A stretch of 64,000 nt of DNA from Deltaproteobacteria bacterium (GCA_016933215.1 JAFGBH010000079.1:7318-71317); one strand, 5' to 3'. Counted from the stretch's first letter, positions 1 to 64,000 are shown. A program made the numbers and translations. The notes: generated from the letters alone by a model not told the origin.

Positions 1-2
1 TT

Positions 3-527
3 GCCCTTATCACTGTTTTTTATGTATCGAGGCTCGTCAGAACGAGCTACGGAATGGCCATGAAGGCCGTTAAATATGACGAAGCAGCCGCGGAAGCTGT
101 TGGTATCAACGCCTTCCGGCACAAAATGCTGGCCTTCACCTCGAGCGCCTTTTTCGAAGGAATCGGCGGCGGACTCCTGGCCCATCTTATTACCACGATA
201 TCGCCCACACTCTTTACCTTTTTCCTTACCTTTAATCTCCTCATTATGATTGTGGTCGGAGGACTGGGGAGTACTACGGGGGCCATTATTGCCGCCATAC
301 TTGTTACATGGGGCGGAGAATTCCTGCGGTTTGTCGAAGAACCGATCAACATATTCTTTATACATATTCCTGCGGTACCCGGTATGCGCATGGTAATCTT
401 TTCCCTTCTTCTCGTCTTAATGATGATATTTGCCCGTCACGGCATCATGGGAACACGGGAATTTTCATGGAACTGGGTCGTCGATAGAATGAACGGGCTA
501 AAATTCTTACTGAGGAACAGGGGCTGA
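3..527 (+). CDS. livM: Branched-chain amino acid ABC transporter permease, C-terminal part (5' end outside window)
   Basis: Frame is open from the window edge. The sequence ...RLVRTSYGMAMKAVKYDEAAAEAVGIN... plus a hydrophobic TM-rich tail is typical of LivM/HAAT permeases. Two ABC ATPases follow directly. Confidence 0.8.
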   Translation, partial: ALITVFYVSRLVRTSYGMAMKAVKYDEAAAEAVGINAFRHKMLAFTSSAFFEGIGGGLLAHLITTISPTLFTFFLTFNLLIMIVVGGLGSTTGAIIAAILVTWGGEFLRFVEEPINIFFIHIPAVPGMRMVIFSLLLVLMMIFARHGIMGTREFSWNWVVDRMNGLKFLLRNRG

Positions 528-1288
528 TGGATTTTTTCGCAGCTAAAAACCTAACGATGAAATTCGGTGGTCTCGTAGCCGTCAATGATTTCAATATTAC
601 CCTTAAAAGGGGCGAGATTGTCGGGCTTATCGGACCAAACGGGGCCGGAAAAACCACCGTATTCAATATGGTTGCGGGCTATTATGAACCAACGGAAGGA
701 ACGATAACCTTTTCTAAAAATATCATCAACGGAAAGAAGGCCAATGAGATTACGAAACTTGGCATTGCTCGGACCTTTCAGAACATTCGCCTCTTTACCG
801 AGCTTTCCGTGATAGAAAATGTCATGATCGCCTATCACTGTCGAGTCAAGTCAACCTTTCTGGGTGCAGTTTTGCGTTTTCCACTCTACAGGCGTGAAGA
901 AAAAATGATGCACGAAGGGGCCATGAATATCCTGGAGGAAGTGGGACTCGCCTCTCTTGCGAAAGAACGTTCCGATTCTCTTCCTTATGGACAGCAAAGG
1001 AGGCTGGAGATTGCCCGGGCACTCGCCACGGGACCCGAACTACTCCTCCTCGATGAGCCGGCGGCGGGAATGAATCCTCAGGAAACTCAGGACCTGGTCG
1101 ATCTTGTGATACGCATACGAGACAATCACGGTCTTACCGTCTTTCTAATAGAACATGACATGAAGTTCGTTATGCAGATATGCGAGAGAATGAAGGTGAT
1201 CGATTACGGGACGACAATAGCCGAAGGAACTCCCGAAGAGATACAGAACAACGAAAGAGTCATAAAGGCGTATTTAGGAGAGGCATAA
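527..1288 (+). CDS. livG: Branched-chain amino acid ABC transporter ATP-binding protein
   Basis: Walker A GPNGAGKTT, signature LPYGQQRRLEIARAL and Walker B LLLLDEPAAG. The start overlaps the livM stop. Confidence 0.9.
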   Translation: MDFFAAKNLTMKFGGLVAVNDFNITLKRGEIVGLIGPNGAGKTTVFNMVAGYYEPTEGTITFSKNIINGKKANEITKLGIARTFQNIRLFTELSVIENVMIAYHCRVKSTFLGAVLRFPLYRREEKMMHEGAMNILEEVGLASLAKERSDSLPYGQQRRLEIARALATGPELLLLDEPAAGMNPQETQDLVDLVIRIRDNHGLTVFLIEHDMKFVMQICERMKVIDYGTTIAEGTPEEIQNNERVIKAYLGEA

Positions 1289-1289
1289 G

Positions 1290-2000
1290 TTGCTTAAGAT
1301 TAGGGATCTTAACGTACATTACGGCGGTATTCATGCACTGAAGGGTGTGACCCTTGATGTACCGGAAAGCAAGATAATCACCCTTGTGGGCGCGAACGGT
1401 GCGGGAAAGAGCACCCTTCTACGGACAATCAGCGCCCTCGTCACTGCCACCAGCGGATCGATAAAATTTACGGGCCATGAAATACTTGGAATGGAGAGTC
1501 ATGATATCGTTCAGGATGGTATCGCCATGGCGCCTGAAGGTCGTAAGGTCTTTGTCAATCTCAGCGTGTCCGATAATCTCCTTATGGGAGCCTACAATAG
1601 AAAAAATGCGGGAGAAATCAAAACAGACATGGAATGGATTTATTCCATATTCCCCCGATTAGAGGAGAGAATGTCTCAGCAGGCAGGGACCCTTTCCGGA
1701 GGCGAGCAGCAGATGCTCGCTGTTGGTCGCGCCCTGATGTCCCGTCCCAAACTCCTCATGCTTGATGAGCCCTCATTAGGCCTTGCACCGCTTCTCATAA
1801 GCGAAGTCTTCAGGGTGATAGGACAGATACACGATGAGGGAACCACGATCCTGCTTATCGAACAGAACGCCATGGCAGCCCTTAATATAGCAGATTACGG
1901 GTATGTGATGGAAACGGGAAAGATCGTCCTCGAGGGAACGGGGAGGGACCTTTTAAATGATGAAAGAGTTAAAAAGGCCTACCTTGGAGAATCGATATAG
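1290..2000 (+). CDS. livF: Branched-chain amino acid ABC transporter ATP-binding protein
   Basis: Walker A GANGAGKST, LSGGEQQMLAVGRAL and LLMLDEPSLGL. TTG start just after the livG stop, with AGGAGAGG upstream. Confidence 0.9.
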   Translation: MLKIRDLNVHYGGIHALKGVTLDVPESKIITLVGANGAGKSTLLRTISALVTATSGSIKFTGHEILGMESHDIVQDGIAMAPEGRKVFVNLSVSDNLLMGAYNRKNAGEIKTDMEWIYSIFPRLEERMSQQAGTLSGGEQQMLAVGRALMSRPKLLMLDEPSLGLAPLLISEVFRVIGQIHDEGTTILLIEQNAMAALNIADYGYVMETGKIVLEGTGRDLLNDERVKKAYLGESI

Positions 2001-2035
2001 TATCGAAGATTACTATTCTTTCAATCACCGGTTAC

Positions 2036-3244
2036 TCAGCTTAGTTTCTCAAACGCTTCTTTAATCCGTGCAATTCCTTTTTCAATATTTTCCATTGATG
2101 TGGCATAGGAAAGCCTGACGTGATTATCATTTCCGAAGGCAACGCCCGGCACGACGGCAACATTTGCCTCATCAAGAAGATAAGCTGATAGGGAGGTTGA
2201 ATCTTCTACCTTTCTTCCCCCATAGGATCTTCCATAGACTGATGAAATGTCGGGGAAGACATAAAAGGCACCCAGAGGCTTCAAACAGGTAATTTCGGGA
2301 ATACTTTTCAGGCCATCGACAATACAGCTTCTCCTCTTTGCAAACTCTTGAACCATCGTTCTGGTTGCTTCCTGATCACTCCTGATGGCCTCTACCGCTG
2401 CCTTCTGAGAAATCGAAACAGGATTCGACGTGCTCTGACTCTGTATTTTTGCTATCTGAGAGATTATTTCTTCTGAGCCTGCGGCATATCCTATTCTCCA
2501 TCCGGTCATTGCATAGGATTTTGATACCCCGTTCACAACAATGGTCTTCTCTTTCATATCGTTGCTAACATTCGCTATATTTGAAAAGGAAAAGTCATCA
2601 TATATAATCTTTTCATAGATATCGTCTGAGATGATAACCACTTCCCTTCTCGAAAGCACCGAGGCAAGCTCCTCCAGTTCCGAAAAGGAATATGCCGCTC
2701 CGGTGGGATTTGAAGGACTATTAAGGATAAGTGCCTTTGTTTTTCCGGTTATCGCTTTTTCGAGTTGTCGAGCGGTTATCTTGAATCCATTATTTTTTTC
2801 GGCATATATAAACACCGGTGTCGCATTTGCAAGAAGAACGATATCGGGATAAGAAACCCAGTACGGTGCCGGAATAATGACTTCATCCCCGTTGTCGAAG
2901 AGCACCTGGGCAATGTTGTAGAGGGATTGCTTTGCGCCGCTGGATACAACTATTTCAGAACGCCTGTAGCTCAGGCGGTTCTCACGCCCCAATTTATCTG
3001 CAATCGTATCCTTGAGCTCATCCGTACCTCCTACAGGAGTATACTTTGTAAAACCCTTTTCTATGGCATCAATAGCCGCTTTTTTTATATGTAACGGTGT
3101 ATCAAAATCCGGCTCACCCGCACCAAATCCTATTACATCTTTCCCCTCGGCACGGAGGGCATTTGCCCTTGCCGTGATGGATAGTGTTGCCGAAGGTTTT
3201 ATTTTCGCTACCCGTTTGGCAAATTTCATATCTTTTCGTGACAC
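2036..3244 (-). CDS. Class I (aspartate/aromatic-type) PLP aminotransferase
   Basis: 402 aa with NSPSNPTG and SKSYAMTGWRIGY (PLP-lysine region), typical of AspB/AspC-type aminotransferases. Confidence 0.85.
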   Translation of the reverse strand: MSRKDMKFAKRVAKIKPSATLSITARANALRAEGKDVIGFGAGEPDFDTPLHIKKAAIDAIEKGFTKYTPVGGTDELKDTIADKLGRENRLSYRRSEIVVSSGAKQSLYNIAQVLFDNGDEVIIPAPYWVSYPDIVLLANATPVFIYAEKNNGFKITARQLEKAITGKTKALILNSPSNPTGAAYSFSELEELASVLSRREVVIISDDIYEKIIYDDFSFSNIANVSNDMKEKTIVVNGVSKSYAMTGWRIGYAAGSEEIISQIAKIQSQSTSNPVSISQKAAVEAIRSDQEATRTMVQEFAKRRSCIVDGLKSIPEITCLKPLGAFYVFPDISSVYGRSYGGRKVEDSTSLSAYLLDEANVAVVPGVAFGNDNHVRLSYATSMENIEKGIARIKEAFEKLS

Positions 3245-3248
3245 TCTT

Positions 3249-3746
3249 TCAGTTATTGTTCTTCATTGTAGGAAATTTGACCTTGAGTTTCTTCAGCACG
3301 GAATCGGGCACCATTCCCTTAACGGACCCTCCAAGGCTGGCCGCCTCTTTTATAATTCTGGAATTGCAATAAAACCACTTGGAGCCCGTCATCAGGAAGA
3401 CCGTCTCAACCCTTCTATCAAGCCGTCTGTTCATTAACGCAAGCTGGAACTCATATTCGAAGTCTGACATGGCCCTCAATCCCCTCAATATGCAGCAGGC
3501 TTCAGAGTCTTTCACGTAATCGATGAGAAGTCCCGAATAACTATCTACCGTCAGCCTCTTGTCATCACCGATCACGCCTCTGATAAGCTCCGTCCTCTCC
3601 TCGACACTGAAAAGTGACGATTTGTTTGGATTAAATCCGATGAGTATTATGAGATTGTCAAAGATTCCTAATCCCCTCTTTATGATATCGATGTGACCGT
3701 TGGTAATCGGATCGAATGAACCCGGATATACAGCCGTCTTACCCAT
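3249..3746 (-). CDS. coaD: Phosphopantetheine adenylyltransferase
   Basis: AVYPGSFDPITNGHIDII nucleotidyltransferase motif; 165 aa. Confidence 0.92.
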   Translation of the reverse strand: MGKTAVYPGSFDPITNGHIDIIKRGLGIFDNLIILIGFNPNKSSLFSVEERTELIRGVIGDDKRLTVDSYSGLLIDYVKDSEACCILRGLRAMSDFEYEFQLALMNRRLDRRVETVFLMTGSKWFYCNSRIIKEAASLGGSVKGMVPDSVLKKLKVKFPTMKNNN

Positions 3747-3760
3747 TTTCCCTCTCCTTA

Positions 3761-4306
3761 TCAGTTTGGTTGTAAAAAAGAGATTACCGTATCGCCATAC
3801 TTTCTCTGGTCGGTTACAACAAAATCATCATTACCACAACACTCCTCATTTGAAGAGTGTTCCATAACAAGAATTCCATTCTTCGACGTTATCCGGTGCG
3901 CACCCAAGATACCGAGTGTTTTCTCAATCAAACCCTTTTCATAGGGAGGGTCTGCAAAGATAATATCAAAGCATTTATCCCTCATCGATAACAGTTCAAT
4001 ACCCTTTTTGACCGTCTTTGGCACTATTTCAAAACCGCTTTCAAATCCGCAGAGGTCAATATTTTTTTTAATTGTCCCCGCATGAAGCCTTGCCACCTCC
4101 ACAAAAAAAACAGGTTTTGCGCCCCTGCTCATGGCCTCGATGCCGACGTTGCCCGTACCGGCAAAAAGATCGAGAAAGGATCTGCCTTCCAGGGGTTGGA
4201 GAATATTGAAGATCGATTCCTTGACCCTGTCGGCAGTTATCCTGATACTGCTTCCCTTCGGCACAAGAAGCCTTCTTCCCCTCGAATGTCCCCCGACTAC
4301 TCTCAT
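3761..4306 (-). CDS. rsmD: 16S rRNA (guanine966-N2)-methyltransferase
   Basis: SAM motif DLFAGTGNVGIEAMSRGA and ADPPY catalytic motif. The conserved rsmD-coaD pairing is present. Confidence 0.85.
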   Translation of the reverse strand: MRVVGGHSRGRRLLVPKGSSIRITADRVKESIFNILQPLEGRSFLDLFAGTGNVGIEAMSRGAKPVFFVEVARLHAGTIKKNIDLCGFESGFEIVPKTVKKGIELLSMRDKCFDIIFADPPYEKGLIEKTLGILGAHRITSKNGILVMEHSSNEECCGNDDFVVTDQRKYGDTVISFLQPN

Positions 4307-4311
4307 AACGA

Positions 4312-5331
4312 CTACTGCAAATAATCCTTCATGAGGATTTCCGCTATCTGAATCGTATTCAGGGCAGCCCCTTTTCGTATATTATCCGACACCACCCATA
4401 TATTCAAACCATTCGGTATCGATTCGTCTTCCCGTATTCTGCCGACAAAGGTATCATCCTTTCCCGCTGCCTCACTGGGAAGGGGATAGAGACATTCTTC
4501 CGGACTATCCAGCACTGTGACGCCGGGCGCCTTGGAAAGAATCTCCCGTGCCTCGGAGACGGTAATCTTTCGTTCCGTTTCAATGTTGACCGCTTCAGAA
4601 TGACCATAGAACACGGGCACCCGTACCGTCGTCGCCGTCACCGCTATGGAAGGATCACCCATGATCTTTTTGGTCTCATTCACCATTTTCATTTCTTCCT
4701 TTGTGTACCCGTTGTCGAGAAAGACATCGATATGGGGAAGACAGTTAAAGGCGATTCTGTGCGGATACACCTCAATTTCAGGGTCCTTCATATTGAGGAG
4801 GGCTTTTGTCTGCCCGACCAGTTCCTCTACGGCGTTTTTCCCCGTTCCCGATACCGCCTGATAGGTGGAGACCACAATTCTCTTTATTCCCACCGCATCA
4901 TAAATCGGCTTCAATGCCACCACCATCTGAATCGTTGAACAGTTAGGATTTGCAATGATGCCCTTATTCTTATACAGACCGATCGCATCGGGATTTACCT
5001 CGGGAACAACAAGCGGGCATTCGGGATCCATTCTGAAGGCACTCGTGTTATCTATGACGATACACCCGGCCCGAGCGGCAATGGGTGCGAATTTTTCACT
5101 GATACTTCCCCCCGCTGAAAAAAGTCCTATCTCTACTCCTCCAAACGAATCCTCATCCAATACTTCAACGGGGCAGTCCTTTCCCCTGAATTGCAGTTCC
5201 TTTCCCAGTGAACGCTCCGACGCAAGAAGTTTTAATTCCCTTATGGGGAAATTCCTCTCCTCCAGGATTTTTATCATCTCGCCGCCGACGAGGCCCGTTG
5301 CCCCAACAACTGCTACAGTAAAATCTCTCAT
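4312..5331 (-). CDS. asd: Aspartate-semialdehyde dehydrogenase
   Basis: VAVVGATGLVGGEM Rossmann motif and NPNCSTIQMV active-site Cys. I prefer the internal start MRDFTVAVVG (5331) over the 18-codon upstream extension in the ORF track. Confidence 0.92.
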   Translation of the reverse strand: MRDFTVAVVGATGLVGGEMIKILEERNFPIRELKLLASERSLGKELQFRGKDCPVEVLDEDSFGGVEIGLFSAGGSISEKFAPIAARAGCIVIDNTSAFRMDPECPLVVPEVNPDAIGLYKNKGIIANPNCSTIQMVVALKPIYDAVGIKRIVVSTYQAVSGTGKNAVEELVGQTKALLNMKDPEIEVYPHRIAFNCLPHIDVFLDNGYTKEEMKMVNETKKIMGDPSIAVTATTVRVPVFYGHSEAVNIETERKITVSEAREILSKAPGVTVLDSPEECLYPLPSEAAGKDDTFVGRIREDESIPNGLNIWVVSDNIRKGAALNTIQIAEILMKDYLQ

Positions 5332-5424
5332 GAATTTTTTCTTCCTCTTCTCTATAGTTACGACAACCACGTCACAAAGCCACAAGTCTCCCTGTGGCCC
5401 TGACAGATTTTGATGAGAAAATTA

Positions 5425-6204
5425 TCATATCTCGTGATGTTCGTATTTTTCCTTATCCACCCCCCGGTGCCGAATCCTTTTCACAAACTTGGCCACCTGC
5501 CAGACCGGGCCGGAAATGCTGTACGTTACCGCAACCGTGAACAACATAACCTGCGGCTCGAGGACAATGACAATAAATATCAGTATAATGAGAACGAAGG
5601 TCACAAAGGGTTTTCTTGAAAAGACATTCAGATCCTTGAAGCTGTAGTATTTTATATTGCTGACCATGAGGAGAGACAGGACTACAACGCCGAAGAGAAC
5701 AGAAGGATGGTTAATGGTTCCCTCACCTCCCAGATAGTAAAAAAGCAAAACAGACGTTGCGATAACGGCAGCAGCCCCGGGAATGGGCAGGCCGTTGAAT
5801 ACCTTGCTCTCGATTATCCCTATCTGGATATTAAATCTCGCGAGCCTCAGGGCACCACAGACGACAAAGAGAAATGCCGCAAGCCATCCGTATCTGCCGA
5901 AGGGCGATAAGGCCCATGAATAGGCAAGGATCGCAGGTGCCAAACCGAAGGCAACAAGATCGGAAAGAGAGTCGTACTCGGCCCCGAATTTACTCGTCGT
6001 ATTCGTAAATCTGGCTATCTTTCCGTCAAGGCCGTCAAAGAAAAACGCTATGATAATCGAGAGAGCGGCCCGTGAATAATCACCTTGCAACGACGCAATC
6101 ACTGAATAAAATCCGCAGAAGAGACTTGCCGTCGTGAAGAGATTCGGCAAAATGTAAATGCCTTTCTTCATGTGAGTCTGGTTAATCTTCGTCCTGTTTT
6201 TCAT
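5425..6204 (-). CDS. pssA: CDP-diacylglycerol--serine O-phosphatidyltransferase
   Basis: CDP-alcohol phosphatidyltransferase motif DGLDGKIARFTNTTSKFGAEYDSLSDLV and multiple TM segments. ATGA overlap with the psd stop. Confidence 0.85.
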   Translation of the reverse strand: MKNRTKINQTHMKKGIYILPNLFTTASLFCGFYSVIASLQGDYSRAALSIIIAFFFDGLDGKIARFTNTTSKFGAEYDSLSDLVAFGLAPAILAYSWALSPFGRYGWLAAFLFVVCGALRLARFNIQIGIIESKVFNGLPIPGAAAVIATSVLLFYYLGGEGTINHPSVLFGVVVLSLLMVSNIKYYSFKDLNVFSRKPFVTFVLIILIFIVIVLEPQVMLFTVAVTYSISGPVWQVAKFVKRIRHRGVDKEKYEHHEI

Positions 6205-6845
6205 TTAAAACACCCTATCCTCGTCTCGCCGGCCTTCACCCTTTCCCCGCGCTTCACGAGTACTTCAGCTTCGAGAGGCAGAAAGACCTCCAGCCTGGAA
6301 CCGAACCGTATGAGACCGAAACGCTCTCCCTGTATTGCCTCCATTCCCTTTTCTATCCAGCAGACGATCCTTCGTGCTATAAGTCCCGCTATCTGTATAG
6401 TAAGAATCTCCTTTTTGTCGTCTGTTTCAACGAGAACGGCATTGCTTTCATTAAGTTCAGATGCCTTGTCGAGATTGGCCGAAAAAAACTTGCCCTTCCG
6501 ATAGCGAATATCCTTGACACGGCCGGAACATGGCATCCTGTTTACATGGACATTAAAGACACTCATAAAGATGCTGATCTTTTTGTACCTCCCGTTGAGC
6601 ATATCGTTTCCGTCCACTTCCTCTATCTTGAGAACCCTGCCGTCTGCCGGTGAAAGTACGGACTTAACGTCTTCAGGGATTTTCCTCTCGGGATTTCGAA
6701 AGAACCAGAGGACGAATAAAGCGGCTGCAGAGAAAAACCCGCCAAGCCATGAGTTATGAAAGGCATAGGATACTACCGACAGGGCGGCGAGGGGTACAAA
6801 AAAAACGAGTCCTTCAAGGACAATGGGGCTCTTTTTATAATTCAT
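6201..6845 (-). CDS. psd: Phosphatidylserine decarboxylase proenzyme (short type)
   Basis: The short PSD family features an N-terminal TM and FGSRLEVFLP (Gly-Ser self-cleavage region). The start MNYKKSPIVLEG (6845) avoids overlap with the upstream DUF465 ORF. Confidence 0.8.
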   Translation of the reverse strand: MNYKKSPIVLEGLVFFVPLAALSVVSYAFHNSWLGGFFSAAALFVLWFFRNPERKIPEDVKSVLSPADGRVLKIEEVDGNDMLNGRYKKISIFMSVFNVHVNRMPCSGRVKDIRYRKGKFFSANLDKASELNESNAVLVETDDKKEILTIQIAGLIARRIVCWIEKGMEAIQGERFGLIRFGSRLEVFLPLEAEVLVKRGERVKAGETRIGCFK

Positions 6846-6876
6846 TGGCTGGTAACCACGTAACTCTCTAAGAATT

Positions 6877-7101
6877 CTACGAATCTTTATACCTAGAGAG
6901 GATTTCATATATTTTTTCTTTGCCTATCAGCTTTTTTTTCTGCAGGGTTTTCTTTTCTATCTCTTCATCCGGTGTAAGATAGACCTTGCTGTTCAGACCC
7001 TCCAGGATTTCCTCATATTTTGCGTGTTGTTCCACATACTTTCTGAGTTCTTCATCCTGACCAATATATTGTGCAATGAGCTCTTTTTCGTTTTCTTCCA
7101 T
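6877..7101 (-). CDS. DUF465/YdcH-like small coiled-coil protein
   Basis: 74 aa, charged coiled-coil, with ...LTPDEEIEKKTLQKKKLIGKEKI... resembling the DUF465 pattern. Confidence 0.55.
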   Translation of the reverse strand: MEENEKELIAQYIGQDEELRKYVEQHAKYEEILEGLNSKVYLTPDEEIEKKTLQKKKLIGKEKIYEILSRYKDS

Positions 7102-7167
7102 GAATCACAAACCTCCAAAGGAAACTTTATATAGTAGATATAGAAAACTATGTCAATAAGCTATGAA

Positions 7168-7851
7168 TCATCTCTTCATTTCCGCATAGGATGGACGAAG
7201 ATACCGGGGCTTCAGTAAAGCTGTGTCAATAAAATCTCCTCTTTTGAACTTATGCATGCCCAGAAGACCGGCAGTTCCCGCCCGTATATCGCTCTGACAT
7301 GGGGGAAGAAAAAAAGATCGTTTCGGCATTATTTTTCTTATGAGGTCTTCGTATCGTATCGCCCCATCGCCTAAAAAGACAATATCCCCCTTGAGATCTT
7401 TCAAAAACTCGGCCGGTGTTACCGCCCTTTCATCGCCTGTCTTTTCAGGATATTTTGCTTCACCGTTAAATCGATAGAGCGCCGTATAGACCTCATCTCT
7501 TTTTGCATCTATCATGGGACAGACCGTTTTGAACGAGTCGGGAACATTCATTGCGAGCGTTTCAAGGGTGGAGACGCCGATAAGGGGCTTTTCAAGGGCA
7601 AAAGCCAGGCCCTTTAACGCACTGACCCCCACCCGTATACCGGTAAACGATCCGGGTCCCACCGTAGTGACGAAGAGATCAACCTCCTCAATTCTCCTCT
7701 TTATCATGGAAAGCAGCCCCTCAATCGCATGCACAATCGTCTCTCCATGTTTCTTTTCAGTATTTACCATAACCTCGGCACGGACGGTCTCCTCTTCGAG
7801 AAGGGCAAAATGTGCTTTTTTTGTTGATGTATCCGATGCAAGAACAAACAT
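7168..7851 (-). CDS. tsaB: tRNA t6A37 biosynthesis protein TsaB (YeaZ)
   Basis: 227 aa with TVGPGSFTGIRVGVSALKGLA, typical of TsaB. Confidence 0.85.
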   Translation of the reverse strand: MFVLASDTSTKKAHFALLEEETVRAEVMVNTEKKHGETIVHAIEGLLSMIKRRIEEVDLFVTTVGPGSFTGIRVGVSALKGLAFALEKPLIGVSTLETLAMNVPDSFKTVCPMIDAKRDEVYTALYRFNGEAKYPEKTGDERAVTPAEFLKDLKGDIVFLGDGAIRYEDLIRKIMPKRSFFLPPCQSDIRAGTAGLLGMHKFKRGDFIDTALLKPRYLRPSYAEMKR

Positions 7852-7854
7852 ATC

Positions 7855-8919
7855 CTACCATCCAAATATCCTTACGATGTCATTCCAGAAGACGAATATC
7901 ATAAGCATCATGAGGAGAAAAAACCCCACCTGCTGCGCCATCTCCCGCCACCTTATATTGACCTCCTTGCCTGTCGCAGCCTCGATAAGAAAAAACATGA
8001 GATGGCCCCCATCCAGAACGGGGATCGGCAAAAGATTAAGGACTCCAAGATTAATGCTCAGAAAGGCCATGAAAAAGACAAAGGGAATGAGACCCTGCTT
8101 GGCAAATTCACCCGACATTTTTGCTATAAGAATGGGGCCTCCCAACTCGCGAGGAGATACAACTCCTTCAATTATTTTATATATTCCGACTACGACAAGT
8201 GTTGTCACCGACCATGTCTGTCCAATCCCCTGAAGAACCGCTTCAAAGGGATTAAATCGTTTCACCACCATTTCCTGGGAAGAGCTTATGCCGACCTGAT
8301 AGGCCTCAACCTCTTCTCCAAAGACATTGAGCCCTTTTGTCTTCTCGGGCACCACACCGATATGGAGAATTTTGGCTCCTCTTTCTATCTCAAATTCCAG
8401 TTCCCTTCCTTTGCTGTCCCGTATTATATCCGCCAGCTCAGACCACAGTTCTATCTTATCCCCGTCGATCGCGAGTATCCTGTCGCCCTTCTCGATCCCC
8501 GCTCTCATCGCGGCGGCCCCCTCCTGAACTCCCCCCACCTTCGACGTAAGCGAGGGAACACCGATTCCGAAGATCACGGAAAAAACCACAATAGCGAAGA
8601 CAAAATTAAAGAGCGGTCCTGCAATAACTATTGCCATTCTTTTCAATACATGCTGACGCAGAAATGACCGCTTTTCATCCTCGGGCCCTATCTCGTCCTC
8701 CTCTGATTCGCCGAGAAGCTTCACATATCCCCCAAGAGGAACAGCGGATACGAGGTATTCCGTTTCTCCCACGGTCTTCCCGATTATTTTGGGTCCAAAT
8801 CCAAGAGAGAATTTCAACACACCCACACCCGACAATTTGGCGACGAGGAAGTGACCGAGTTCATGAACGAAAATCAATACACCCAGAAGAATGATTACCG
8901 AGACAATGTTGATACCCAT
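7855..8919 (-). CDS. rseP: RIP site-2 zinc metalloprotease RseP
   Basis: HELGHFLVA (HExxH), a central PDZ-like region and NLLPIPVLDGGH. The internal start MGINIVSV forms a TGATG overlap with the dxr stop. Confidence 0.9.
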   Translation of the reverse strand: MGINIVSVIILLGVLIFVHELGHFLVAKLSGVGVLKFSLGFGPKIIGKTVGETEYLVSAVPLGGYVKLLGESEEDEIGPEDEKRSFLRQHVLKRMAIVIAGPLFNFVFAIVVFSVIFGIGVPSLTSKVGGVQEGAAAMRAGIEKGDRILAIDGDKIELWSELADIIRDSKGRELEFEIERGAKILHIGVVPEKTKGLNVFGEEVEAYQVGISSSQEMVVKRFNPFEAVLQGIGQTWSVTTLVVVGIYKIIEGVVSPRELGGPILIAKMSGEFAKQGLIPFVFFMAFLSINLGVLNLLPIPVLDGGHLMFFLIEAATGKEVNIRWREMAQQVGFFLLMMLMIFVFWNDIVRIFGW

Positions 8920-10088
8920 CAGGATCCTTCCTTGCTGTCTTTGATTATTTTTTGCGCCTTTGCTCTTCCCCACTCATCTGCCCTGAGGACATCATCAAGT
9001 GATTCAGGCTCAAATGGCACATGAAGATCAAGCGTTTTTTCAACAACCCGCGGAATGTCGGTAAATCCGATCTCGCGGGAAAGAAAGGCCGCGACAGCTA
9101 CTTCGTTGGACGCGTTCAAAACGGCAGGCATCGACCCACCCCTTTTTACCGCCCCGTATGCAAGACCAATGCTCGGAAACATATCAAAATCGGGCGGGAA
9201 AAACTCTATCTTTTCAACCTCGGCAAGATTGAGAGCGGGTTCAACAACCTCTTCCCTTTCCGGATAGAAAAGGGCATACGATATGGGTCCCTTCATATCG
9301 GGTAGACCGAGCTGCGCAATCAAAGATCCGTCGCTATATTCAACCATGGAGTGAACGATGCTCTGAGGATGAACGATAATTTCGATTCTCTCTATATCGA
9401 CGCCGAAGAGCCACTTCGCCTCAATAACCTCAAGGCCCTTGTTCATCATCGTTGCCGAATCTATGGTAATCTTCTTCCCCATCTCCCACTTCGGATGTTT
9501 CAGGGCATCATCGGGGGTAACGGCTGAAAGTTTGTCTCTTTCCAGCTTAAAAAAAGGCCCTCCCGAGGCGGTGAGAATGATCCGCCTGATATCTTTTTTA
9601 TTGTGGCCTGAAATACACTGGAAAATCGCGCTGTGCTCGCTGTCAACGGGAATAATTTTTACTCCGCACGACAAAGCCGTCTCCACGACAAGCCTGCCCG
9701 CCATTACCATTGTTTCCTTGTTGGCGAGGGCTATTCCTTTTCCTGCCTCAATGGCATCAACTGTCGGCACGAGTCCCGCCGCACCCACAATCGCAGATAC
9801 AACCATATCGACTTCCCGGAGCGTCGCTGCCTCTCTTAATCCTTCAACGCCTGAGAGGATTTCGGTTTCACAGGACCTGCCCAGCATTTCCCTCAATTTG
9901 TCCGCATGCTTTTTATCAATAACGGATACAACCTTCGGGCCGAACTCTTCGATCTGATTTTTCAGAAGTGGTAGATTTCTCCCCGCTGAGAGGGCGGTAA
10001 CACTGAATTGAGTCTGATTTCTCCTTATTACATCTAAGGTGCTGGTTCCGATTGAACCGGTGGCCCCCAGAATGGATATATTTTTCAT
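8919..10088 (-). CDS. dxr: 1-deoxy-D-xylulose 5-phosphate reductoisomerase
   Basis: ILGATGSIGTSTLDV NADPH motif and full-length DXR-like sequence. Conserved cdsA-dxr-rseP order. Confidence 0.95.
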   Translation of the reverse strand: MKNISILGATGSIGTSTLDVIRRNQTQFSVTALSAGRNLPLLKNQIEEFGPKVVSVIDKKHADKLREMLGRSCETEILSGVEGLREAATLREVDMVVSAIVGAAGLVPTVDAIEAGKGIALANKETMVMAGRLVVETALSCGVKIIPVDSEHSAIFQCISGHNKKDIRRIILTASGGPFFKLERDKLSAVTPDDALKHPKWEMGKKITIDSATMMNKGLEVIEAKWLFGVDIERIEIIVHPQSIVHSMVEYSDGSLIAQLGLPDMKGPISYALFYPEREEVVEPALNLAEVEKIEFFPPDFDMFPSIGLAYGAVKRGGSMPAVLNASNEVAVAAFLSREIGFTDIPRVVEKTLDLHVPFEPESLDDVLRADEWGRAKAQKIIKDSKEGS

Positions 10089-10900
10089 TTTATAAAAAGT
10101 ATACTATAGTAATACACAAAGGGGATGATAAATATAAAAGAATCCAACCGATCTAATATCCCTCCATGTCCCGGAAGCAAAGATCCGGAGTCTTTAACCA
10201 TTGACGCTCTTTTTATGGAAGATTCACAAAGATCACCCAGCTGTCCGAGTATGCCTCCCATAAAACCGATCACAATGGCGTGTACAAAGGGAATTTCCGA
10301 AAGAAAGAGAATCTTAAATATGAGACATCCCAAAATGGTGCCAACAACGGAACCGATCGCACCCTCCTCGGTCTTCTTCGCGCTTATCTCGGGAAACAAT
10401 TTTCTCTTTCCAAAGGTCTTTCCCGCATAGAAAGCCGAAATATCGCTTGAAAAGGTAATGACGACTATAAAGACAACCCAGAGAGCCCCGTTCTCAAACC
10501 CCCTGAGGAGAATAAAATGAGACATCATGAAGGCTATGTACATATACCCGAATACTACCTTTATAAGAACCATAAGATCGCTTGATCCGGACTTCATCCT
10601 GAGGAGAAAAAGGAGGAAAACAATAAAGAATGAAAAGGTGGCCGTCGCGGACATGAGGGGAAGACCGCCCATATGGGCTGCCACCGGAATCAATATCCCT
10701 ATGAAAAGTCCCTCATACTTTTCCAGGGAATATTCGTCACCGAAGACCATCCTGTTATATTCAAAGATACCGCGAAGAATGACAGCCATAATAATACCGA
10801 GAAAAACGATATCGCTGAAGCGATAGGGAAAGACGATAAGTGCAATGAGAACGGGCACGACGACAATACCAGTAATGAGTCTCTTGACGTGAGAATCCAT
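10085..10900 (-). CDS. cdsA: Phosphatidate cytidylyltransferase
   Basis: SSIKRASMVKDSGSLLPGHGGILDRLDS signature and a polytopic membrane profile. Confidence 0.9.
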   Translation of the reverse strand: MDSHVKRLITGIVVVPVLIALIVFPYRFSDIVFLGIIMAVILRGIFEYNRMVFGDEYSLEKYEGLFIGILIPVAAHMGGLPLMSATATFSFFIVFLLFLLRMKSGSSDLMVLIKVVFGYMYIAFMMSHFILLRGFENGALWVVFIVVITFSSDISAFYAGKTFGKRKLFPEISAKKTEEGAIGSVVGTILGCLIFKILFLSEIPFVHAIVIGFMGGILGQLGDLCESSIKRASMVKDSGSLLPGHGGILDRLDSFIFIIPFVYYYSILFIK

Positions 10901-10903
10901 ATC

Positions 10904-11644
10904 CTAATCCTTCGACAGCTGTTCGCTGGTCATACCGAACCGCCGTTCTCTTCTCTGATAATCGGCGATTGCTTCTAAAAGATGCTCTCTGGAAAAATCA
11001 GGCCAGAGCACATCGGTAAAATAAAGCTCTGTATAGGCAAGCTGCCATATGAGGAAATTGCTCAATCTGTACTCACCGCTGGTTCTAATGAGCAAATCGG
11101 GGTCGGGCATCTCGGGGAAATAGAGATACTGAGAAAACATATCCTTCGTAATAGTGTCTTCCTTAATAGTGCCGCTCCTGATATCCCTGGCGATTTTTTT
11201 TACTCCATCCACTATCTCGTCCCTGCCCCCATAGCTGAGCGCCAGATTGAGACACATCCCTTGATTTCCGGACGTTTTTTCTATTGCCTCGCAAAGAGTT
11301 GTCTTCACGCCACCGGCGAGAGCATCAATATCGCCAATTGCCATCAGCCTGATATTGTTATCCATCATCTCATTCAGTTCTTCTTCAAGATAATTTTTCA
11401 GGAGTGCCGTCAGCGCCCTCACTTCTTCTTTCGGCCTCAGCCAGTTTTCTACTGAAAAGGCATAGAGGGTAAGATACTTGATACCGAGCTTCCTACAGGT
11501 CTTCACCACAGCACGAACAGCCTCAGCGCCTTTTCTGTGCCCCAGTACCCTGTTCATTGAATTTTTTGTGGCCCATCTTCCATTGCCATCCATTATTATG
11601 GCAATGTGTTTCGGTAATTTATCTCTATCGATTCGTTCCATCAA
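10904..11644 (-). CDS. uppS: Isoprenyl transferase (undecaprenyl diphosphate synthase)
   Basis: HIAIIMDGNGRWA and RTSGEYRLSNFLIWQLAYTELYF motifs. Confidence 0.95.
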   Translation of the reverse strand: MMERIDRDKLPKHIAIIMDGNGRWATKNSMNRVLGHRKGAEAVRAVVKTCRKLGIKYLTLYAFSVENWLRPKEEVRALTALLKNYLEEELNEMMDNNIRLMAIGDIDALAGGVKTTLCEAIEKTSGNQGMCLNLALSYGGRDEIVDGVKKIARDIRSGTIKEDTITKDMFSQYLYFPEMPDPDLLIRTSGEYRLSNFLIWQLAYTELYFTDVLWPDFSREHLLEAIADYQRRERRFGMTSEQLSKD

Positions 11645-11798
11645 AAAACCCGGTCATCCAACAGTCTTTGCATTAACTATCACGGCACACTGACATTTTC
11701 AAGGTATCTTTGTGTGAGGCAGTAACCTGTTGTTCTGTAGGTTCCTTTACCTACCAGAGGGAATAAAAAAGGTTATTCCAACTGACCTCTGTTGCCGC

Positions 11799-11823
11799 AA
11801 AAAAGGGGAACCTTAGGCTCCCC
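11799..11823 (-). terminator. Intrinsic terminator downstream of frr
   Basis: Minus-strand read GGGGAGCCTAAGGTTCCCC followed by TTTTTT, about 30 nt after the frr stop. Confidence 0.7.
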
Positions 11824-11851
11824 TCGATCATGTCCCCTTCTGCTCACAATC

Positions 11852-12409
11852 CTATATCTCCATAATTTCCTCTTCTTTGTCAGCAAGTACACTGTCCGCC
11901 CTTTTTATATAATCATCGGTTATCTTCTGCACTTCTTCCTGATGGGTAAACAGATTATCTTCCGATATATCTCCACTCTTTTTCAATTCTTTAAGGTTAT
12001 TGTTTGCATCTCTTCTGGTGTTCCGCAGATTAATCTTACATTCCTCGGCCATCTTCTTGACCACCTTCACCAGTTCCTTCCGTCTCACCTCGGTGAGGGG
12101 CGGAATATTGATTCTGATCACCTTTCCGTCGTTCATGGGAACCAGACCGAGCTCCGATTTCTGGATGGCCTTTTCGATATTCCCGATGGCACTCTTGTCC
12201 CAGGGAGAAATTACAATAAGCTGACTCTCCGGCACAGAGAGAGAGGCAACCTGATTTAAGGGAGTCATCGTGCCATAGTAATCTACCTTGATGCCGTCGA
12301 GAAGTGAGATGGATGCCCGCCCCGTTCGCACCTTATTGAAGGCTCTGTCCAGAAACTGGAGGTGCTTTTCCATATCCCCTTTCATTTCTTCAAATACCAA
12401 TTCGGTCAT
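11852..12409 (-). CDS. frr: Ribosome recycling factor
   Basis: 185 aa full-length RRF-like sequence in the conserved pyrH-frr context. Confidence 0.95.
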   Translation of the reverse strand: MTELVFEEMKGDMEKHLQFLDRAFNKVRTGRASISLLDGIKVDYYGTMTPLNQVASLSVPESQLIVISPWDKSAIGNIEKAIQKSELGLVPMNDGKVIRINIPPLTEVRRKELVKVVKKMAEECKINLRNTRRDANNNLKELKKSGDISEDNLFTHQEEVQKITDDYIKRADSVLADKEEEIMEI

Positions 12410-12412
12410 GTC

Positions 12413-13129
12413 TTAGGCCCCCACTTTTGTTCCTATCGGCTCTCCGCAGATTACCCGCCTGATATTTCCCCTCTGTTCAAGATTAAATACCACAATCGGG
12501 AGATTATTGTCCCTGCACATCGAAATCGCCGTCGAATCCATTACCCTCAGATTCCGTGACAGGACTTCCGTGTAATCGATCCTCTCAAAGATTGTAGCAT
12601 CGCCGTTTTTGACAGGATCTTTATCGTACACGCCGTCCACCTTCGTGGCCTTGAGGACAACATCGGCCTGCATCTCGAGTGCCCTCAAAGAGGCGGCGGT
12701 ATCGGTCGTAAAGTAGGGGTTTCCCGTCCCCGCTGCAAAAATTACGACCCTTCCCTTTTCAAGATGATTAATCGCCTTCCCTTTTATATAGGGCTCGGCC
12801 ACATCCCTCATATCGATAGCTGTTTGAACACGAGTGGTAACACCAATCCCTTCGAGCACATTCTGAAGGGCAAGGCCGTTAATGACCGTGGCAAGCATCC
12901 CCATATGGTCGGCAGATGCCCTGTCGAGGCCCTTCGTGCTTGCCTCGACACCCCTGAAGATATTACCGCCTCCGATCACTATCCCCAGCTCGACGCCGAG
13001 GGTAATAATGTCTTTCACCTCTTCGGCTATCACCTTGAGAACTTCAATATCTATTCCGAAGGAACTTTTTCCTAACAGTGCCTCGCCACTGAGCTTGAGG
13101 ATTACTCTCTTATATACTGGTTTATCCAT
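12413..13129 (-). CDS. pyrH: UMP kinase
   Basis: [13 protein letters not shown]... amino-acid-kinase fold. The start MDKPVYKRV is preferred; an alternative start lies 13 codons upstream at 13168. Confidence 0.93.
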
Positions 13130-13223
13130 AGAAGATTGAGTGCCCTGAATGTAATTATTATGGTGCACCGATCATTAAAACGTTTCGATGCCCTGTAAAG
13201 CCTTCCAACACAAAGTGAAAGTG

Positions 13224-13823
13224 CTAAATCTCTTCGCCCAGCTGAAAGCGCGCAAAGCGTCGTACGATAATATTTTCTCCCGTTGTCGCTATCGTATTTT
13301 GTACAAGGGTTCCCACGGTAATATCCGTATCCTTGATGAACTTCTGATTCAGGAGGCACACTTCCTCGTAGAATTTTTTGAGTTTGCCCTCAATAATCCT
13401 GTCGACAATCTTTTCAGGTTTTCCCTCATCAAGGGCCTGGGTCTTGTAAATCTCTTTCTCGCTTTCCAATACCGCCTGAGGTACATCCTCTTCGGCGAGA
13501 TAGGTCGGATTCGATGCTGCAATGTGCATGGCAATATCTCGTGCCAGTGCGCCGAAGCCTTCAGTCTTAGCTACAAAATCGGTCTCACAATTGACCTCAA
13601 CCATAACACCTATTTTACCCTGCATATGGATATACGAAGCGATCACTCCGTCCTTCGCCGCCCTGGAAGACCTCTTCGTTGCCGCGGATAGGCCCTTTTT
13701 TCTCAAGTACTCTATAGCCTTTTCAAAATCTCCATCGGATGCTACCAGAGCCTCCTTGCAGTCCATCATACCGGCATTGGTTTTGTCTCGTAATTCTTTT
13801 ACTGCAGATGCTGTAATACCCAA
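13224..13823 (-). CDS. tsf: Elongation factor Ts (short form)
   Basis: N-terminal UBA-like ITASAVKELRDKTNAGMMDCKEAL. Sits directly after rpsB. Confidence 0.95.
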   Translation of the reverse strand: MGITASAVKELRDKTNAGMMDCKEALVASDGDFEKAIEYLRKKGLSAATKRSSRAAKDGVIASYIHMQGKIGVMVEVNCETDFVAKTEGFGALARDIAMHIAASNPTYLAEEDVPQAVLESEKEIYKTQALDEGKPEKIVDRIIEGKLKKFYEEVCLLNQKFIKDTDITVGTLVQNTIATTGENIIVRRFARFQLGEEI

Positions 13824-13824
13824 T

Positions 13825-14697
13825 TTACTTTACCTCCTCGGTTTCATCCTCTTCCTCGGAATTATTATCAGATTCCTCTGTTATCTCCGCTTCCTTTGTT
13901 TCAACGCTTTCAGGAACGTCAAGCTCCTCCTCCACTGCTGCCGCTTCTTCCAGCTCTACTTCCAGATCCTCTTTAATGTCTTCTTTGTCGCTTTCTGCCT
14001 GAATCATCTCTTCGAAACGTCTCTTTCCTTCAAGAACGGCATCGGCCATCTTTGAGGAAAAGAGCTTGATAGCCCTTATGGCATCGTCATTTCCTGGAAT
14101 GATGTAATCGATATTATCGGGATCACAATTTGTATCCACAATCGCCGCTATGGGAATTCCAAGCTTATTTGCTTCCTTAACAGCGATAATCTCCTTCTTC
14201 GGATCAATAATAAAAATGCCTCCGGGCAAGCCCTTCATGTCTCTGATACCACCCAGGACCTTTTGAAGCTTGTCCCTTTCCTTTTGCAGTTTCAGTATCT
14301 CTTTCTTGGGAAAGGCATTGATGCTTTCGTCCTCAAACATTGCATCGAGGGAATTCAACCTGTCGATACTCTTTTTCAGGGTAACGAAATTTGTGAGCAT
14401 ACCGCCAAGCCACCGCTGATTGACATGGGGCATCCCTGCCCTCTCCGCTTCCGCCTTTATCGATTCCTGGGCCTGTCGTTTGGTACCCACGAAGAGGACT
14501 TCTTTTCCGGAAGCTACCGTATCAACAATAAAATTGTACGCAACATCGAACATGTGAACCGTTTGCTGCAGATCGACAATATAGATTCCGTTTCGTGCAC
14601 CGAAAATATATTCTTTCATTTTCGGATTCCATCTGTTCGTCTGATGGCCGAAATGAACTCCCGATTCGAGCAGCATCTTCATTGATAATTGTGCCAT
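13825..14697 (-). CDS. rpsB: 30S ribosomal protein S2 with acidic C-terminal tail
   Basis: [36 protein letters not shown] upstream of the ATG at 14697. The C-terminal ~60 aa are Glu/Asp-rich. Confidence 0.95.
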
Positions 14698-14885
14698 ATA
14701 AAATCTCCTTTGTTCGTTTTTTTCCTCCACCCCCGTCACCTTGCTGTGAAACTTTTTTTAAAAAGCAACGCACAACAATCAAGGGGTGTGTGAAATCGCC
14801 AACTTATTAGCTGGAGCGAGTTACCACATACGGGGCAAATAATCAAGGCAAAAAAGAGTATATGGGAGTATAGTTACTGCCCGCT

Positions 14886-16076
14886 TCAGCTTGTATAGAG
14901 TGAGTTTATCTTCACATATTCATAGGAAAGGTCGGACGTATACATTCGACAGGATTTTTTCCCCATGCCGAGCCGTATCAGGACACCGATCGAGTCTTTT
15001 TTCATCACTTCGGCAAGCCTTTTCACATTACCTTCCACACCTTTTCCGCCTGAAAAAAGTGGAATTCCCTCAAAATAGAGCTCAACCGATTCTGGTAACA
15101 GAGCTATCCCTGTCGATCCGATGGCAGATATGATTCTCCCCCAGTTGGGATCTTCCCCGAAAAAGGCTGTCTTGACGAGATTCGATCTCGCCACGGAATA
15201 GGCCACCCTTTTTGCATCAGACTCCCCTTCGGCTCCTTCTACGACGATCTCGATAAGCTTTGTCGCTCCCTCTCCGTCTCTCACAATGGACTTCGCCAGT
15301 GACAGCATCACATCGAAAAGAGCCTCCCTGAATATCGGAAGGCCTCCCGATTTCTCATGTATGGAATCGTTTTTTGCGAAACCATTTGCCATTATTATGG
15401 CCGTATCATTCGTGCTCATGCACCCGTCTACGCTAATCGCATTAAAACTCCTCTCAACCTCTTCCCTGAATACGCCCTCAAGGCAATCCTTATCAATTTT
15501 TGCATCGGTCATGATAAAAGAGAGCATGGTTGCCATATTGGGTTCTATCATGCCAGCCCCCTTTGCGATTCCGCAGACAGTAATATCCTTTCCTTCGAGT
15601 GTAATTGTCCGCAATTCTATCTTCGGGAATCGATCGGTGGTCATAATACCTTCTTCGGCGGAAGGCAGACCTGCTTCACTCAAGCCCCCGACAAGCCTCC
15701 CCATATTCTCAAGTATCTTCTCCACAGGGAGCTTCTTTCCGATAACCCCCGTGGAGGCAACGAGCACAAGATCCTCCTCGATTTCAAGTGCCTTAGAAAC
15801 CGCCCGTGACATGGCACAGGCATCTTCATACCCCGCATCTCCCGTCGAGGCGTTTGCATTACCGCTGTTTACGACAATCGCCTGAGCACACCCCCTTTTG
15901 ATTCGTTCCATATTGAGAATGACCGGAGCTGCCTTGAAACGATTCGCCGTAAAGACTCCCGCCGCTTGTGCCGGAACAGTTGAAAATATGAGGGAAAGGT
16001 CTTTCCTCCCATCAGTTTTTATTCCGGAAGCTATACCATTGGCGAGAAAGCCTGGAATGCGTATATTTTTTTCCAT
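14886..16076 (-). CDS. argJ: Bifunctional glutamate N-acetyltransferase/amino-acid acetyltransferase
   Basis: ArgJ family with the autoprocessing site ...NMATMLSFIMTDA. The internal start MEKNIRIPGF (GAGGAA RBS) avoids overlap with secA. Confidence 0.9.
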   Translation of the reverse strand: MEKNIRIPGFLANGIASGIKTDGRKDLSLIFSTVPAQAAGVFTANRFKAAPVILNMERIKRGCAQAIVVNSGNANASTGDAGYEDACAMSRAVSKALEIEEDLVLVASTGVIGKKLPVEKILENMGRLVGGLSEAGLPSAEEGIMTTDRFPKIELRTITLEGKDITVCGIAKGAGMIEPNMATMLSFIMTDAKIDKDCLEGVFREEVERSFNAISVDGCMSTNDTAIIMANGFAKNDSIHEKSGGLPIFREALFDVMLSLAKSIVRDGEGATKLIEIVVEGAEGESDAKRVAYSVARSNLVKTAFFGEDPNWGRIISAIGSTGIALLPESVELYFEGIPLFSGGKGVEGNVKRLAEVMKKDSIGVLIRLGMGKKSCRMYTSDLSYEYVKINSLYTS

Positions 16077-16122
16077 TTCCTCAAATACTCCTGATCTTCT
16101 GAAAAGGTAAAAAAACCGTTTT

Positions 16123-18645
16123 TTACCTTCCGCAACAGTGTTTGTATTTCTTTCCGCTCCCACAGGGACAGGGATCGTTCCTTCCCACTTTTTTCCCTTC
16201 TCTTTTCACTGTCGCGGGCGTCGCACCCGTATCACCCCGGCTCATTATATAATCCTGTTGCTGGCGCTCTCGTATCTCCTGGATTTCCTCCTCTCTCTGT
16301 ATTTTAACCAGGGAGAGTTTCTCCAGGATATCTTCCTTAATCCTGTAGACCATGTCCATAAACATCTCATAGCCTTCCTTCTGATACTCTCTCACCGGAT
16401 CCTTCTGACCGTATCCCCGAAGACCGATTCCCTCTTTTAGGTGATCCATGGCCAGCAGATGATCCTTCCAATGAGCGTCTATGGTCTGAAGCATTACAAC
16501 CCTCATAACGTATTCCATGAGAGGCTTGCCGTATTCCTCTTCCTTGTTTCTTAACAGCTTCTGGACATCATTAAGTATCTTTTCCGTTACCTCTTCCCTC
16601 GCCAGGGTACCAGGATCCATTTTTTCAAAATTACTCTTCAAGGAAAACTGTTTATGGAGAATATCATCGAAGCCTTTGAGATTCCATTCATTCGGATGGA
16701 GCTTCTCTTCCAGATATTCATCCACGAGATCCTCGACAACTTCTTCAAGCATTTCATTAACTATTTGCCATAAATCCTCTCCAGTCAATACATCTTTACG
16801 CTGACGATAAATTACTTCCCGCTGACGGTTCATGACATCGTCAAATTCCAGGAGGTGTTTTCTTATGTCGAAATTCTGCCCCTCCACCCTCTTCTGGGCA
16901 CTCTCGATAGCCTTAGAAATGAGATTATGTTCTATCGGTTGTCCGTCCTCAACCCCGATTCTGTCCATAACGGATGAAATCCTCTCCGCACCGAATATTC
17001 TCAGAAGATCATCCTCCAGGGAAAGATAAAAACGGGAAGAACCTTTGTCGCCCTGTCTTCCCGTCCTTCCCCGCAACTGATTGTCGATCCGCCGACTTTC
17101 ATGCCGCTCAGTTCCGAGTATATGAAGCCCTCCCAGATCGGCGACACCATCACCCAGTTTTATGTCCGTTCCCCTTCCGGCCATGTTCGTCGATATCGTT
17201 ACTGCCCCCGACTGACCCGCCTGGGAAATAATTTCTGCCTCCTTTTCATGGTTCTTGGCATTCAGGACATTGTGTTTTATGCCATTTCTCGTGAGATATT
17301 TGCTTAAAAGTTCGGATTTCTCGATGGATATGGTGCCGATCAGAACGGGCCTTCTGTTTTTATGTAACTCCTTGACTTCCTCCACGGCTGCCTTGAATTT
17401 TTCCTCTTCTGTTTTATAAATCACATCGGGATAATCAATTCTGATCATCGGCATATTCGTCGGAACGATGACCACATCAAGGTCATATATCTTTTTAAAC
17501 TCTGCGGCTTCCGTGTCCGCCGTACCGGTCATGCCTGCCAGTTTTTTATACATTCTGAAATAATTCTGGAAGGTTATGGAGGCAAGCGTCTGGTTTTCAC
17601 GTTCTATTTTTACTTTTTCCTTTGCCTCCAGGGCCTGATGGAGACCGTCGCTGTATCGTCTGCCGGGCATGACCCTTCCCGTAAATTCATCGACAATCAC
17701 CACCTGTCCATCCTTGACCAGGTAGTCGATATCCCTCTTGAACATCGTATGGGCCTTGAGGGCCTGGTTTACATGGTGCAGAATCTCTATATTTTTCGGT
17801 TCATAAAGATTTTGAACCTTGATGAGTTTTTCTACCCTTGCCACACCCTCCTCTGTCAGCGCAACGGTTCTGCTCTTCTCTTCAACCGTATAGTCCTGTT
17901 CTTTCTTCAGGCGGGGAATGACCTGATTTATTTTGTAATACTTATCCGTCGATTCCTCTGACGGCCCCGATATGATGAGAGGAGTTCGCGCCTCATCGAC
18001 GAGGATACTGTCCACCTCATCCACGATCGCATAATTGAAATCGCGCTGCACATAGTCTTCAATGCGGAAGTTCATGTTGTCTCTGAGGTAGTCGAAACCG
18101 AATTCGTTGTTGGTTCCGTAAGTAATATCGCAGTTGTAGGCCTTACTTCGTTCGACATCGTCCATACCGTGAACGATCACACCCACGGAGAGCCCGAGAA
18201 AATTATAGACCGGTCCCATCCACTCGGCATCCCTTTTCGCCAGGTAATCATTCACCGTTACGAGATGCGAACCTTTGCCTGTCAGGGCATTCAAATAGAG
18301 GGGCATTGTGGCGGCCAGCGTTTTCCCTTCGCCCGTTTTCATCTCCGCTATTTTCCCTTCATGGAGAACGAGACCTCCGATGACCTGAACGTCGAAGGGT
18401 CTCATGCCAATGGTCCTCCAGGCAACTTCCCTCACAACGGCAAAGACCTCAGCCAGTATATCATCGATATCCCGGCCATTATTGAGCAGCTCTTTGAAAT
18501 AGGGCGTCTTGGCCCTCAGTTCCTCATCGCTGAGTCCCTTTACAGAGGAATCGAGGGTGTTTATCTCTTCCAGGACAAGGGAGAGTCTCTTCAACTCTCG
18601 ATCATTTTTGCTTCCAACTAGTTTTTTTATAATAAAGCTAAACAT
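16123..18645 (-). CDS. secA: Preprotein translocase ATPase SecA
   Basis: Full-length SecA with C-terminal zinc motif [14 protein letters not shown]. The start [19 protein letters not shown] is preferred over the 17-codon extension. Confidence 0.97.
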
Positions 18646-18655
18646 TTTTACCTCA

Positions 18656-18685
18656 TAAAAAAACCCGGCATAGCATAGTACCGGG
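18656..18685 (-). terminator. Terminator-like hairpin between the M23 peptidase gene and secA
   Basis: Minus-strand read CCCGGTA-CTATGCTA-TGCCGGG followed by TTTTTTT. It ends about 10 nt before the secA start codon. Confidence 0.55.
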
Positions 18686-18726
18686 AGATATAACAATCAT
18701 ATACTAGTAAAAGAAAACCGTCAGAA

Positions 18727-19635
18727 TTAGAAAAGATACCTTTGGGGATTCACATGTATGCCATCAACGCGAACGCCGTAATGCAGATGAGGGCCTGTAC
18801 TCCTTCCGGAATTTCCCACATAACCGATTACCTCGCCCCTTTTCACCTTTTGGCCGCTCTTTATCGTGCTCATTTTCAGGAGATGCCCGTAGCTCGTTTC
18901 GATACCGTTGCCATGATCAATCATAATCATATTTCCCATATCAGACTTCCGGCATGCCTTGACGATGGTACCGTCTGCAGGAGCCACCACCGGCTCTCCC
19001 ACTCTGGCCGATATGTCTATCCCCCTGTGAAATTCTCTCTTTCCCGTAAAGGGTGAAGTTCTGTATCCGTATCTGGAGGTGACCCAGCCCATGACAGGCC
19101 ATATAGAGGGCGTTGAGGCGAGTACCGATTTTTGCTCTTGAAGGTAATTAAACAGTTCCTGAAAACTGCTCTCCTGGAACGTGGCTTCGTCAAGAAGCTC
19201 ATCCATGTTTTTATGGATCTGGTCAATCAACTCATCTTCTATTTCCCGTACCTGAGGTCCCGTCCCTTCCTCATTCTGCGAAGGTCCGCCCACACCGAGC
19301 AACTGACTGTCTTTACCTTTATTGTCAAGATTTGTTATTATTCTCAGTTTCTTATCAAACTGCCTGAGGCTAGAAAGCTTCTGTTCAAATTCACCCACCT
19401 TCCCGGCCAGCAGATCGATCTGTTCCCTCTGAACTGCATTTAACTGCCGCAAACGGTTCAGCTCTTCGATCTTCCCCACATTATCAACATGCTCCCATAC
19501 AAAATAGGCAAGTGAGATGACAACAACCAGGGCAGCGAAGGAAACCAGTTTGACAAAGGTACCCGATAGTTTAAACTTCCTTATTGAACTCTCTTTCTGG
19601 GGAATAATAAGAAAGGTATAGTAGTTTTTCTTCAC
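18727..19635 (-). CDS. M23 family metallopeptidase (murein endopeptidase-like) with N-terminal TM and coiled coil
   Basis: HRGIDI and GNSGRSTGPHLHYGVRV M23 motifs. Confidence 0.85.
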   Translation of the reverse strand: MKKNYYTFLIIPQKESSIRKFKLSGTFVKLVSFAALVVVISLAYFVWEHVDNVGKIEELNRLRQLNAVQREQIDLLAGKVGEFEQKLSSLRQFDKKLRIITNLDNKGKDSQLLGVGGPSQNEEGTGPQVREIEDELIDQIHKNMDELLDEATFQESSFQELFNYLQEQKSVLASTPSIWPVMGWVTSRYGYRTSPFTGKREFHRGIDISARVGEPVVAPADGTIVKACRKSDMGNMIMIDHGNGIETSYGHLLKMSTIKSGQKVKRGEVIGYVGNSGRSTGPHLHYGVRVDGIHVNPQRYLF

Positions 19636-19765
19636 TTCAGACCCTCGTACCTATTTCTGAAATGCAACTCCCAAATCCAAGGCGAAATTATCACAGATGA
19701 CTCAAATGTCAAGAAAAGATTGTGCAAGAAAGGGGTCGGAAAATACTTAACTCTTCGATTTCATT

Positions 19766-19824
19766 TGGCAGCGTAAGGAGAATTTGAACTGCCGATCTTT
19801 GTTTTATGAGCCTACCGACTATTG
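19766..19824 (-). pseudogene. Degenerate copy of the 3' ~59 nt of tRNA-fMet
   Basis: By-eye alignment to 20720-20778 gives roughly three quarters identical positions, including CATAA (anticodon loop) and the shared flank TTCATT-TGG. The T-stem no longer pairs. Confidence 0.6.
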
Positions 19825-20340
19825 CCACATCAGGTAAAATGCAAGCTCTTTATCTCGATAATCAATGGCTCTTGTAAATTCGGCACCTATAAAATTTTTA
19901 TCGACCCTCTTGACAATCGCCTTTTTCTCGACAATCGATTTCATCTTGTCATCCAATATGAATCGTACCTTTAGAACATCGCCTATTTCCACATTGATAG
20001 TATTTTTCATCTTAAAACCGATACCGGTTCTCGATATATTTCCTACCGTTACCACGGAGGTAGTGTCAAAATCGAAGGGCGGATCAATCTCAGCAGTGGC
20101 AACGGTATAGACTCCTTTGAGATTGGTCCTCTTGCGATAAAACTTTCTATAATTTATTAAGGCTTTGTACTTATGACCACAGGTGGGACACGTCAGCTCT
20201 ATCCCAGCGGCCTGATTGATCAACCTGTATGAAGAGGTGTTAATTCTTTTTGAAGACCCGCACTGTGGACAGTGCATAAATGCGCTGTCCTTTTTGCCGG
20301 CATGAATGGTTACCTGCATTTGCTGAGCTGTCTGCTCCAT
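19819..20340 (-). CDS. Zinc-ribbon + PilZ domain protein (putative c-di-GMP receptor), paralog 1
   Basis: CPQC...CPTC zinc ribbon, then PilZ motifs RKFYR (RxxxR) and NISRTG (N/DxSxxG). The start MEQTAQQ sits the right distance from GAGGAG. Paralog of 46165-46644. Confidence 0.75.
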   Translation of the reverse strand: MEQTAQQMQVTIHAGKKDSAFMHCPQCGSSKRINTSSYRLINQAAGIELTCPTCGHKYKALINYRKFYRKRTNLKGVYTVATAEIDPPFDFDTTSVVTVGNISRTGIGFKMKNTINVEIGDVLKVRFILDDKMKSIVEKKAIVKRVDKNFIGAEFTRAIDYRDKELAFYLMWQ

Positions 20341-20719
20341 TCTCATACTCTCCTCAATGTTAATTTGAACGTTCACGGAAGAAAATCCAACGTCGGAAGT
20401 GAAAACGTTACGAGCCGGGCGATCAGCATTTTTTGATCTACGGCTTTGCATCCTACCCCCCTCACGAATGGTTTGAATTCATTGTTTTCAAACAACGCCC
20501 ATTGAAAAAAGATTCCTCAAGATGACAATCGTGTTCAAAATATTATAGAAGGCCATTGAAAATCGCTATGAAGTATCACACACAATACGTGTGAAATTGA
20601 TCAATTTATCTGCTCCCATACAATGAAAATTTGACTTTTCAGTTCCACTGTAATCTGTCGGAGTTTGTTATTGATCAGAAAAAAAGGTTGACCGAATCGG
20701 ACAACCCTCTGAATTCATT

Positions 20720-20796
<77 letters not shown>

Positions 20797-20817
20797 TCAT
20801 ATGTGTTTAGGGTGCGG

Positions 20818-20846
20818 AAGATAATCCAATATGCTTCAATTGTCAA
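20818..20846 (-). promoter_or_regulatory. Sigma70-like promoter for tRNA-fMet
   Basis: Minus-strand TTGACA-N17-TATCTT, about 20 nt upstream of the mature tRNA 5' end. Confidence 0.5.
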
Positions 20847-20852
20847 GGAGTT

Positions 20853-21851
20853 TTAGTTCCTGCTACCTATGATCCGAAAAATATCAATTTTCCGCTGTAT
20901 CCCCTTCAGTACCATGGGATCCAATTTCTCAACGTTGATAATATTCTTCACCTCCTGATAGGTAGTGTCACACATGAGAATCTGGCTCTTTCTGGCGAGT
21001 CTCTCGAGACGTGCCGCCACATTGACGGGTGGTCCAAAGACGGTATATTCCTTTTTCCGCGACGAACCGAAGATCCCCGCCATGACCTCCCCCGTACTTA
21101 TGCCGATGCCGATTGAGAGTCCTCCATCGCTTTCTGGGAGTTCCCTGTTCACCCTTTCTATCTCCTCCATCATTCCAATCGCACAGCGCACCGCTCTCAC
21201 GGCATCATCTGAATTGGCGATCGGAGCACCGAACACCCCCATAATACTGTCACCGATATGTTTATCCAGAGTCCCGTTAAATTCACAGATAATCTTGTCC
21301 AGCGGCGAGAAATAGCTGATGTTGAGCATACGGGAAAGCTCCTCAGTACTGAGCCTTTCCGACTTTTCCGTAAAACCCCGTATGTCACTGAAGAGAATCG
21401 TTACCTTCTGCCTCTGCGGATACATGTTTCCCACACCCTTTTGCATCTCAACGTAGACCTGCTCGGAGACAAACTGCTTCAGCCTCTTCTTAAGATTGTA
21501 GTCCTTCACCTTCGCCCTGAGCTCAACATTTGAAAACGGCTTGGTTAGAAATCCGTCAATTCCCTCATTGACCGACTCGATGGCACTTTCCATTGTTGCG
21601 TAGCCCGTAAGCATAATCCTCGCAATCTCAGGATTTAACCTCCCAATTTCAACAAGCGTTTCCAGACCATCAATGCCCGGCATCTTGTAATCGCATATAA
21701 CCGTTTCTATCTGGTGAATATTTTCTCTTACAATATCGATTGCTTCACCCCCACCACCGGCAAGGAAAATCGCATAACCATCTCTTTCAAGAACTTTCTT
21801 CAGCGACCTCCTAACTCCCTCCTCATCATCGACAATCAAAAGACCCATCAT
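20853..21851 (-). CDS. Response regulator with class III nucleotidyl (adenylate) cyclase output domain
   Basis: REC domain (LIVDDE...DYKMPGIDG...TKPF), then a cyclase homology domain FSDIRGFT...LDKHIGDSIMGVFGAP...FGPPVNVAARLE. Confidence 0.85.
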   Translation of the reverse strand: MMGLLIVDDEEGVRRSLKKVLERDGYAIFLAGGGGEAIDIVRENIHQIETVICDYKMPGIDGLETLVEIGRLNPEIARIMLTGYATMESAIESVNEGIDGFLTKPFSNVELRAKVKDYNLKKRLKQFVSEQVYVEMQKGVGNMYPQRQKVTILFSDIRGFTEKSERLSTEELSRMLNISYFSPLDKIICEFNGTLDKHIGDSIMGVFGAPIANSDDAVRAVRCAIGMMEEIERVNRELPESDGGLSIGIGISTGEVMAGIFGSSRKKEYTVFGPPVNVAARLERLARKSQILMCDTTYQEVKNIINVEKLDPMVLKGIQRKIDIFRIIGSRN

Positions 21852-24061
21852 AACGACTCCCTCCTCTTGCAGGGCAGCTCAACAGTAAAGACACTGCCTT
21901 CACCGACAATGCTCCGGACATAGATGTCTCCATCGTGTCTCTTTACCACCTCATAGGCGATATAGAGTCCCAATCCCGTCCCTTCCCCCGGCTTCTTGGT
22001 CGTAAAAAATGGCTTAAATATATCACCTATTACATCCTCAGGTATTCCCCTTCCCCCATCCCGGCACTCGATCACCACGGTGCCGGTTTTTTTCATATCT
22101 TTCGTCGTCAGGACAATCCTGCCCCCGTCGTCGGGCAGTCCTTGAAGTGCATTCTTTATAATATTAATAAAAACCTGCCCCAGATTGGCAAAGTTTCCTT
22201 CGATATCCGGCAGGTTTCGATCATAATTTCTCTCGATTTCTACATCATTATACTTGTACTGATTGTAAAGGACCCTGAGGGCATCGTCCAGGACCGTATT
22301 CATATTCACCGGTTCGACATATGTCTGGGTCTGGCGCGACAGGCCGAGCAGACTTTTCACGATATTACTCGCACGGGTCAATTCCTTTAATGAGAAGGTG
22401 AGGTCTTCGATCGCCTCTTCACGATCCTCATTTTTTCCAGTCCCTTCACTCAACGTTTCGAGTGTCGTCTCGATCAGGCTCGAGGCACTCGCGATCGGGT
22501 TGTTCAACTCGTGCGCCGTTCCGGCAACAAGCTGTCCAATAGCCGCCAGGCTCTCCGATCGTATCAGCTGTTTCTGCGTCTTCTCCTTTTCTTCAAGAGC
22601 CTTTACGAGATCGTCCGTTCTGTTTTTGACCTTCTCTTCGAGCTCGAGGTTTATATATTCGATCCTTTCATAGCTTCGAGCATTCTCCAGTGCCACGGCG
22701 CTTTGATTGGCAATCGTTCTTAGAAATTCTATATCTTCCTGTACAAAGAGTCTGCCGCTTTTCTTCTCTCCCAATGCGATAATACCCGTCAACCTCCCCT
22801 TGGATATCATCGGCATGAGTATAACCGCCCTCGACAACCTGAATATGTCATAAATCCCTTGTTTTTGATCCCCCGGCGCCATCCTCTCTGATGCGGACTT
22901 ACTGATGATCTCCCTGTGGTTTTCGAAAAAGCCGGCCACGGGGAGACTCTTCTCTATAGTGATTGTTTTCCTTCTTCCGAGAGGATCCCTCTTCCCTGAA
23001 TAAAGTTCCAGTGATTCCTTCTCGCTTACGTAAAGAAGTATCGCCGCGTCCTGCACACGCAATGCCGACGACAGGGATCCCGTGAGATGATCGATGATCT
23101 CGGAAACCCGGAGAGCCGAGGTCATCACGTCGCTGATTTCCCTGAGAGTCTTTTGATAATCATACCTCCCCCTGTATAACAGGTTGTCGACGAACCGCCG
23201 GATTCGAACATTCATAGGATTGAACAGAAGCACGATAAGGAGAGATAATACCAGGGAGAGCAGGAGTGAATTGACATCGCTATACCCGATGAAGAGTATG
23301 CTGAACAGGTATATGATAAGGACATAAACAAGGGTCAGGGTACCCGTCAGGAGAAAATAGATGGTACCCCGTTTTATCACCTCATCGATATCGAGAAGGT
23401 CATACTTGAGAACACCGGCAGCAAGAAACATCCCCGGTATAAAGCTGAAATTCCCCAGAGGATAAATATTAAAGCCGCTGACAGGCAATGAATTTAAAAG
23501 GATGAGAAGGGCACTGAGACCAAGGCCGGCAAAGACATACTTAATCCTGTTTCTCCTGTGGTTTTCTCCGGCATTTCCGATTTCCAAAAAGAGCGTGTAA
23601 AGACAATAGAGAGCGGTAAAGGCACCGGCGAAGGAAAAGGCATAATAGGCAGGACCGGCCTTTGCGATTGTCCCGAATCGATAGAAATGAAAACCGGTTA
23701 TGAAGTATTCCGTCTGGCTCAAGGCAAGAAAGATCAGACTCGAAACGTAGGCGGCACATTCAAGCCACCCCCGTCCCACGATACCGAGGAAACGATGAAC
23801 AAACCTGATATAAACGGGGATACTGAAGACGAAGAAAAGATAGATCAGCCTGTCAATGGCAAGTGCAAGGGTTTTATCCGTAAGAAAAGAAACCAGCGCC
23901 ACATCGATATTAATGAGGGCACCGAAAAAACATATAAGTGCGAAGAGCCGGTTTGTATGATTCGTGCTTCCCCTGAGAAGGGTAATGAGAGCGAGGGTGA
24001 TAAAGACAAAAAAGCCTGCTACTGGAGGAATCAGGTAGAAATATGATTCTTCAGGAAACAT
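21848..24061 (-). CDS. Sensor histidine kinase (N-terminal ~7 TM region, GAF-like domain, HisKA, HATPase)
   Basis: About 260 aa hydrophobic N-terminus, H-box AGTAHELNNPI, and N/G boxes INIIKNALQ and GEGTGLGLYIAYEVV. 4-nt overlap with the response regulator gene. Confidence 0.85.
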   Translation of the reverse strand: MFPEESYFYLIPPVAGFFVFITLALITLLRGSTNHTNRLFALICFFGALINIDVALVSFLTDKTLALAIDRLIYLFFVFSIPVYIRFVHRFLGIVGRGWLECAAYVSSLIFLALSQTEYFITGFHFYRFGTIAKAGPAYYAFSFAGAFTALYCLYTLFLEIGNAGENHRRNRIKYVFAGLGLSALLILLNSLPVSGFNIYPLGNFSFIPGMFLAAGVLKYDLLDIDEVIKRGTIYFLLTGTLTLVYVLIIYLFSILFIGYSDVNSLLLSLVLSLLIVLLFNPMNVRIRRFVDNLLYRGRYDYQKTLREISDVMTSALRVSEIIDHLTGSLSSALRVQDAAILLYVSEKESLELYSGKRDPLGRRKTITIEKSLPVAGFFENHREIISKSASERMAPGDQKQGIYDIFRLSRAVILMPMISKGRLTGIIALGEKKSGRLFVQEDIEFLRTIANQSAVALENARSYERIEYINLELEEKVKNRTDDLVKALEEKEKTQKQLIRSESLAAIGQLVAGTAHELNNPIASASSLIETTLETLSEGTGKNEDREEAIEDLTFSLKELTRASNIVKSLLGLSRQTQTYVEPVNMNTVLDDALRVLYNQYKYNDVEIERNYDRNLPDIEGNFANLGQVFINIIKNALQGLPDDGGRIVLTTKDMKKTGTVVIECRDGGRGIPEDVIGDIFKPFFTTKKPGEGTGLGLYIAYEVVKRHDGDIYVRSIVGEGSVFTVELPCKRRESL

Positions 24062-24111
24062 GGCCTGCCGAATCCCCCTTCCATCACATGGTAACGAAGC
24101 TTACGAATGGT

Positions 24112-24699
24112 TTAGAAAAGAAATACCGCAGCAGCAAGGACCGATGTGTGTCCCGCGTTTTTTACTATCGCCGACTGTGTTACATTTCTTGTTTTAACAA
24201 TCTTACCGCTGATCTTGAAAATTTCTTCCTTTTCATCCCAGCTTGCATCGATATTGAAATCGATACCGAGTGTCGAGGCCAGCATGGCCGCCGCGAGATC
24301 CTCGGCGTAATCGCCTGACTCTCTTTCGGTTTTCCCGAATGCGTGATGCTCGCTGATATAGCCATAGGCACTTTTATCAGCAGGTATGGCACAGCCGACC
24401 GAGGCCGCTATAAGTCTTCTCGGCTCGTTGCTGCAATTACGGCTCATAACACAGTAGGTTATATTGCCGGGCTTCAGTTCTTTCAAACCCCTCTCCCTCG
24501 ATACCACTTTGCAGCCCGGGGGGAAAATGCTTGAAACCATTACCAGATTGCACTTTTCAATACCCGCACTCCTGAGTGCAAGCTCGAAGGAGTGGAGTTC
24601 CTCCTTATGGGACCCGACTCCTTTTGTGAAGAAAATCTTTTTGGGTACAAAATCATTCACTTTCACAGTTCCTCGCTTATCGATTATTTCTTGAATCAA
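24112..24699 (-). CDS. pdaD: Pyruvoyl-dependent arginine decarboxylase
   Basis: [16 protein letters not shown]...[12 protein letters not shown] (Ser-Ser self-processing region), characteristic of the PdaD family. Confidence 0.85.
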
Positions 24700-25537
24700 T
24701 ATATCCCATTAGCCTGTATATCAATTTAGCCGCCGTAAAGTCCGGTGCAACCATACCTGGAATGGGGCAGAGTTCTACTACATCAAAACCTCGTATATTG
24801 CAATCAGAAGATACTTTTTTTATCAACCGTAAAAGTTCCCTCCAGCGAATACCGCCCGGCTCCGGTGTACCGGTCGCCGGCATGATCGAAGGATCCAATA
24901 CATCGAGATCGATTGATACGTAGACATCGCCCGAAAGGCCATCGACAACCTCTTCAACCCAATCGGGATTGTCTTCGATCTCGTCGGGCGACAATACTTT
25001 GATGTTATTGTCTTTAATAAAAACAGCTTCCTCTCTGCTCATGCTCCTAATCCCCGCCTGAACCAGGGGACACATCTCGAATATTCTCCGACCCACGGCC
25101 GCATGGCTGAAGGGCGAACTCTGGTAGGAATCCCTCATATCTGCATGGGCATCGAGTTGGAGCACCGAGAGGGACGAATATTTTTCCTTCATTGCCCTCA
25201 CCGAACCGACTGAAATGCTGTGCTCCCCGCCGAGAAGGACAGGTATCTTTTCAACGGAGATAATACCTGCAACTTCCTCGTAGATTGTCGCCAGCATTTC
25301 TTCGGGACCGCGGGCATCAACGGCAAGAGGTGCCCTGGTGTGAATGCCCGAGAGGAAGGTCTCTTTTAAGAGCGCTTCGTCATAGAGTTCGAGATTACAT
25401 GATGCATCAATAATCGCCTCCGGTCCCCTTCGTGATCCCGACTGATAGGTCGATGTCAGGTCATAGGGAACAGGAATGATAACAAAGCGAGAATCGTCAA
25501 ACGAGGAATATCGTGCATCGATGTCTCCGAAATTCAT
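24677..25537 (-). CDS. speB: Agmatinase (ureohydrolase family)
   Basis: Ureohydrolase Mn-site motifs [16 protein letters not shown] and SIDLDVLDP. Adjacent to pdaD. Confidence 0.85.
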
Positions 25538-25604
25538 GGGCCGTCACCTTAGAAGAAAAATAAAGAACTCCGGTAACATATCTTAAGGAATCTGTCCAGA
25601 TAAT

Positions 25605-26321
25605 TTAACGGTACGAGAGAAGTGAGAATTCGCCGTCGTCACAGACAAGATAGGAGAAGTGGCAGATCCAGTCACCCAGGGTGGCAAAGGTCTTCATTGT
25701 TCCCTCGTTCACGTGCTCTTCCAAAAGGGGCTGATGACAATGTCCCAGGATCACGGCATCGTAGCCATCATCAAACTTTTTCTCCGAGAAAGACCTCATG
25801 CCCTCGGCAATGCCCTCGGGAGGTCTCGCAAAGTGCCGCCTGCTCATCTTTGACGCTGTTAATGAAATCTTCCACATAAGGGGAACGGGCACGACCCTCT
25901 GAAAATTATAAAACGCCCGGCTTCTCAACACTCTTCTCAAGAGAAGGTAGCTCCAGCCGGACTCAGATGCCGTATCGCCATGAGAAACAAATATCCTCTT
26001 TCCATCCAGAAAAAGCGTGGCGTCCTCGGGAAACACTTTTATATTATGTCTTTCGAAAAAATCGGCGAGAAAAAAATCGTGGTTCCCCTCGAAAAGACTC
26101 ACCGTTACCCCCCCTTCATTTAACTCGAGAATCTTATCAACCATCGGGCGAAAATCGGGGTATATGCGATCTTCCTTACAGAACCAGAAATCAAAAAAAT
26201 CGCCCACGATGAAAAGATGGTCCGTATCGTTTCCGATGGAATCGAAGAACCTCAAAAGATAGTCGTACCCTTTATCTTTTCGACTCTTGATGTGTGCATC
26301 GGAGATAAAGACAGCTCTCAT
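25605..26321 (-). CDS. lpxH: UDP-2,3-diacylglucosamine diphosphatase
   Basis: Calcineurin-like motifs FISDAHI, GDFFDFWF, GNHD and GHCH. Confidence 0.85.
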   Translation of the reverse strand: MRAVFISDAHIKSRKDKGYDYLLRFFDSIGNDTDHLFIVGDFFDFWFCKEDRIYPDFRPMVDKILELNEGGVTVSLFEGNHDFFLADFFERHNIKVFPEDATLFLDGKRIFVSHGDTASESGWSYLLLRRVLRSRAFYNFQRVVPVPLMWKISLTASKMSRRHFARPPEGIAEGMRSFSEKKFDDGYDAVILGHCHQPLLEEHVNEGTMKTFATLGDWICHFSYLVCDDGEFSLLSYR

Positions 26322-26327
26322 CGTACT

Positions 26328-26975
26328 CTACTTGTTTTTTTCTACGAGATATTCTGAGTTTTTGAACATGGCATCGATTTCATCATCGCTTAAACCCGCG
26401 CCGGCCGCTATTATCCGTGCCATATCCCTGTCCATGAGATCATCGGGCGCATGGCTGTCCGTATTCAATACCAGTTTGGCCCCGCACTTCCTTGCCAGCA
26501 TCGCGACATGACCGTTTGTAAGGGAATGTCCCTTTCTCGTGGATATCTCAAGAAATACGGAGTTTTTAGCAGCGAGCCTGACCTCTTCTTCTGTTATGAG
26601 CCCCGGGTGCGCAAGTATGTCGATGGGGGATTCAAGGGCCGCACGATTGGTCCCGGGAATGACAGGCTCAACAATCGTTTCGCCGTGTACCACCACAATT
26701 TTTGCACCCAGGCCTCTGGCGTCTTTTGCAAGTTTCTCGATATCACCGGGATCCACGTGGGTAATCTCTACTCCGGGGAGCGCCACGATGGATCCATGGG
26801 CTGATATCCTCGAACATACCTCTATAATCCTCGGAATTATGAAATCGAAGTTCGAGTGGTCAGCATGATCGGTTATCGCAACCGCCCTATAGCCCTTGAA
26901 GACCGCCCTTCTTGCAAGCTCCGAAGGTACCAGCTCCCCATCACTGAAAATCGAATGCGTGTGAAGATCAATCAT
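26328..26975 (-). CDS. PHP-domain metal-dependent phosphoesterase
   Basis: MIDLHTHSIFSDG... plus downstream His/Asp clusters (ITDHADH, VVHGE, NTDSH), typical of the PHP family. Confidence 0.7.
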   Translation of the reverse strand: MIDLHTHSIFSDGELVPSELARRAVFKGYRAVAITDHADHSNFDFIIPRIIEVCSRISAHGSIVALPGVEITHVDPGDIEKLAKDARGLGAKIVVVHGETIVEPVIPGTNRAALESPIDILAHPGLITEEEVRLAAKNSVFLEISTRKGHSLTNGHVAMLARKCGAKLVLNTDSHAPDDLMDRDMARIIAAGAGLSDDEIDAMFKNSEYLVEKNK

Positions 26976-27153
26976 ATAACCTTCCTTAAATTATGATGAT
27001 TCCCGTTTAACAGATAAGACCGGCAAGGTCAATACGGAGAAACAACTACCCGCCGAGAGCATCACTGCTCGCACGCTTTGTCTATTTTCAAAGTTGTGTA
27101 TCTATGTTATTACTAACGCACCTTGCCCATAAATCGCAACGAGTCATTATTAT

Positions 27154-28350
27154 ATGCACAAAACCATTAACCGATATATTCTGAGAGAAATCTCTCTCCC
27201 CTTTTTCATGATACTCTTCATACTCACCTTCGTGCTCCTCATGGGGAAGATCCTCCAACTCATGGATCTGATGATAAACAAGGGCGTAAGTCTCATTGCC
27301 ATAATGAAGCTCATAAGCTATCTTATGCCCTCCTTTTTTATCATTACCATACCGATATCGCTCCTCATTGCGATCCTCATCGGCCTTGGAAGACTTTCCG
27401 GTGATAACGAGATAACGATCATGAAATCATCGGGAATAAGCCTGTTTCAGCTCCTGAGGCCCATTGCGTCGGCATCTTTTTTCGCATTCCTTGTAACAGC
27501 ACTTATGGGTTTCTTTCTCGTTCCGCAGGGAAACTTCGCCACAAAAACCCTCCTCTTTGAGATAGCAAAGAAAAAGGCAAGCATCGGCATCAAGGAAAAG
27601 GTCTTCAACAACGACTTCGCAGGTCTTGTCCTCTATGCCGACCACATACCGGCTCACGGCAATTATATGGAAAACCTCTTTTTATCTGACTCCCGGATAT
27701 CCGATGAACCGATAACCATCATTGCAAAGAGGGGATATCTCGTTTCAAACCCGAAATCCATGACGGTAACACTGCGGCTCGAAAATGGGAGCAGCTATAC
27801 CATGGATCCGGACTTCAGGGTCTTCAAAAAAATGGACTTCACCACCTACGATATAAATCTCGACGTATCGGCACCGATCGCACGGTCAAAAAACGCCCTC
27901 GAAAAAGACGGGAAGGAAATGACTCTTACCGAACTTATACAAACCATGAGGGATCGAAACGTGAAGGAAAAGAGACGGCGGGAGCTTGCAATCGAACTGA
28001 ATGCTAAATTCACCATCCCCTTTTCCTGCCTTATCTTTTGTATCCTCGGAATCCCCCTCGGCATAGTAAAAGAGCGGTCGGGAAAATCGAGGGGGTTCGT
28101 GATCGGTCTTGTTGTCGTTGTGATCTATTATGTATTACAGTTAGGTGGAGAGTCACTTGCCGAAACGGGGCGACTTGCTCCGATTATCGGAAGTTGGGCT
28201 CCGAATGTCATACTCGGAAGTATCGGGATTATCATGTTCAACATGGCGGCACAGGAACGGCCCGTTCTGCCCTTCGAGGACAAGGCAAAAACACTGTGGA
28301 GGAAATGGAAAGAGAAGATTGCCGCAGGCTCTGAAGGAAAGTACCAGTGA
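27154..28350 (+). CDS. lptF: LPS export ABC transporter permease
   Basis: YjgP/YjgQ family start INRYILREISLPFF, six TM segments with a periplasmic insert, paired with lptG. Confidence 0.85.
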   Translation: MHKTINRYILREISLPFFMILFILTFVLLMGKILQLMDLMINKGVSLIAIMKLISYLMPSFFIITIPISLLIAILIGLGRLSGDNEITIMKSSGISLFQLLRPIASASFFAFLVTALMGFFLVPQGNFATKTLLFEIAKKKASIGIKEKVFNNDFAGLVLYADHIPAHGNYMENLFLSDSRISDEPITIIAKRGYLVSNPKSMTVTLRLENGSSYTMDPDFRVFKKMDFTTYDINLDVSAPIARSKNALEKDGKEMTLTELIQTMRDRNVKEKRRRELAIELNAKFTIPFSCLIFCILGIPLGIVKERSGKSRGFVIGLVVVVIYYVLQLGGESLAETGRLAPIIGSWAPNVILGSIGIIMFNMAAQERPVLPFEDKAKTLWRKWKEKIAAGSEGKYQ

Positions 28351-29426
28351 ACACCCTCGATCGCTATATACTGAGAGAATTTGTAAAGACCTTTTCGCTG
28401 ATAGTCCTGTCCCTCGTCTGCCTCTATCTTATCGTGGATTTCTTTGAAAGAATACGGATGTTTCTGAGCAACGACGCCACTGCCTCTCAGATGGCATCCT
28501 ACTTCATCTTCACCATTCCGATGATTCTCTCCCAGATGATACCCGTCACCTTTCTTCTCAGCACTCTCCTGACATTCGGCCTCCTTTCGAAGAACAGCGA
28601 AATTACCGCCATGAAGGCGAACGGGGTAAGTCTCTACCGGATATCAATGCCCGTTATTGTACTCTCCCTCTTCGTGTGTATATTCGCATTCCTTCTGGCA
28701 GAATTTATAACTCCCTACACCAATCAGAAGGCAAAGCAGATCAAGCTTGTCGAGGTACAAAAAAGGGGGAAACTTGGCAGCTTCAAAGAAAACCAGACCT
28801 GGTACAGGGGGGAGGAGGGAATTTATAATTTCACTCTCTTCGATCCCGAGAAGGCCACGCTCAAAGGGGTAAAGATCAATTTTCTCGATCGTGACATGAA
28901 TCTCACCAGGAGAATCGATGCAAAGGAAGCACTGTGGAATGATGGAACGTGGCTTTTCAGAGATCTCGCGATAACGACCTTTCCCGAGGGTGACTTTCCG
29001 GTCCTCGAGCGGGTATCGTCAAGGATAATCGATCTTCCCGAGAAGCCCGCCGATTTTACTGCAGTTCAGAAAGACACGGAAGAAATGGGGTTCTGGGAAC
29101 TGCGAAAATTCATAAAAAAAGTCAGGTCAGAGGGATACGATGCAACACAGTACATGACTGACCTTTACGGAAAAATAGCCTTCCCCCTGGTCAGCCTGAT
29201 CCTCGCATTTCTGGGCGTTGCTTTTTCTCTCAAATCCGAGAGAAGCGGGGGGGTAGCTCAAGGTGTCGGCACCGGTATTGTAATCGGTTTTTCGTACTGG
29301 ATCGTCTTCGCCTTTTCAGTATCTCTGGGACACGCCGGCACATTGCCGCCTTTTATCGCCGCCTGGTCTGCAAATATCATCCTCGGAGGAGCGGCACTTC
29401 TTCTTTTTTCACGGATCAGGACATAG
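28347..29426 (+). CDS. lptG: LPS export ABC transporter permease
   Basis: LDRYILREFVKTF start and YjgP/YjgQ topology. ATGA-type overlap with lptF. Confidence 0.85.
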   Translation: MNTLDRYILREFVKTFSLIVLSLVCLYLIVDFFERIRMFLSNDATASQMASYFIFTIPMILSQMIPVTFLLSTLLTFGLLSKNSEITAMKANGVSLYRISMPVIVLSLFVCIFAFLLAEFITPYTNQKAKQIKLVEVQKRGKLGSFKENQTWYRGEEGIYNFTLFDPEKATLKGVKINFLDRDMNLTRRIDAKEALWNDGTWLFRDLAITTFPEGDFPVLERVSSRIIDLPEKPADFTAVQKDTEEMGFWELRKFIKKVRSEGYDATQYMTDLYGKIAFPLVSLILAFLGVAFSLKSERSGGVAQGVGTGIVIGFSYWIVFAFSVSLGHAGTLPPFIAAWSANIILGGAALLLFSRIRT

Positions 29427-29530
29427 GCACATAAGTTTCACGTTTCATGTTTGAAGTTTGAAGGTGAAAGATAAGAAAGCGGCAGTCAGTCACCATCGAC
29501 CCATTGCATCACGACAGTGACACTGATACT

Positions 29531-29555
29531 AAAAAACGGCGGGGAATACCCGCCG
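29531..29555 (-). terminator. Intrinsic terminator after ahcY (hairpin shared with the lptG 3' end)
   Basis: CGGCGGG-GAATA-CCCGCCG. On the minus strand it is followed by TTTTTT; on the plus strand only by CTTTC. Confidence 0.7.
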
Positions 29556-29589
29556 CTTTCACTCAATAGTTTAAACGTCCCGTTTTTCT

Positions 29590-30855
29590 TTACGTTCCCA
29601 TCTCCCATGAATTCAGGTACTTTTCCTGCTCGGCCGTCAATGTATCGATTGAAACGCCCATCGAGGCCAGTTTCAACCTGGCAATCTCCTTATCAATGTC
29701 CTCGGGAACACTGTACACGAGTTTCTCGAGTTCTTTGGCGTGCTTCACGAGGTATTCTGCCGCAAGGGCCTGATTTGCAAAGCTCATATCCATGACACTT
29801 GAAGGATGCCCCTCTGCCGCGGCAAGATTGATCAACCTTCCCTCACCCAGAAGATAGACCGATCTGTCCTCTTCCAGCTGATATTCATCGATATAGTCCC
29901 GTATCCTGCCCTTGTACTCTGCGATCTCCTTGAGGCCGTCGATATCGAGCTCGACATTGAAGTGGCCCGAATTGGCGACGATTGCGCCGTCTTTCATCTT
30001 CAGAAAATGCTCTTTTCTGATTACATTAATATCTCCCGTCAGTGTACAGAAGAAATCGCCGATCTCTGCCGCTTCGGCAATCGGCATCACTCTGTAGCCG
30101 TCCATAACCGCTTCAAGGGCTCTCAGAGGATCGACTTCCGTCACGATAACATTTCCTCCCATTCCCTCTGCCCTCATGGCGAGGCCTCGCGAACACCAGC
30201 CGTAGCCACAGACTACAAAAACCGAACCCGCGATGAGCCTGTTCGTTGCTCTGATGATACCATCAATAGTACTCTGACCCGTTCCGTAACGATTATCGAA
30301 AAGGTGCTTCGTTTTTGCATCATTCACGGCGATCAGGGGAAAACGCAAGACCCCCTTTTCTGCCATCGCCTTTAACCTGATGACACCGGTCGTCGTTTCC
30401 TCGGTTCCACCGATGATACCTTCAACAAGGTCCCCGCGGTTTGCATGAATTGTGGACACCAGATCTGCACCATCATCCATGGTAATGTTTGGCGCTCTAT
30501 CGAGTACTGCATTTATATGGGAGTAATAGGTATCCCTGTCTTCTCCCTTGATGGCGTAGACGGGAATCTCATGATATTTCACCAGATAGGCGGCGACATA
30601 ATCCTGTGTACTGAGCGGGTTGGATGCACAGAGTGATACTTCTGCGCCTCCTGCCTTCAGAGTTTCCATGAGGCTTGCCGTTTCCGTCGTTACATGAAGA
30701 CAGGCCCCGAGCCGGACACCGTCGAGCGGTTTTTCCTCGGAAAAGCGCTTCTTTACGCTGTTTAAAACGGGCATGCTTTTATTGGCCCAGTCCACACTCA
30801 GTTTGCCATCTTCTGCAAGAGCCATATCTTTTACATCATAATTCATATCAGACAC
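29590..30855 (-). CDS. ahcY: Adenosylhomocysteinase
   Basis: 421 aa full-length SAHH-like sequence, e.g. [24 protein letters not shown] and a Rossmann segment [10 protein letters not shown]. Confidence 0.95.
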
Positions 30856-32020
30856 CCGCTTCCTTCTTCAGTTCGTCCACCATGTCCGTCTTCTCCCATT
30901 CATAATCGTCCAGAAAGAGGTTTTTCGCCATCTTCCGGTAGATCTTTCCACTCAAAAGATCGAATTTCTCTATCATTCTCTTGGGCGTGAAATCGAAGAC
31001 CTTTTCCATAACCTGGGATAATTTCTTATCCGGCATAATTCCTGTGCCAAAGGTATTGACATAGATCGACATCGGTTTTGCGACACCGATTGCATAGGCG
31101 AGCTGAACGGAACATTTTTTGGCAAGGCCGGCGGCTACGATATTTTTCGCCGCATGGCGTGACCCGAATACGGCTGAACAGTCCACCTTCTCGGGCGACT
31201 TATTGACGATCGATCCGCCACCCAGCTGGGCACCGGGATAGGCCCCGTAAAGCTGGCATACGAGTTTGCGGCCCGTTACACCCGAATCAGCGGCACTGCA
31301 TGAATGCACGGCCTGCCACTCACCGGTGGGATTGAACATGAATTCCGTCTTGTCATCAACCCAGTCTTTCAGGCATTCGAAGGAAAGCTTTTTCGCCATT
31401 TCCTCGGTCTCATTGCTGACAGTGATATACCGGTAGTCGACGGCATTTGACATGAGCACCTTCGCCACACGCAGCGGCTTTCCATTGTCATCGTAATCGA
31501 TGGTAACCTGTCCCTTTCCGTCAGGTGCAAAAACCGGGTTGTCACTGTCTTCAAATATCCTCATCATGTTATTGGCAAGGACATAGGTAAGGGGGAGCAG
31601 CTCGGTTGTCTCGTCGCAGGCAAACCCGTACATGATTCCCTGATCACCGGCCCCTATCTCTTTGTGTTTTCCCAGATCGGCCCGCGTTCCGATATTGATA
31701 TCGGGAGACTGCGGAATAATGGCATTGAAAACGCCCATGGAATGACCGTTGAGACCCACGGCTGCATCATTGTAACCCAGGGATAATACGGTCTGACGAA
31801 TGCTCCGTTCTATATCAACGTAGATTCTTGTCGAAACCTCACCCCCCACAATGCAGAAACCCTTCCCCAGAAATACTTCGATACCGCAATGGGGCATCGT
31901 ATTGACGTCCATTCCGATTTTGTGCTCTCCATCCATGATTTCAGCAATGATATGCGCCGCAATGGTATCAGCCACAACATCCGGATGTCCTACTTTGACC
32001 GCTTCGGCTGTGATTAACAT
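30848..32020 (-). CDS. metK: S-adenosylmethionine synthase (divergent)
   Basis: [29 protein letters not shown] and KVDCSA...[11 protein letters not shown] are present, but several canonical MetK blocks are altered (see findings). Confidence 0.8.
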
Positions 32021-32046
32021 GTATGCTTCCCTCTCTTCTTATTTGT

Positions 32047-32688
32047 TTATGCTTTTTTATTATTCTTGTTCTTGCCGTTTTTCTTATTGTTGTTCGGGGA
32101 TATAATGCCGCCCGATATGATAAGCGAAAAGGCCTCCTCCACGGACATATCAAGGGGTATGATATCATTTTCAGGTATCATAATGTAGAAGCCGGATGTC
32201 GGATTGGGCGTGGTCGGGACAAAGAGGTTGATATGCTTTTCGGCAGTCTTTTCCTGTACTTCTCCCTGTGAATCGCCGGTTACGAAGGCTATTGAATATA
32301 ATCCCCTGCGGGGATACTCGATAAGAACTGCCTTTCTGAAACTCCGGTGTTTATCACTGAATATGGCATCAACGAGTTGTTTTACACCCTTGTATATGCC
32401 GCTGACAAAGGGAATCTTATCGACAATCCACTCACCAAGCGATACCGCCTTGCGTCCCAGGTAGCTTTTTGTAACGAGGCCGATGATGAATATCAGGATC
32501 AGCGTAATGATGATACCGAGTCCGGGAATATGAAAGCCCAGGAGTTCGTCAGGTTGAAACCTGTGGGGGATAATCTTGACAAGGTTATCCATCGTCCTGA
32601 TGAGAAAGGCGATGATATACAGCGTAACGCCCACGGGAATCATCGCGGCAAAACCCGTCAATAATATGCTTTTAATCTTTTTTCTCAT
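32047..32688 (-). CDS. DUF502 family membrane protein
   Basis: Two TM segments plus ...GEWIVDKIPFVSGIYKGVKQLVDAIFS..., typical of DUF502. Confidence 0.7.
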   Translation of the reverse strand: MRKKIKSILLTGFAAMIPVGVTLYIIAFLIRTMDNLVKIIPHRFQPDELLGFHIPGLGIIITLILIFIIGLVTKSYLGRKAVSLGEWIVDKIPFVSGIYKGVKQLVDAIFSDKHRSFRKAVLIEYPRRGLYSIAFVTGDSQGEVQEKTAEKHINLFVPTTPNPTSGFYIMIPENDIIPLDMSVEEAFSLIISGGIISPNNNKKNGKNKNNKKA

Positions 32689-32767
32689 TGCCTTATAATG
32701 ATACTCCTCTCGTAAAGGAACATGTAATTATCAGAAAGGTCGTGATATTTCAACACATCATTTCATG

Positions 32768-32792
32768 AAAAAGCGGGGCATGAGAGCCCCGC
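32768..32792 (-). terminator. Intrinsic terminator after panD
   Basis: GCGGGGC-ATGAGA-GCCCCGC with a T-run on the minus strand, about 45 nt after the panD stop. Confidence 0.7.
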
Positions 32793-32838
32793 CTGCATGG
32801 ATTTCATATTCAAATACATATCAGAACGATACTGGATA

Positions 32839-33195
32839 TTACTTGATTTTCTTTATACTGTTATTTTCGCCGAGCAATACGCACTTCGCGTTCCAGCCCT
32901 TTGCCTCTTCATCATCCACGGAGACATAGCTGGCTATTATTATGAGGTCGCCCTTTGAGCATTTCCGCGCTGCCGCGCCGTTCAGGCATATGACACCCGA
33001 TTCTCTTTTTCCCGGGATAACATAGGTTGAAAACCTCTCTCCATTCGATACGTTATAAATATGCACTTTCTCGTATGAAATTAAATCCGCCTTTTCCATA
33101 AGATTTTCGTCAATCGTGATACTCCCCTCGTAATGGAGAGACGCATCGGTCACCGTGGCCCTGTGAAGTTTCGATTTCAGCATTATCCTTTGCAT
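32839..33195 (-). CDS. panD: Aspartate 1-decarboxylase
   Basis: [25 protein letters not shown] (Gly-Ser pyruvoyl processing site). Confidence 0.95.
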
Positions 33196-33213
33196 GGTAT
33201 TTTTATCCTCACC

Positions 33214-34071
33214 TTATATATTAAGATGTTCTCCAAAGACATGGTTGTCTATCAATCTCGGAGAGCCTACCCAAACTGCCAATGCCAGAACAGATTCACT
33301 ATCGAGATACTCACTATCTTCCATTGTCTCCGTATCGCAGATCTTCACATAATCGATCCTGGTATGTGAATGATCATTGATACATCTTCTCACCTCTTTG
33401 ATAATCCTGCCGGCATTACGCTCACCGTTTTCGTACATTTCCTCGGCACGTTTCAGTGATCGGCTCAGACTCAATGCCGACTCTCTCTCATCACCTTTAA
33501 GATAGCTATTCCGCGAACTCATGGCGAGTCCGTCAGGCTCCCGTACCGTCGGCATCCCTATAATTTCGAGATCCATATTCAGATCTTTCACCATCCGTTT
33601 TATGACCGCGAGCTGTTGAAAATCTTTCTTGCCGAAGATCGCTGCGTGGGGTTTCACAATATTGAAGAGCTTTGCGCATACCGTTGCCACACCCCTGAAA
33701 TGTTCGGGCCTCGAGAGTCCACAGAGATTTTCCGTAATCTTCTCAACGTTGACATAGGTGTGATAATTCTCCGGATACATCTCCTGATTTGTGGGATAAA
33801 AGATGACATCACATCCCAACTCCTCTGCCAGTTTCTCGTCACCTTCGAAATCTCTCGGATATTTATCCAGATCTTCGCCCGGTCCAAACTGTGTTGGATT
33901 GACATAAATGCTTATAGCAAGGCAGTCTCCCCTGGATCTTCCCTTCCTCATCAGGCTCAAATGACCTTCATGGAGATACCCCATGGTAGGCACAAAAGCG
34001 ATTTTCTTTCCCTGAAGTCTGAGAGACTCAGAATATTTCTGCATTTCCCCAGCAGTTTCAAATAGTTCCAT
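33214..34071 (-). CDS. panC: Pantoate--beta-alanine ligase
   Basis: VPTMGYLHEGHLSLM HIGH-type motif. ATG at 34071 (MELFETAG), with an alternative TTG at 34080. Confidence 0.95.
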   Translation of the reverse strand: MELFETAGEMQKYSESLRLQGKKIAFVPTMGYLHEGHLSLMRKGRSRGDCLAISIYVNPTQFGPGEDLDKYPRDFEGDEKLAEELGCDVIFYPTNQEMYPENYHTYVNVEKITENLCGLSRPEHFRGVATVCAKLFNIVKPHAAIFGKKDFQQLAVIKRMVKDLNMDLEIIGMPTVREPDGLAMSSRNSYLKGDERESALSLSRSLKRAEEMYENGERNAGRIIKEVRRCINDHSHTRIDYVKICDTETMEDSEYLDSESVLALAVWVGSPRLIDNHVFGEHLNI

Positions 34072-34082
34072 ATTTACCAACG

Positions 34083-34112
34083 AAAAAAGCCTCGCCGTCT
34101 GAGACGGGAGGC
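34083..34112 (-). terminator. Strong terminator-type hairpin immediately upstream of the panC start (possible attenuator)
   Basis: Minus-strand read GCCTCCCGTC-TCA-GACGGCGAGGC (10 bp, one bulge) followed by TTTTTT. It ends 2 to 11 nt before the candidate panC start codons. Confidence 0.6.
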
Positions 34113-34301
34113 CCTTAATTTCACAATCTTTACAACCATCCGTCCCAGTCCGTTACCGGATCCAGGCGGTTTTTTTTCGCCACCTGCCTAACAGATGAAA
34201 ATCACCTTGTCAAGAAATATATTGCAGAATTATGTCCGTGTAGTCTGGTAAAAAGTCCTGGCATCAGGATTACAGCAGAATCATTGAGGATACTCAACCG
34301 T

Positions 34302-35147
34302 TCAACGGGAGAGCGAAACCTCGACAGCCCGGCTCAGACCGGCGAATTCCTCGACCGTGAGCGTCTCCCCTCTCCTTTTGGGATCGATCCCGAGATCGCC
34401 GGTGATCGAAACCAGATCAATATCGAGGTCCCGGATAAAGGGCGATTCTTTCAGGCTGTTGATGAGGGTTTTTCTCCTCTTCGCAAAGGCCGATCGCACA
34501 ACATTTCGGAAGGTATCATAATCACAGGCCTCGCATAAAGGTCTCTCACGTACATCCATCGTGAGGACCATCGATTCAACCCTCGGTTTCGGGTAAAAAC
34601 AGCTTGCGGGGACCGTCGTTACCTTTGATGGGAGCATATACATTAGGGTCATAACAGAAAGTATGCCGTATTCCCTGCTCCCCGGCGGCGCCATAATCCG
34701 CTCGGCAACTTCCCGTTGAAACATGAGGGTCACCGAGGAAAGAACGTGACGGTATTCAATGAGACGAAAGAGGATCTGCGACGAGATGTTATAGGGTATA
34801 TTTCCGATTACTTTTATCCTGTCTTCGTCCTTCGCGACTGAGGAGAAATCGAAGTCAAGCACGTCCGTCTCAATGATGTGTACATTTTGCCGAGTACCCA
34901 TCTCATGTCGGAGCACCTCCACGATCCTCGAATCTATCTCGAGGGCAATGACACGCCCCGCCTTATCGGCGATACGCCGCGTCATCATGCCCGGTCCCGC
35001 GCCTATCTCAACAACGGTATCGCACGTTTCGATTCGCGCACTATCGACAATCTTGGCCGTTATATTGTTGTCGATCAGAAATGACTGGCCCAGGCTTCTG
35101 GTTGGCTGTATCCCGTATTTCTTAAGTATTTTCAGGGGACTCGACAT
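34302..35147 (-). CDS. rsmA: 16S rRNA (adenine1518/1519-N6)-dimethyltransferase
   Basis: LGQSFLIDNNI and VVEIGAGPGMMT motifs; 281 aa. Confidence 0.95.
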   Translation of the reverse strand: MSSPLKILKKYGIQPTRSLGQSFLIDNNITAKIVDSARIETCDTVVEIGAGPGMMTRRIADKAGRVIALEIDSRIVEVLRHEMGTRQNVHIIETDVLDFDFSSVAKDEDRIKVIGNIPYNISSQILFRLIEYRHVLSSVTLMFQREVAERIMAPPGSREYGILSVMTLMYMLPSKVTTVPASCFYPKPRVESMVLTMDVRERPLCEACDYDTFRNVVRSAFAKRRKTLINSLKESPFIRDLDIDLVSITGDLGIDPKRRGETLTVEEFAGLSRAVEVSLSR

Positions 35148-35592
35148 AGCGCTTTTTTCTTCTCAGGGTAATCACGATTTTATGGGCAATAATATAGGCC
35201 GGCAGGGCTGAGATAAAAGCAAGGGCAATACCGCCAACCAGAAGAGGATAAGCCACTGACCACCCCATATGGAGGATATCCCACGTGTGGTAATCGGAAA
35301 ATACGACTTCTTTCATATTGCTCCCGAGAAGATACTTCCCCAGATGATATTCCGTTACGTAGAGAAAGGGGATCGTGAGGGGATTTCCGATTGCCGTAGC
35401 CCCTAGGACGGAGGCCGTGCAGTTCTGTTTCAGTGCGAGGGCCAGGATGAAAGCAAGCACCGTATGAAAGGGTATGGTTGGCGTTAACCCTACAAAGACC
35501 CCAATAGTGAGACCTATCGCAACCTGCTCCGGATTTCCTTTGAGACTTATAAACCTGCGATAAAACCGTTTGACAACGGCATTCTCTTTCAT
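35122..35592 (-). CDS. DUF2062 family membrane protein
   Basis: ...GNPEQVAIGLTIGVFVGLTPTIPFHTVLAFILA... The start MKENAVVKRF forms an ATGA overlap with the tsaD stop. Confidence 0.65.
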   Translation of the reverse strand: MKENAVVKRFYRRFISLKGNPEQVAIGLTIGVFVGLTPTIPFHTVLAFILALALKQNCTASVLGATAIGNPLTIPFLYVTEYHLGKYLLGSNMKEVVFSDYHTWDILHMGWSVAYPLLVGGIALAFISALPAYIIAHKIVITLRRKKRYVESPENT

Positions 35593-36602
35593 AAATTCTC
35601 CAGCGATTCGAGTGGCCACCGGGAAACAGCATTCATATCATAGGAATGTCTTTCACCATTTCTCAGAAGATTATCACCTACCACAGCAATCATTGCCGCA
35701 TTATCGGTACACAAAACGGGAGGAGGAAGGAAGACCTCCATTCCCTCTTTGCCTGCCTCCTCATAAAATTTCTCCCGCAGTCTCGTATTAGAGGCAACCC
35801 CGCCCGAAACGACGATTCTCGGCACGGAAGATTCTTTCGCAGCATTCAGTGTCTTTTCCACCAGCACTTCGACAATTGCATCCTGATAACTTGCCACGAT
35901 ATGGGGAACTTCATCTTCCCTGATGGGGGGTTCTCTCTTTTTTATATAGTATAAAAGAGCCGTCTTAAGACCACTGAAGCTGAAATCGAGACTTCCTCTC
36001 ATTGCCTTTGGAAATTTTACATACCCGGGGTTCCCCGCCTGTGCCATCCTGTCTATTACCACTCCCCCGGGATAGCCGAGATCGAGCATCTTGGCCGCCT
36101 TGTCAAAGGCCTCTCCCGCCGCATCATCCCTCGTCTGTCCCATGAGTACAAAATTATCAAAGCCCTTTGCAAGATAAATATTCGTATGCCCTCCGGATAC
36201 CACGAGGGCAATAAAGGGAAATTCCGGCTTCCGCTCCGCGAGAAATATCGCAGATATGTGACCCTCTATATGATTGACGCCGACGAAGGGTATCTTTCTC
36301 GCAAAGGCTATCGACTTTGCCACCGAAAGTCCGATAAGAAGAGAACCGATAAGACCCGGCCCTCTCGTGACGGCGATCCCCTCGATATCCGCGAGAGACA
36401 CCTTTGCGTCATCAAGGGCCTCGGCTATTACCGGCAGGATTGCCTCGATATGCTTTCTCGAGGCAATTTCAGGGACCACGCCCCCGTACTTTCTATGCAC
36501 GTCGATCTGCGAGGCAATGACATTCGACAGAAGCACCGTACCGTCCGAAACCACTGCGGCCGCCGTCTCATCACATGAAGATTCTATTCCCAGTACTACC
36601 AT
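35589..36602 (-). CDS. tsaD: tRNA N6-adenosine threonylcarbamoyltransferase
   Basis: VLGIESSCDETAAAV and HIEGH metal motif; full-length Kae1/TsaD. Confidence 0.95.
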   Translation of the reverse strand: MVVLGIESSCDETAAAVVSDGTVLLSNVIASQIDVHRKYGGVVPEIASRKHIEAILPVIAEALDDAKVSLADIEGIAVTRGPGLIGSLLIGLSVAKSIAFARKIPFVGVNHIEGHISAIFLAERKPEFPFIALVVSGGHTNIYLAKGFDNFVLMGQTRDDAAGEAFDKAAKMLDLGYPGGVVIDRMAQAGNPGYVKFPKAMRGSLDFSFSGLKTALLYYIKKREPPIREDEVPHIVASYQDAIVEVLVEKTLNAAKESSVPRIVVSGGVASNTRLREKFYEEAGKEGMEVFLPPPVLCTDNAAMIAVVGDNLLRNGERHSYDMNAVSRWPLESLENL

Positions 36603-36623
36603 ATCGTTTTGAAGCTCCCCGCA

Positions 36624-36716
36624 ATCCCGACTCGTCGGGATTAAGGAAGATTTTATTTTTTATTCGCTCGCTAACCCCGCTGCAAGCAACGGGGAATGCG
36701 CTCGCTGTTCAGTTCA
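36624..36716. repeat. Family-2 intergenic repeat, copy a (two hairpins)
   Basis: About 93 nt that align over most positions with 46051-46142. Contains ATCCCGA-CTCG-TCGGGAT and CCCCGC-TGCAAGCA-ACGGGG hairpins. Confidence 0.8.
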
Positions 36717-36821
36717 AAACAAGAAATCGGGTTTGTGAAGTCCGAAAACTTGAAGCTTCCAAAAGATTTTAAAAGGGTATATAAGAAAGGCCGCAATTTG
36801 TAAACATATAAGAGGACTGAA

Positions 36822-38429
36822 ATGCATATAAAAACGGATTTTCTTGTACTTGGGAGCGGCATTGCCGGTCTCTGTTTTGCCATTCGGGCCGCAGACCTCG
36901 GAACGGTTGCAATCGTCACAAAAAAGGAAAAGGTTGAGTCAAATACAAATTACGCACAGGGCGGCATCGCCACGGTAACGGCCGGAAGCGACAGTTTCGA
37001 TTTTCACATAAAAGATACCCTTGAATCCGGTGCCGGTCTCTGTAAGGAACCGACTGTCAGAATGGTGGTCACCCAGGGTCCCGATCGTATCAAAGATCTG
37101 ATCGACTGGGGTGTGCATTTTACCCTGAGAGAAGAACCCTACCGAACAGAATTCGATCTGGGAAAAGAAGGGGGGCACAGCCACAGAAGGGTCCTGCATG
37201 CGAAGGATCTCACAGGAAGGGAAATCGAACGGGCCCTCACAGAGAAGGTATCCTCGAAAAAAACCATACAGATTTACGAAAACCACTTTGCCGTCAATCT
37301 CATCTGCGAATCACAGATTCTCGGCAAAAAAGGGGGAAAGAGGGATACCTGTATCGGCGCCTACGTATTCGATATCAGAAACAATGAGGTCCACACCTTT
37401 CAGGCACAATATGTCGTACTCGCCACGGGCGGTGCAGGAAAGGTATATCTGATTACCACCAACCCCGATATCGCGACGGGTGACGGAATCGCCATGGCCT
37501 ACCGCGCCGGTGCGGAAATAAACAACATGGAATTTATTCAGTTTCACCCCACCTGTCTCTACCACCCCGAGGCAAAATCCTTTCTTATAAGCGAGGCGGT
37601 ACGGGGTGAGGGGGCTATCCTCAAGCTGAAAAACGGAACCGCCTTTATGGAAAAGTACCATCCCATGAAGGACCTCGCACCACGCGATGTGGTTGCCCAG
37701 GCAATAGACAGGGAACTCAAAAAGTCGGGAAATGAATGTGTTTTTCTCGATATAACCCACAAAGACAAAGGTTTTCTCAAAAAAAGATTCCCCTACATCT
37801 ATGAGGAATGCCTCAAGTTCGGGATCGACATGGCCGAGGATCCCATACCCGTTGCACCGGCCGCGCACTATCAGTGCGGCGGTGTGGCGATCAACGAGCA
37901 TGGTGAAACGAATATAAACGGGCTTTACGCCTGCGGAGAAGTGGCATGTTCGGGACTTCACGGCGCCAATCGACTTGCCAGCAATTCCCTTCTGGAGGCG
38001 CTCGTGTACGCCCGCAATGCCTTCACAAGGATATCAAAGACATTCGGTGAAAGAAAGGATGCAGGCATCGAAATACCTTCCTGGAACCCCGGAGGTGCCA
38101 CGGAAAGTGACGAATCAATCGTCGTCTCCCATAACTGGGATGAGATACGGATGTGCATGTCGAACTATGTGGGTATCGTGAGATCCGACAAGAGACTCGA
38201 ACGTGCCCGGAGGAGAATTGATGTGATCCAGTCCGAGATAAACGATTACTACTGGGACTTCACCATCACATCGGATCTTCTCGAACTCCGGAATATCGCC
38301 ACGGTAGCGAAACTTATTACGGAATGCGCATGTCTCCGAAAGGAAAGTCGCGGCCTTCATTACAATATCGACTATCCTGAAAGGGACGATAAAAACTGGC
38401 TGAAGGACACGGTTATCAAAAAAGCCTGA
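36822..38429 (+). CDS. nadB: L-aspartate oxidase
   Basis: DFLVLGSGIAGL FAD motif and full-length NadB/succinate dehydrogenase flavoprotein-like sequence. Confidence 0.95.
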   Translation: MHIKTDFLVLGSGIAGLCFAIRAADLGTVAIVTKKEKVESNTNYAQGGIATVTAGSDSFDFHIKDTLESGAGLCKEPTVRMVVTQGPDRIKDLIDWGVHFTLREEPYRTEFDLGKEGGHSHRRVLHAKDLTGREIERALTEKVSSKKTIQIYENHFAVNLICESQILGKKGGKRDTCIGAYVFDIRNNEVHTFQAQYVVLATGGAGKVYLITTNPDIATGDGIAMAYRAGAEINNMEFIQFHPTCLYHPEAKSFLISEAVRGEGAILKLKNGTAFMEKYHPMKDLAPRDVVAQAIDRELKKSGNECVFLDITHKDKGFLKKRFPYIYEECLKFGIDMAEDPIPVAPAAHYQCGGVAINEHGETNINGLYACGEVACSGLHGANRLASNSLLEALVYARNAFTRISKTFGERKDAGIEIPSWNPGGATESDESIVVSHNWDEIRMCMSNYVGIVRSDKRLERARRRIDVIQSEINDYYWDFTITSDLLELRNIATVAKLITECACLRKESRGLHYNIDYPERDDKNWLKDTVIKKA

Positions 38430-38610
38430 CGTACTCCGTTCTGGAAAAATGATATGAACGAAAACCACCCCATTTTTTGCTTTAAAATCTTTTTTTTCTC
38501 ACCCAATTAACTGCCCAGCCCGGCGTTAAAAAATATTACCGAGTTAAATCAGTTAACTACTCGACAGTAATCACTATTATTACACCATGAAATTTTTTTT
38601 AAAAAACCTG

Positions 38611-38640
38611 TTGACAGAATCATAACTCTGAACATATTTT
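38611..38640 (+). promoter_or_regulatory. Sigma70-like promoter of the gcv operon
   Basis: TTGACA-N17/18-(A)TATTTT, about 150 nt upstream of the gcvT ATG. Confidence 0.5.
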
Positions 38641-38789
38641 GACCGGGAGCGCACCTGCAAGACCCGCCTCGTAGGCGGGGTAAGGGGCGCAACATAAAAC
38701 AAACATATTCCTTACCGGGAGGCCCTGCCCTGTGGGCGGGGAGCTTCACTCCCTTTGTTCTATAACTTTACACAAGGCAGGAACGCTCT
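38641..38789 (+). promoter_or_regulatory. Structured GC-rich gcvT leader (glycine riboswitch not confirmed)
   Basis: Two CCGGGAG boxes, each followed by a GC hairpin (ACCCGCC-TCGTA-GGCGGGGT; CCCTGCCC-TGT-GGGCGGGG), plus GGGGCGCAA and CAAGGCAGGAAC elements. These only partly resemble the glycine aptamer consensus blocks. Confidence 0.3.
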
Positions 38790-40085
38790 ATGCAGGACAG
38801 CGCAAAAACGACACCGCTTCACGGGTGGCATGGTAAGGCAGGTGCCAACATGGCTGTCTTCGGCGGTTACGACATGCCCCTCTGGTATCCCACCGGCGCC
38901 AAGCAGGAACATATCGCGGTTCTGACCGGTGCGGGCATATTTGACACGAGTCACATGGCCGCTCTCACCGTCGAAGGACCGGGGTCCTTTGATCTCCTCC
39001 AGCGCTGCTTCACGAAAGATCTCAGCTCATGCATCGGTAAAAACAAAACCCCCATCGAAGACGGGCGGTGCGTCTACGGCATATTTCTGAACCGTGACGG
39101 TACAACCATCGACGATGCCATCGTCTACCGCATGGGAACCACCTCATACATGATCATCGTCAACGCCGGCATGGGAGGTGAAATTGCCGTCCATCTGAAG
39201 ACTCACACAGGCAGCCTGGAAGCGGAGGTTACCGATCTGACAGACCGTCTGGGCAAGATCGATGTTCAGGGACCGCTCGCTGCACGAATACTGCAAGGCG
39301 TCATCAAAAAAAGCGGTGAGGTCTTCCAGAAAATGCCCTACTTCAGCTTCAAGGGACACTTTGATGCCTCATCTCCCCTTTCCGAAGCCGTCCGTCTCAC
39401 CAACGATGCACCCCTTCTCCTTTCGCGTACGGGTTACACGGGCGAGTTCGGCTTTGAACTATTCATGGATGCTTCCCGCCTTGCCGACACATGGGAGATG
39501 ATTCTTGATGCCGGCAGCGATTTCGGCATTACGCCCTGCGGTCTCGCGGCGCGGGATTCATTGAGAGCGGGCGCCGTCCTCCCCCTCTCCCACCAGGACA
39601 TCGGCCACTGGCCCTTTCTCAATAACCCCTGGCTTTTCGCCCTTCCCTACAATGAGGCGAGAACGGATTTTGTAAAGAAATTCCTGGGCGACGAAGCACT
39701 GAGGACCGCAAAGGATGTTCACTACACCTACCCCTTTGCCGGTTATGACCTCCGCAAGGTGTCAACCCATGACTCAGCCCGTGTCTTCGACTCCCTCGGA
39801 AACGAAATCGGAGTGGTGCTGACATGTGCGACAGATATGGCCATCGGTCGTGTGGGCGATAGAATCTTCAGTATTGCAAGCCCGGACAAACCGCAGGACT
39901 TCAAGCCCCGCGGTCTCTCCTGTGGCTTCATAAAGGTAAAATCTAAACTGTTTTCCGGCGATAGTGTGGAGATCAGGGACAGCAGGCGCAGCATCAAGGT
40001 TATGATCGTGGACGACATACGGCCCGACAGAACCGCACGCCGCCCCCTGAAAGATATGGTGTGGAAAAGGGAGGAAGACATATGA
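38790..40085 (+). CDS. gcvT: Glycine cleavage system aminomethyltransferase (T protein, long form)
   Basis: TPLHGWHGKAGANMAVFGGYDMPLWY...GIFDTSHM. Followed by gcvH and gcvP. Confidence 0.9.
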   Translation: MQDSAKTTPLHGWHGKAGANMAVFGGYDMPLWYPTGAKQEHIAVLTGAGIFDTSHMAALTVEGPGSFDLLQRCFTKDLSSCIGKNKTPIEDGRCVYGIFLNRDGTTIDDAIVYRMGTTSYMIIVNAGMGGEIAVHLKTHTGSLEAEVTDLTDRLGKIDVQGPLAARILQGVIKKSGEVFQKMPYFSFKGHFDASSPLSEAVRLTNDAPLLLSRTGYTGEFGFELFMDASRLADTWEMILDAGSDFGITPCGLAARDSLRAGAVLPLSHQDIGHWPFLNNPWLFALPYNEARTDFVKKFLGDEALRTAKDVHYTYPFAGYDLRKVSTHDSARVFDSLGNEIGVVLTCATDMAIGRVGDRIFSIASPDKPQDFKPRGLSCGFIKVKSKLFSGDSVEIRDSRRSIKVMIVDDIRPDRTARRPLKDMVWKREEDI

Positions 40086-40483
40086 AAGAGATAGGCGAAT
40101 TAGTCATACCGGGAGACGCCCGTTATGCCGAAGACCATGAATGGGCACGACTTGAGGGAGAGGATGTACGGATCGGAATCAACGATTATGCGCAGGATCA
40201 GCTTGGTGATATCGTCTTCGTTGAGCTTCCCCAGGTTGGTGATACCTTTGAAAAGGGTGAAGAATTCGGAACGGTGGAATCGGTGAAAGCGGTCTCCGAA
40301 CTCTACATGCCCCTGGGAGGAGAAATCGTCGCCGTCAACGAGGACCTCGAAGACGCTCCCGAACTTGTTAACCAGGAGCCCTATGAGGGCGGATGGATGA
40401 TCCTGGTAAAACCTTCTGATCAGGCTGAATGGGATGATCTTATGACGAAAAATGCATATCTCGACCTTTTGAAGGGGGAATGA
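40082..40483 (+). CDS. gcvH: Glycine cleavage system H protein
   Basis: YAEDHEWARLEG...VESVKAVSELYMP (lipoyl-lysine motif). ATGA overlap with gcvT. Confidence 0.95.
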   Translation: MKEIGELVIPGDARYAEDHEWARLEGEDVRIGINDYAQDQLGDIVFVELPQVGDTFEKGEEFGTVESVKAVSELYMPLGGEIVAVNEDLEDAPELVNQEPYEGGWMILVKPSDQAEWDDLMTKNAYLDLLKGE

Positions 40484-40486
40484 CGG

Positions 40487-41818
40487 ATGCGTTTTCTGCC
40501 CCATACTGACGAAGACGTTGCCTCCATGCTTCGGGCCGTAGGCCTTACAGATATCGACAGCCTTTTCTCCACGATCCCCGTTGACTGTCGAAGAACGACG
40601 GACCTTAACCTTCCCGAGGCATTATCGGAATGGCAATTGAACAACCGTATGAATATTCTTGCATCGTCGGTGGCCACCTTCCCCGAATACAGGGTGTTTG
40701 CCGGTGCCGGCAGTTATGAGCACTATATTCCCGAATCGGTTTCCTACCTCCTCGGTCGTTCCGAATTTGTTACCTCTTATACACCCTACCAGCCGGAGAT
40801 GAGCCAGGGAACACTTCAGGCCATCTATGAATACCAGACACTCGCCGCCCGCCTCCTCGGCATGGAAGTGGCGAACGCGTCGCTTTACGATGGAGCCACC
40901 GCACTGGCGGAGGCCCTCCTTATGGCACTCCGGATTACGAAGAAAAAACGGGTTGCCCTTTCAAGCCTTATTCATCCCTTCTATCAGCAGGTCGTCAGAA
41001 CCTATCTCGGACCGACAGGGGTCTCCATCGACGAGATCCCCTATGACAAAGACGGGAGAACCGATTACGCCTCCCTGAAAGGAATGGAAGATTGTGCGGC
41101 CCTGGCGATTCAGTCGCCAAATTTTTTGGGCTCCATTGAAAAGCTCAGGGAAGCGGCAGATCTGGCACATGACAACAACTCCCTTTTGATCACCGCATTT
41201 ACGGAACCCCTCGCCTATGCCCTCATCAAAAATCCGGGCAGCGAGGGAGCCGACATTGCCTGCGGCGAGGGCCAGAGCTTGGGAATCCCCCGGTCTTTCG
41301 GAGGCCCGGGACTGGGAATGTTTGCCGCCTCGATGAAGCATGTTCGAAGCATGCCGGGCCGTCTCGTGGGGAAAACTCTCGATGAAGAGGGGCGGCTGGG
41401 ATTTGTCCTTACCCTTGCCACGAGAGAACAGCACATACGGCGCGAGAAGGCAACCTCCAATATATGCACAAACAACAGCCTCTGCGCCCTTGCATCGGCC
41501 ATGTATATGGCGTCGCTGGGAGGCACGGGAATCAAGGAACTCGCCAGGCTCAACTACGACAAATCGGAATATCTGAAGGGCCAGCTCAAACGGGCGGGTT
41601 TTTCCATACCGTTTAAAAGCGCCACGTTCAACGAATTTGTCGTCGAATTTCCCGACGGCTTTGAATCGACCTATAAGCAGCTTCTGAAGCAGAAAATAGT
41701 GGCAGGTCTACCGCTGGCCCCCTGGTATCCAGAGCTCTACAATCACTACCTCTTATGCGTAACGGAAACGGCGTCGAAAGAGGACCTTGATACGCTGGTC
41801 AGGGAGGTGAAGTCATGA
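40487..41818 (+). CDS. gcvPA: Glycine dehydrogenase (decarboxylating) subunit 1
   Basis: MRFLPHTDEDVASML...TSYTPYQPEMSQGTLQAIYEYQT, typical of the P-protein alpha subunit. Confidence 0.95.
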   Translation: MRFLPHTDEDVASMLRAVGLTDIDSLFSTIPVDCRRTTDLNLPEALSEWQLNNRMNILASSVATFPEYRVFAGAGSYEHYIPESVSYLLGRSEFVTSYTPYQPEMSQGTLQAIYEYQTLAARLLGMEVANASLYDGATALAEALLMALRITKKKRVALSSLIHPFYQQVVRTYLGPTGVSIDEIPYDKDGRTDYASLKGMEDCAALAIQSPNFLGSIEKLREAADLAHDNNSLLITAFTEPLAYALIKNPGSEGADIACGEGQSLGIPRSFGGPGLGMFAASMKHVRSMPGRLVGKTLDEEGRLGFVLTLATREQHIRREKATSNICTNNSLCALASAMYMASLGGTGIKELARLNYDKSEYLKGQLKRAGFSIPFKSATFNEFVVEFPDGFESTYKQLLKQKIVAGLPLAPWYPELYNHYLLCVTETASKEDLDTLVREVKS

Positions 41819-43269
41819 ATAAATCTCTCGGCGCAACAGGACTGATATTGAACGAGCCCCTTCTCTGGGAAAGAGGGAAAAAGGGACGATGCGGATTTTC
41901 CATGCCGGAACGGGACGTCGACTCTTTTCCGCTGGATGGCGATATCCTCGGAGAGGGCCCCGATTTTCCGGACCTTTCGGAAGTCGAAGTGATTCGACAC
42001 TATACGAGGCTTTCTCAGTGGAATTTCGGCGTCGATACGGGGATGTACCCTCTCGGTTCATGCACCATGAAGTACAACCCAAAGGTAAACGAAAGACATG
42101 CCGCCCTCCCCGGGTTTGCCTCTGCCCATCCCCTCCTGCCGCCTGTTCTTTCCCAGGGAATTCTGGAACTGATGTTTGAACTCGAGAAATATCTCGCCGA
42201 GATAACCGGCATGGATGCGGTCACACTCCAGCCGGCAGCCGGTGCCCATGGAGAGCTGACGGGGATGCTCCTGATTTATGCCTATCATAAAAAGATGGGC
42301 TCTCTGCGTTCCAAGATCATCGTGCCCGATACGGCCCATGGTACGAATCCAGCGAGCGCCGCGCTCTGCGGTTTCCGGCCCGTACCGGTGAAATCGAATG
42401 AAAAGGGTGTTCTCTCGCCGGAAGCGATCAGAGAAGTAATGGACGAAGAGACAGCCGGCATTATGATAACCAATCCCAATACCCTCGGTCTCTTCGAGGA
42501 AAATATCAGAGAGATTGCGGAAATCGTCCACGCCAAGGGCGGCATCGTTTACGGCGACGGCGCAAATATGAATGCCGTCATGGGCATCGTTGACATGGGA
42601 AAGATCGGCTTCGATATCATGCATCTGAACCTTCACAAGACATTTTCAACGCCCCACGGCGGCGGCGGACCCGGGTCCGGTCCCGTATGCGTAAAGAGTC
42701 ATATCGAGCCTTTTTTACCCGCACCCCGTGTCATCGAAAAGAAGGGTAAGTTTTTTCTCTCAGACGAGTTCCCCGAATCTATCGGAAAAGTGCACACCTT
42801 TTACGGAAACTTCGGTGTCATGGTAAAGGCCTACTCTTATATACGTACCATGGGACCATCCCTGAAACGGGCGAGCCAGCTTGCAGTTCTCAATGCCAAT
42901 TATATCAAGGAAACACTGAAAGGAACGTACGACCTCCCCTACGACAGGCCATGCATGCACGAGTGCGTTTTTTCCGACCGGCTCCAGGAACCCCACAAAG
43001 TCACGACACTTGATATCGCAAAACGTCTCATGGATTACGGTTTCCATCCACCCACCATCTATTTCCCCCTCGTCGTTCACGGTGCCATTATGATCGAACC
43101 GACGGAGACGGAATCGAAGGAGGATATCGACCGTTTCGTTGAGGCGCTGAAGGCCATCGCGAAAGAGGCAGCGGAAAACCGGGAACTCCTTCTTAAGGCC
43201 CCGCACAACTGCAGGGTGACGAGGCTGGATGAAACAACGGCCGCCAGAAAACCCTGTCTCACGGGCTGA
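41815..43269 (+). CDS. gcvPB: Glycine dehydrogenase (decarboxylating) subunit 2
   Basis: ...MHLNLHKTFSTPHGGGGPG (PLP-lysine region). 4-nt overlap with gcvPA. Confidence 0.95.
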   Translation: MNKSLGATGLILNEPLLWERGKKGRCGFSMPERDVDSFPLDGDILGEGPDFPDLSEVEVIRHYTRLSQWNFGVDTGMYPLGSCTMKYNPKVNERHAALPGFASAHPLLPPVLSQGILELMFELEKYLAEITGMDAVTLQPAAGAHGELTGMLLIYAYHKKMGSLRSKIIVPDTAHGTNPASAALCGFRPVPVKSNEKGVLSPEAIREVMDEETAGIMITNPNTLGLFEENIREIAEIVHAKGGIVYGDGANMNAVMGIVDMGKIGFDIMHLNLHKTFSTPHGGGGPGSGPVCVKSHIEPFLPAPRVIEKKGKFFLSDEFPESIGKVHTFYGNFGVMVKAYSYIRTMGPSLKRASQLAVLNANYIKETLKGTYDLPYDRPCMHECVFSDRLQEPHKVTTLDIAKRLMDYGFHPPTIYFPLVVHGAIMIEPTETESKEDIDRFVEALKAIAKEAAENRELLLKAPHNCRVTRLDETTAARKPCLTG

Positions 43270-43430
43270 TTGTATCGGCACATTTCATGTACAACCGATG
43301 GCAACGAGGCACATGAAACGGTTTGATTACCTTGCTCTTCCCAACCTCACAACTGTTTAATAAAATTTTTTGTAGACAAAATCAGTGCACCTTTCGTCAT
43401 ACGCTACAAGGATACGAAAGGAGTGGTATT

Positions 43431-43826
43431 ATGAAAGCAAAAAAACTTCTTGTTTTAATCCTGGCAGCAGTGTTTTTGTTCTCCTTGCTCTCTTCACCGG
43501 CATGGGCGAGAAGTCCTCAACATTATCGGTGGGAAGGAGTCGCCATAGGAATCGGGGCGGCCATACTGGGAAGCGCCCTTTTAAATAACATGAATACACA
43601 TGCCTATTCATACCCGGAGCCGGCGTACACATATTCACCCCCTCCTCCTCCGCGGAGCAGCGGACACTGGGAAATGAGAAGTGTCTGGGTTCCTCCAACG
43701 GAAAAGAGTGTGTGGAACCCTGCCCATTACGCCCACAACGGAAGATGGGTCCGCGGCGGCTGGATAAAGATCGTTGACAGACCCGGCTACTGGACCAAAG
43801 AAAGGGTCTGGATTGCTCGCCGATAA
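43431..43826 (+). CDS. Small secreted protein with Trp-rich C-terminal repeats (YXWGXW-like)
   Basis: AAAGGAG RBS, signal peptide MKAKKLLVLILAAVFLFSLLSSPAWA, a Pro-rich linker, then GHWEMRSVWVPP, GRWVRGGWIKI and PGYWTKERVWI. Confidence 0.55.
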   Translation: MKAKKLLVLILAAVFLFSLLSSPAWARSPQHYRWEGVAIGIGAAILGSALLNNMNTHAYSYPEPAYTYSPPPPPRSSGHWEMRSVWVPPTEKSVWNPAHYAHNGRWVRGGWIKIVDRPGYWTKERVWIARR

Positions 43827-43980
43827 TACGTTTATACGTAGGGCTGAAGTCTGGAACGAAGCTGTTTTTCTCACTTGACGCTGATAAAAAGGCAGGGTGG
43901 ATAGTCCTTTTTAAATTATTTTGTATTTCCATCACAATTGTGGCAGAATGCGGGGCAAGCATAAACAAGGAGGCTAAGTG

Positions 43981-44616
43981 ATGAAAAGAGTGATTTCAAT
44001 GGTTGCAATACTGGTCCTGGCGGCATTTCTCATATCATGTGCGGGGGCAACACAGCAGGAAAGAGGAACAAAAACGGGGGCTTTAATCGGTGCCGCAAGC
44101 GGCGCACTCCTCGGCCAGGCAATCGGCAGGGATACGGAAGCAACGCTACTCGGGGCGGCAATCGGTGCGGCTGCCGGCGGAGTCGCCGGAAGTCAGATCG
44201 GAGCCTATATGGACAGGCAGGAGGCCGAACTTCGTTCAGCGCTGGCTCAAAGTGAGGCCGCATCCATCCAGAGAGAGCAAAACATCCTGACGGCCACCTT
44301 CAAGGGCGATGTTATGTTCGATTTCGATTCGTCCATACTGAAACCGGGCGCCTACGCAGAGCTTGACAGGGTTGCCAAGGTACTGAACTCCTATCCTCAG
44401 ACATCTATCAGAGTTGAGGGTCACACCGATTCCACGGGTACGGAGGCTTATAACCAGGCCCTTTCTGAGAAACGCGCCATGACGGTCAAGAATGCCCTTA
44501 TTCAGAGGGGGGTCGATCCCATCAGGATAGAATCCATCGGATACGGTGAATCACAGCCCATATCGTCGAACAACGCTGTGAACAGACGGGTGAATATTGT
44601 AATTACGCCTACCTAA
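43981..44616 (+). CDS. OmpA-family lipoprotein with glycine-zipper region
   Basis: Lipobox LISC, a Gly-zipper GALIGAASGALLGQAIG, and OmpA_C motifs FDFDSSILKP...VEGHTDSTGTEAYNQALSEKRA. AAGGAGG RBS before the ATG at 43981. Confidence 0.8.
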   Translation: MKRVISMVAILVLAAFLISCAGATQQERGTKTGALIGAASGALLGQAIGRDTEATLLGAAIGAAAGGVAGSQIGAYMDRQEAELRSALAQSEAASIQREQNILTATFKGDVMFDFDSSILKPGAYAELDRVAKVLNSYPQTSIRVEGHTDSTGTEAYNQALSEKRAMTVKNALIQRGVDPIRIESIGYGESQPISSNNAVNRRVNIVITPT

Positions 44617-44666
44617 AAAGGGCTCAAAGAAGAGAGCAAGAATCCTTACTATTGTTCATACTATGG

Positions 44667-44696
44667 GGCGGGACCGCAGGGTCCTGCCTTTTTTTT
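44667..44696 (+). terminator. Intrinsic terminator after the OmpA-family gene
   Basis: GGCGGGACC-GCAG-GGTCCTGCC followed by TTTTTTTT. Confidence 0.8.
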
Positions 44697-44697
44697 G

Positions 44698-44725
44698 TTG
44701 CATAATTCACAAATTAGGCAATAAT
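44698..44725 (+). promoter_or_regulatory. Sigma70-like promoter for the 44817 gene
   Basis: TTGCAT-N16-AATAAT, about 90 nt upstream of the ATG. Confidence 0.4.
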
Positions 44726-44816
44726 TGAGACCAAGATCTGTAAAACGTTTTCCTTTCGGAACGAAAGCTGCGGTATATCGTTCGGAAGTTCGGGAGACAG
44801 GAAGGAAGTTGCAACG

Positions 44817-45293
44817 ATGAAGGCATTTGCGGACAAGCTCATCGATATCACCAGGCATCATTCAGATGCGATTGCAAAAGAGTGGTGCAAGGCCGTGCGA
44901 TCAAACCCGAGAACACCCTCGTTTCACCCTTTAACAAAAGAAGTGTGTATTCAGGATGCTGCAAATTTTTACAAAAATCTCAGATGGATCTACTACAGCG
45001 AACGGCCCTACTCTCAAGTACGACGGTTCTTTATGGAATACGCCGATGATAAGCATAAAACAGGCATCCCCCTCCATGAAAGCATCTATGCCCTCATTAT
45101 GATGAGGAGGCACCTCTGGCTTTATGCCGATTTCCAGAAACCCTTCCTCACAGGACTCACCCACGATCAGATCCTGCTGACCATCAACAACACCATACGT
45201 ATATTCGATCATGGCATATACCTCATCACGCAAAGATACTGGGAGCTGGATGAACTCAATGAAAAGCTCCCCCTTAAAGAAATACCTGAATGA
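44817..45293 (+). CDS. Hypothetical protein (all-helical; weak resemblance to RsbR-N/sensor-globin-like domains)
   Basis: 158-aa ORF with GGAAGGAAG upstream. No catalytic motif recognised; the family call is only a by-eye resemblance. Confidence 0.5.
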   Translation: MKAFADKLIDITRHHSDAIAKEWCKAVRSNPRTPSFHPLTKEVCIQDAANFYKNLRWIYYSERPYSQVRRFFMEYADDKHKTGIPLHESIYALIMMRRHLWLYADFQKPFLTGLTHDQILLTINNTIRIFDHGIYLITQRYWELDELNEKLPLKEIPE

Positions 45294-45399
45294 ACAGAGA
45301 GGAATAATCTAAATATTATTGCCGGTACTTAGGATTTTGTTTGGAGAATCTGCGCATTCCTGATAGCATACCGGCAGATCCCATCGTGAGGAACGATCG

Positions 45400-45912
45400 T
45401 TGTTAGATATTAGGGAATTGAGCAAGGATACCGTCTACGAGGTAATGCGGGAGCTTCTCTACAGCTTCAACTACGCGTGGTTTCTCATGGACGACTGGAT
45501 AAAAAAGAACCATCCGGACGCGAACAACGAGGACCTCATGGGGCTTGCGAAAGAATTCGGGGGTTATGAGGCGAAGAGACTCTCCAGGGTCCTCGACACA
45601 TCTGAAGAGGGAATAGAAAAACTCATACATTTCCTCAATCATTCCCACTGGGCAGTATTCGAAGAAATAGAAGGTGAAAGGATTTCAGAGAGGAGTTTTA
45701 CAATGAAAACCTTTGACTGTTCAACCCAGAGGGCTGCAAAAAAATGGGGGATGGGGTATTACGACTGCAGCGAACAGGGGTGTCGGATTCGCGAAGGCTT
45801 CTTCAGAGAGATAGATCCCGATGCCCGGGTCGAGCGGATCTTTACACCGCCCGACGAAATGATTGACGGCAGTGATGAAAGAATTTCCTGTGAATGGTTG
45901 ATTACTCTCTAA
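45400..45912 (+). CDS. Hypothetical protein (Cys-containing C-terminal half)
   Basis: 170-aa ORF with a TTG start 7 nt after GAGGAA. Contains FDCSTQRAAKKWGMGYYDCSEQGC...ISCEW. Family not recognised. Confidence 0.5.
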   Translation: MLDIRELSKDTVYEVMRELLYSFNYAWFLMDDWIKKNHPDANNEDLMGLAKEFGGYEAKRLSRVLDTSEEGIEKLIHFLNHSHWAVFEEIEGERISERSFTMKTFDCSTQRAAKKWGMGYYDCSEQGCRIREGFFREIDPDARVERIFTPPDEMIDGSDERISCEWLITL

Positions 45913-46050
45913 GTTTCTGATAATTTGTATCGTGCTTTATATGGCAATGCGAATGGCAACAGAGCAGCAAACATTGAATCTCCGACTGTTTAGTAAGTTA
46001 GGATTTATTTTCTGTGTTTTCTGGCAGAAAATAAATTCGTTAACGCACTT

Positions 46051-46142
46051 ATCCCGATTGTCGGGATTAAGGAAACTGGTTATTTTATATTCGCTCGCTA
46101 ACCCCGCCGCAAGCAGCGGGGAATGCGCTCACTATTCAATTC
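46051..46142. repeat. Family-2 intergenic repeat, copy b
   Basis: Collinear with 36624-36716 (ATCCCGATTGTCGGGATTAAGGAA...ATTCGCTCGCTAACCCCGCCGCAAGCAGCGGGGAATGCGCTC). It ends about 20 nt before the PilZ-2 start. Confidence 0.8.
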
Positions 46143-46164
46143 AATTCACGCGAGGGAACGGCAG

Positions 46165-46644
46165 ATGAGCGAAATCAAGAAAGTCTATGTGAATGAAAAA
46201 AACAGGGTCACGATAATCTGTCCCGAGTGCGGCAATGTAAAAGTTGAAAATGCAGAGCAGTATAAATTTGAAAAGGGAGACAGAAATATCGATATCACAT
46301 GCGAAAAGTGCAACGCTCGTTTCACCGTATTCATCGATTTCAGACGCTACTACCGCAAAAGTGTCTCGCTTCAGGGTATCATCTACAACCTCGACGAGAA
46401 GTTTAGCAAGATCACCGTTGGAAATCTCTCAAGAAGCGGCGTTGGATTCACGATAGACGATGTTTTCACCGTTGCATTGAATGAAGAGATAGATGTTCAA
46501 TTCACCCTCGATGATGATGACAGAACCTTTATCAGAAAAAGAGCGTTCGTTCGTTACATCAAGGATAACTTCATCGGTGCAGAATTCACTGAACTGCAGA
46601 AGTTTGGCAAGGAACTGACCTTTTATCTGAAGTACACCGGTTAA
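46165..46644 (+). CDS. Zinc-ribbon + PilZ domain protein, paralog 2
   Basis: CPEC...CEKC, RRYYR (RxxxR) and NLSRSG. Shares C-terminal blocks DNFIGAEFT and KELTFYL with paralog 1. Start MSEIKK after GAGGGA. Confidence 0.75.
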   Translation: MSEIKKVYVNEKNRVTIICPECGNVKVENAEQYKFEKGDRNIDITCEKCNARFTVFIDFRRYYRKSVSLQGIIYNLDEKFSKITVGNLSRSGVGFTIDDVFTVALNEEIDVQFTLDDDDRTFIRKRAFVRYIKDNFIGAEFTELQKFGKELTFYLKYTG

Positions 46645-46688
46645 AGATCAGCAACATTTTTGATTATATAACAGCGAAGGATTTCTCT

Positions 46689-46982
46689 ATGCGGATACTC
46701 TGTATTGAAAAGTTAGGCGACACAATATACGGCTGTCTGGATGACGGCGTTCACTACCAGGTGTTCTCCGTCGATTCGGGCTGTCCCGTGGTATGTGAAG
46801 ACAAATATCCGAAGAGCGATTATGATGATTACGACAGCTTTACCCTGTTCTTCTGCAGTGTGGATCCGGGGTTTCCTTTTCTTGAAGAACCCTTTCATGT
46901 AGGAGTCGGGCGAGCCGAGGATCTCACCTACGAAATGCTTCTGGCAATATGGAGCGAGATATGGGCCTCAGGGTCGAAATGA
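46689..46982 (+). CDS. Hypothetical small acidic protein
   Basis: 97-aa ORF 44 nt after PilZ-2, followed by a terminator. No recognisable motif. Confidence 0.4.
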   Translation: MRILCIEKLGDTIYGCLDDGVHYQVFSVDSGCPVVCEDKYPKSDYDDYDSFTLFFCSVDPGFPFLEEPFHVGVGRAEDLTYEMLLAIWSEIWASGSK

Positions 46983-47022
46983 ACGCCAGCGAACCATATA
47001 TAATATCAGTTGAGATTGCAGG

Positions 47023-47056
47023 CCCCGGCTCTTAGAAGATAGAGACGGGGTTTTTT
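47023..47056 (+). terminator. Intrinsic terminator
   Basis: CCCCGGCTCT-TAGAAGAT-AGAGACGGGG followed by TTTTTTGTTTT. Confidence 0.7.
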
Positions 47057-47088
47057 GTTTTATAAATATATTAGGGAGGTAAGCGTTT

Positions 47089-47853
47089 ATGGCATATGAA
47101 AACATTATACTCGAAAAAAAAGGCTATATCGGTGTCCTGACCCTGAACCGCCCACCGGCAAATTCAGTCAACCTTGCCACGCTGGAAGAGATGGACCGAG
47201 CCATCGATGAATTGAAAAACGACAAAGGGATACGGGTCGTGATCATTACCGGTGCAGGCGAAAAGGGATTTTCTGCCGGTTTTGACGTATCCGATGCCGC
47301 AAATGCCGACAAGGTTGGTCCAAAAGGCCAGGAGGTGTGGACAAAGGTCGATCGTCTTTCCAAGCCCGTTATTGCCGCCATAAACGGCTATGCCTTCGGA
47401 GGCGGCTGTGAACTCTCACTGGCCTGTACCTTCAGGCTCATGGTAGAGGGCGCAAAGATCGGACTCACGGAACTCAATCTTGGCATTATCCCGGGTTGGG
47501 GAGGCACGCAGCGAATGCCCCGCGTTGTCGGAAAGGCAAAGGCCCTTGAACTTATACTCTTCAGCAAGCGATTAACGGCCGCCGAGGCACTTGTGATCGG
47601 CCTTGTTGACCGCGTCATCACACCCGATGAATTCATGAAAGAGGTTTTCGACTTTGCCGCAATTCTGGCAAAACGTCCTCCTCTCGCGGTCAGTGCCGTT
47701 CTGAAGGCCATCGACGCGGGACTTGAGCATGGCCTCGACGAGGGAACAAAGGTGGAGATGGAGGGAAGCAGAACGGTCGCAAAATCGAAGGATGCGATGG
47801 AGGGATTCACCGCCTTCTTCGAGAAGCGTGAACCGGCGTTCACCGGAGAATAA
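47089..47853 (+). CDS. Enoyl-CoA hydratase (crotonase family)
   Basis: VVIITGAGEKGFSAGFD...INGYAFGGGCELSLAC oxyanion-hole motifs. Confidence 0.9.
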   Translation: MAYENIILEKKGYIGVLTLNRPPANSVNLATLEEMDRAIDELKNDKGIRVVIITGAGEKGFSAGFDVSDAANADKVGPKGQEVWTKVDRLSKPVIAAINGYAFGGGCELSLACTFRLMVEGAKIGLTELNLGIIPGWGGTQRMPRVVGKAKALELILFSKRLTAAEALVIGLVDRVITPDEFMKEVFDFAAILAKRPPLAVSAVLKAIDAGLEHGLDEGTKVEMEGSRTVAKSKDAMEGFTAFFEKREPAFTGE

Positions 47854-47877
47854 TCACACTCTGAAGGAGGAAATCAG

Positions 47878-49029
47878 ATGAGTTTAGACGATATAAAAAA
47901 GATAGCCGTTATCGGCGCTGGTGATATGGGGCACGGTATTGCGGCAGTTGCACTTCTTGCGGGTTTCGAGGTATCAATGCGGGACATAGAACAGCGCTTT
48001 GTCGACCGCGGCGTTGAAGGAATTAAAAAGAGCCTCGCAAAGTTCGTCGAAAAGGGAAAGATAACGGAGGACGCGCGGATCGATGCCCTGGCGAGGCTTG
48101 AGGGACTTGTCGATTTCGATGCCGCCGTCAGTGACGCCGATTTCGTGATAGAGGCCGTGCCTGAAATCGTCCCCTTAAAGAAAGACACCTTCTCCGAGCT
48201 CAGCAAGTATACACATCCGCACACGATCCTTGCCTCAAATACTTCGAATATCAGTATTACCGTCCTCGCGGAGGCTACGGAAAAGCCCGACAAGGTTGTG
48301 GGCATGCACTTTTTTAACCCGGCCGTCCTGATGAAACTCGTCGAGATTATCAAGGGCGAAAAGACATCCTTTGAAACGGCTGACATCGCCTACAGGATCG
48401 CCCAGAAGATGAACAAGGTCCCCATCCTTGTCAAAATAGATTCACCCGGTTTCGTCTACAACCGTGTCAACGCCCCGGTGACGATGCTTCTTTCGAAGAT
48501 TCTTGATGCGGGAAGCCCGTCGCCGGAAGAATTCGACGCCGCCTTCAAGGGGATAATGCCGATGACCCCCTTCGAACTGGCGGATTACGTTGGTCTCGAT
48601 GTCGCCTATCACAGTCTCGACTATTTTTCCCAGGTCCTCTCCGGCGAATGCGCTCCATCGGAGAAATGGAAGAAGATGCTCGATGCGGGCACGCTCGGCA
48701 AAAAGACGGGCGGGGGCTTTTTCGACTGGTCGGCGGGACGACCCGAGATCGATCAGGCAAAAGCCACAAAGGAATTCGATATCAACCACCTTATTGCACT
48801 GCAGGTCAATGAAGCGACAAAGCTCCTCGAAGAGGGTGTCGTCGACGACCCGAAGGAAATCGACCTTGCCATGGCAAACGGTGGCGGGTCTCCCTTCGGC
48901 CCCTTCCAGCTTGCGACCGGTATCGGCTACGAAACGCTTATACAAAAGTGCAATGAACTGGCCGACAAATTCAACGTGGAATCCTTCAGGCCGACAAAGA
49001 CGATGAAAGCAGGAAACATCAAAGTCTGA
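47878..49029 (+). CDS. 3-hydroxyacyl-CoA dehydrogenase (NAD-binding plus duplicated C-terminal domain)
   Basis: IAVIGAGDMGHGIA Rossmann motif, ASNTSNISIT and GMHFFNPAVLMKLVEII. Confidence 0.9.
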   Translation: MSLDDIKKIAVIGAGDMGHGIAAVALLAGFEVSMRDIEQRFVDRGVEGIKKSLAKFVEKGKITEDARIDALARLEGLVDFDAAVSDADFVIEAVPEIVPLKKDTFSELSKYTHPHTILASNTSNISITVLAEATEKPDKVVGMHFFNPAVLMKLVEIIKGEKTSFETADIAYRIAQKMNKVPILVKIDSPGFVYNRVNAPVTMLLSKILDAGSPSPEEFDAAFKGIMPMTPFELADYVGLDVAYHSLDYFSQVLSGECAPSEKWKKMLDAGTLGKKTGGGFFDWSAGRPEIDQAKATKEFDINHLIALQVNEATKLLEEGVVDDPKEIDLAMANGGGSPFGPFQLATGIGYETLIQKCNELADKFNVESFRPTKTMKAGNIKV

Positions 49030-49040
49030 AGAAAAACACC

Positions 49041-49078
49041 TGCGGCCGGGCGCGCCAGAAGTCCGGCCGCATTTTTTT
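49041..49078 (+). terminator. Intrinsic terminator
   Basis: TGCGGCCGG-(13 nt)-CCGGCCGCA followed by TTTTTTT. Confidence 0.8.
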
Positions 49079-49105
49079 AAAAACCCTGACAGGTTATGTA
49101 AAGCC

Positions 49106-49498
49106 ATGAAGATCGAGATGACACCGATAGGCACCATCCACACGAAGGCGGCGGAAATACCAAAATTCTGGTCCTCTTCGGGCGTGGAGGGAACGCTTGT
49201 CATTGATGATGAATATCTCGAAGGAATACAGGACATCAAGACGAACGAGCAGATCGTCGTCCTCTTCTACTTTCACAAAAGCACTCCCTTTTCACCGGCC
49301 AGTCTCACACAGCATCCCCGCGGCGATCTGTCGAGAAAAAAGACCGGCGTCTTCAGCATCTCCTCACCGATCCGACCGAATCACATCGGCATGTCCGTCG
49401 TCGAAGTGACCGGCATCAGCGAGAATGCCATTTCAGTGAAGGGGCTTGACATGATCGACGGGACCCCTATCCTGGATATCAAGCCCTACCGTTTCTGA
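49106..49498 (+). CDS. trmO: TsaA/YaeB-like tRNA (m6t6A37) methyltransferase
   Basis: ...RPNHIGMSVVEV...VKGLDMIDGTPILDIKPY, characteristic of the TrmO/UPF0066 family. Confidence 0.8.
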   Translation: MKIEMTPIGTIHTKAAEIPKFWSSSGVEGTLVIDDEYLEGIQDIKTNEQIVVLFYFHKSTPFSPASLTQHPRGDLSRKKTGVFSISSPIRPNHIGMSVVEVTGISENAISVKGLDMIDGTPILDIKPYRF

Positions 49499-49538
49499 AT
49501 GCCCCGGTCTCTGCCGCAGGCAGGAAGGAAGGCAACAG

Positions 49539-49880
49539 ATGAAACGTAAATATTATAAAGTGCCCGATCAGGTAATGCTTGACCTGCCCGGCGCAAAAGA
49601 TATCAGTTTTCGCGTCATTATAGGTCAGGAAGACGGCGCACCGAACTTTACCATGCTCCTGATCGAGATTGCACCGGGCGGAAACGGGCCGGACCATACA
49701 CACCCCTGGGAAGAGGTAATATATGTAAAAAAGGGTATCGGCCAGATTAAATCGGGCGATGAAAGAAGGCCCATCGGTCCGGGCACCGCCGTTTTCCTTG
49801 CGCCCGGCGAACCGCACCAGTATTCCAACATAGGCAGCGAACCGCTCGAATTTCTCTGCATCATACCCCACAGAGCCTGA
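49539..49880 (+). CDS. Cupin domain protein
   Basis: 113 aa with GPDHTHPWEEVIYV...G...PGEPHQY two-motif cupin pattern. Confidence 0.7.
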   Translation: MKRKYYKVPDQVMLDLPGAKDISFRVIIGQEDGAPNFTMLLIEIAPGGNGPDHTHPWEEVIYVKKGIGQIKSGDERRPIGPGTAVFLAPGEPHQYSNIGSEPLEFLCIIPHRA

Positions 49881-49895
49881 CGTTGTTTTTTCTGA

Positions 49896-50354
49896 TGTAG
49901 CTTCCCGATTTATCGGCGTATTTCCCGTGTCATTGCGAGTCCCGATGAAATCCCGATTTATCGGGAAGCAATCCTGTTTTTATCCTTGGTGCCTTAGTGC
50001 CTTTGTCACTTTGTGCCTTAATCATTGTAGAGATTGCCGCGTCGTTTCACTCCTCGCAATGACCCCGTTATTTTGTAGCTGCCCGATTTGTCGGGCGTTT
50101 TTCTTCATGCTCCGATATTCTCGGGGCGGGCTTCGTAAAACAAACTTCCTTTTGCCGATAAATCGGCGGGCTACATAATCCCTCTGTGCCTAATTCTTGC
50201 TTAATGAGATTGCCGCGTCCCGATTCCATCGGGCCTCGCAATGACCCCATTATTTTGCGGGCTACATAATCCCTTTGTGCCTCTGTCCCTCTGTGCCTTT
50301 GTCCCTTACCCCTTGTAGACAAAACCGCAAGCCCTTTCGTCACAGTCAATAAGG
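49896..50354. repeat. Composite intergenic repeat cluster 1 (modules H, V, O; ends in a TTGTAGACAAAA...CCTTTCGTCA motif)
   Basis: H (CCCGAT-hairpin) at 49896-49925, 50074-50103, 50152-50181 and 50257-50272. V (GTCATTGCGAG...GCAATC) at 49929-49974, 50018-50063 and 50201-50245. Period-8 O arrays at 49984-50017 and 50271-50305. Confidence 0.9.
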
Positions 50355-50357
50355 CTC

Positions 50358-50386
50358 TTGACCGTGGTGCCCCACGCTACCATAAT
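50358..50386 (+). promoter_or_regulatory. Sigma70-like promoter of the RND operon
   Basis: TTGACC-N17-CATAAT, about 105 nt upstream of the adaptor gene ATG. Confidence 0.5.
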
Positions 50387-50490
50387 TACATGAAAACGGT
50401 TGCTGTTAACTGAAAAATGCCTTACATTAACCGATCAGGAATGAATATGCATTTCGATATACCACATTAAACATTCGAGAGACATCGACG

Positions 50491-51660
50491 ATGAAGAAAC
50501 AACTGATCTGGTCCTTGATGCTGATCGGACTCGTTCTGGCCGGCTGGCAGATATATCATAGGTCCGGACTTTTCAATAAACAGACTCCACAGGCGATGAA
50601 CCCATCCATCGCCGTTGAAGTACAACCTATTGTCACCACGGTTATTCGAGAAGTGGAGGTCTTTACAGGCACTCTTCTGCCCGAGTCACAGTTTACCGTG
50701 GCGCCGAGGATCTCGGGTCGACTGGAGAAGCTTCTTGTCAATATCGGCGACGAGGTCAAACAGGGCCAGCTGATCGCCGTTCTCAATGATGACGAATTCG
50801 CCCAAGCGGTGGATCAGGCCAGGGCGGAACTCGATGTGGCCCGTGCGAATATCGAGGAAAATCGAAGCACCCTCGATCTGGCACGCCGTGAATTTGAGCG
50901 TGCCGAATCCCTGCGTGAAAAGAAAATCGTCTCCGTGGCAGAGCTCGACGCTGCCGAGTCTCAATACAAAACAGCCCTTGCCAGGCAAAAGGTGGCTGTG
51001 GCACAGGTTGCACAGAAGGAGGCAGAGCTGAAGACAAATGAGGTCCGGCTTGCCTACACTCGTATCAAGGCGTCATGGGAAAACGGAATCGAATCGCGCG
51101 TCGTGGGTGAGCGCTTCGTCGACGAAGGGGGTATGCTGACGGCAAACTCGCCCATCGTATCGATCATCGATATCAGCTGTCTTAGGGCCGTGATTCACGT
51201 CATCGAGACGGATTACCCCCGGGTGAAAGTGGGCCAGCGGGCGATTGTCACCACCGATGCCTTTCCGGGCCGTGTTTTCGAAGGCTCGATCGCCAGAATA
51301 GCCCCCCTTTTAAAAGAAGCGGCCCGACAGGCCCGCGTTGAAATTGACATCCCCAACCCTGAACGTCTGCTCAAGCCGGGCATGTTCGTCCGTGTTGAAA
51401 TCGAGTTTGACCGCCACGACAACGCTACGGTCATACCCGTCGATTCACTGGTCAAAAACAACGGCAACTGGGGTATCTTCATAGCAGACACGGAAGCCAT
51501 GCGGGCAAAATATGTCAGGGTAACCCCGGGTATCGTGAGCGGCACCATGGTCGAGATAGTCGAACCGCAGATTTCGGGCCTCGTGGTAACCGTGGGGCAG
51601 CACCTCCTCGAGAATGGTTCTCCCCTTTCACTGCCGGAAACAGTCCGGGAACCATCGTAA
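50491..51660 (+). CDS. RND efflux periplasmic adaptor (HlyD/MFP family)
   Basis: N-terminal TM, a lipoyl-like segment GRLEKLLVNIGDEVKQGQLIAVL, a coiled-coil hairpin and beta-barrel blocks. Confidence 0.85.
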   Translation: MKKQLIWSLMLIGLVLAGWQIYHRSGLFNKQTPQAMNPSIAVEVQPIVTTVIREVEVFTGTLLPESQFTVAPRISGRLEKLLVNIGDEVKQGQLIAVLNDDEFAQAVDQARAELDVARANIEENRSTLDLARREFERAESLREKKIVSVAELDAAESQYKTALARQKVAVAQVAQKEAELKTNEVRLAYTRIKASWENGIESRVVGERFVDEGGMLTANSPIVSIIDISCLRAVIHVIETDYPRVKVGQRAIVTTDAFPGRVFEGSIARIAPLLKEAARQARVEIDIPNPERLLKPGMFVRVEIEFDRHDNATVIPVDSLVKNNGNWGIFIADTEAMRAKYVRVTPGIVSGTMVEIVEPQISGLVVTVGQHLLENGSPLSLPETVREPS

Positions 51661-51719
51661 CAGGATGGGCAATTCCATGATCCAACACGAAATCCTTTAC
51701 ACATGCAGGGCAGCCTGAG

Positions 51720-54700
51720 ATGAACCTTTCCCGAGCCGCCGTTCACCGTCCTGTTTTTACCATCATGGTAATCCTGATTGTCTTGATTCTCGGCGGTGTG
51801 TCCCTCTTCCGCCTCCCCATAGACCTCATGCCCGATATCACCTACCCCACCCTGACCATTCGAAGCAATTATGAAAACGCCAGCCCCGAGGAAATCGAAG
51901 AGCTGGTGACCCGTCCCATCGAAGAGGCCATGAGTGCCGTACCCGGCGTAGAGAGCGTCTATTCCACCTCGGCAGAAGGCGTCAGCAACGTCCGTGTCAC
52001 CTTTAGCTGGGGAACCGACCTTGACACGGCGTCGAACGATATTCGCGACCGCCTCGATCGTATCATTTCCCGCCTCCCCGATGACACCGAACGGCCGACC
52101 CTTTTCAAGTTCGATATCGCCAATTTTCCCGTTCTGATCTTCGGGGCATCGGGCAACCTGACTCCTCTCCAGATGCGGAAATTAATCGATGACCAGGTCA
52201 AATACCGCATAGAACGGGTACCCGGTGTTGCGTCGCTCGATGTCTGGGGCGGGTATGAACGGGAGATACAGGTAAATCTGGATGCCGCCAGGATCAAGGC
52301 CATGGGCCTTCCCCTGGATCTCATTCTCTCTCGTATCAAAGAGGGTAACCTCAACCTCCCCGCCGGCACTATCGACCGGGGAAACCTTGAGGTTACCATG
52401 CGCACGTCGGGACAGTACAGCAATCTCGACCAGCTTGCCGACACCGTCATAATAATTCGCGACGGCGCCTCCATAAAACTCCGCGACATTGCCCGCATCG
52501 ATAATACCTGGAAAAAGATATCGCGGATCATCTGGGTAAACGGAAAGCCCGGGGTACGCCTGGGCGTGACAAAACAATCGGGATCCAATACCGTCGATGT
52601 GGCGAAGAAGGTCCTGGAAGAAGTGAGAGTGATCAACCGTGATATACCGCAGATACATATCACCCCGATTATCGATACATCGGATTACATCCAGAATTCC
52701 ATTACGAACGTGGGGACCATGGCGATCTACGGCGGGATTCTGGCTATTCTCGTTCTCCTTTTCTTCCTCAGGAATCTTGTCAGCACCCTGATAATCGCAA
52801 CAGCGATACCAATATCGATTATTGCCACCTTTGCCCTTATGTATTTCGGAGGACTCACCCTTAATATCATGACCCTTGGAGGACTTGCCCTCGGCATCGG
52901 CATGCTGGTCGATAATGCCATCGTGGTTCTGGAAAATATCTACCGGCACCGGGAATCGGGCGAGGCTCCCGAAGATGCCACCATCAAGGGAAGCAGCGAA
53001 GTGACATCAGCGATTATCGCCAGCACGCTCACCACTCTGGCGGTCTTTCTCCCCCTCGTATTTATTCGGGGAATGTCGGGGATCATGTTCAAACAGCTCG
53101 CCATGGTGGTCAGTTTTGCTCTTCTTTGTGCCCTTATGGTGGCAATCACCCTTATTCCCATGATGTCCGCAAAGCTCCTCCGCGTGGGAGTCCACAACTC
53201 GGGTGCATCACCAATGGACAAACTCTACCGTCTCAGCAGCCGTTTTTTCACCGGGATGGAAGACCGGTATAAGGAAATCCTCCATCTCGCCCTCGACCAT
53301 AGGAAACTGGTGGTCATCGGGACATTTGTGCTTCTCCTGGCAAGTCTGGCCCTCATTCCCCTTGTTGGCGTCGAGTTCATGCCGACCACCGACGAGGGTG
53401 AAGTCCGCATCGATGCTGAGATGAAAGTCGGAACACGGCTTGAGGTACTAACGGAAAAATTCAGGCTCATTGAAGAGCTTGTGAAACGTGAAGTCCCGGA
53501 AGCAAAAAACACGGTCACCAGCATTGGGGGATCGGGCTGGCGCTCCGGGGGCTCACATGCGGGAAGAATGCAGATCGCACTCAAACCCAGGGAGGAGCGG
53601 TCCCGTTCCAGTGAGCAGATTGCCGCCGATCTTCGCCCCATACTCAGCAATATTCCCGGAACCACCATCCGTACACGGGCCGGCCAGGGACTCTTTCTCC
53701 TGCGTATCTTTTCCGGCGGAGATACGGAACGGGTACAGATTGAAATCCGGGGATTCGATCTTGAAACCGCCGACGCCCTTGCGGAAAGCGTAAAAACTCT
53801 CGTCGAAAATGTTGATGGCGTCACCGATGCGCGGGTGAGCAGGGAATCGGGAAGCCCCGAAGAAATTGTCTTCGTGGACCGCCTGAAGGCCGCCGATCTG
53901 AAGCTCACCGTCTCACAGATCGCCAATATGCTTCAGACTGTCATCTCAGACACCAAAGCGGGCAGTTACCGGGAAGGGGGCGACGAATACGACATCCGCG
54001 TCAAGATTGAAGAGGCGGAAAAGCTCGGCCTCCGGGAAATCCTCGACCTGACCCTCGTCGGCTCTGAGGGTGAACCGGTGGTGCTCAGAAACGTGGTAAA
54101 AGTGGAGCCCAGAAGCGGCCCCGTAAGAATCGAGCGAAAGGATCAGGCACGTATACTCACCGTTTCGGCCAACACCAGCGGTCGTGACATGGGTTCGATA
54201 CTTGACGATATCCGCGAGCGGCTCAGGTCCATTCCCGTCCCCCGCGATTTCAGCATCGTCTTCGGCGGCGACTATGAAGAACAGCAAAAAGCCTTCCGGG
54301 AATTACTGCTCAGTTTCATACTGGCACTTATCCTCGTTTACATGGTCATGGCATCTCTCTACGAATCGCTCCGATACCCCCTGGTGGTCATGTTTTCCGT
54401 CCCCTTTGCCGCCATCGGTGTCATCCTGATTCTCTTTCTTTCCAATACTACCTTTAATGTCCAGTCCTATATCGGCTGCATCATGCTCGGCGGTATCGTG
54501 GTAAATAATGCCATCCTTCTGGTGGATCACATCAACCTTCTCCGACGCCGCGACAATCTCCCTCTCAGAGAGGCTATCGAAGAAGCGGGTCGCCGTCGAC
54601 TGAGACCGATTCTCATGACGGCAATGACGACGATCCTCGCCATGGTTCCGCTCGCAATCGGACTTGGTGAAGGTGGTGAAGTTCAGGCACCGCTGGCACG

Positions 54701-54797
54701 TGCCGTTATCGGAGGGCTCATCAGTTCCACCCTGATTACACTGCTCATGGTTCCCTCGGTGTATCTCATATTCGAAAAGGGACGGGAGAAAAAATGA
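51720..54797 (+). CDS. RND efflux permease (AcrB/HAE1-like)
   Basis: 1025 aa with 12-TM AcrB architecture. N-terminus AVHRPVFTIMVILIVLILGGVSLFRLPIDLMPDI. Confidence 0.95.
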   Translation: MNLSRAAVHRPVFTIMVILIVLILGGVSLFRLPIDLMPDITYPTLTIRSNYENASPEEIEELVTRPIEEAMSAVPGVESVYSTSAEGVSNVRVTFSWGTDLDTASNDIRDRLDRIISRLPDDTERPTLFKFDIANFPVLIFGASGNLTPLQMRKLIDDQVKYRIERVPGVASLDVWGGYEREIQVNLDAARIKAMGLPLDLILSRIKEGNLNLPAGTIDRGNLEVTMRTSGQYSNLDQLADTVIIIRDGASIKLRDIARIDNTWKKISRIIWVNGKPGVRLGVTKQSGSNTVDVAKKVLEEVRVINRDIPQIHITPIIDTSDYIQNSITNVGTMAIYGGILAILVLLFFLRNLVSTLIIATAIPISIIATFALMYFGGLTLNIMTLGGLALGIGMLVDNAIVVLENIYRHRESGEAPEDATIKGSSEVTSAIIASTLTTLAVFLPLVFIRGMSGIMFKQLAMVVSFALLCALMVAITLIPMMSAKLLRVGVHNSGASPMDKLYRLSSRFFTGMEDRYKEILHLALDHRKLVVIGTFVLLLASLALIPLVGVEFMPTTDEGEVRIDAEMKVGTRLEVLTEKFRLIEELVKREVPEAKNTVTSIGGSGWRSGGSHAGRMQIALKPREERSRSSEQIAADLRPILSNIPGTTIRTRAGQGLFLLRIFSGGDTERVQIEIRGFDLETADALAESVKTLVENVDGVTDARVSRESGSPEEIVFVDRLKAADLKLTVSQIANMLQTVISDTKAGSYREGGDEYDIRVKIEEAEKLGLREILDLTLVGSEGEPVVLRNVVKVEPRSGPVRIERKDQARILTVSANTSGRDMGSILDDIRERLRSIPVPRDFSIVFGGDYEEQQKAFRELLLSFILALILVYMVMASLYESLRYPLVVMFSVPFAAIGVILILFLSNTTFNVQSYIGCIMLGGIVVNNAILLVDHINLLRRRDNLPLREAIEEAGRRRLRPILMTAMTTILAMVPLAIGLGEGGEVQAPLARAVIGGLISSTLITLLMVPSVYLIFEKGREKK

Positions 54798-56446
54798 AAG
54801 GACCGGGTCCCTCAATCATGGAATTGAAGAAGATATCGAAACATCATACGAAACAATTCATGATTCTCTTCTTCGGGGTCTTCTGGCTTTTCGCAGGATC
54901 CTGCGCAGCCCCGCAGCAAAGGGAGATAGGCGAATATATCGGTCCCCCGAAACCTGCTGTCTTGGCGCCAGAGATGGAATCGCCCGAAGGAATAGCAAAA
55001 ATTGCCGAGACGCAAAAAACCGTTATTACGAAAGGCCCCCTGGAGATAACGACCGGGGATGCCATACTTATGGCGTTGGAGAATAATCGCGCCCTTCGAA
55101 TCGAAAAGCTGAGTCCCGAGATATACCGAGCCGGAGAAGAGAAGGAACGGGCCCTCTTTGATCCCGTTCTCACCGGCACCTACTCCCGGTTTCGCAATAA
55201 AACAGATACCGACCTCCCGGCCATCGGAGACAGTCTTGAAAAAGAAGTCGATACGGGACTGGGGCTTTCCGGGCGTATTCCCACGGGCACCGATGTTGCG
55301 CTCGGGATCTCGACGGAAGAGACATGGTCCGACGTCTCCCCGGACGATCTTTACGAATCACGCCTCGGCCTCAGTGTGACACAGGCCCTCTTGAGGGGTG
55401 GCGGCATAAAGTACAACCTGGCCAGGCTCCGTCAGGCGAGACTGGACACGCGCGCATCGCAGTATGAGCTGCGCGGTTTTGCCGAAACCCTCGTGGCACA
55501 GGTTGAGGAAACATACTGGGATTATGCACTCACCGGACGGCAGATCGAAATCTTTCAGGAATCACTGAAGCTGGCTGAAAAGCAGAGAAGCGAAACGGAA
55601 GAAATGATCACGATCGGTTCCCTGGCCGAATCGGAGATTACCGCCGCAGAGGCCGAAATCGCCCTCAGACGTGAAGGCCTCATCAATGCACGAAGCACCC
55701 TCGAAAAGACGCGCCTGCAGTTGCTGCGATTACTGAACCCCCCGGGCGAAAACCTCTGGTGCCGTACACTTGTCATTCTGGACCAGCCCGTTGCACCCGA
55801 CGTCATTCTGGATGACGTGGAGGACCATGTGGGCGTTGCCATGCGGATGAGACCCGACCTGAACCAGGCACGGCTTCAGGTGCTTCGGGGTGATCTCGAA
55901 ATTGTCACAACGAAAAACGGCGTCCTTCCCAAGCTGGACTTCTTCATAAACCTGGGCAAAACGGGATATGCCTCGTCATTCAACAGTGCCATCAACGATA
56001 TAAACGGCGATTCCTATGATATTCTGGCGGGGATCAACCTTGCATATCCATTCCTGAACCGTGATGCCAAAGCCAGTTACCGACAGTCCTTAATCAGCCG
56101 GAAACAGGCTGACGAATCAGTCGAAAATATGGCCCAGCTTGTCCAGGTGGATGTCAGGTCGGCCTATATCGAAGTCAACCGCACCAGGGAACAGATCGCG
56201 GCCACCACTGCCACCCGCGCACTCCAGGAGGAAAAGACGCGGATCGAAATGGAAAAATTTCGTGTGGGCAAATCGACGACACTTCTCGTGGCCCAGGCCC
56301 AACGTGACCTTCTTGCAAGCCGCATCGCAGAAACGGAGGTCACTGCCAATTATCTTAAATCCCTCGTTGAACTCTACCGTCTTGAAGGGTCTCTTCTCGA
56401 ACGGCGGGGCATCGAGGCCCCCGGCCACGAAACGGTCAGCTTCTGA
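54794..56446 (+). CDS. Outer membrane efflux protein (TolC/NodT-like, probable lipoprotein)
   Basis: Lipobox-like FAGSC and two OEP repeats. ATGA overlap with the RND permease. Confidence 0.85.
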   Translation: MKGPGPSIMELKKISKHHTKQFMILFFGVFWLFAGSCAAPQQREIGEYIGPPKPAVLAPEMESPEGIAKIAETQKTVITKGPLEITTGDAILMALENNRALRIEKLSPEIYRAGEEKERALFDPVLTGTYSRFRNKTDTDLPAIGDSLEKEVDTGLGLSGRIPTGTDVALGISTEETWSDVSPDDLYESRLGLSVTQALLRGGGIKYNLARLRQARLDTRASQYELRGFAETLVAQVEETYWDYALTGRQIEIFQESLKLAEKQRSETEEMITIGSLAESEITAAEAEIALRREGLINARSTLEKTRLQLLRLLNPPGENLWCRTLVILDQPVAPDVILDDVEDHVGVAMRMRPDLNQARLQVLRGDLEIVTTKNGVLPKLDFFINLGKTGYASSFNSAINDINGDSYDILAGINLAYPFLNRDAKASYRQSLISRKQADESVENMAQLVQVDVRSAYIEVNRTREQIAATTATRALQEEKTRIEMEKFRVGKSTTLLVAQAQRDLLASRIAETEVTANYLKSLVELYRLEGSLLERRGIEAPGHETVSF

Positions 56447-56461
56447 TTTTTGACGCTTCGT

Positions 56462-56804
56462 GTCATTGCGAACTCAGTGAAGCAATCTCGTTTTTTAATG
56501 TAGTTGTCCGATTCATCGGGCGTTTTTGCTTTTGCCCATAAATGGGCGGGCTACAGAATCACTTTGTGCCTCTGTCCCTCTGTCCCTTTGTGCCTTTGCT
56601 ACTTTGTGCCTTAATCGTTGTAGAGATTGCCGCGTCGCTTCGCTCCTCGCAATGACTGGGGGGCTGATTGTCGCGTCGTTTCCCGCCATGCTTCGCTCGC
56701 GGCTGCGACTCACCCTTGCAATGACCCCTGTCTTTGCCGATAAATCGGCGGGCTACATAATCACTTTGTCCCTCTGTGCCTTTGCTACTTTGTGCCTCTG
56801 TGCC
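56462..56804. repeat. Composite intergenic repeat cluster 2 (V+, then a ~306-bp unit H+ H- O V- Vlong- H- O)
   Basis: Modules at 56462-56487 (V+), 56499-56527 (H+), 56532-56560 (H-), 56561-56610 (O), 56611-56656 (V-), 56666-56725 (V long), 56734-56762 (H-) and 56763-56804 (O). Confidence 0.9.
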
Positions 56805-56921
56805 TGATATTTCCCCTTGACTTTTTTAGCGCGTACCATTAGTGTCGCTCACATATTGCAATGAGAGAAACCTCCTGCCATTTCTGCTGTTGGGAGGTCT
56901 TTTATATAGAATCAGGATGTT

Positions 56922-57584
56922 ATGCTTAAACGTATAAAATACTCTGTTATCACCTCAAATATCTTCCTCGCTTTTCTCTACCGGTTTATTCGACTCTATT
57001 CCTCCACCTTTCGCCTCACCGTCGAAAACGAAGGAAAATGGATCAATCATATCGAGAATGGGGGAAGAGTGCTGCTCTGCACCTGGCACCAGCAATTCTT
57101 CTCGGCAATCCATCACTTCAAGAACTACCGAAAATACAAACCCGGTCTCATGATCAGCAGAAGTTTCGACGGTGATCTCATTTCGGGCATCGCAAACCGA
57201 ACGGGGTGGTATACCATGCGCGGTTCCTCCTCGAAAGGCGGCCGTAAGGCCCTGGGCGGAATGATCGAAAAATTAACTGAAACGGGGCTTGCCGCCCACA
57301 TCGTTGATGGTCCCCGGGGACCTGCTGGTGTGGTAAAGGCCGGCGCAATCCGCCTTGCATCAGCCGCCAATGCAGTCATTGTGCCCTTTTATACCTCTAC
57401 CGAAAATGCGTGGTATTTTAAAAGCTGGGACCGGTTCATGCTTCCCAAGCCATTTGCCAGGGTGACGCTGCGATTCGGCGACATGATCCCCTGCCCTGCT
57501 TCGGAAAATGATGATGATTTCGAGCATCATCGAAGTTCTCTGGAGCAGCTTATGCTCCCCGAAATTCGTCTCTCCGCCGCATAG
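56922..57584 (+). CDS. DUF374 (lysophospholipid acyltransferase-like) protein
   Basis: ...LLCTWHQQFF...ISRSFDGDLISGIANRTGWYTMRGSSSKGG...DGPRGPAGVVKAG..., typical of DUF374. Confidence 0.75.
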   Translation: MLKRIKYSVITSNIFLAFLYRFIRLYSSTFRLTVENEGKWINHIENGGRVLLCTWHQQFFSAIHHFKNYRKYKPGLMISRSFDGDLISGIANRTGWYTMRGSSSKGGRKALGGMIEKLTETGLAAHIVDGPRGPAGVVKAGAIRLASAANAVIVPFYTSTENAWYFKSWDRFMLPKPFARVTLRFGDMIPCPASENDDDFEHHRSSLEQLMLPEIRLSAA

Positions 57585-57600
57585 CGGGGACTTAATCCGT

Positions 57601-57898
57601 TGTAGTTGCCCGATTCATCGGGCTCTTTTCGTCTTGCCGATAAATCGGCAGGCTACAGAATCCCTTTGTGCCTCTGTGCCTTTGTTACTTTGTGCCTTTA
57701 TCTTTAACGAGATTGCCGCGTCGTTGCACTCCTCGCAATGACTGGAGGGCTGATTGCCGCGTCGCAGACCGCCACGCTTCGCTCGCGGCTTCGGCTCACC
57801 CTCGCAATGACCAACATCTTTGCCGATAAATCGGCAGGCTACAGAATCCCTTTGTGCCTCTGTGCCTCAGTGCCTCTATGCCTCTGTATCTCTGTGCC
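57601..57898. repeat. Composite intergenic repeat cluster 3 (collinear copy of the 56499-56804 unit)
   Basis: Same module order: H+ 57601-57629, H- 57634-57662, O 57663-57696, V- 57697-57742, V long 57752-57811, H- 57820-57848, O 57849-57898. Confidence 0.9.
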
Positions 57899-57920
57899 TA
57901 TCTTTTGAAACATTTCCCGA

Positions 57921-57950
57921 TTGACAAACAAAAAATCCCGGTGTTATGAA
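57921..57950 (+). promoter_or_regulatory. Sigma70-like promoter of the abfD-like/ligase operon
   Basis: TTGACA-N18-TATGAA, about 55 nt upstream of the ATG at 58006. Confidence 0.45.
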
Positions 57951-58005
57951 ATCGGAATCACCGTTCTATCAAATCATGTCATAAGAGGGGGGGGAATCGC
58001 AGTCC

Positions 58006-59442
58006 ATGGGTATCAAAACGAGTGCAGAATATCTTGAAAGCCTGAAGAAACTGAAGCCAACGGTCTACATCGCCGGTGAAAAGGTCGAGGATGTCTCGAC
58101 GAACAAATTCTTCCAGCCTTCAATCAAAGAGGTCTGTAAATTCTACGACTGGACCAACGATCCGGAAAAACGTGACGACTTTGTCTACTGGTCGTCCCTC
58201 ATCAACGAAGAGGTCAGTTTCTGGACCCACATCAGGGAGACCAAGGAAGAATTCGTCGACCTCCTCAAAATCATGAAAAAGAACAACGCCCGGAATTTCT
58301 GCTCCTTCTGCATGGGGATCGGCCCCTGCGTCTTCTGGGCAACCACCTATGATATCGATCAGGCAAAGGGCACCAACTACCAGGAACGGCTCAGGGAATT
58401 CTTCAAGAAGCTGCAGCGGGAAGACCTCCGGTTCTGCCTCGGGGTCATGGACCCGAAGGGCGACCGTTCGCTGAAACCGAGCGAGCAGGCCGACCCTGAT
58501 CTCCACCTTCGCATCGTCGAGAGAAAAGCCGACGGAATCGTCGTGAACGGCGCCAAGATGCACACCTCAACCGCACCCTTGGCCCACTATATCTTCTGCG
58601 CCCCCGGCGGGTTCCTGACCGAAGAGGACAAGGACTATGCCGTCTCCTTCGCCATCCCCATCGACACAAAGGGAATTACCTTTATCGCCCGGCCGTCGCC
58701 CTGCCCCCTGAATGCAACCCAGATGTCAAATCCCGCCAGCATCCGCCACAACATGGTCGAATGCCTCACCGTTTTTGACAACGTTTTCGTCCCCTGGGAA
58801 AATGTCTTCATGGCCGGGGAATGGGAATTCACCGACCGCTTCATCCACTATTTCTCATCCTACGGCAGGCCTGTCAAGGCCACCTGCATATCGGCCCGAA
58901 CCGACATGATCGCCGGCGCGGCGGCACTGATTGCCGATTACAACGGCGTTTCCAAGGCCAGTCATATCAGGAGCAAGATCAACGACATGGTAATCAGCTC
59001 GGAAATCGGATGGGGGTGCGTGATGGGTGCCGTGGCAAATTCCGTCGATCATCCGAGCGGCATTCCAATCCCCGATATATCCATGAGCAATGCCGGGCTC
59101 TATCATACGAGGCTCCGTTTCGTGGAGTTTCTGGGAATGCTGATGGAGATCGCCGGCGGCGTGGTCACCACCATGCCGATCGAGGCGGATTTCAGAAACG
59201 AGGAGACGCGGCCCCTCATCGAGAAATACTTCAAGGCAAAAAGCGACATCCCCACCGAGGATCGGTTGAAACTTCTCTATCTTATTCAGGAGCTCACGGC
59301 ATCACGATTCGGCGGCTATTTCCTCTCCAGCGCCATCTGCGCCGTCGGAACGCCGGAGACCAACAGGCTCGAAGTCCTCAGAAACTACGATCTCCTGGCC
59401 CAGATCGAAAACGTGAAAGACATATGTGACATCAAAACCTGA
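58006..59442 (+). CDS. 4-hydroxybutyryl-CoA dehydratase/vinylacetyl-CoA isomerase family protein (HpaB fold)
   Basis: Collinear with remembered Clostridium AbfD blocks: TTYDIDQAKGTNY, MDPKGDRSLKPSEQADPDLHLRIVERKADGIVVNGAKMHTS and EDKDYAVSFAIP. Confidence 0.8.
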   Translation: MGIKTSAEYLESLKKLKPTVYIAGEKVEDVSTNKFFQPSIKEVCKFYDWTNDPEKRDDFVYWSSLINEEVSFWTHIRETKEEFVDLLKIMKKNNARNFCSFCMGIGPCVFWATTYDIDQAKGTNYQERLREFFKKLQREDLRFCLGVMDPKGDRSLKPSEQADPDLHLRIVERKADGIVVNGAKMHTSTAPLAHYIFCAPGGFLTEEDKDYAVSFAIPIDTKGITFIARPSPCPLNATQMSNPASIRHNMVECLTVFDNVFVPWENVFMAGEWEFTDRFIHYFSSYGRPVKATCISARTDMIAGAAALIADYNGVSKASHIRSKINDMVISSEIGWGCVMGAVANSVDHPSGIPIPDISMSNAGLYHTRLRFVEFLGMLMEIAGGVVTTMPIEADFRNEETRPLIEKYFKAKSDIPTEDRLKLLYLIQELTASRFGGYFLSSAICAVGTPETNRLEVLRNYDLLAQIENVKDICDIKT

Positions 59443-59473
59443 CCCCGTTTACAAGTCACGGAAGGAGGGAACC

Positions 59474-61087
59474 ATGGCTGCACAAAACCCGATGATCGAA
59501 CTCTTACAGACCGAAGAAACACTCGGCGAAATGATCGAAAACAGGACCCGTAATCTCCCTGACAAACCGGCCTTGATTTTCTACGACGATGAGGTTACCT
59601 ACCGGGAACTCAACGAAAAGGTCGACGGTCTCGCCACGGCCCTCCTCGATATGGGCATCACCGCCGAAGACCGCATCGCCATCATCATGCCCACGCGGCC
59701 CGAATTTATCTATCTCTGGCTTGCCGCCTCGAAGATCGGCGCCTCCGTGGTAGGCCTCAATTTCCGCTACCAGCAGGATGAAGTCGTCTATATGGTCAAC
59801 AATTCCCGGCCCTCTGTCCTCGTTTGCATCAACGAATTCGCCTTCACCAATTACAACACCTTTCTCTCGGATATCAGGGAGAGGATTCCCTCGGTGAAAC
59901 AGTTCGTCTTTCTGGGAAAGACAGAATTCCCCGGTGCTATCGATTTCAATGAACTTCTCGCCACGAAACCCGATGACGCGAAGCTCTCAGAGGCGAAAAA
60001 AGAGATGAAAGGCGAGAGCGACAACTTCATCATCTACACCGCGGGCACGACGGGGAAACCGAAGGGCGCCGTCCTGACTCAAAAGAGTATCATGGCAATG
60101 ATGAAGCTCTGGACGAAAAACCTGGAGCTTTCGCCGGATGACCGAATCCTCTGCATTCTGCCGCTCAACCATGTGGGCGGCGGCACGATCATGGCCCTGT
60201 CGTCGCTCGCAAGCGGCATCACCCTCGTTTTACACGATATGTTTATGCCCGACCAGTTAGTGGACATAATCCGGGAGCATAAGGTCACGGTCTTCGGCGC
60301 CGTTCCCACCGTTTTTGAGATCCTCTTTGCCGCCCGTCGCGATATCGCCGCCGGCATGCTTCCAAGTATCAGACTAACGGCCTACGGCGGCTCTCCGGCA
60401 ACGCCGGAAGTCCTGAAGGCGATGCGAGAGAAATTCGACGCCCCGGTCATGGCCTGCTACGGCTCCACCGAAGTGAGCGGTTTTATCACCTACACGAAAA
60501 GTGATGATCCCTTCGAAAAGACGATGACGGCAGGGCGGGTGCCCGAAGGCGTCGAGGCGAAGATTGTCGCACCCGATACGCGGGAAGAACTGCCCAAAGG
60601 AGAAATCGGCGAGATTGCCTTCAGGTCCGACATGATTTTCGACCGTTATCTCGATATGCCCGAGGAGACGAAAAATGCCTTTGACGACGAGGGCTGGTTT
60701 TACATGGGCGATCTCGGCTACTTTGACGAGGACGGCTTTCTCGTCATCGCGGGGAGAACCAAGGAGATGTACATCACCGGCGGATTCAATGTCTATCCGA
60801 AGGAGATCGAGGACTGTTTAGCCGCCCATCCCGATGTAATCATGGCGGCCGTTGTCGGAGCACCCCACTCTATTATGGGTGAAACGGGCATCGCCTTTGT
60901 GGTTCTGAACCCGACATCGGAAGTTACCGGAGAGGATCTCAGAGAATTCTGCAGGCCGAAACTGGCCGATTACAAGGTGCCCTCGAGGGTATTCCTGGAA
61001 ACCTCGCTCCCCATGACCACCGTGGGAAAGATACAGAAAACGGTCCTCCAGGAAACCGCCCGCAAACGCCTAAGCGGCAAAAAATAA
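59474..61087 (+). CDS. AMP-forming acyl-CoA synthetase/ligase
   Basis: IIYTAGTTGKPKGAVL AMP-binding motif, YGSTE, and GWFYMGDLGYFDEDGFLVIAGRTKE. Start MAAQNP after GGAAGGAGGG. Confidence 0.9.
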   Translation: MAAQNPMIELLQTEETLGEMIENRTRNLPDKPALIFYDDEVTYRELNEKVDGLATALLDMGITAEDRIAIIMPTRPEFIYLWLAASKIGASVVGLNFRYQQDEVVYMVNNSRPSVLVCINEFAFTNYNTFLSDIRERIPSVKQFVFLGKTEFPGAIDFNELLATKPDDAKLSEAKKEMKGESDNFIIYTAGTTGKPKGAVLTQKSIMAMMKLWTKNLELSPDDRILCILPLNHVGGGTIMALSSLASGITLVLHDMFMPDQLVDIIREHKVTVFGAVPTVFEILFAARRDIAAGMLPSIRLTAYGGSPATPEVLKAMREKFDAPVMACYGSTEVSGFITYTKSDDPFEKTMTAGRVPEGVEAKIVAPDTREELPKGEIGEIAFRSDMIFDRYLDMPEETKNAFDDEGWFYMGDLGYFDEDGFLVIAGRTKEMYITGGFNVYPKEIEDCLAAHPDVIMAAVVGAPHSIMGETGIAFVVLNPTSEVTGEDLREFCRPKLADYKVPSRVFLETSLPMTTVGKIQKTVLQETARKRLSGKK

Positions 61088-61117
61088 GGAGTTTCATTGC
61101 AAATATTGTTTGGAAAT

Positions 61118-61135
61118 ACCATACAATTGTATGGT
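61118..61135. repeat. Perfect 18-bp palindrome ACCATACAATTGTATGGT
   Basis: Read directly; 31 nt after the ligase stop. A partial CATACAA repeat follows. Confidence 0.9.
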
Positions 61136-61162
61136 TTAAGCATACAAATTTAAATCTTATCC

Positions 61163-61365
61163 GTCATTGCGAACAAATTCCCCGTCATTGCGAGCGCAGC
61201 GAAGCAATCTTTATCTTATATGTACGGGATTGCCGCGTCGTTTCCCGCCACGCTTCGCTCGCGGCTTCGACTCACCCTCGCAATGACCCCGTTTTACTTA
61301 ATCCTCTAATCCTTAATCCATGCCCTTTATTCCTCTTTACCTTTGCTACTCGGTGCCTCTGTGCC
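61163..61365. repeat. Composite intergenic repeat cluster 4a (V+ V+ Vlong- O)
   Basis: V+ tandem at 61163-61209, V long at 61228-61287, O array at 61340-61365. Confidence 0.85.
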
Positions 61366-61412
61366 GAAGGTTTCCGTCCCGAAAGGATATTCCAGCACTG
61401 GCGGATTTTTTC

Positions 61413-61441
61413 TTGATAAACGAAATTAATAAGTTTATATT
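61413..61441 (+). promoter_or_regulatory. Sigma70-like promoter (TTGATA-N17-TATATT)
   Basis: Good spacing and a good -10 box. It lies between repeat modules, about 195 nt upstream of the radical SAM ATG. Confidence 0.45.
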
Positions 61442-61458
61442 TCCCTTAAATATTTACC

Positions 61459-61503
61459 CCCCGTCGGACCAGCCGCAAGGCCTCTGACGGGGTTTTGTTT
61501 TTT
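61459..61503 (+). terminator. Strong terminator-type hairpin with GNRA tetraloop
   Basis: CCCCGTC-GGA..GCC-GCAA-GGC..TCT-GACGGGG followed by TTTTGTTTTTT. It starts about 15 nt after the predicted -10. Confidence 0.6.
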
Positions 61504-61507
61504 ATAC

Positions 61508-61549
61508 CCTTTGTGCCTTTGTTACTTTGTTACTTTGTGCCTTCGTGCC
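61508..61549. repeat. Period-8 O array (cluster 4b)
   Basis: CCCTTTGTGCCTTTGTTACTTTGTTACTTTGTGCCTTCGTGCC. Confidence 0.85.
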
Positions 61550-61635
61550 TTATTCCTCAACGCCCCTTGCCTTCCCCCCATTATTCTGATACTCACCCCC
61601 TGACTTTTATATGAAGAAAAGGACACCATTACACC

Positions 61636-62517
61636 ATGAGATACGAGGGAAACATCTACCGGCCCTTCAGCGAGGCGAACAGTTATCTTCTCCAGTGCAC
61701 CATCGGCTGCTCGCACAACCGGTGCACCTTCTGCGGCATGTACAAGGACAGGAAATTCCGCATCCGCACCCTCGATGAGATAAAAACCGACATTCGAATG
61801 GCAAAGGAATACTACGGCGATGTCGAAAAGGTATTCCTCTGTGACGGCGACGCCATCGCCATCGAAACGGACATCCTTTTAGAGATACTGCAGGAACTCA
61901 GAGACGCCTTCCCCTCACTCCGCCATGTGGGCTCCTATGTCGGCCCCCAGAGCACCCTGGGAAAGAGCATGGCGGAACTCACCGCCCTTCGCGAGGCCGG
62001 CCTCAAAAAGGCCTATCTCGGCGTGGAAACCGGCGACGATCTCCTCTTGAAAGAAATACGAAAGGGTGTCACTGCTGATGAGATGCTCCAGGCCGGCAGA
62101 AATTTGGTCGCTGCCGGCATGAATCTCTCATCCATGGTCCTTCTCGGCCTCACCGGAAGAGATACAAAACGTTCACGGGAACACGCCATCGCCACGGCAG
62201 AGATCACCAACAAAATGAAACCGCACTACCTCGCCGCCCTCACCGTCACACCTGTCCCGAATACGATCCTTTTCAATCAGGTTCAAAAGGGGGAATTTGA
62301 AGTCATGGACGCCTTTGAAACCCTGGAAGAGATGAAGGTCCTCTTTGAGAACCTCACGATCGACAACCTGAAATTCGTGGGGATTCACGCATCCAACTAC
62401 CTGCCCGTAAACGGAACCCTCCAGCGGGATAAAGCACAGATGCTGGCAACGATAAACTCGGCCCTGGAAAAGCGCGACCGAAGCAAACTAAGAGACGAGC
62501 ACATGCGGGGACTTTAA
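61636..62517 (+). CDS. Radical SAM domain protein, subfamily unresolved
   Basis: YRPFSEANSYLLQCTIGCSHNRCTFCGMY Cys motif with CX4CX2C spacing, a TIM-barrel-like remainder (FLCDGDAIAI, YLGVETGDD), 293 aa. Confidence 0.8.
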   Translation: MRYEGNIYRPFSEANSYLLQCTIGCSHNRCTFCGMYKDRKFRIRTLDEIKTDIRMAKEYYGDVEKVFLCDGDAIAIETDILLEILQELRDAFPSLRHVGSYVGPQSTLGKSMAELTALREAGLKKAYLGVETGDDLLLKEIRKGVTADEMLQAGRNLVAAGMNLSSMVLLGLTGRDTKRSREHAIATAEITNKMKPHYLAALTVTPVPNTILFNQVQKGEFEVMDAFETLEEMKVLFENLTIDNLKFVGIHASNYLPVNGTLQRDKAQMLATINSALEKRDRSKLRDEHMRGL

Positions 62518-62526
62518 ACGCTCCTC

Positions 62527-62658
62527 GTCATTGCGAGTACCCCGATCAATATCGGGGGACGCGACAATCTCGCCTTTGTCATTGCGAGGAGCAACGCGAC
62601 GCGGCAATCTCTTCTTTTTTGTCATTCCGGAATCTGCGAAAGCGAATATCCGGAATCC
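62527..62658. repeat. Composite intergenic repeat cluster 5 (V+ with hairpin insert, V+ short, W hairpin)
   Basis: V+ at 62527-62569 and 62578-62609. W is GTCATTCCGGAATCTGCGAAAGCGAATATCCGGAATCC at 62621-62658. Confidence 0.85.
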
Positions 62659-62881
62659 AGATCCCCCCTTAATCCTGTTTTATCCCTTGACACCTCCCCT
62701 TCCCTTCTGCTAACTACCTAATCGCTTTATCAAAAAAGGGGACGTTAAAGGCTCTATTAACAATATTTCTACTCGCTCGCTGGAAAGTAAAAAACCTATG
62801 ACTGAAGCTCACTTTATCCCCGTTTCTATATATCAGAGGCGGGATTTTCCCCTTATGGTCCCCGAATGGTCTGAGCTTCAA

Positions 62882-63616
62882 ATGAAAAAATCGAAAACAA
62901 AATATCCCCTCCCCATTCGTGAATGGTCCGAGGATGACCGCCCCAGAGAAAAACTACTCAAATATGGCGAACACACGTTAAGCAATGCAGAGTTGCTTGC
63001 CATCCTGATCCGCACGGGCACCCCCGGCCGTAGTGCCGTGGATATCGGCAGAGAGTTGCTTCATAAATACAAATCACTCCGAAATATGAGCGGCATTGAT
63101 ATCGCCGAATTCAAGGAAATCTCTGGCCTAAAAAATGCGAAGATCGCCCAGATCAAAGCTGCTATTGAACTTGGCAGAAGAATGCTAAGCGAAGAAAAGG
63201 TGCTCAAAGGCTCCATAAAGAAATCGGCAGATGTGGCAAACTATCTCATGCCCCTCATGCGAGACCTGAAAAAAGAACGATTTCTTCTCCTTCTTCTCGA
63301 CCGGCGAAACACCGTCACCGATGTCATCAACGTAGACTACGGTACGGTTGATAGAGCGAATCCATATATCAGGGAGATTCTTCAAAAAACAATTAAGGGC
63401 AACGCAGCCTCCATTATTGTTGCCCACAATCATCCATCAGGATCGGTAAAACCGAGTAACGATGACAAAGCCTTCACAAAAAGCCTTATGATGGCATCAA
63501 GGGCAACCGGCATCAGTTTTTTCGACCATATTATTATCGGCGATAATTGCTACTTCAGTTTTGCCGACGAAGGACTTATTAAGGAGTATGAAACGCTGGC
63601 TATCAAAGAATTATAA
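62882..63616 (+). CDS. radC: RadC-like JAB/MPN domain protein
   Basis: RPREKLLKYGEHTLSNAELLAILIRTG (HhH region) and AHNHPSGSVKPSNDD JAMM motif. The start MKKSKTKYP is preferred over the 28-codon extension. Confidence 0.85.
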   Translation: MKKSKTKYPLPIREWSEDDRPREKLLKYGEHTLSNAELLAILIRTGTPGRSAVDIGRELLHKYKSLRNMSGIDIAEFKEISGLKNAKIAQIKAAIELGRRMLSEEKVLKGSIKKSADVANYLMPLMRDLKKERFLLLLLDRRNTVTDVINVDYGTVDRANPYIREILQKTIKGNAASIIVAHNHPSGSVKPSNDDKAFTKSLMMASRATGISFFDHIIIGDNCYFSFADEGLIKEYETLAIKEL

Positions 63617-63763
63617 ATGCATAGAAAATTATCTTCGACATACATATAGAAGGTTTAAGCAAGTAACGCCCCGCACGTTATGTCGGCCGTTATACAAACC
63701 AAAAACGCGGAGCCGAATAATTAATTCCTACTAAAAGTAATTGGCAACAAAGGAAAGAATGGC

Positions 63764-64000
63764 ATGATAAAAGTTAATAACATGAACGGATTCAAAGACG
63801 AGGGCGATGTTATCTGGAAGATCGCCAATCTTCTTCGTGGCCCTTACCGACCACCTCAATATCGAAAGGTAATGATTCCGCTTACTGTCTTGCGCCGTCT
63901 CGATTGCGTTTTGGAAGCCACAAAAGACCCGGTTATTGCTCTCCACCAAAACCTTAAAGCCGGTGTTAAGTCTGACGGCACACCCAAATACGACGCCGAA
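63764..64000 (+). CDS. hsdM: Type I R-M HsdM-like N6-adenine DNA methyltransferase, N-terminal 79 codons (runs off the window)
   Basis: Not in the ORF track because no stop lies in the window. MIKVNNMNGFKDEGDVIWKIANLLRGPYRPPQYRKVMIPLTVLRRLDCVLEATKDPV resembles the conserved HsdM N-terminal region. AGGAAAG RBS. Confidence 0.55.
   Translation, partial: MIKVNNMNGFKDEGDVIWKIANLLRGPYRPPQYRKVMIPLTVLRRLDCVLEATKDPVIALHQNLKAGVKSDGTPKYDAE

Follow-up and report, generated by a model that had tools for sequence, protein, structure and literature searches.

Repeat clusters at operon boundaries

The window, i.e., the whole 64,000-nt stretch of DNA analyzed here, comes from an uncultured Deltaproteobacterium, and every gene from 36.8 kb to its end is co-oriented. 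In and next to the stretch from 49.9 to 62.7 kb, this series includes a cupin gene, a HlyD/AcrB/OEP operon, a DUF374 gene, an HpaB operon, and a radical SAM gene. The intergenic gaps at the five operon boundaries of this region (gaps 1 to 5) measure 610, 475, 421, 548, and 280 nt, a wider range than the 350 to 600 bp given in a preliminary description of the sequence. That description held that all these boundaries are packed with shared modules, named H, V, O, and W, and counts against shuffled sequences, TRF, and repeat finding agree: common modules occur at all five boundaries, far above chance. With up to one mismatch, GTCATTGCGAG has 14 matches in the window, 13 of them within 49.9 to 62.6 kb, compared to 1.1 ± 0.9 matches in shuffles, none of 100 of which reached 14. 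The core of one of the two H arm types, Hb (H−), CCGATWWATCGGCRGGCTAC, has six matches with up to three mismatches, all in the cluster region (0.02 in shuffles). Unsupervised repeat finding also recovered the modules (families D1 to D6 and D8; inverted pairs I1, I2, I4, I12, and I20 to I23). No repeats were found at the operon-internal junctions 51660/51720, 54794/54797, and 59426/59442.

An independent NCBI MAG contig (L001) contains the same DNA, differing by 4 mismatches across 8.1 kb of gap-free alignment. Two Logan contigs also carry it and end exactly within repeats, at 56627 and 57663; the clusters are therefore not an assembly artifact. The repeats explain the oversized gaps and, as had been proposed, the spurious repeat ORFs (VIARSEATRQS and KAQRDRGTEAQ). 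Other parts of the initial picture changed. The supposed solo remnant in the left 49 kb corresponds to matches at 7547 and 36514 that lie within coding sequence and appear coincidental, and W, listed as a recurring module, has a single copy in the window. The features of the five gaps are collected in Table 1.

Table 1. Repeat features of gaps 1 to 5, in window coordinates
Feature	Position	Strand	Remarks
Ha arm, degenerate (TGTAGCTTCCCGATTTATCGGCG)	49896..49918	+	15 nt past cupin stop codon
V+ with H-like hairpin interior (CCCGATTTATCGGG)	49928..49974	+	Folding z −2.9
O octamer array, 4.6 copies	49984..50020	+	TRF
V−, short	50031..50064	−	Repeat families D5, I2
Ha arm then T-run, terminator-like	50074..50102	+	Folding z −4.2
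Hb arm (H− of the preliminary description); + strand reads TTGCCGATAAATCGGCGGGCTACA	50152..50175	−	
V− with inner hairpin (CCCGAT..ATCGGG)	50207..50246	−	Inverted pair I12
Hb arm, truncated (GCGGGCTACA on + strand)	50257..50266	−	
O array, 4.8 copies	50270..50307	+	TRF; 50 nt upstream of promoter-like site 50358-50386 (HlyD/AcrB/OEP operon)
V+, short, opens composite V+ Ha+ Hb− (O) V−	56461..56488	+	
Ha arm then T-run, terminator-like	56499..56527	+	
Hb arm, stem variant CCCAT/ATGGG	56532..56555	−	Compensatory change
O array, 6.4 copies	56562..56612	+	TRF, alignment; insertion within composite compared to L069
V−, short	56624..56657	−	Inverted pair I1
V−, long form	56666..56725	−	Family D6
Hb arm	56734..56757	−	
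O array	56764..56805	+	TRF; 11 nt upstream of −35-like TTGACT (56817-56822), DUF374 gene
REPIN-like doublet: Ha+ (57601-57623), 10-nt spacer, Hb− (57634-57657)	57601..57657	.	z −4.9; starts 17 nt past DUF374 stop codon
O array	57663..57699	+	TRF
V−, short	57710..57743	−	
V−, long form	57752..57811	−	Family D6
Hb arm	57820..57843	−	
O array, 6.4 copies	57849..57899	+	TRF; 22 nt upstream of −35-like TTGACA (57922-57927), HpaB operon
Truncated V head (61163-61173) then V+, short (61184-61210)	61162..61210	+	
V−, long form	61227..61288	−	Family D6
Degenerate 7- to 8-nt arrays (CTTAATC..., CTCTGTGCC)	61297..61372	+	TRF, family D1
O array, 5.5 copies	61508..61551	+	TRF; upstream of radical SAM gene
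V+ with strong inner hairpin (CCCCGAT CAAT ATCGGGG)	62526..62570	+	z −5.3
V+, short	62577..62610	+	
W, TGTC-tagged hairpin ATTCCGGAAT..ATCCGGAAT, tail CCAG	62620..62660	+	

H hairpins and associated RAYT genes

H is a hairpin, as initially described, but its arms are of two types that differ in the stem, CCCGAT in Ha and GCCGAT in Hb. An arm consists of GTAG and a single base ahead of a 7-bp stem whose halves are separated by a TTYA loop. All four Ha arms and all five full Hb arms in the window carry (T)GTAG, 1 to 3 nt, stem, TTYA or TTTG loop, and stem; across all loci compared (denoted by L and a number), a 1-nt linker together with a TTTA, TTCA, or TTTG loop was present in 431 of 533 GTAG hairpins. 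Folding of H is significant (z −4.2 to −4.9). The 10 H arms of the window lie inside 8 kb, and H was also found on 4 contigs of a ~89% identical relative (CAYSHT01 assembly) and on ~27 contigs of an Elusimicrobia MAG. The spread over contigs shows dispersal in that relative, and the ends of Logan contigs within repeats imply it as well. For the most part, H forms an inverted doublet of the two unlike arms, with spacers of 10 nt (56499-56555 and 57601-57657) or 55 nt (50074-50175) in the window. An exact Hb 22-mer was found at 64 loci in MAGs titled as many phyla (labels that reflect the binning of others), and no viral contig was among the matches. A GTAG hairpin, whose stem differs through compensatory changes, usually precedes the 22-mer, and most of these loci have the inverted doublet as well. 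Terminator-like predictions coincide with three Ha arms of the window, and Ha arms with T-runs lie 15 to 50 nt past stop codons, where arm and T-run may, as a side effect, act as an intrinsic terminator. No T-run was seen in H doublets outside this lineage among the 64 loci.

There is no gene for a REP-associated tyrosine transposase (RAYT) within the 64-kb window. A search for one, suggested in the preliminary description for the rest of the genome, was positive in other genomes with the same H sequence: in L060, a RAYT gene (NF047646; PF01797) has an H+ arm on one side and the exact 22-mer on the other, and the RAYT loci L072 and L124 also hold the 22-mer. The clade is characterized by ~137-amino acid HUH/Y1 proteins encoded, in other genomes, exactly between Ha-type and Hb-type arms, and is found in MAGs titled Kerfeldbacteria, Elusimicrobia, Omnitrophota, Deltaproteobacteria, and others. 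When the flanks of 80 metagenomic homologs of the L060 RAYT were surveyed with strict geometry, GTAG hairpins were detected upstream in 49 of 79 cases, downstream in 40 of 78, and on both sides in 29. Since the gene is flanked elsewhere by both arm types, the H doublet looks like the corresponding gene-less unit, i.e., a REPIN.

Stem conservation was assessed with 107 GTAG 23-mers picked solely by their nearness to RAYT genes. These yielded 140 compensatory cells compared to 57.5 ± 6.6 after shuffling (0 of 500 shuffles) and 23 to 56 in slid controls. Compensatory changes also occur within a locus (CCCGAT/ATCGGG to CCCAAT/ATTGGG; GCCGAT to GCCCAT). As judged from sequence, H is a GTAG-tagged REP, the putative substrate type of the ~137-amino acid RAYT clade. 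E. coli TnpA-REP is described as binding and cleaving REP as single-stranded DNA (PMC3479197); by analogy, the H hairpin would be recognized in single-stranded form and cut beside GTAG.

The similarity to the REP/REPIN-RAYT systems of E. coli and Pseudomonas (PMC2817692, PMC3116915, PMC3479197, and PMC3733652) extends to the imperfect palindrome, which bears GTAG at one end and whose stem covaries, the inverted doublets of unlike arms (heterodimers), the extragenic location just downstream of genes, and the position of the transposase gene between both arm types. Unlike in those systems, the RAYT clade is short and was seen here in uncultured lineages, the ATTTAT/ATTCAT loop region of H is conserved, and, in this lineage, one arm has a T-run. 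Moreover, the usual description of REPINs is of lineage-specific elements passed on vertically, while the identical H 22-mer recurs across phyla, even between RAYTs that each have just 57 to 59% identity to the query RAYT.

V and W hairpins and O arrays

V copies match the consensus YGTC ATTGC GAG (variable hairpin) CGWR GCAAT C Y. T or C stands ahead of GTC in 146 of 172 unique copies (85%), and GCAAT C is followed by T or C in 161 of 172, the tail being CTC/CCC, not CCA. Neither the CG at −10/−9 nor the C behind GCAAT was demanded by the search, yet both are conserved. Both orientations occur, as noted earlier, but V is not uniform: short (~28 to 34 nt), hairpin-carrying (40 to 47 nt), and long (~60 nt) forms can be distinguished, and no significant fold was predicted for the short forms with standard parameters. 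W has TGTC followed by ATTCCGGAAT and ends with AAT CCAG. In both V and W, the palindrome begins with AT (first two pairs A-T and T-A), and C stands directly behind it.

We assign V and W, from their sequences, to the kind of hairpin that includes CGTC-REPs, Neisseria NTS/dRS3, and Ssn-related motifs (SRMs); the GTAG and CGTC superfamilies are defined in PMC3733652 and the NTS/SRM-Ssn pairs in PMC11893778. The (C/T)GTC placed directly before an AT-starting palindrome, the C directly behind it, the CCAG tail of W, and clustering with other repeats around variable genes are all shared with that kind. In other genomes, the nested-hairpin architecture of W matches elements flanking ssn-like genes (L275 and L288). 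NTS/SRM hairpins are single-stranded DNA substrates that small Ssn nucleases of the GIY-YIG type bind and cleave (PMC11893778), and GTCAT hairpins, some with the architecture of W, flank GIY-YIG genes in L053, in L153, and in 18 of 18 close viral homologs (17 on both sides).

Differences were also evident. V has 5 bp at its base (ATTGC/GCAAT), then an internal loop of conserved GAG and CGWR, topped by a hairpin that varies, unlike the 8- to 9-bp stem and 4- to 5-nt loop of NTS/SRM. V, along with W, does not fit the published SRM pattern, HGTCWYN(0-2)YYVSBRHN(0-5)WNVSBRGN(0-2)RNCYNB; this pattern is narrow, as it also misses the elements that flank the ssn-like gene in L053. V is present in more than 120 viral contigs. 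A scan of 1.8 Mb of loci gave no V-flanked ssn-like gene, and the 64-kb window contains no GIY-YIG gene. V is best described as a divergent, very widespread subtype with a presumed enzyme; none cognate to it was found.

TRF detected 11 distinct period-8 arrays in the window, 9 of them in gaps 1 to 4 (the O arrays, with 4.6 to 6.4 copies each) and two very short ones, with 2 to 2.5 copies, outside them. O arrays expand and contract in place; ranges of 5 to 15 and 7 to 9 copies were counted at orthologous sites. In four gaps, the final array ends 11 to 50 nt ahead of a −35-like box, always on the gene strand, an arrangement shared by L047, L069, and L022; the −35-like TTGACT of the DUF374 gene, read by eye, is kept in L047 and L069. 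The STRR heptanucleotide arrays of heterocystous cyanobacteria were reportedly described by Mazel et al. in 1990. O arrays resemble these and the octa-/heptanucleotide arrays of Geobacter metallireducens, proposed to be global regulator sites (PMC2700814), in having 4 to 15 copies of a 7- to 8-nt unit at many intergenic sites. In contrast to both, the O unit is YYYTGTGCC-like, and the arrays form part of REP mosaics, in which they always share the strand of the gene that follows.

Mosaic organization and its interpretation

Modules are combined in larger units. A composite block, V+ H+ H− V− (~140 to 170 nt), is duplicated whole; in one relative, two sites with a 172-nt Hb− V+ Ha+ Hb− V− unit are 90% identical, including the linkers, and hairpin differences between block copies are compensatory. 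V and H are connected by conserved linkers such as GCAATCTCGTTTTTTAATGTAG and CAATGACCNNTRTCTTTGCCGAT. Relatives with ~89% identity have the same modules in orthologous gaps, yet in other order and number, as seen when the window is compared with L069, L271, L272, and L273. Modules also nest in one another's loops, and turnover of the clusters is fast while their gene boundaries stay fixed. Larger differences are seen too. The 6.5-kb RND efflux operon, with a cluster on each side, is present in the window only, being missing between the cupin and DUF374 genes in five of five relatives, and synteny with L069 stops at the cluster past the AMP-binding gene. The earlier proposal that clusters may serve as recombination substrates, a role read from sequence only, fits such operon- and module-sized indels; gain and loss of whole operons at these substrates or boundaries would be another side effect.

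The REP/BIME-like character suggested initially is borne out by the REPs of alternating orientation interleaved with other conserved intergenic motifs, as in E. coli BIMEs and Neisseria intergenic mosaic elements (NIMEs), which likewise lie between co-directional or convergent genes. Unlike BIMEs and NIMEs, a single mosaic here combines the GTAG and YGTC tag superfamilies, conserved linkers, and octamer arrays. The four modules do not constitute one set, as first thought, but three unrelated classes: GTAG-REPs, (C/T)GTC hairpins, and octamer arrays. Their wider distributions differ as well, the exact H 22-mer being found in MAGs of many phyla and in no viral contig, and V in more than 120 viral contigs. 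The five gaps are probably BIME/NIME-like mosaics in which three independent kinds of small repeats have piled up between co-directional operons. H and W match already catalogued kinds (PMC3733652 and PMC11893778), a possibility raised in the preliminary description, and the locus is an ordinary though well-developed case of known selfish hairpin repeats and short tandem arrays.

Other explanations were weighed against this one. The facing V+ and V− copies reported earlier do enclose H and O, with 11-nt perfect termini, and V+ Ha+ Hb− V− recurs as a block together with its linkers; this short non-coding unit, which can fold into a long hairpin, resembles a MITE with V as terminal inverted repeats, H and O as cargo, and a classical (DDE-type) transposase encoded elsewhere. 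However, direct reading revealed no target-site duplications flanking V+...V− units, so the MITE label did not hold up. V also occurs singly, in same-orientation tandem, and co-oriented between successive phage genes (46 ++ and −− neighbor pairs versus 12 +− and −+ at gene scale) and is therefore not the terminal inverted repeat of one element. With every V itself a tagged hairpin with conserved inner features, and H having an enzyme association of its own, a MITE origin appears quite improbable. It is also unlikely that the modules are host regulatory parts under selection, with H and V as terminators or insulators and O as an upstream promoter element or protein-binding array, together organizing transcription between neighboring operons. 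The T-run–bearing Ha arms past stop codons, the conserved placement of final O arrays before −35-like boxes, and the regulatory role proposed for the Geobacter arrays speak for such functions, but the same H is found in unrelated gene contexts of many phyla and flanking RAYT genes, H doublets lack the T-run outside this lineage, V is common in viral contigs, and module order and number vary at orthologous gaps of close relatives. In addition, period 7-8 arrays reach no higher density beside REPs than elsewhere in the non-coding DNA of these genomes.

Exchange of operon-sized cassettes between strains, bordered by hairpins as in integrons or Neisseria minimal mobile elements, would agree with the RND operon bounded by two clusters, the end of L069 synteny at a cluster, and the co-orientation of genes. 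Yet no integrase or recombinase was found nearby, every "cassette" comes with a promoter-like site of its own, the RND operon does not differ from its neighbors in GC content, and only one operon-sized indel was observed. Deletion, or routine homologous recombination across repeats, accounts for the same pattern as well, and we regard cassette exchange as very improbable. Within the mosaic interpretation, a bolder joint reading is tentative and, on balance, doubtful: V would be recognized by an Ssn-like or other single-stranded DNA nuclease clade, be phage-borne, and be fused to a REPIN as an operon-border chimera. In this reading, V and a RAYT-type REPIN may form, in this lineage, the ~140- to 170-nt chimera (V+ Ha+ Hb− V−) copied as a unit, and the RAYT/REP pair may have spread horizontally over many uncultured phyla with hardly any change to its DNA site. 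Such spread, if true, contrasts with the vertical-inheritance picture of REPINs.

The mosaics account for oversized gaps and spurious repeat ORFs here and in many other MAGs, and they can be annotated by simple rules, GTAG-N-stem-TTYA-stem and YGTC-ATTGCGAG...GCAATC. They also mark places where assemblies break and where the gene content of close relatives differs. V, extremely widespread and with clear conserved features, would make a good target for the kind of search that found SsnA. RAYT/REP-type and Ssn/SRM-like hairpin repeats both occur in uncultured anaerobes and, in this lineage, are interleaved in the same mosaics.

Repeat clusters between operons

The preliminary description had proposed that five gaps between operons at 49.9–62.7 kb are filled by four recurring modules. 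Direct reading of the gaps and unsupervised repeat finding bore out both the modules and their coordinates. Here, H is a GTAG-tagged REP hairpin with arms Ha (stem CCCGAT) and Hb (stem GCCGAT), V and W are (C/T)GTC-tagged hairpins, and O is an octanucleotide tandem array; + and − denote orientation, and gaps are numbered left to right. With up to one mismatch, GTCATTGCGAG matched the window 14 times, 13 of them at 49.9–62.6 kb (1.1 matches in shuffles). The H− core, which is Hb reversed, matched 6 times versus 0.02 expected, and 9 of the 11 distinct period-8 arrays of the window fall in gaps 1–4. All gaps between the six units from cupin to RadC are repeat-filled; junctions inside the units carry no repeats. 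Rfam gave no matches in the gaps, whether gathering thresholds or E values up to 10 were applied, and literature searches for the literal module sequences returned primer coincidences only.

Transcription units bounding the repeat clusters
Unit	Window position	Strand
Cupin	49539–49880	+
HlyD-AcrB-OEP (RND operon)	50491–56446	+
DUF374 acyltransferase	56922–57584	+
HpaB-type oxygenase and AMP-dependent ligase	58006–61087	+
Radical SAM	61636–62517	+
RadC	62798–63616	+

Two short Logan contigs stop exactly within the repeats. An assembly artefact was ruled out, since the same DNA is present in independent assemblies: an independent NCBI metagenome-assembled genome (MAG) contig, L001, carries the same sequence with 4 mismatches and 0 gaps over 8.1 kb.

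The O arrays are tandem YYYTGTGCC-like octamers that lie on the gene strand in every case. In gaps 1–4, the last array ends 11–50 nt ahead of a −35-like box; these boxes were read by eye, save that of gap 1, which was also found by scan. Copy numbers at orthologous sites differ (5 versus 15; 7 versus 9), and the array at 56562–56612 is an insertion within a block that is array-free in relatives. Many period 7–8 arrays of different sequence occur in the other genomes of the set. They are enriched in non-coding DNA generally and not beside REPs particularly; a specific tie to REPs was rejected, because array density near H is ~3.7 times that of all other DNA but no higher than that of other non-coding DNA. 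Cyanobacterial STRR heptamers provide a precedent for O arrays. Another is given by the octa- and heptanucleotide arrays of Geobacter metallireducens (PMC2700814).

Several other elements were observed in the window. Inside gap 4, region 61413–61505 contains a promoter-like site (TTGATA, 17 nt, TATATT), followed ~20 nt further by a strong hairpin and T-run, CCCCGTCGGACC...GACGGGG TTTTGTTTTTT, with no Rfam match; together they may make up a tiny transcription unit, or the ligase operon may have its true terminator in the hairpin. A 42-nt stretch (TTGTAGACAAAA...CCTTTCGTCA...) lies upstream of two different operons, at 43370–43411 and 50313–50354 (71% identical), and may be an operator or promoter element common to both. 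A second repeat family, consisting of two hairpins, is found at 36624–36717 and 46051–46144 (79% identical). In the related loci L068 and L069, the window copy at ~45980–46139 is missing and a copy occurs elsewhere, between window positions 45327 and 45331; given these differing locations, this family looks mobile too. Finally, a 119-nt intergenic element at 38631–38749 has an 85% identical reversed copy in L068/L069, at a place matching window 47055/47075 that is empty in the window.

H and its RAYT clade

Every H arm consists of (T)GTAG, a short linker, and a hairpin with a TTYA loop; shuffled sequences fold far less well than these hairpins. When one genome per species was scanned for the exact 22-mer GCCGATAAATCGGCRGGCTACA, 64 loci were found, the source genome not being among the matches. 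The MAG titles name Elusimicrobia (~27 loci, all from one MAG), Deltaproteobacteria, Syntrophaceae, Omnitrophota, Ignavibacteriae, Zixibacteria, Doudnabacteria, Kerfeldbacteria, and one unclassified bacterium. Phage carriage of H was dropped as an explanation, as the 22-mer was absent from the viral contigs searched. Most of the 64 loci have an inverted doublet in which the 22-mer forms the right arm and GTAG plus a hairpin the left, with left-arm stems varying by compensatory changes (CCCGAT/ATCGGG, CTCAAT/ATTGAG, CCCAAT/ATTGGG, and CCTGAT/ATCAGG).

Two genes for RAYTs (REP-associated tyrosine transposases) were found within the 22-mer loci. One of them, in L060, has an H+ arm on one side and the exact 22-mer on the other. 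Proteins homologous to its product are ~137 amino acids long and make up a family, several members of which are named "REP element-mobilizing transposase RayT" at source. In 80 metagenomic loci with such homologues, GTAG hairpins upstream and hairpin-CTAC downstream of the gene were seen almost always; a strict count, using fixed geometry and the nearest GTAG alone, found the hairpin upstream in 49 of 79 cases, downstream in 40 of 78, and on both sides in 29. The exact 22-mer is also present in L072 and L124, whose RAYTs are each 57–59% identical to the L060-based query. Among 107 GTAG 23-mers picked solely by closeness to RAYT genes, stem covariation amounted to 140 compensatory cells versus 57.5 ± 6.6 in shuffles (0 of 500) and 23–56 when the partner column was slid.

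The RAYT flanks are asymmetric: usually, a CCCAT/CCCGAT-type arm lies upstream and a GCCGAT-type arm downstream, which matches Ha and Hb of the window. In the REPIN model, an inverted REP doublet is a RAYT unit minus its gene (PMC3116915). Since the asymmetry is the same, the H doublet looks like such a gene-less RAYT unit. No RAYT was found in the 64-kb window, and P0130, a Deltaproteobacteria RAYT, was excluded as the source organism's own because it belongs to another assembly. No names were obtained from cluster look-ups for ten RAYTs.

Some H-type REPs contain a second palindrome in the loop, e.g., CCTGTCCCGAGCGAAGTCGAGGGA (L019, L036, L037, L075, L095, L116, and L120), a recurrent hairpin-within-hairpin nesting. 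In two MAGs, the REP is embedded in larger lineage-specific repeats: Elusimicrobia PL23a_bin.39 has a lone Hb arm within a longer inverted repeat, GGTTCAACCGTTTTAATTT...AAATTAAAACGGTTGAACC (L008, L014, L017, L023, L026, L030, L044, L052, L056, L059, L062, and L063), and MEGAHIT-group-1.427 has the doublet within a ~150-nt repeat with termini CCCAAATCCTCGG/CCGAGGATTTGGG and a TTGACA box (L011, L013, L018, L021, L027, L031, and L065).

V, W, and small GIY-YIG nucleases

REPs were split by Di Nocera et al. into GTAG- and CGTC-tagged superfamilies; in the latter, which includes Neisseria dRS3 and is without a known transposase, the tag is often TGTC, stems begin A-T, T-A, and the tail is about CCA (PMC3733652). 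A 2025 paper reported that small GIY-YIG nuclease genes (ssn) are flanked by the Neisseria NTS (CGTCATTCCCGCGMAVGCGGGAATCYRG) and related hairpins termed SRM (Ssn-related motif). Single-stranded NTS is the only form that SsnA binds and cuts; binding depends critically on the C that follows the palindrome, and cutting on the three bases in front of it (PMC11893778).

W, which reads TGTC ATTCCGGAAT...ATCCGGAAT CCAG, fits the CGTC/SRM description. Its nested-hairpin architecture recurs in the elements that flank ssn-like genes of L275 and L288 and in copies of a Syntrophaceae MAG (L050). In L053, a 104-amino acid GIY-YIG gene lies between two W-like copies and adjoins H and V modules. GTCAT hairpins flank all 18 of 18 close GIY-YIG homologues in viral contigs, in 17 cases on both sides. 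In L012, a GIY-YIG gene at 1016–1348(−) is flanked by a different hairpin with no GTC tag (CACCCCATTAGATAACTTCGTATCTAACGGGGTGAA); this may be another nuclease/hairpin pair.

From 172 unique copies, the V consensus is YGTC ATTGC GAG [variable hairpin] CGWR GCAAT C Y, with CG and the trailing C/Y conserved, though the search did not impose them. The pattern occurs in >120 viral contigs, often in multiple copies, which mostly share one orientation and lie between genes. The published SRM pattern matches neither V nor the ssn-flanking copies of L053. No V-flanked ssn gene was found in the fetched loci, and small ORFs between V pairs of viral contigs, considered as V's enzyme, were ordinary phage proteins. 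Since V has the hairpin architecture but no V-flanked ssn gene, we class it as SRM-like on its architecture and regard its enzyme as unproven. In L227, a V−/V+ pair (4709–4779) lies in frame inside a 494-amino acid phage ORF at 3846–5330(−) (peptide ...PSARNDSPFVSLRGAEHRSNLV...), which recalls the in-frame palindromic elements of Rickettsia.

Mosaic turnover and mechanism

Relatives ~89% identical to the window (L047, L068, L069, and L271–L273) keep the order GcvP ... ECH-3HCDH-TrmO-cupin, DUF374, HpaB-ligase, with repeat clusters at the same two boundaries (cupin/DUF374 and DUF374/HpaB). Module order at DUF374/HpaB varies by genome: Ha+ Hb− O V− V− Hb− O in the window, V− V− Hb− V+ Ha+ Hb− V− O in L069, and the L069 order plus one extra V− in L273. 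Two sites of L069 carry Hb− V+ Ha+ Hb− V− as a block of 172 nt; the two copies are 90% identical including linkers, and where their hairpins differ, the changes are compensatory.

None of the five relatives has the HlyD-AcrB-OEP efflux operon, and in them a single 288–421-nt cluster spaces cupin and DUF374; the difference is 6.5 kb, with a repeat cluster on either side. The operon is not compositionally foreign, as its GC content matches that of its neighbors, and insertion and deletion are therefore indistinguishable. L069 has a different gene only 60 nt past the ligase gene, and just right of the window (L001 7885–11687) RadC is followed by a type I restriction-modification system (HsdM, HsdS); together, these suggest that the window ends in a variable region on its right side. 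The idea of a switch in GC skew near 48 kb was discarded, the skew being weak with no clear switch point.

The sequence class and structure of the modules, their association with enzymes in other genomes, the duplication of blocks, and turnover were observed; beyond these, a mechanism can be proposed from the named families. H would be recognized and cut by a RAYT as a single-stranded hairpin, and V and W would be recognized by an Ssn-like nuclease. Modules would pile up where insertion is harmless and earlier hairpins give targets. Hairpins nested in loops are found in the V copies of the window and in the REPs of L019, L036, L075, L095, L116, and L120. The Ha arm with a T-run, found only in this lineage, is probably an intrinsic terminator.

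Overall, the clusters belong to known kinds of bacterial intergenic repeats, of which they are a well-developed example. Of some interest are a near-identical REP that, together with its RAYT clade, is common to many phyla, the way in which GTAG and YGTC systems are interleaved in one duplicating block, and a very widespread V subtype without an assigned enzyme.
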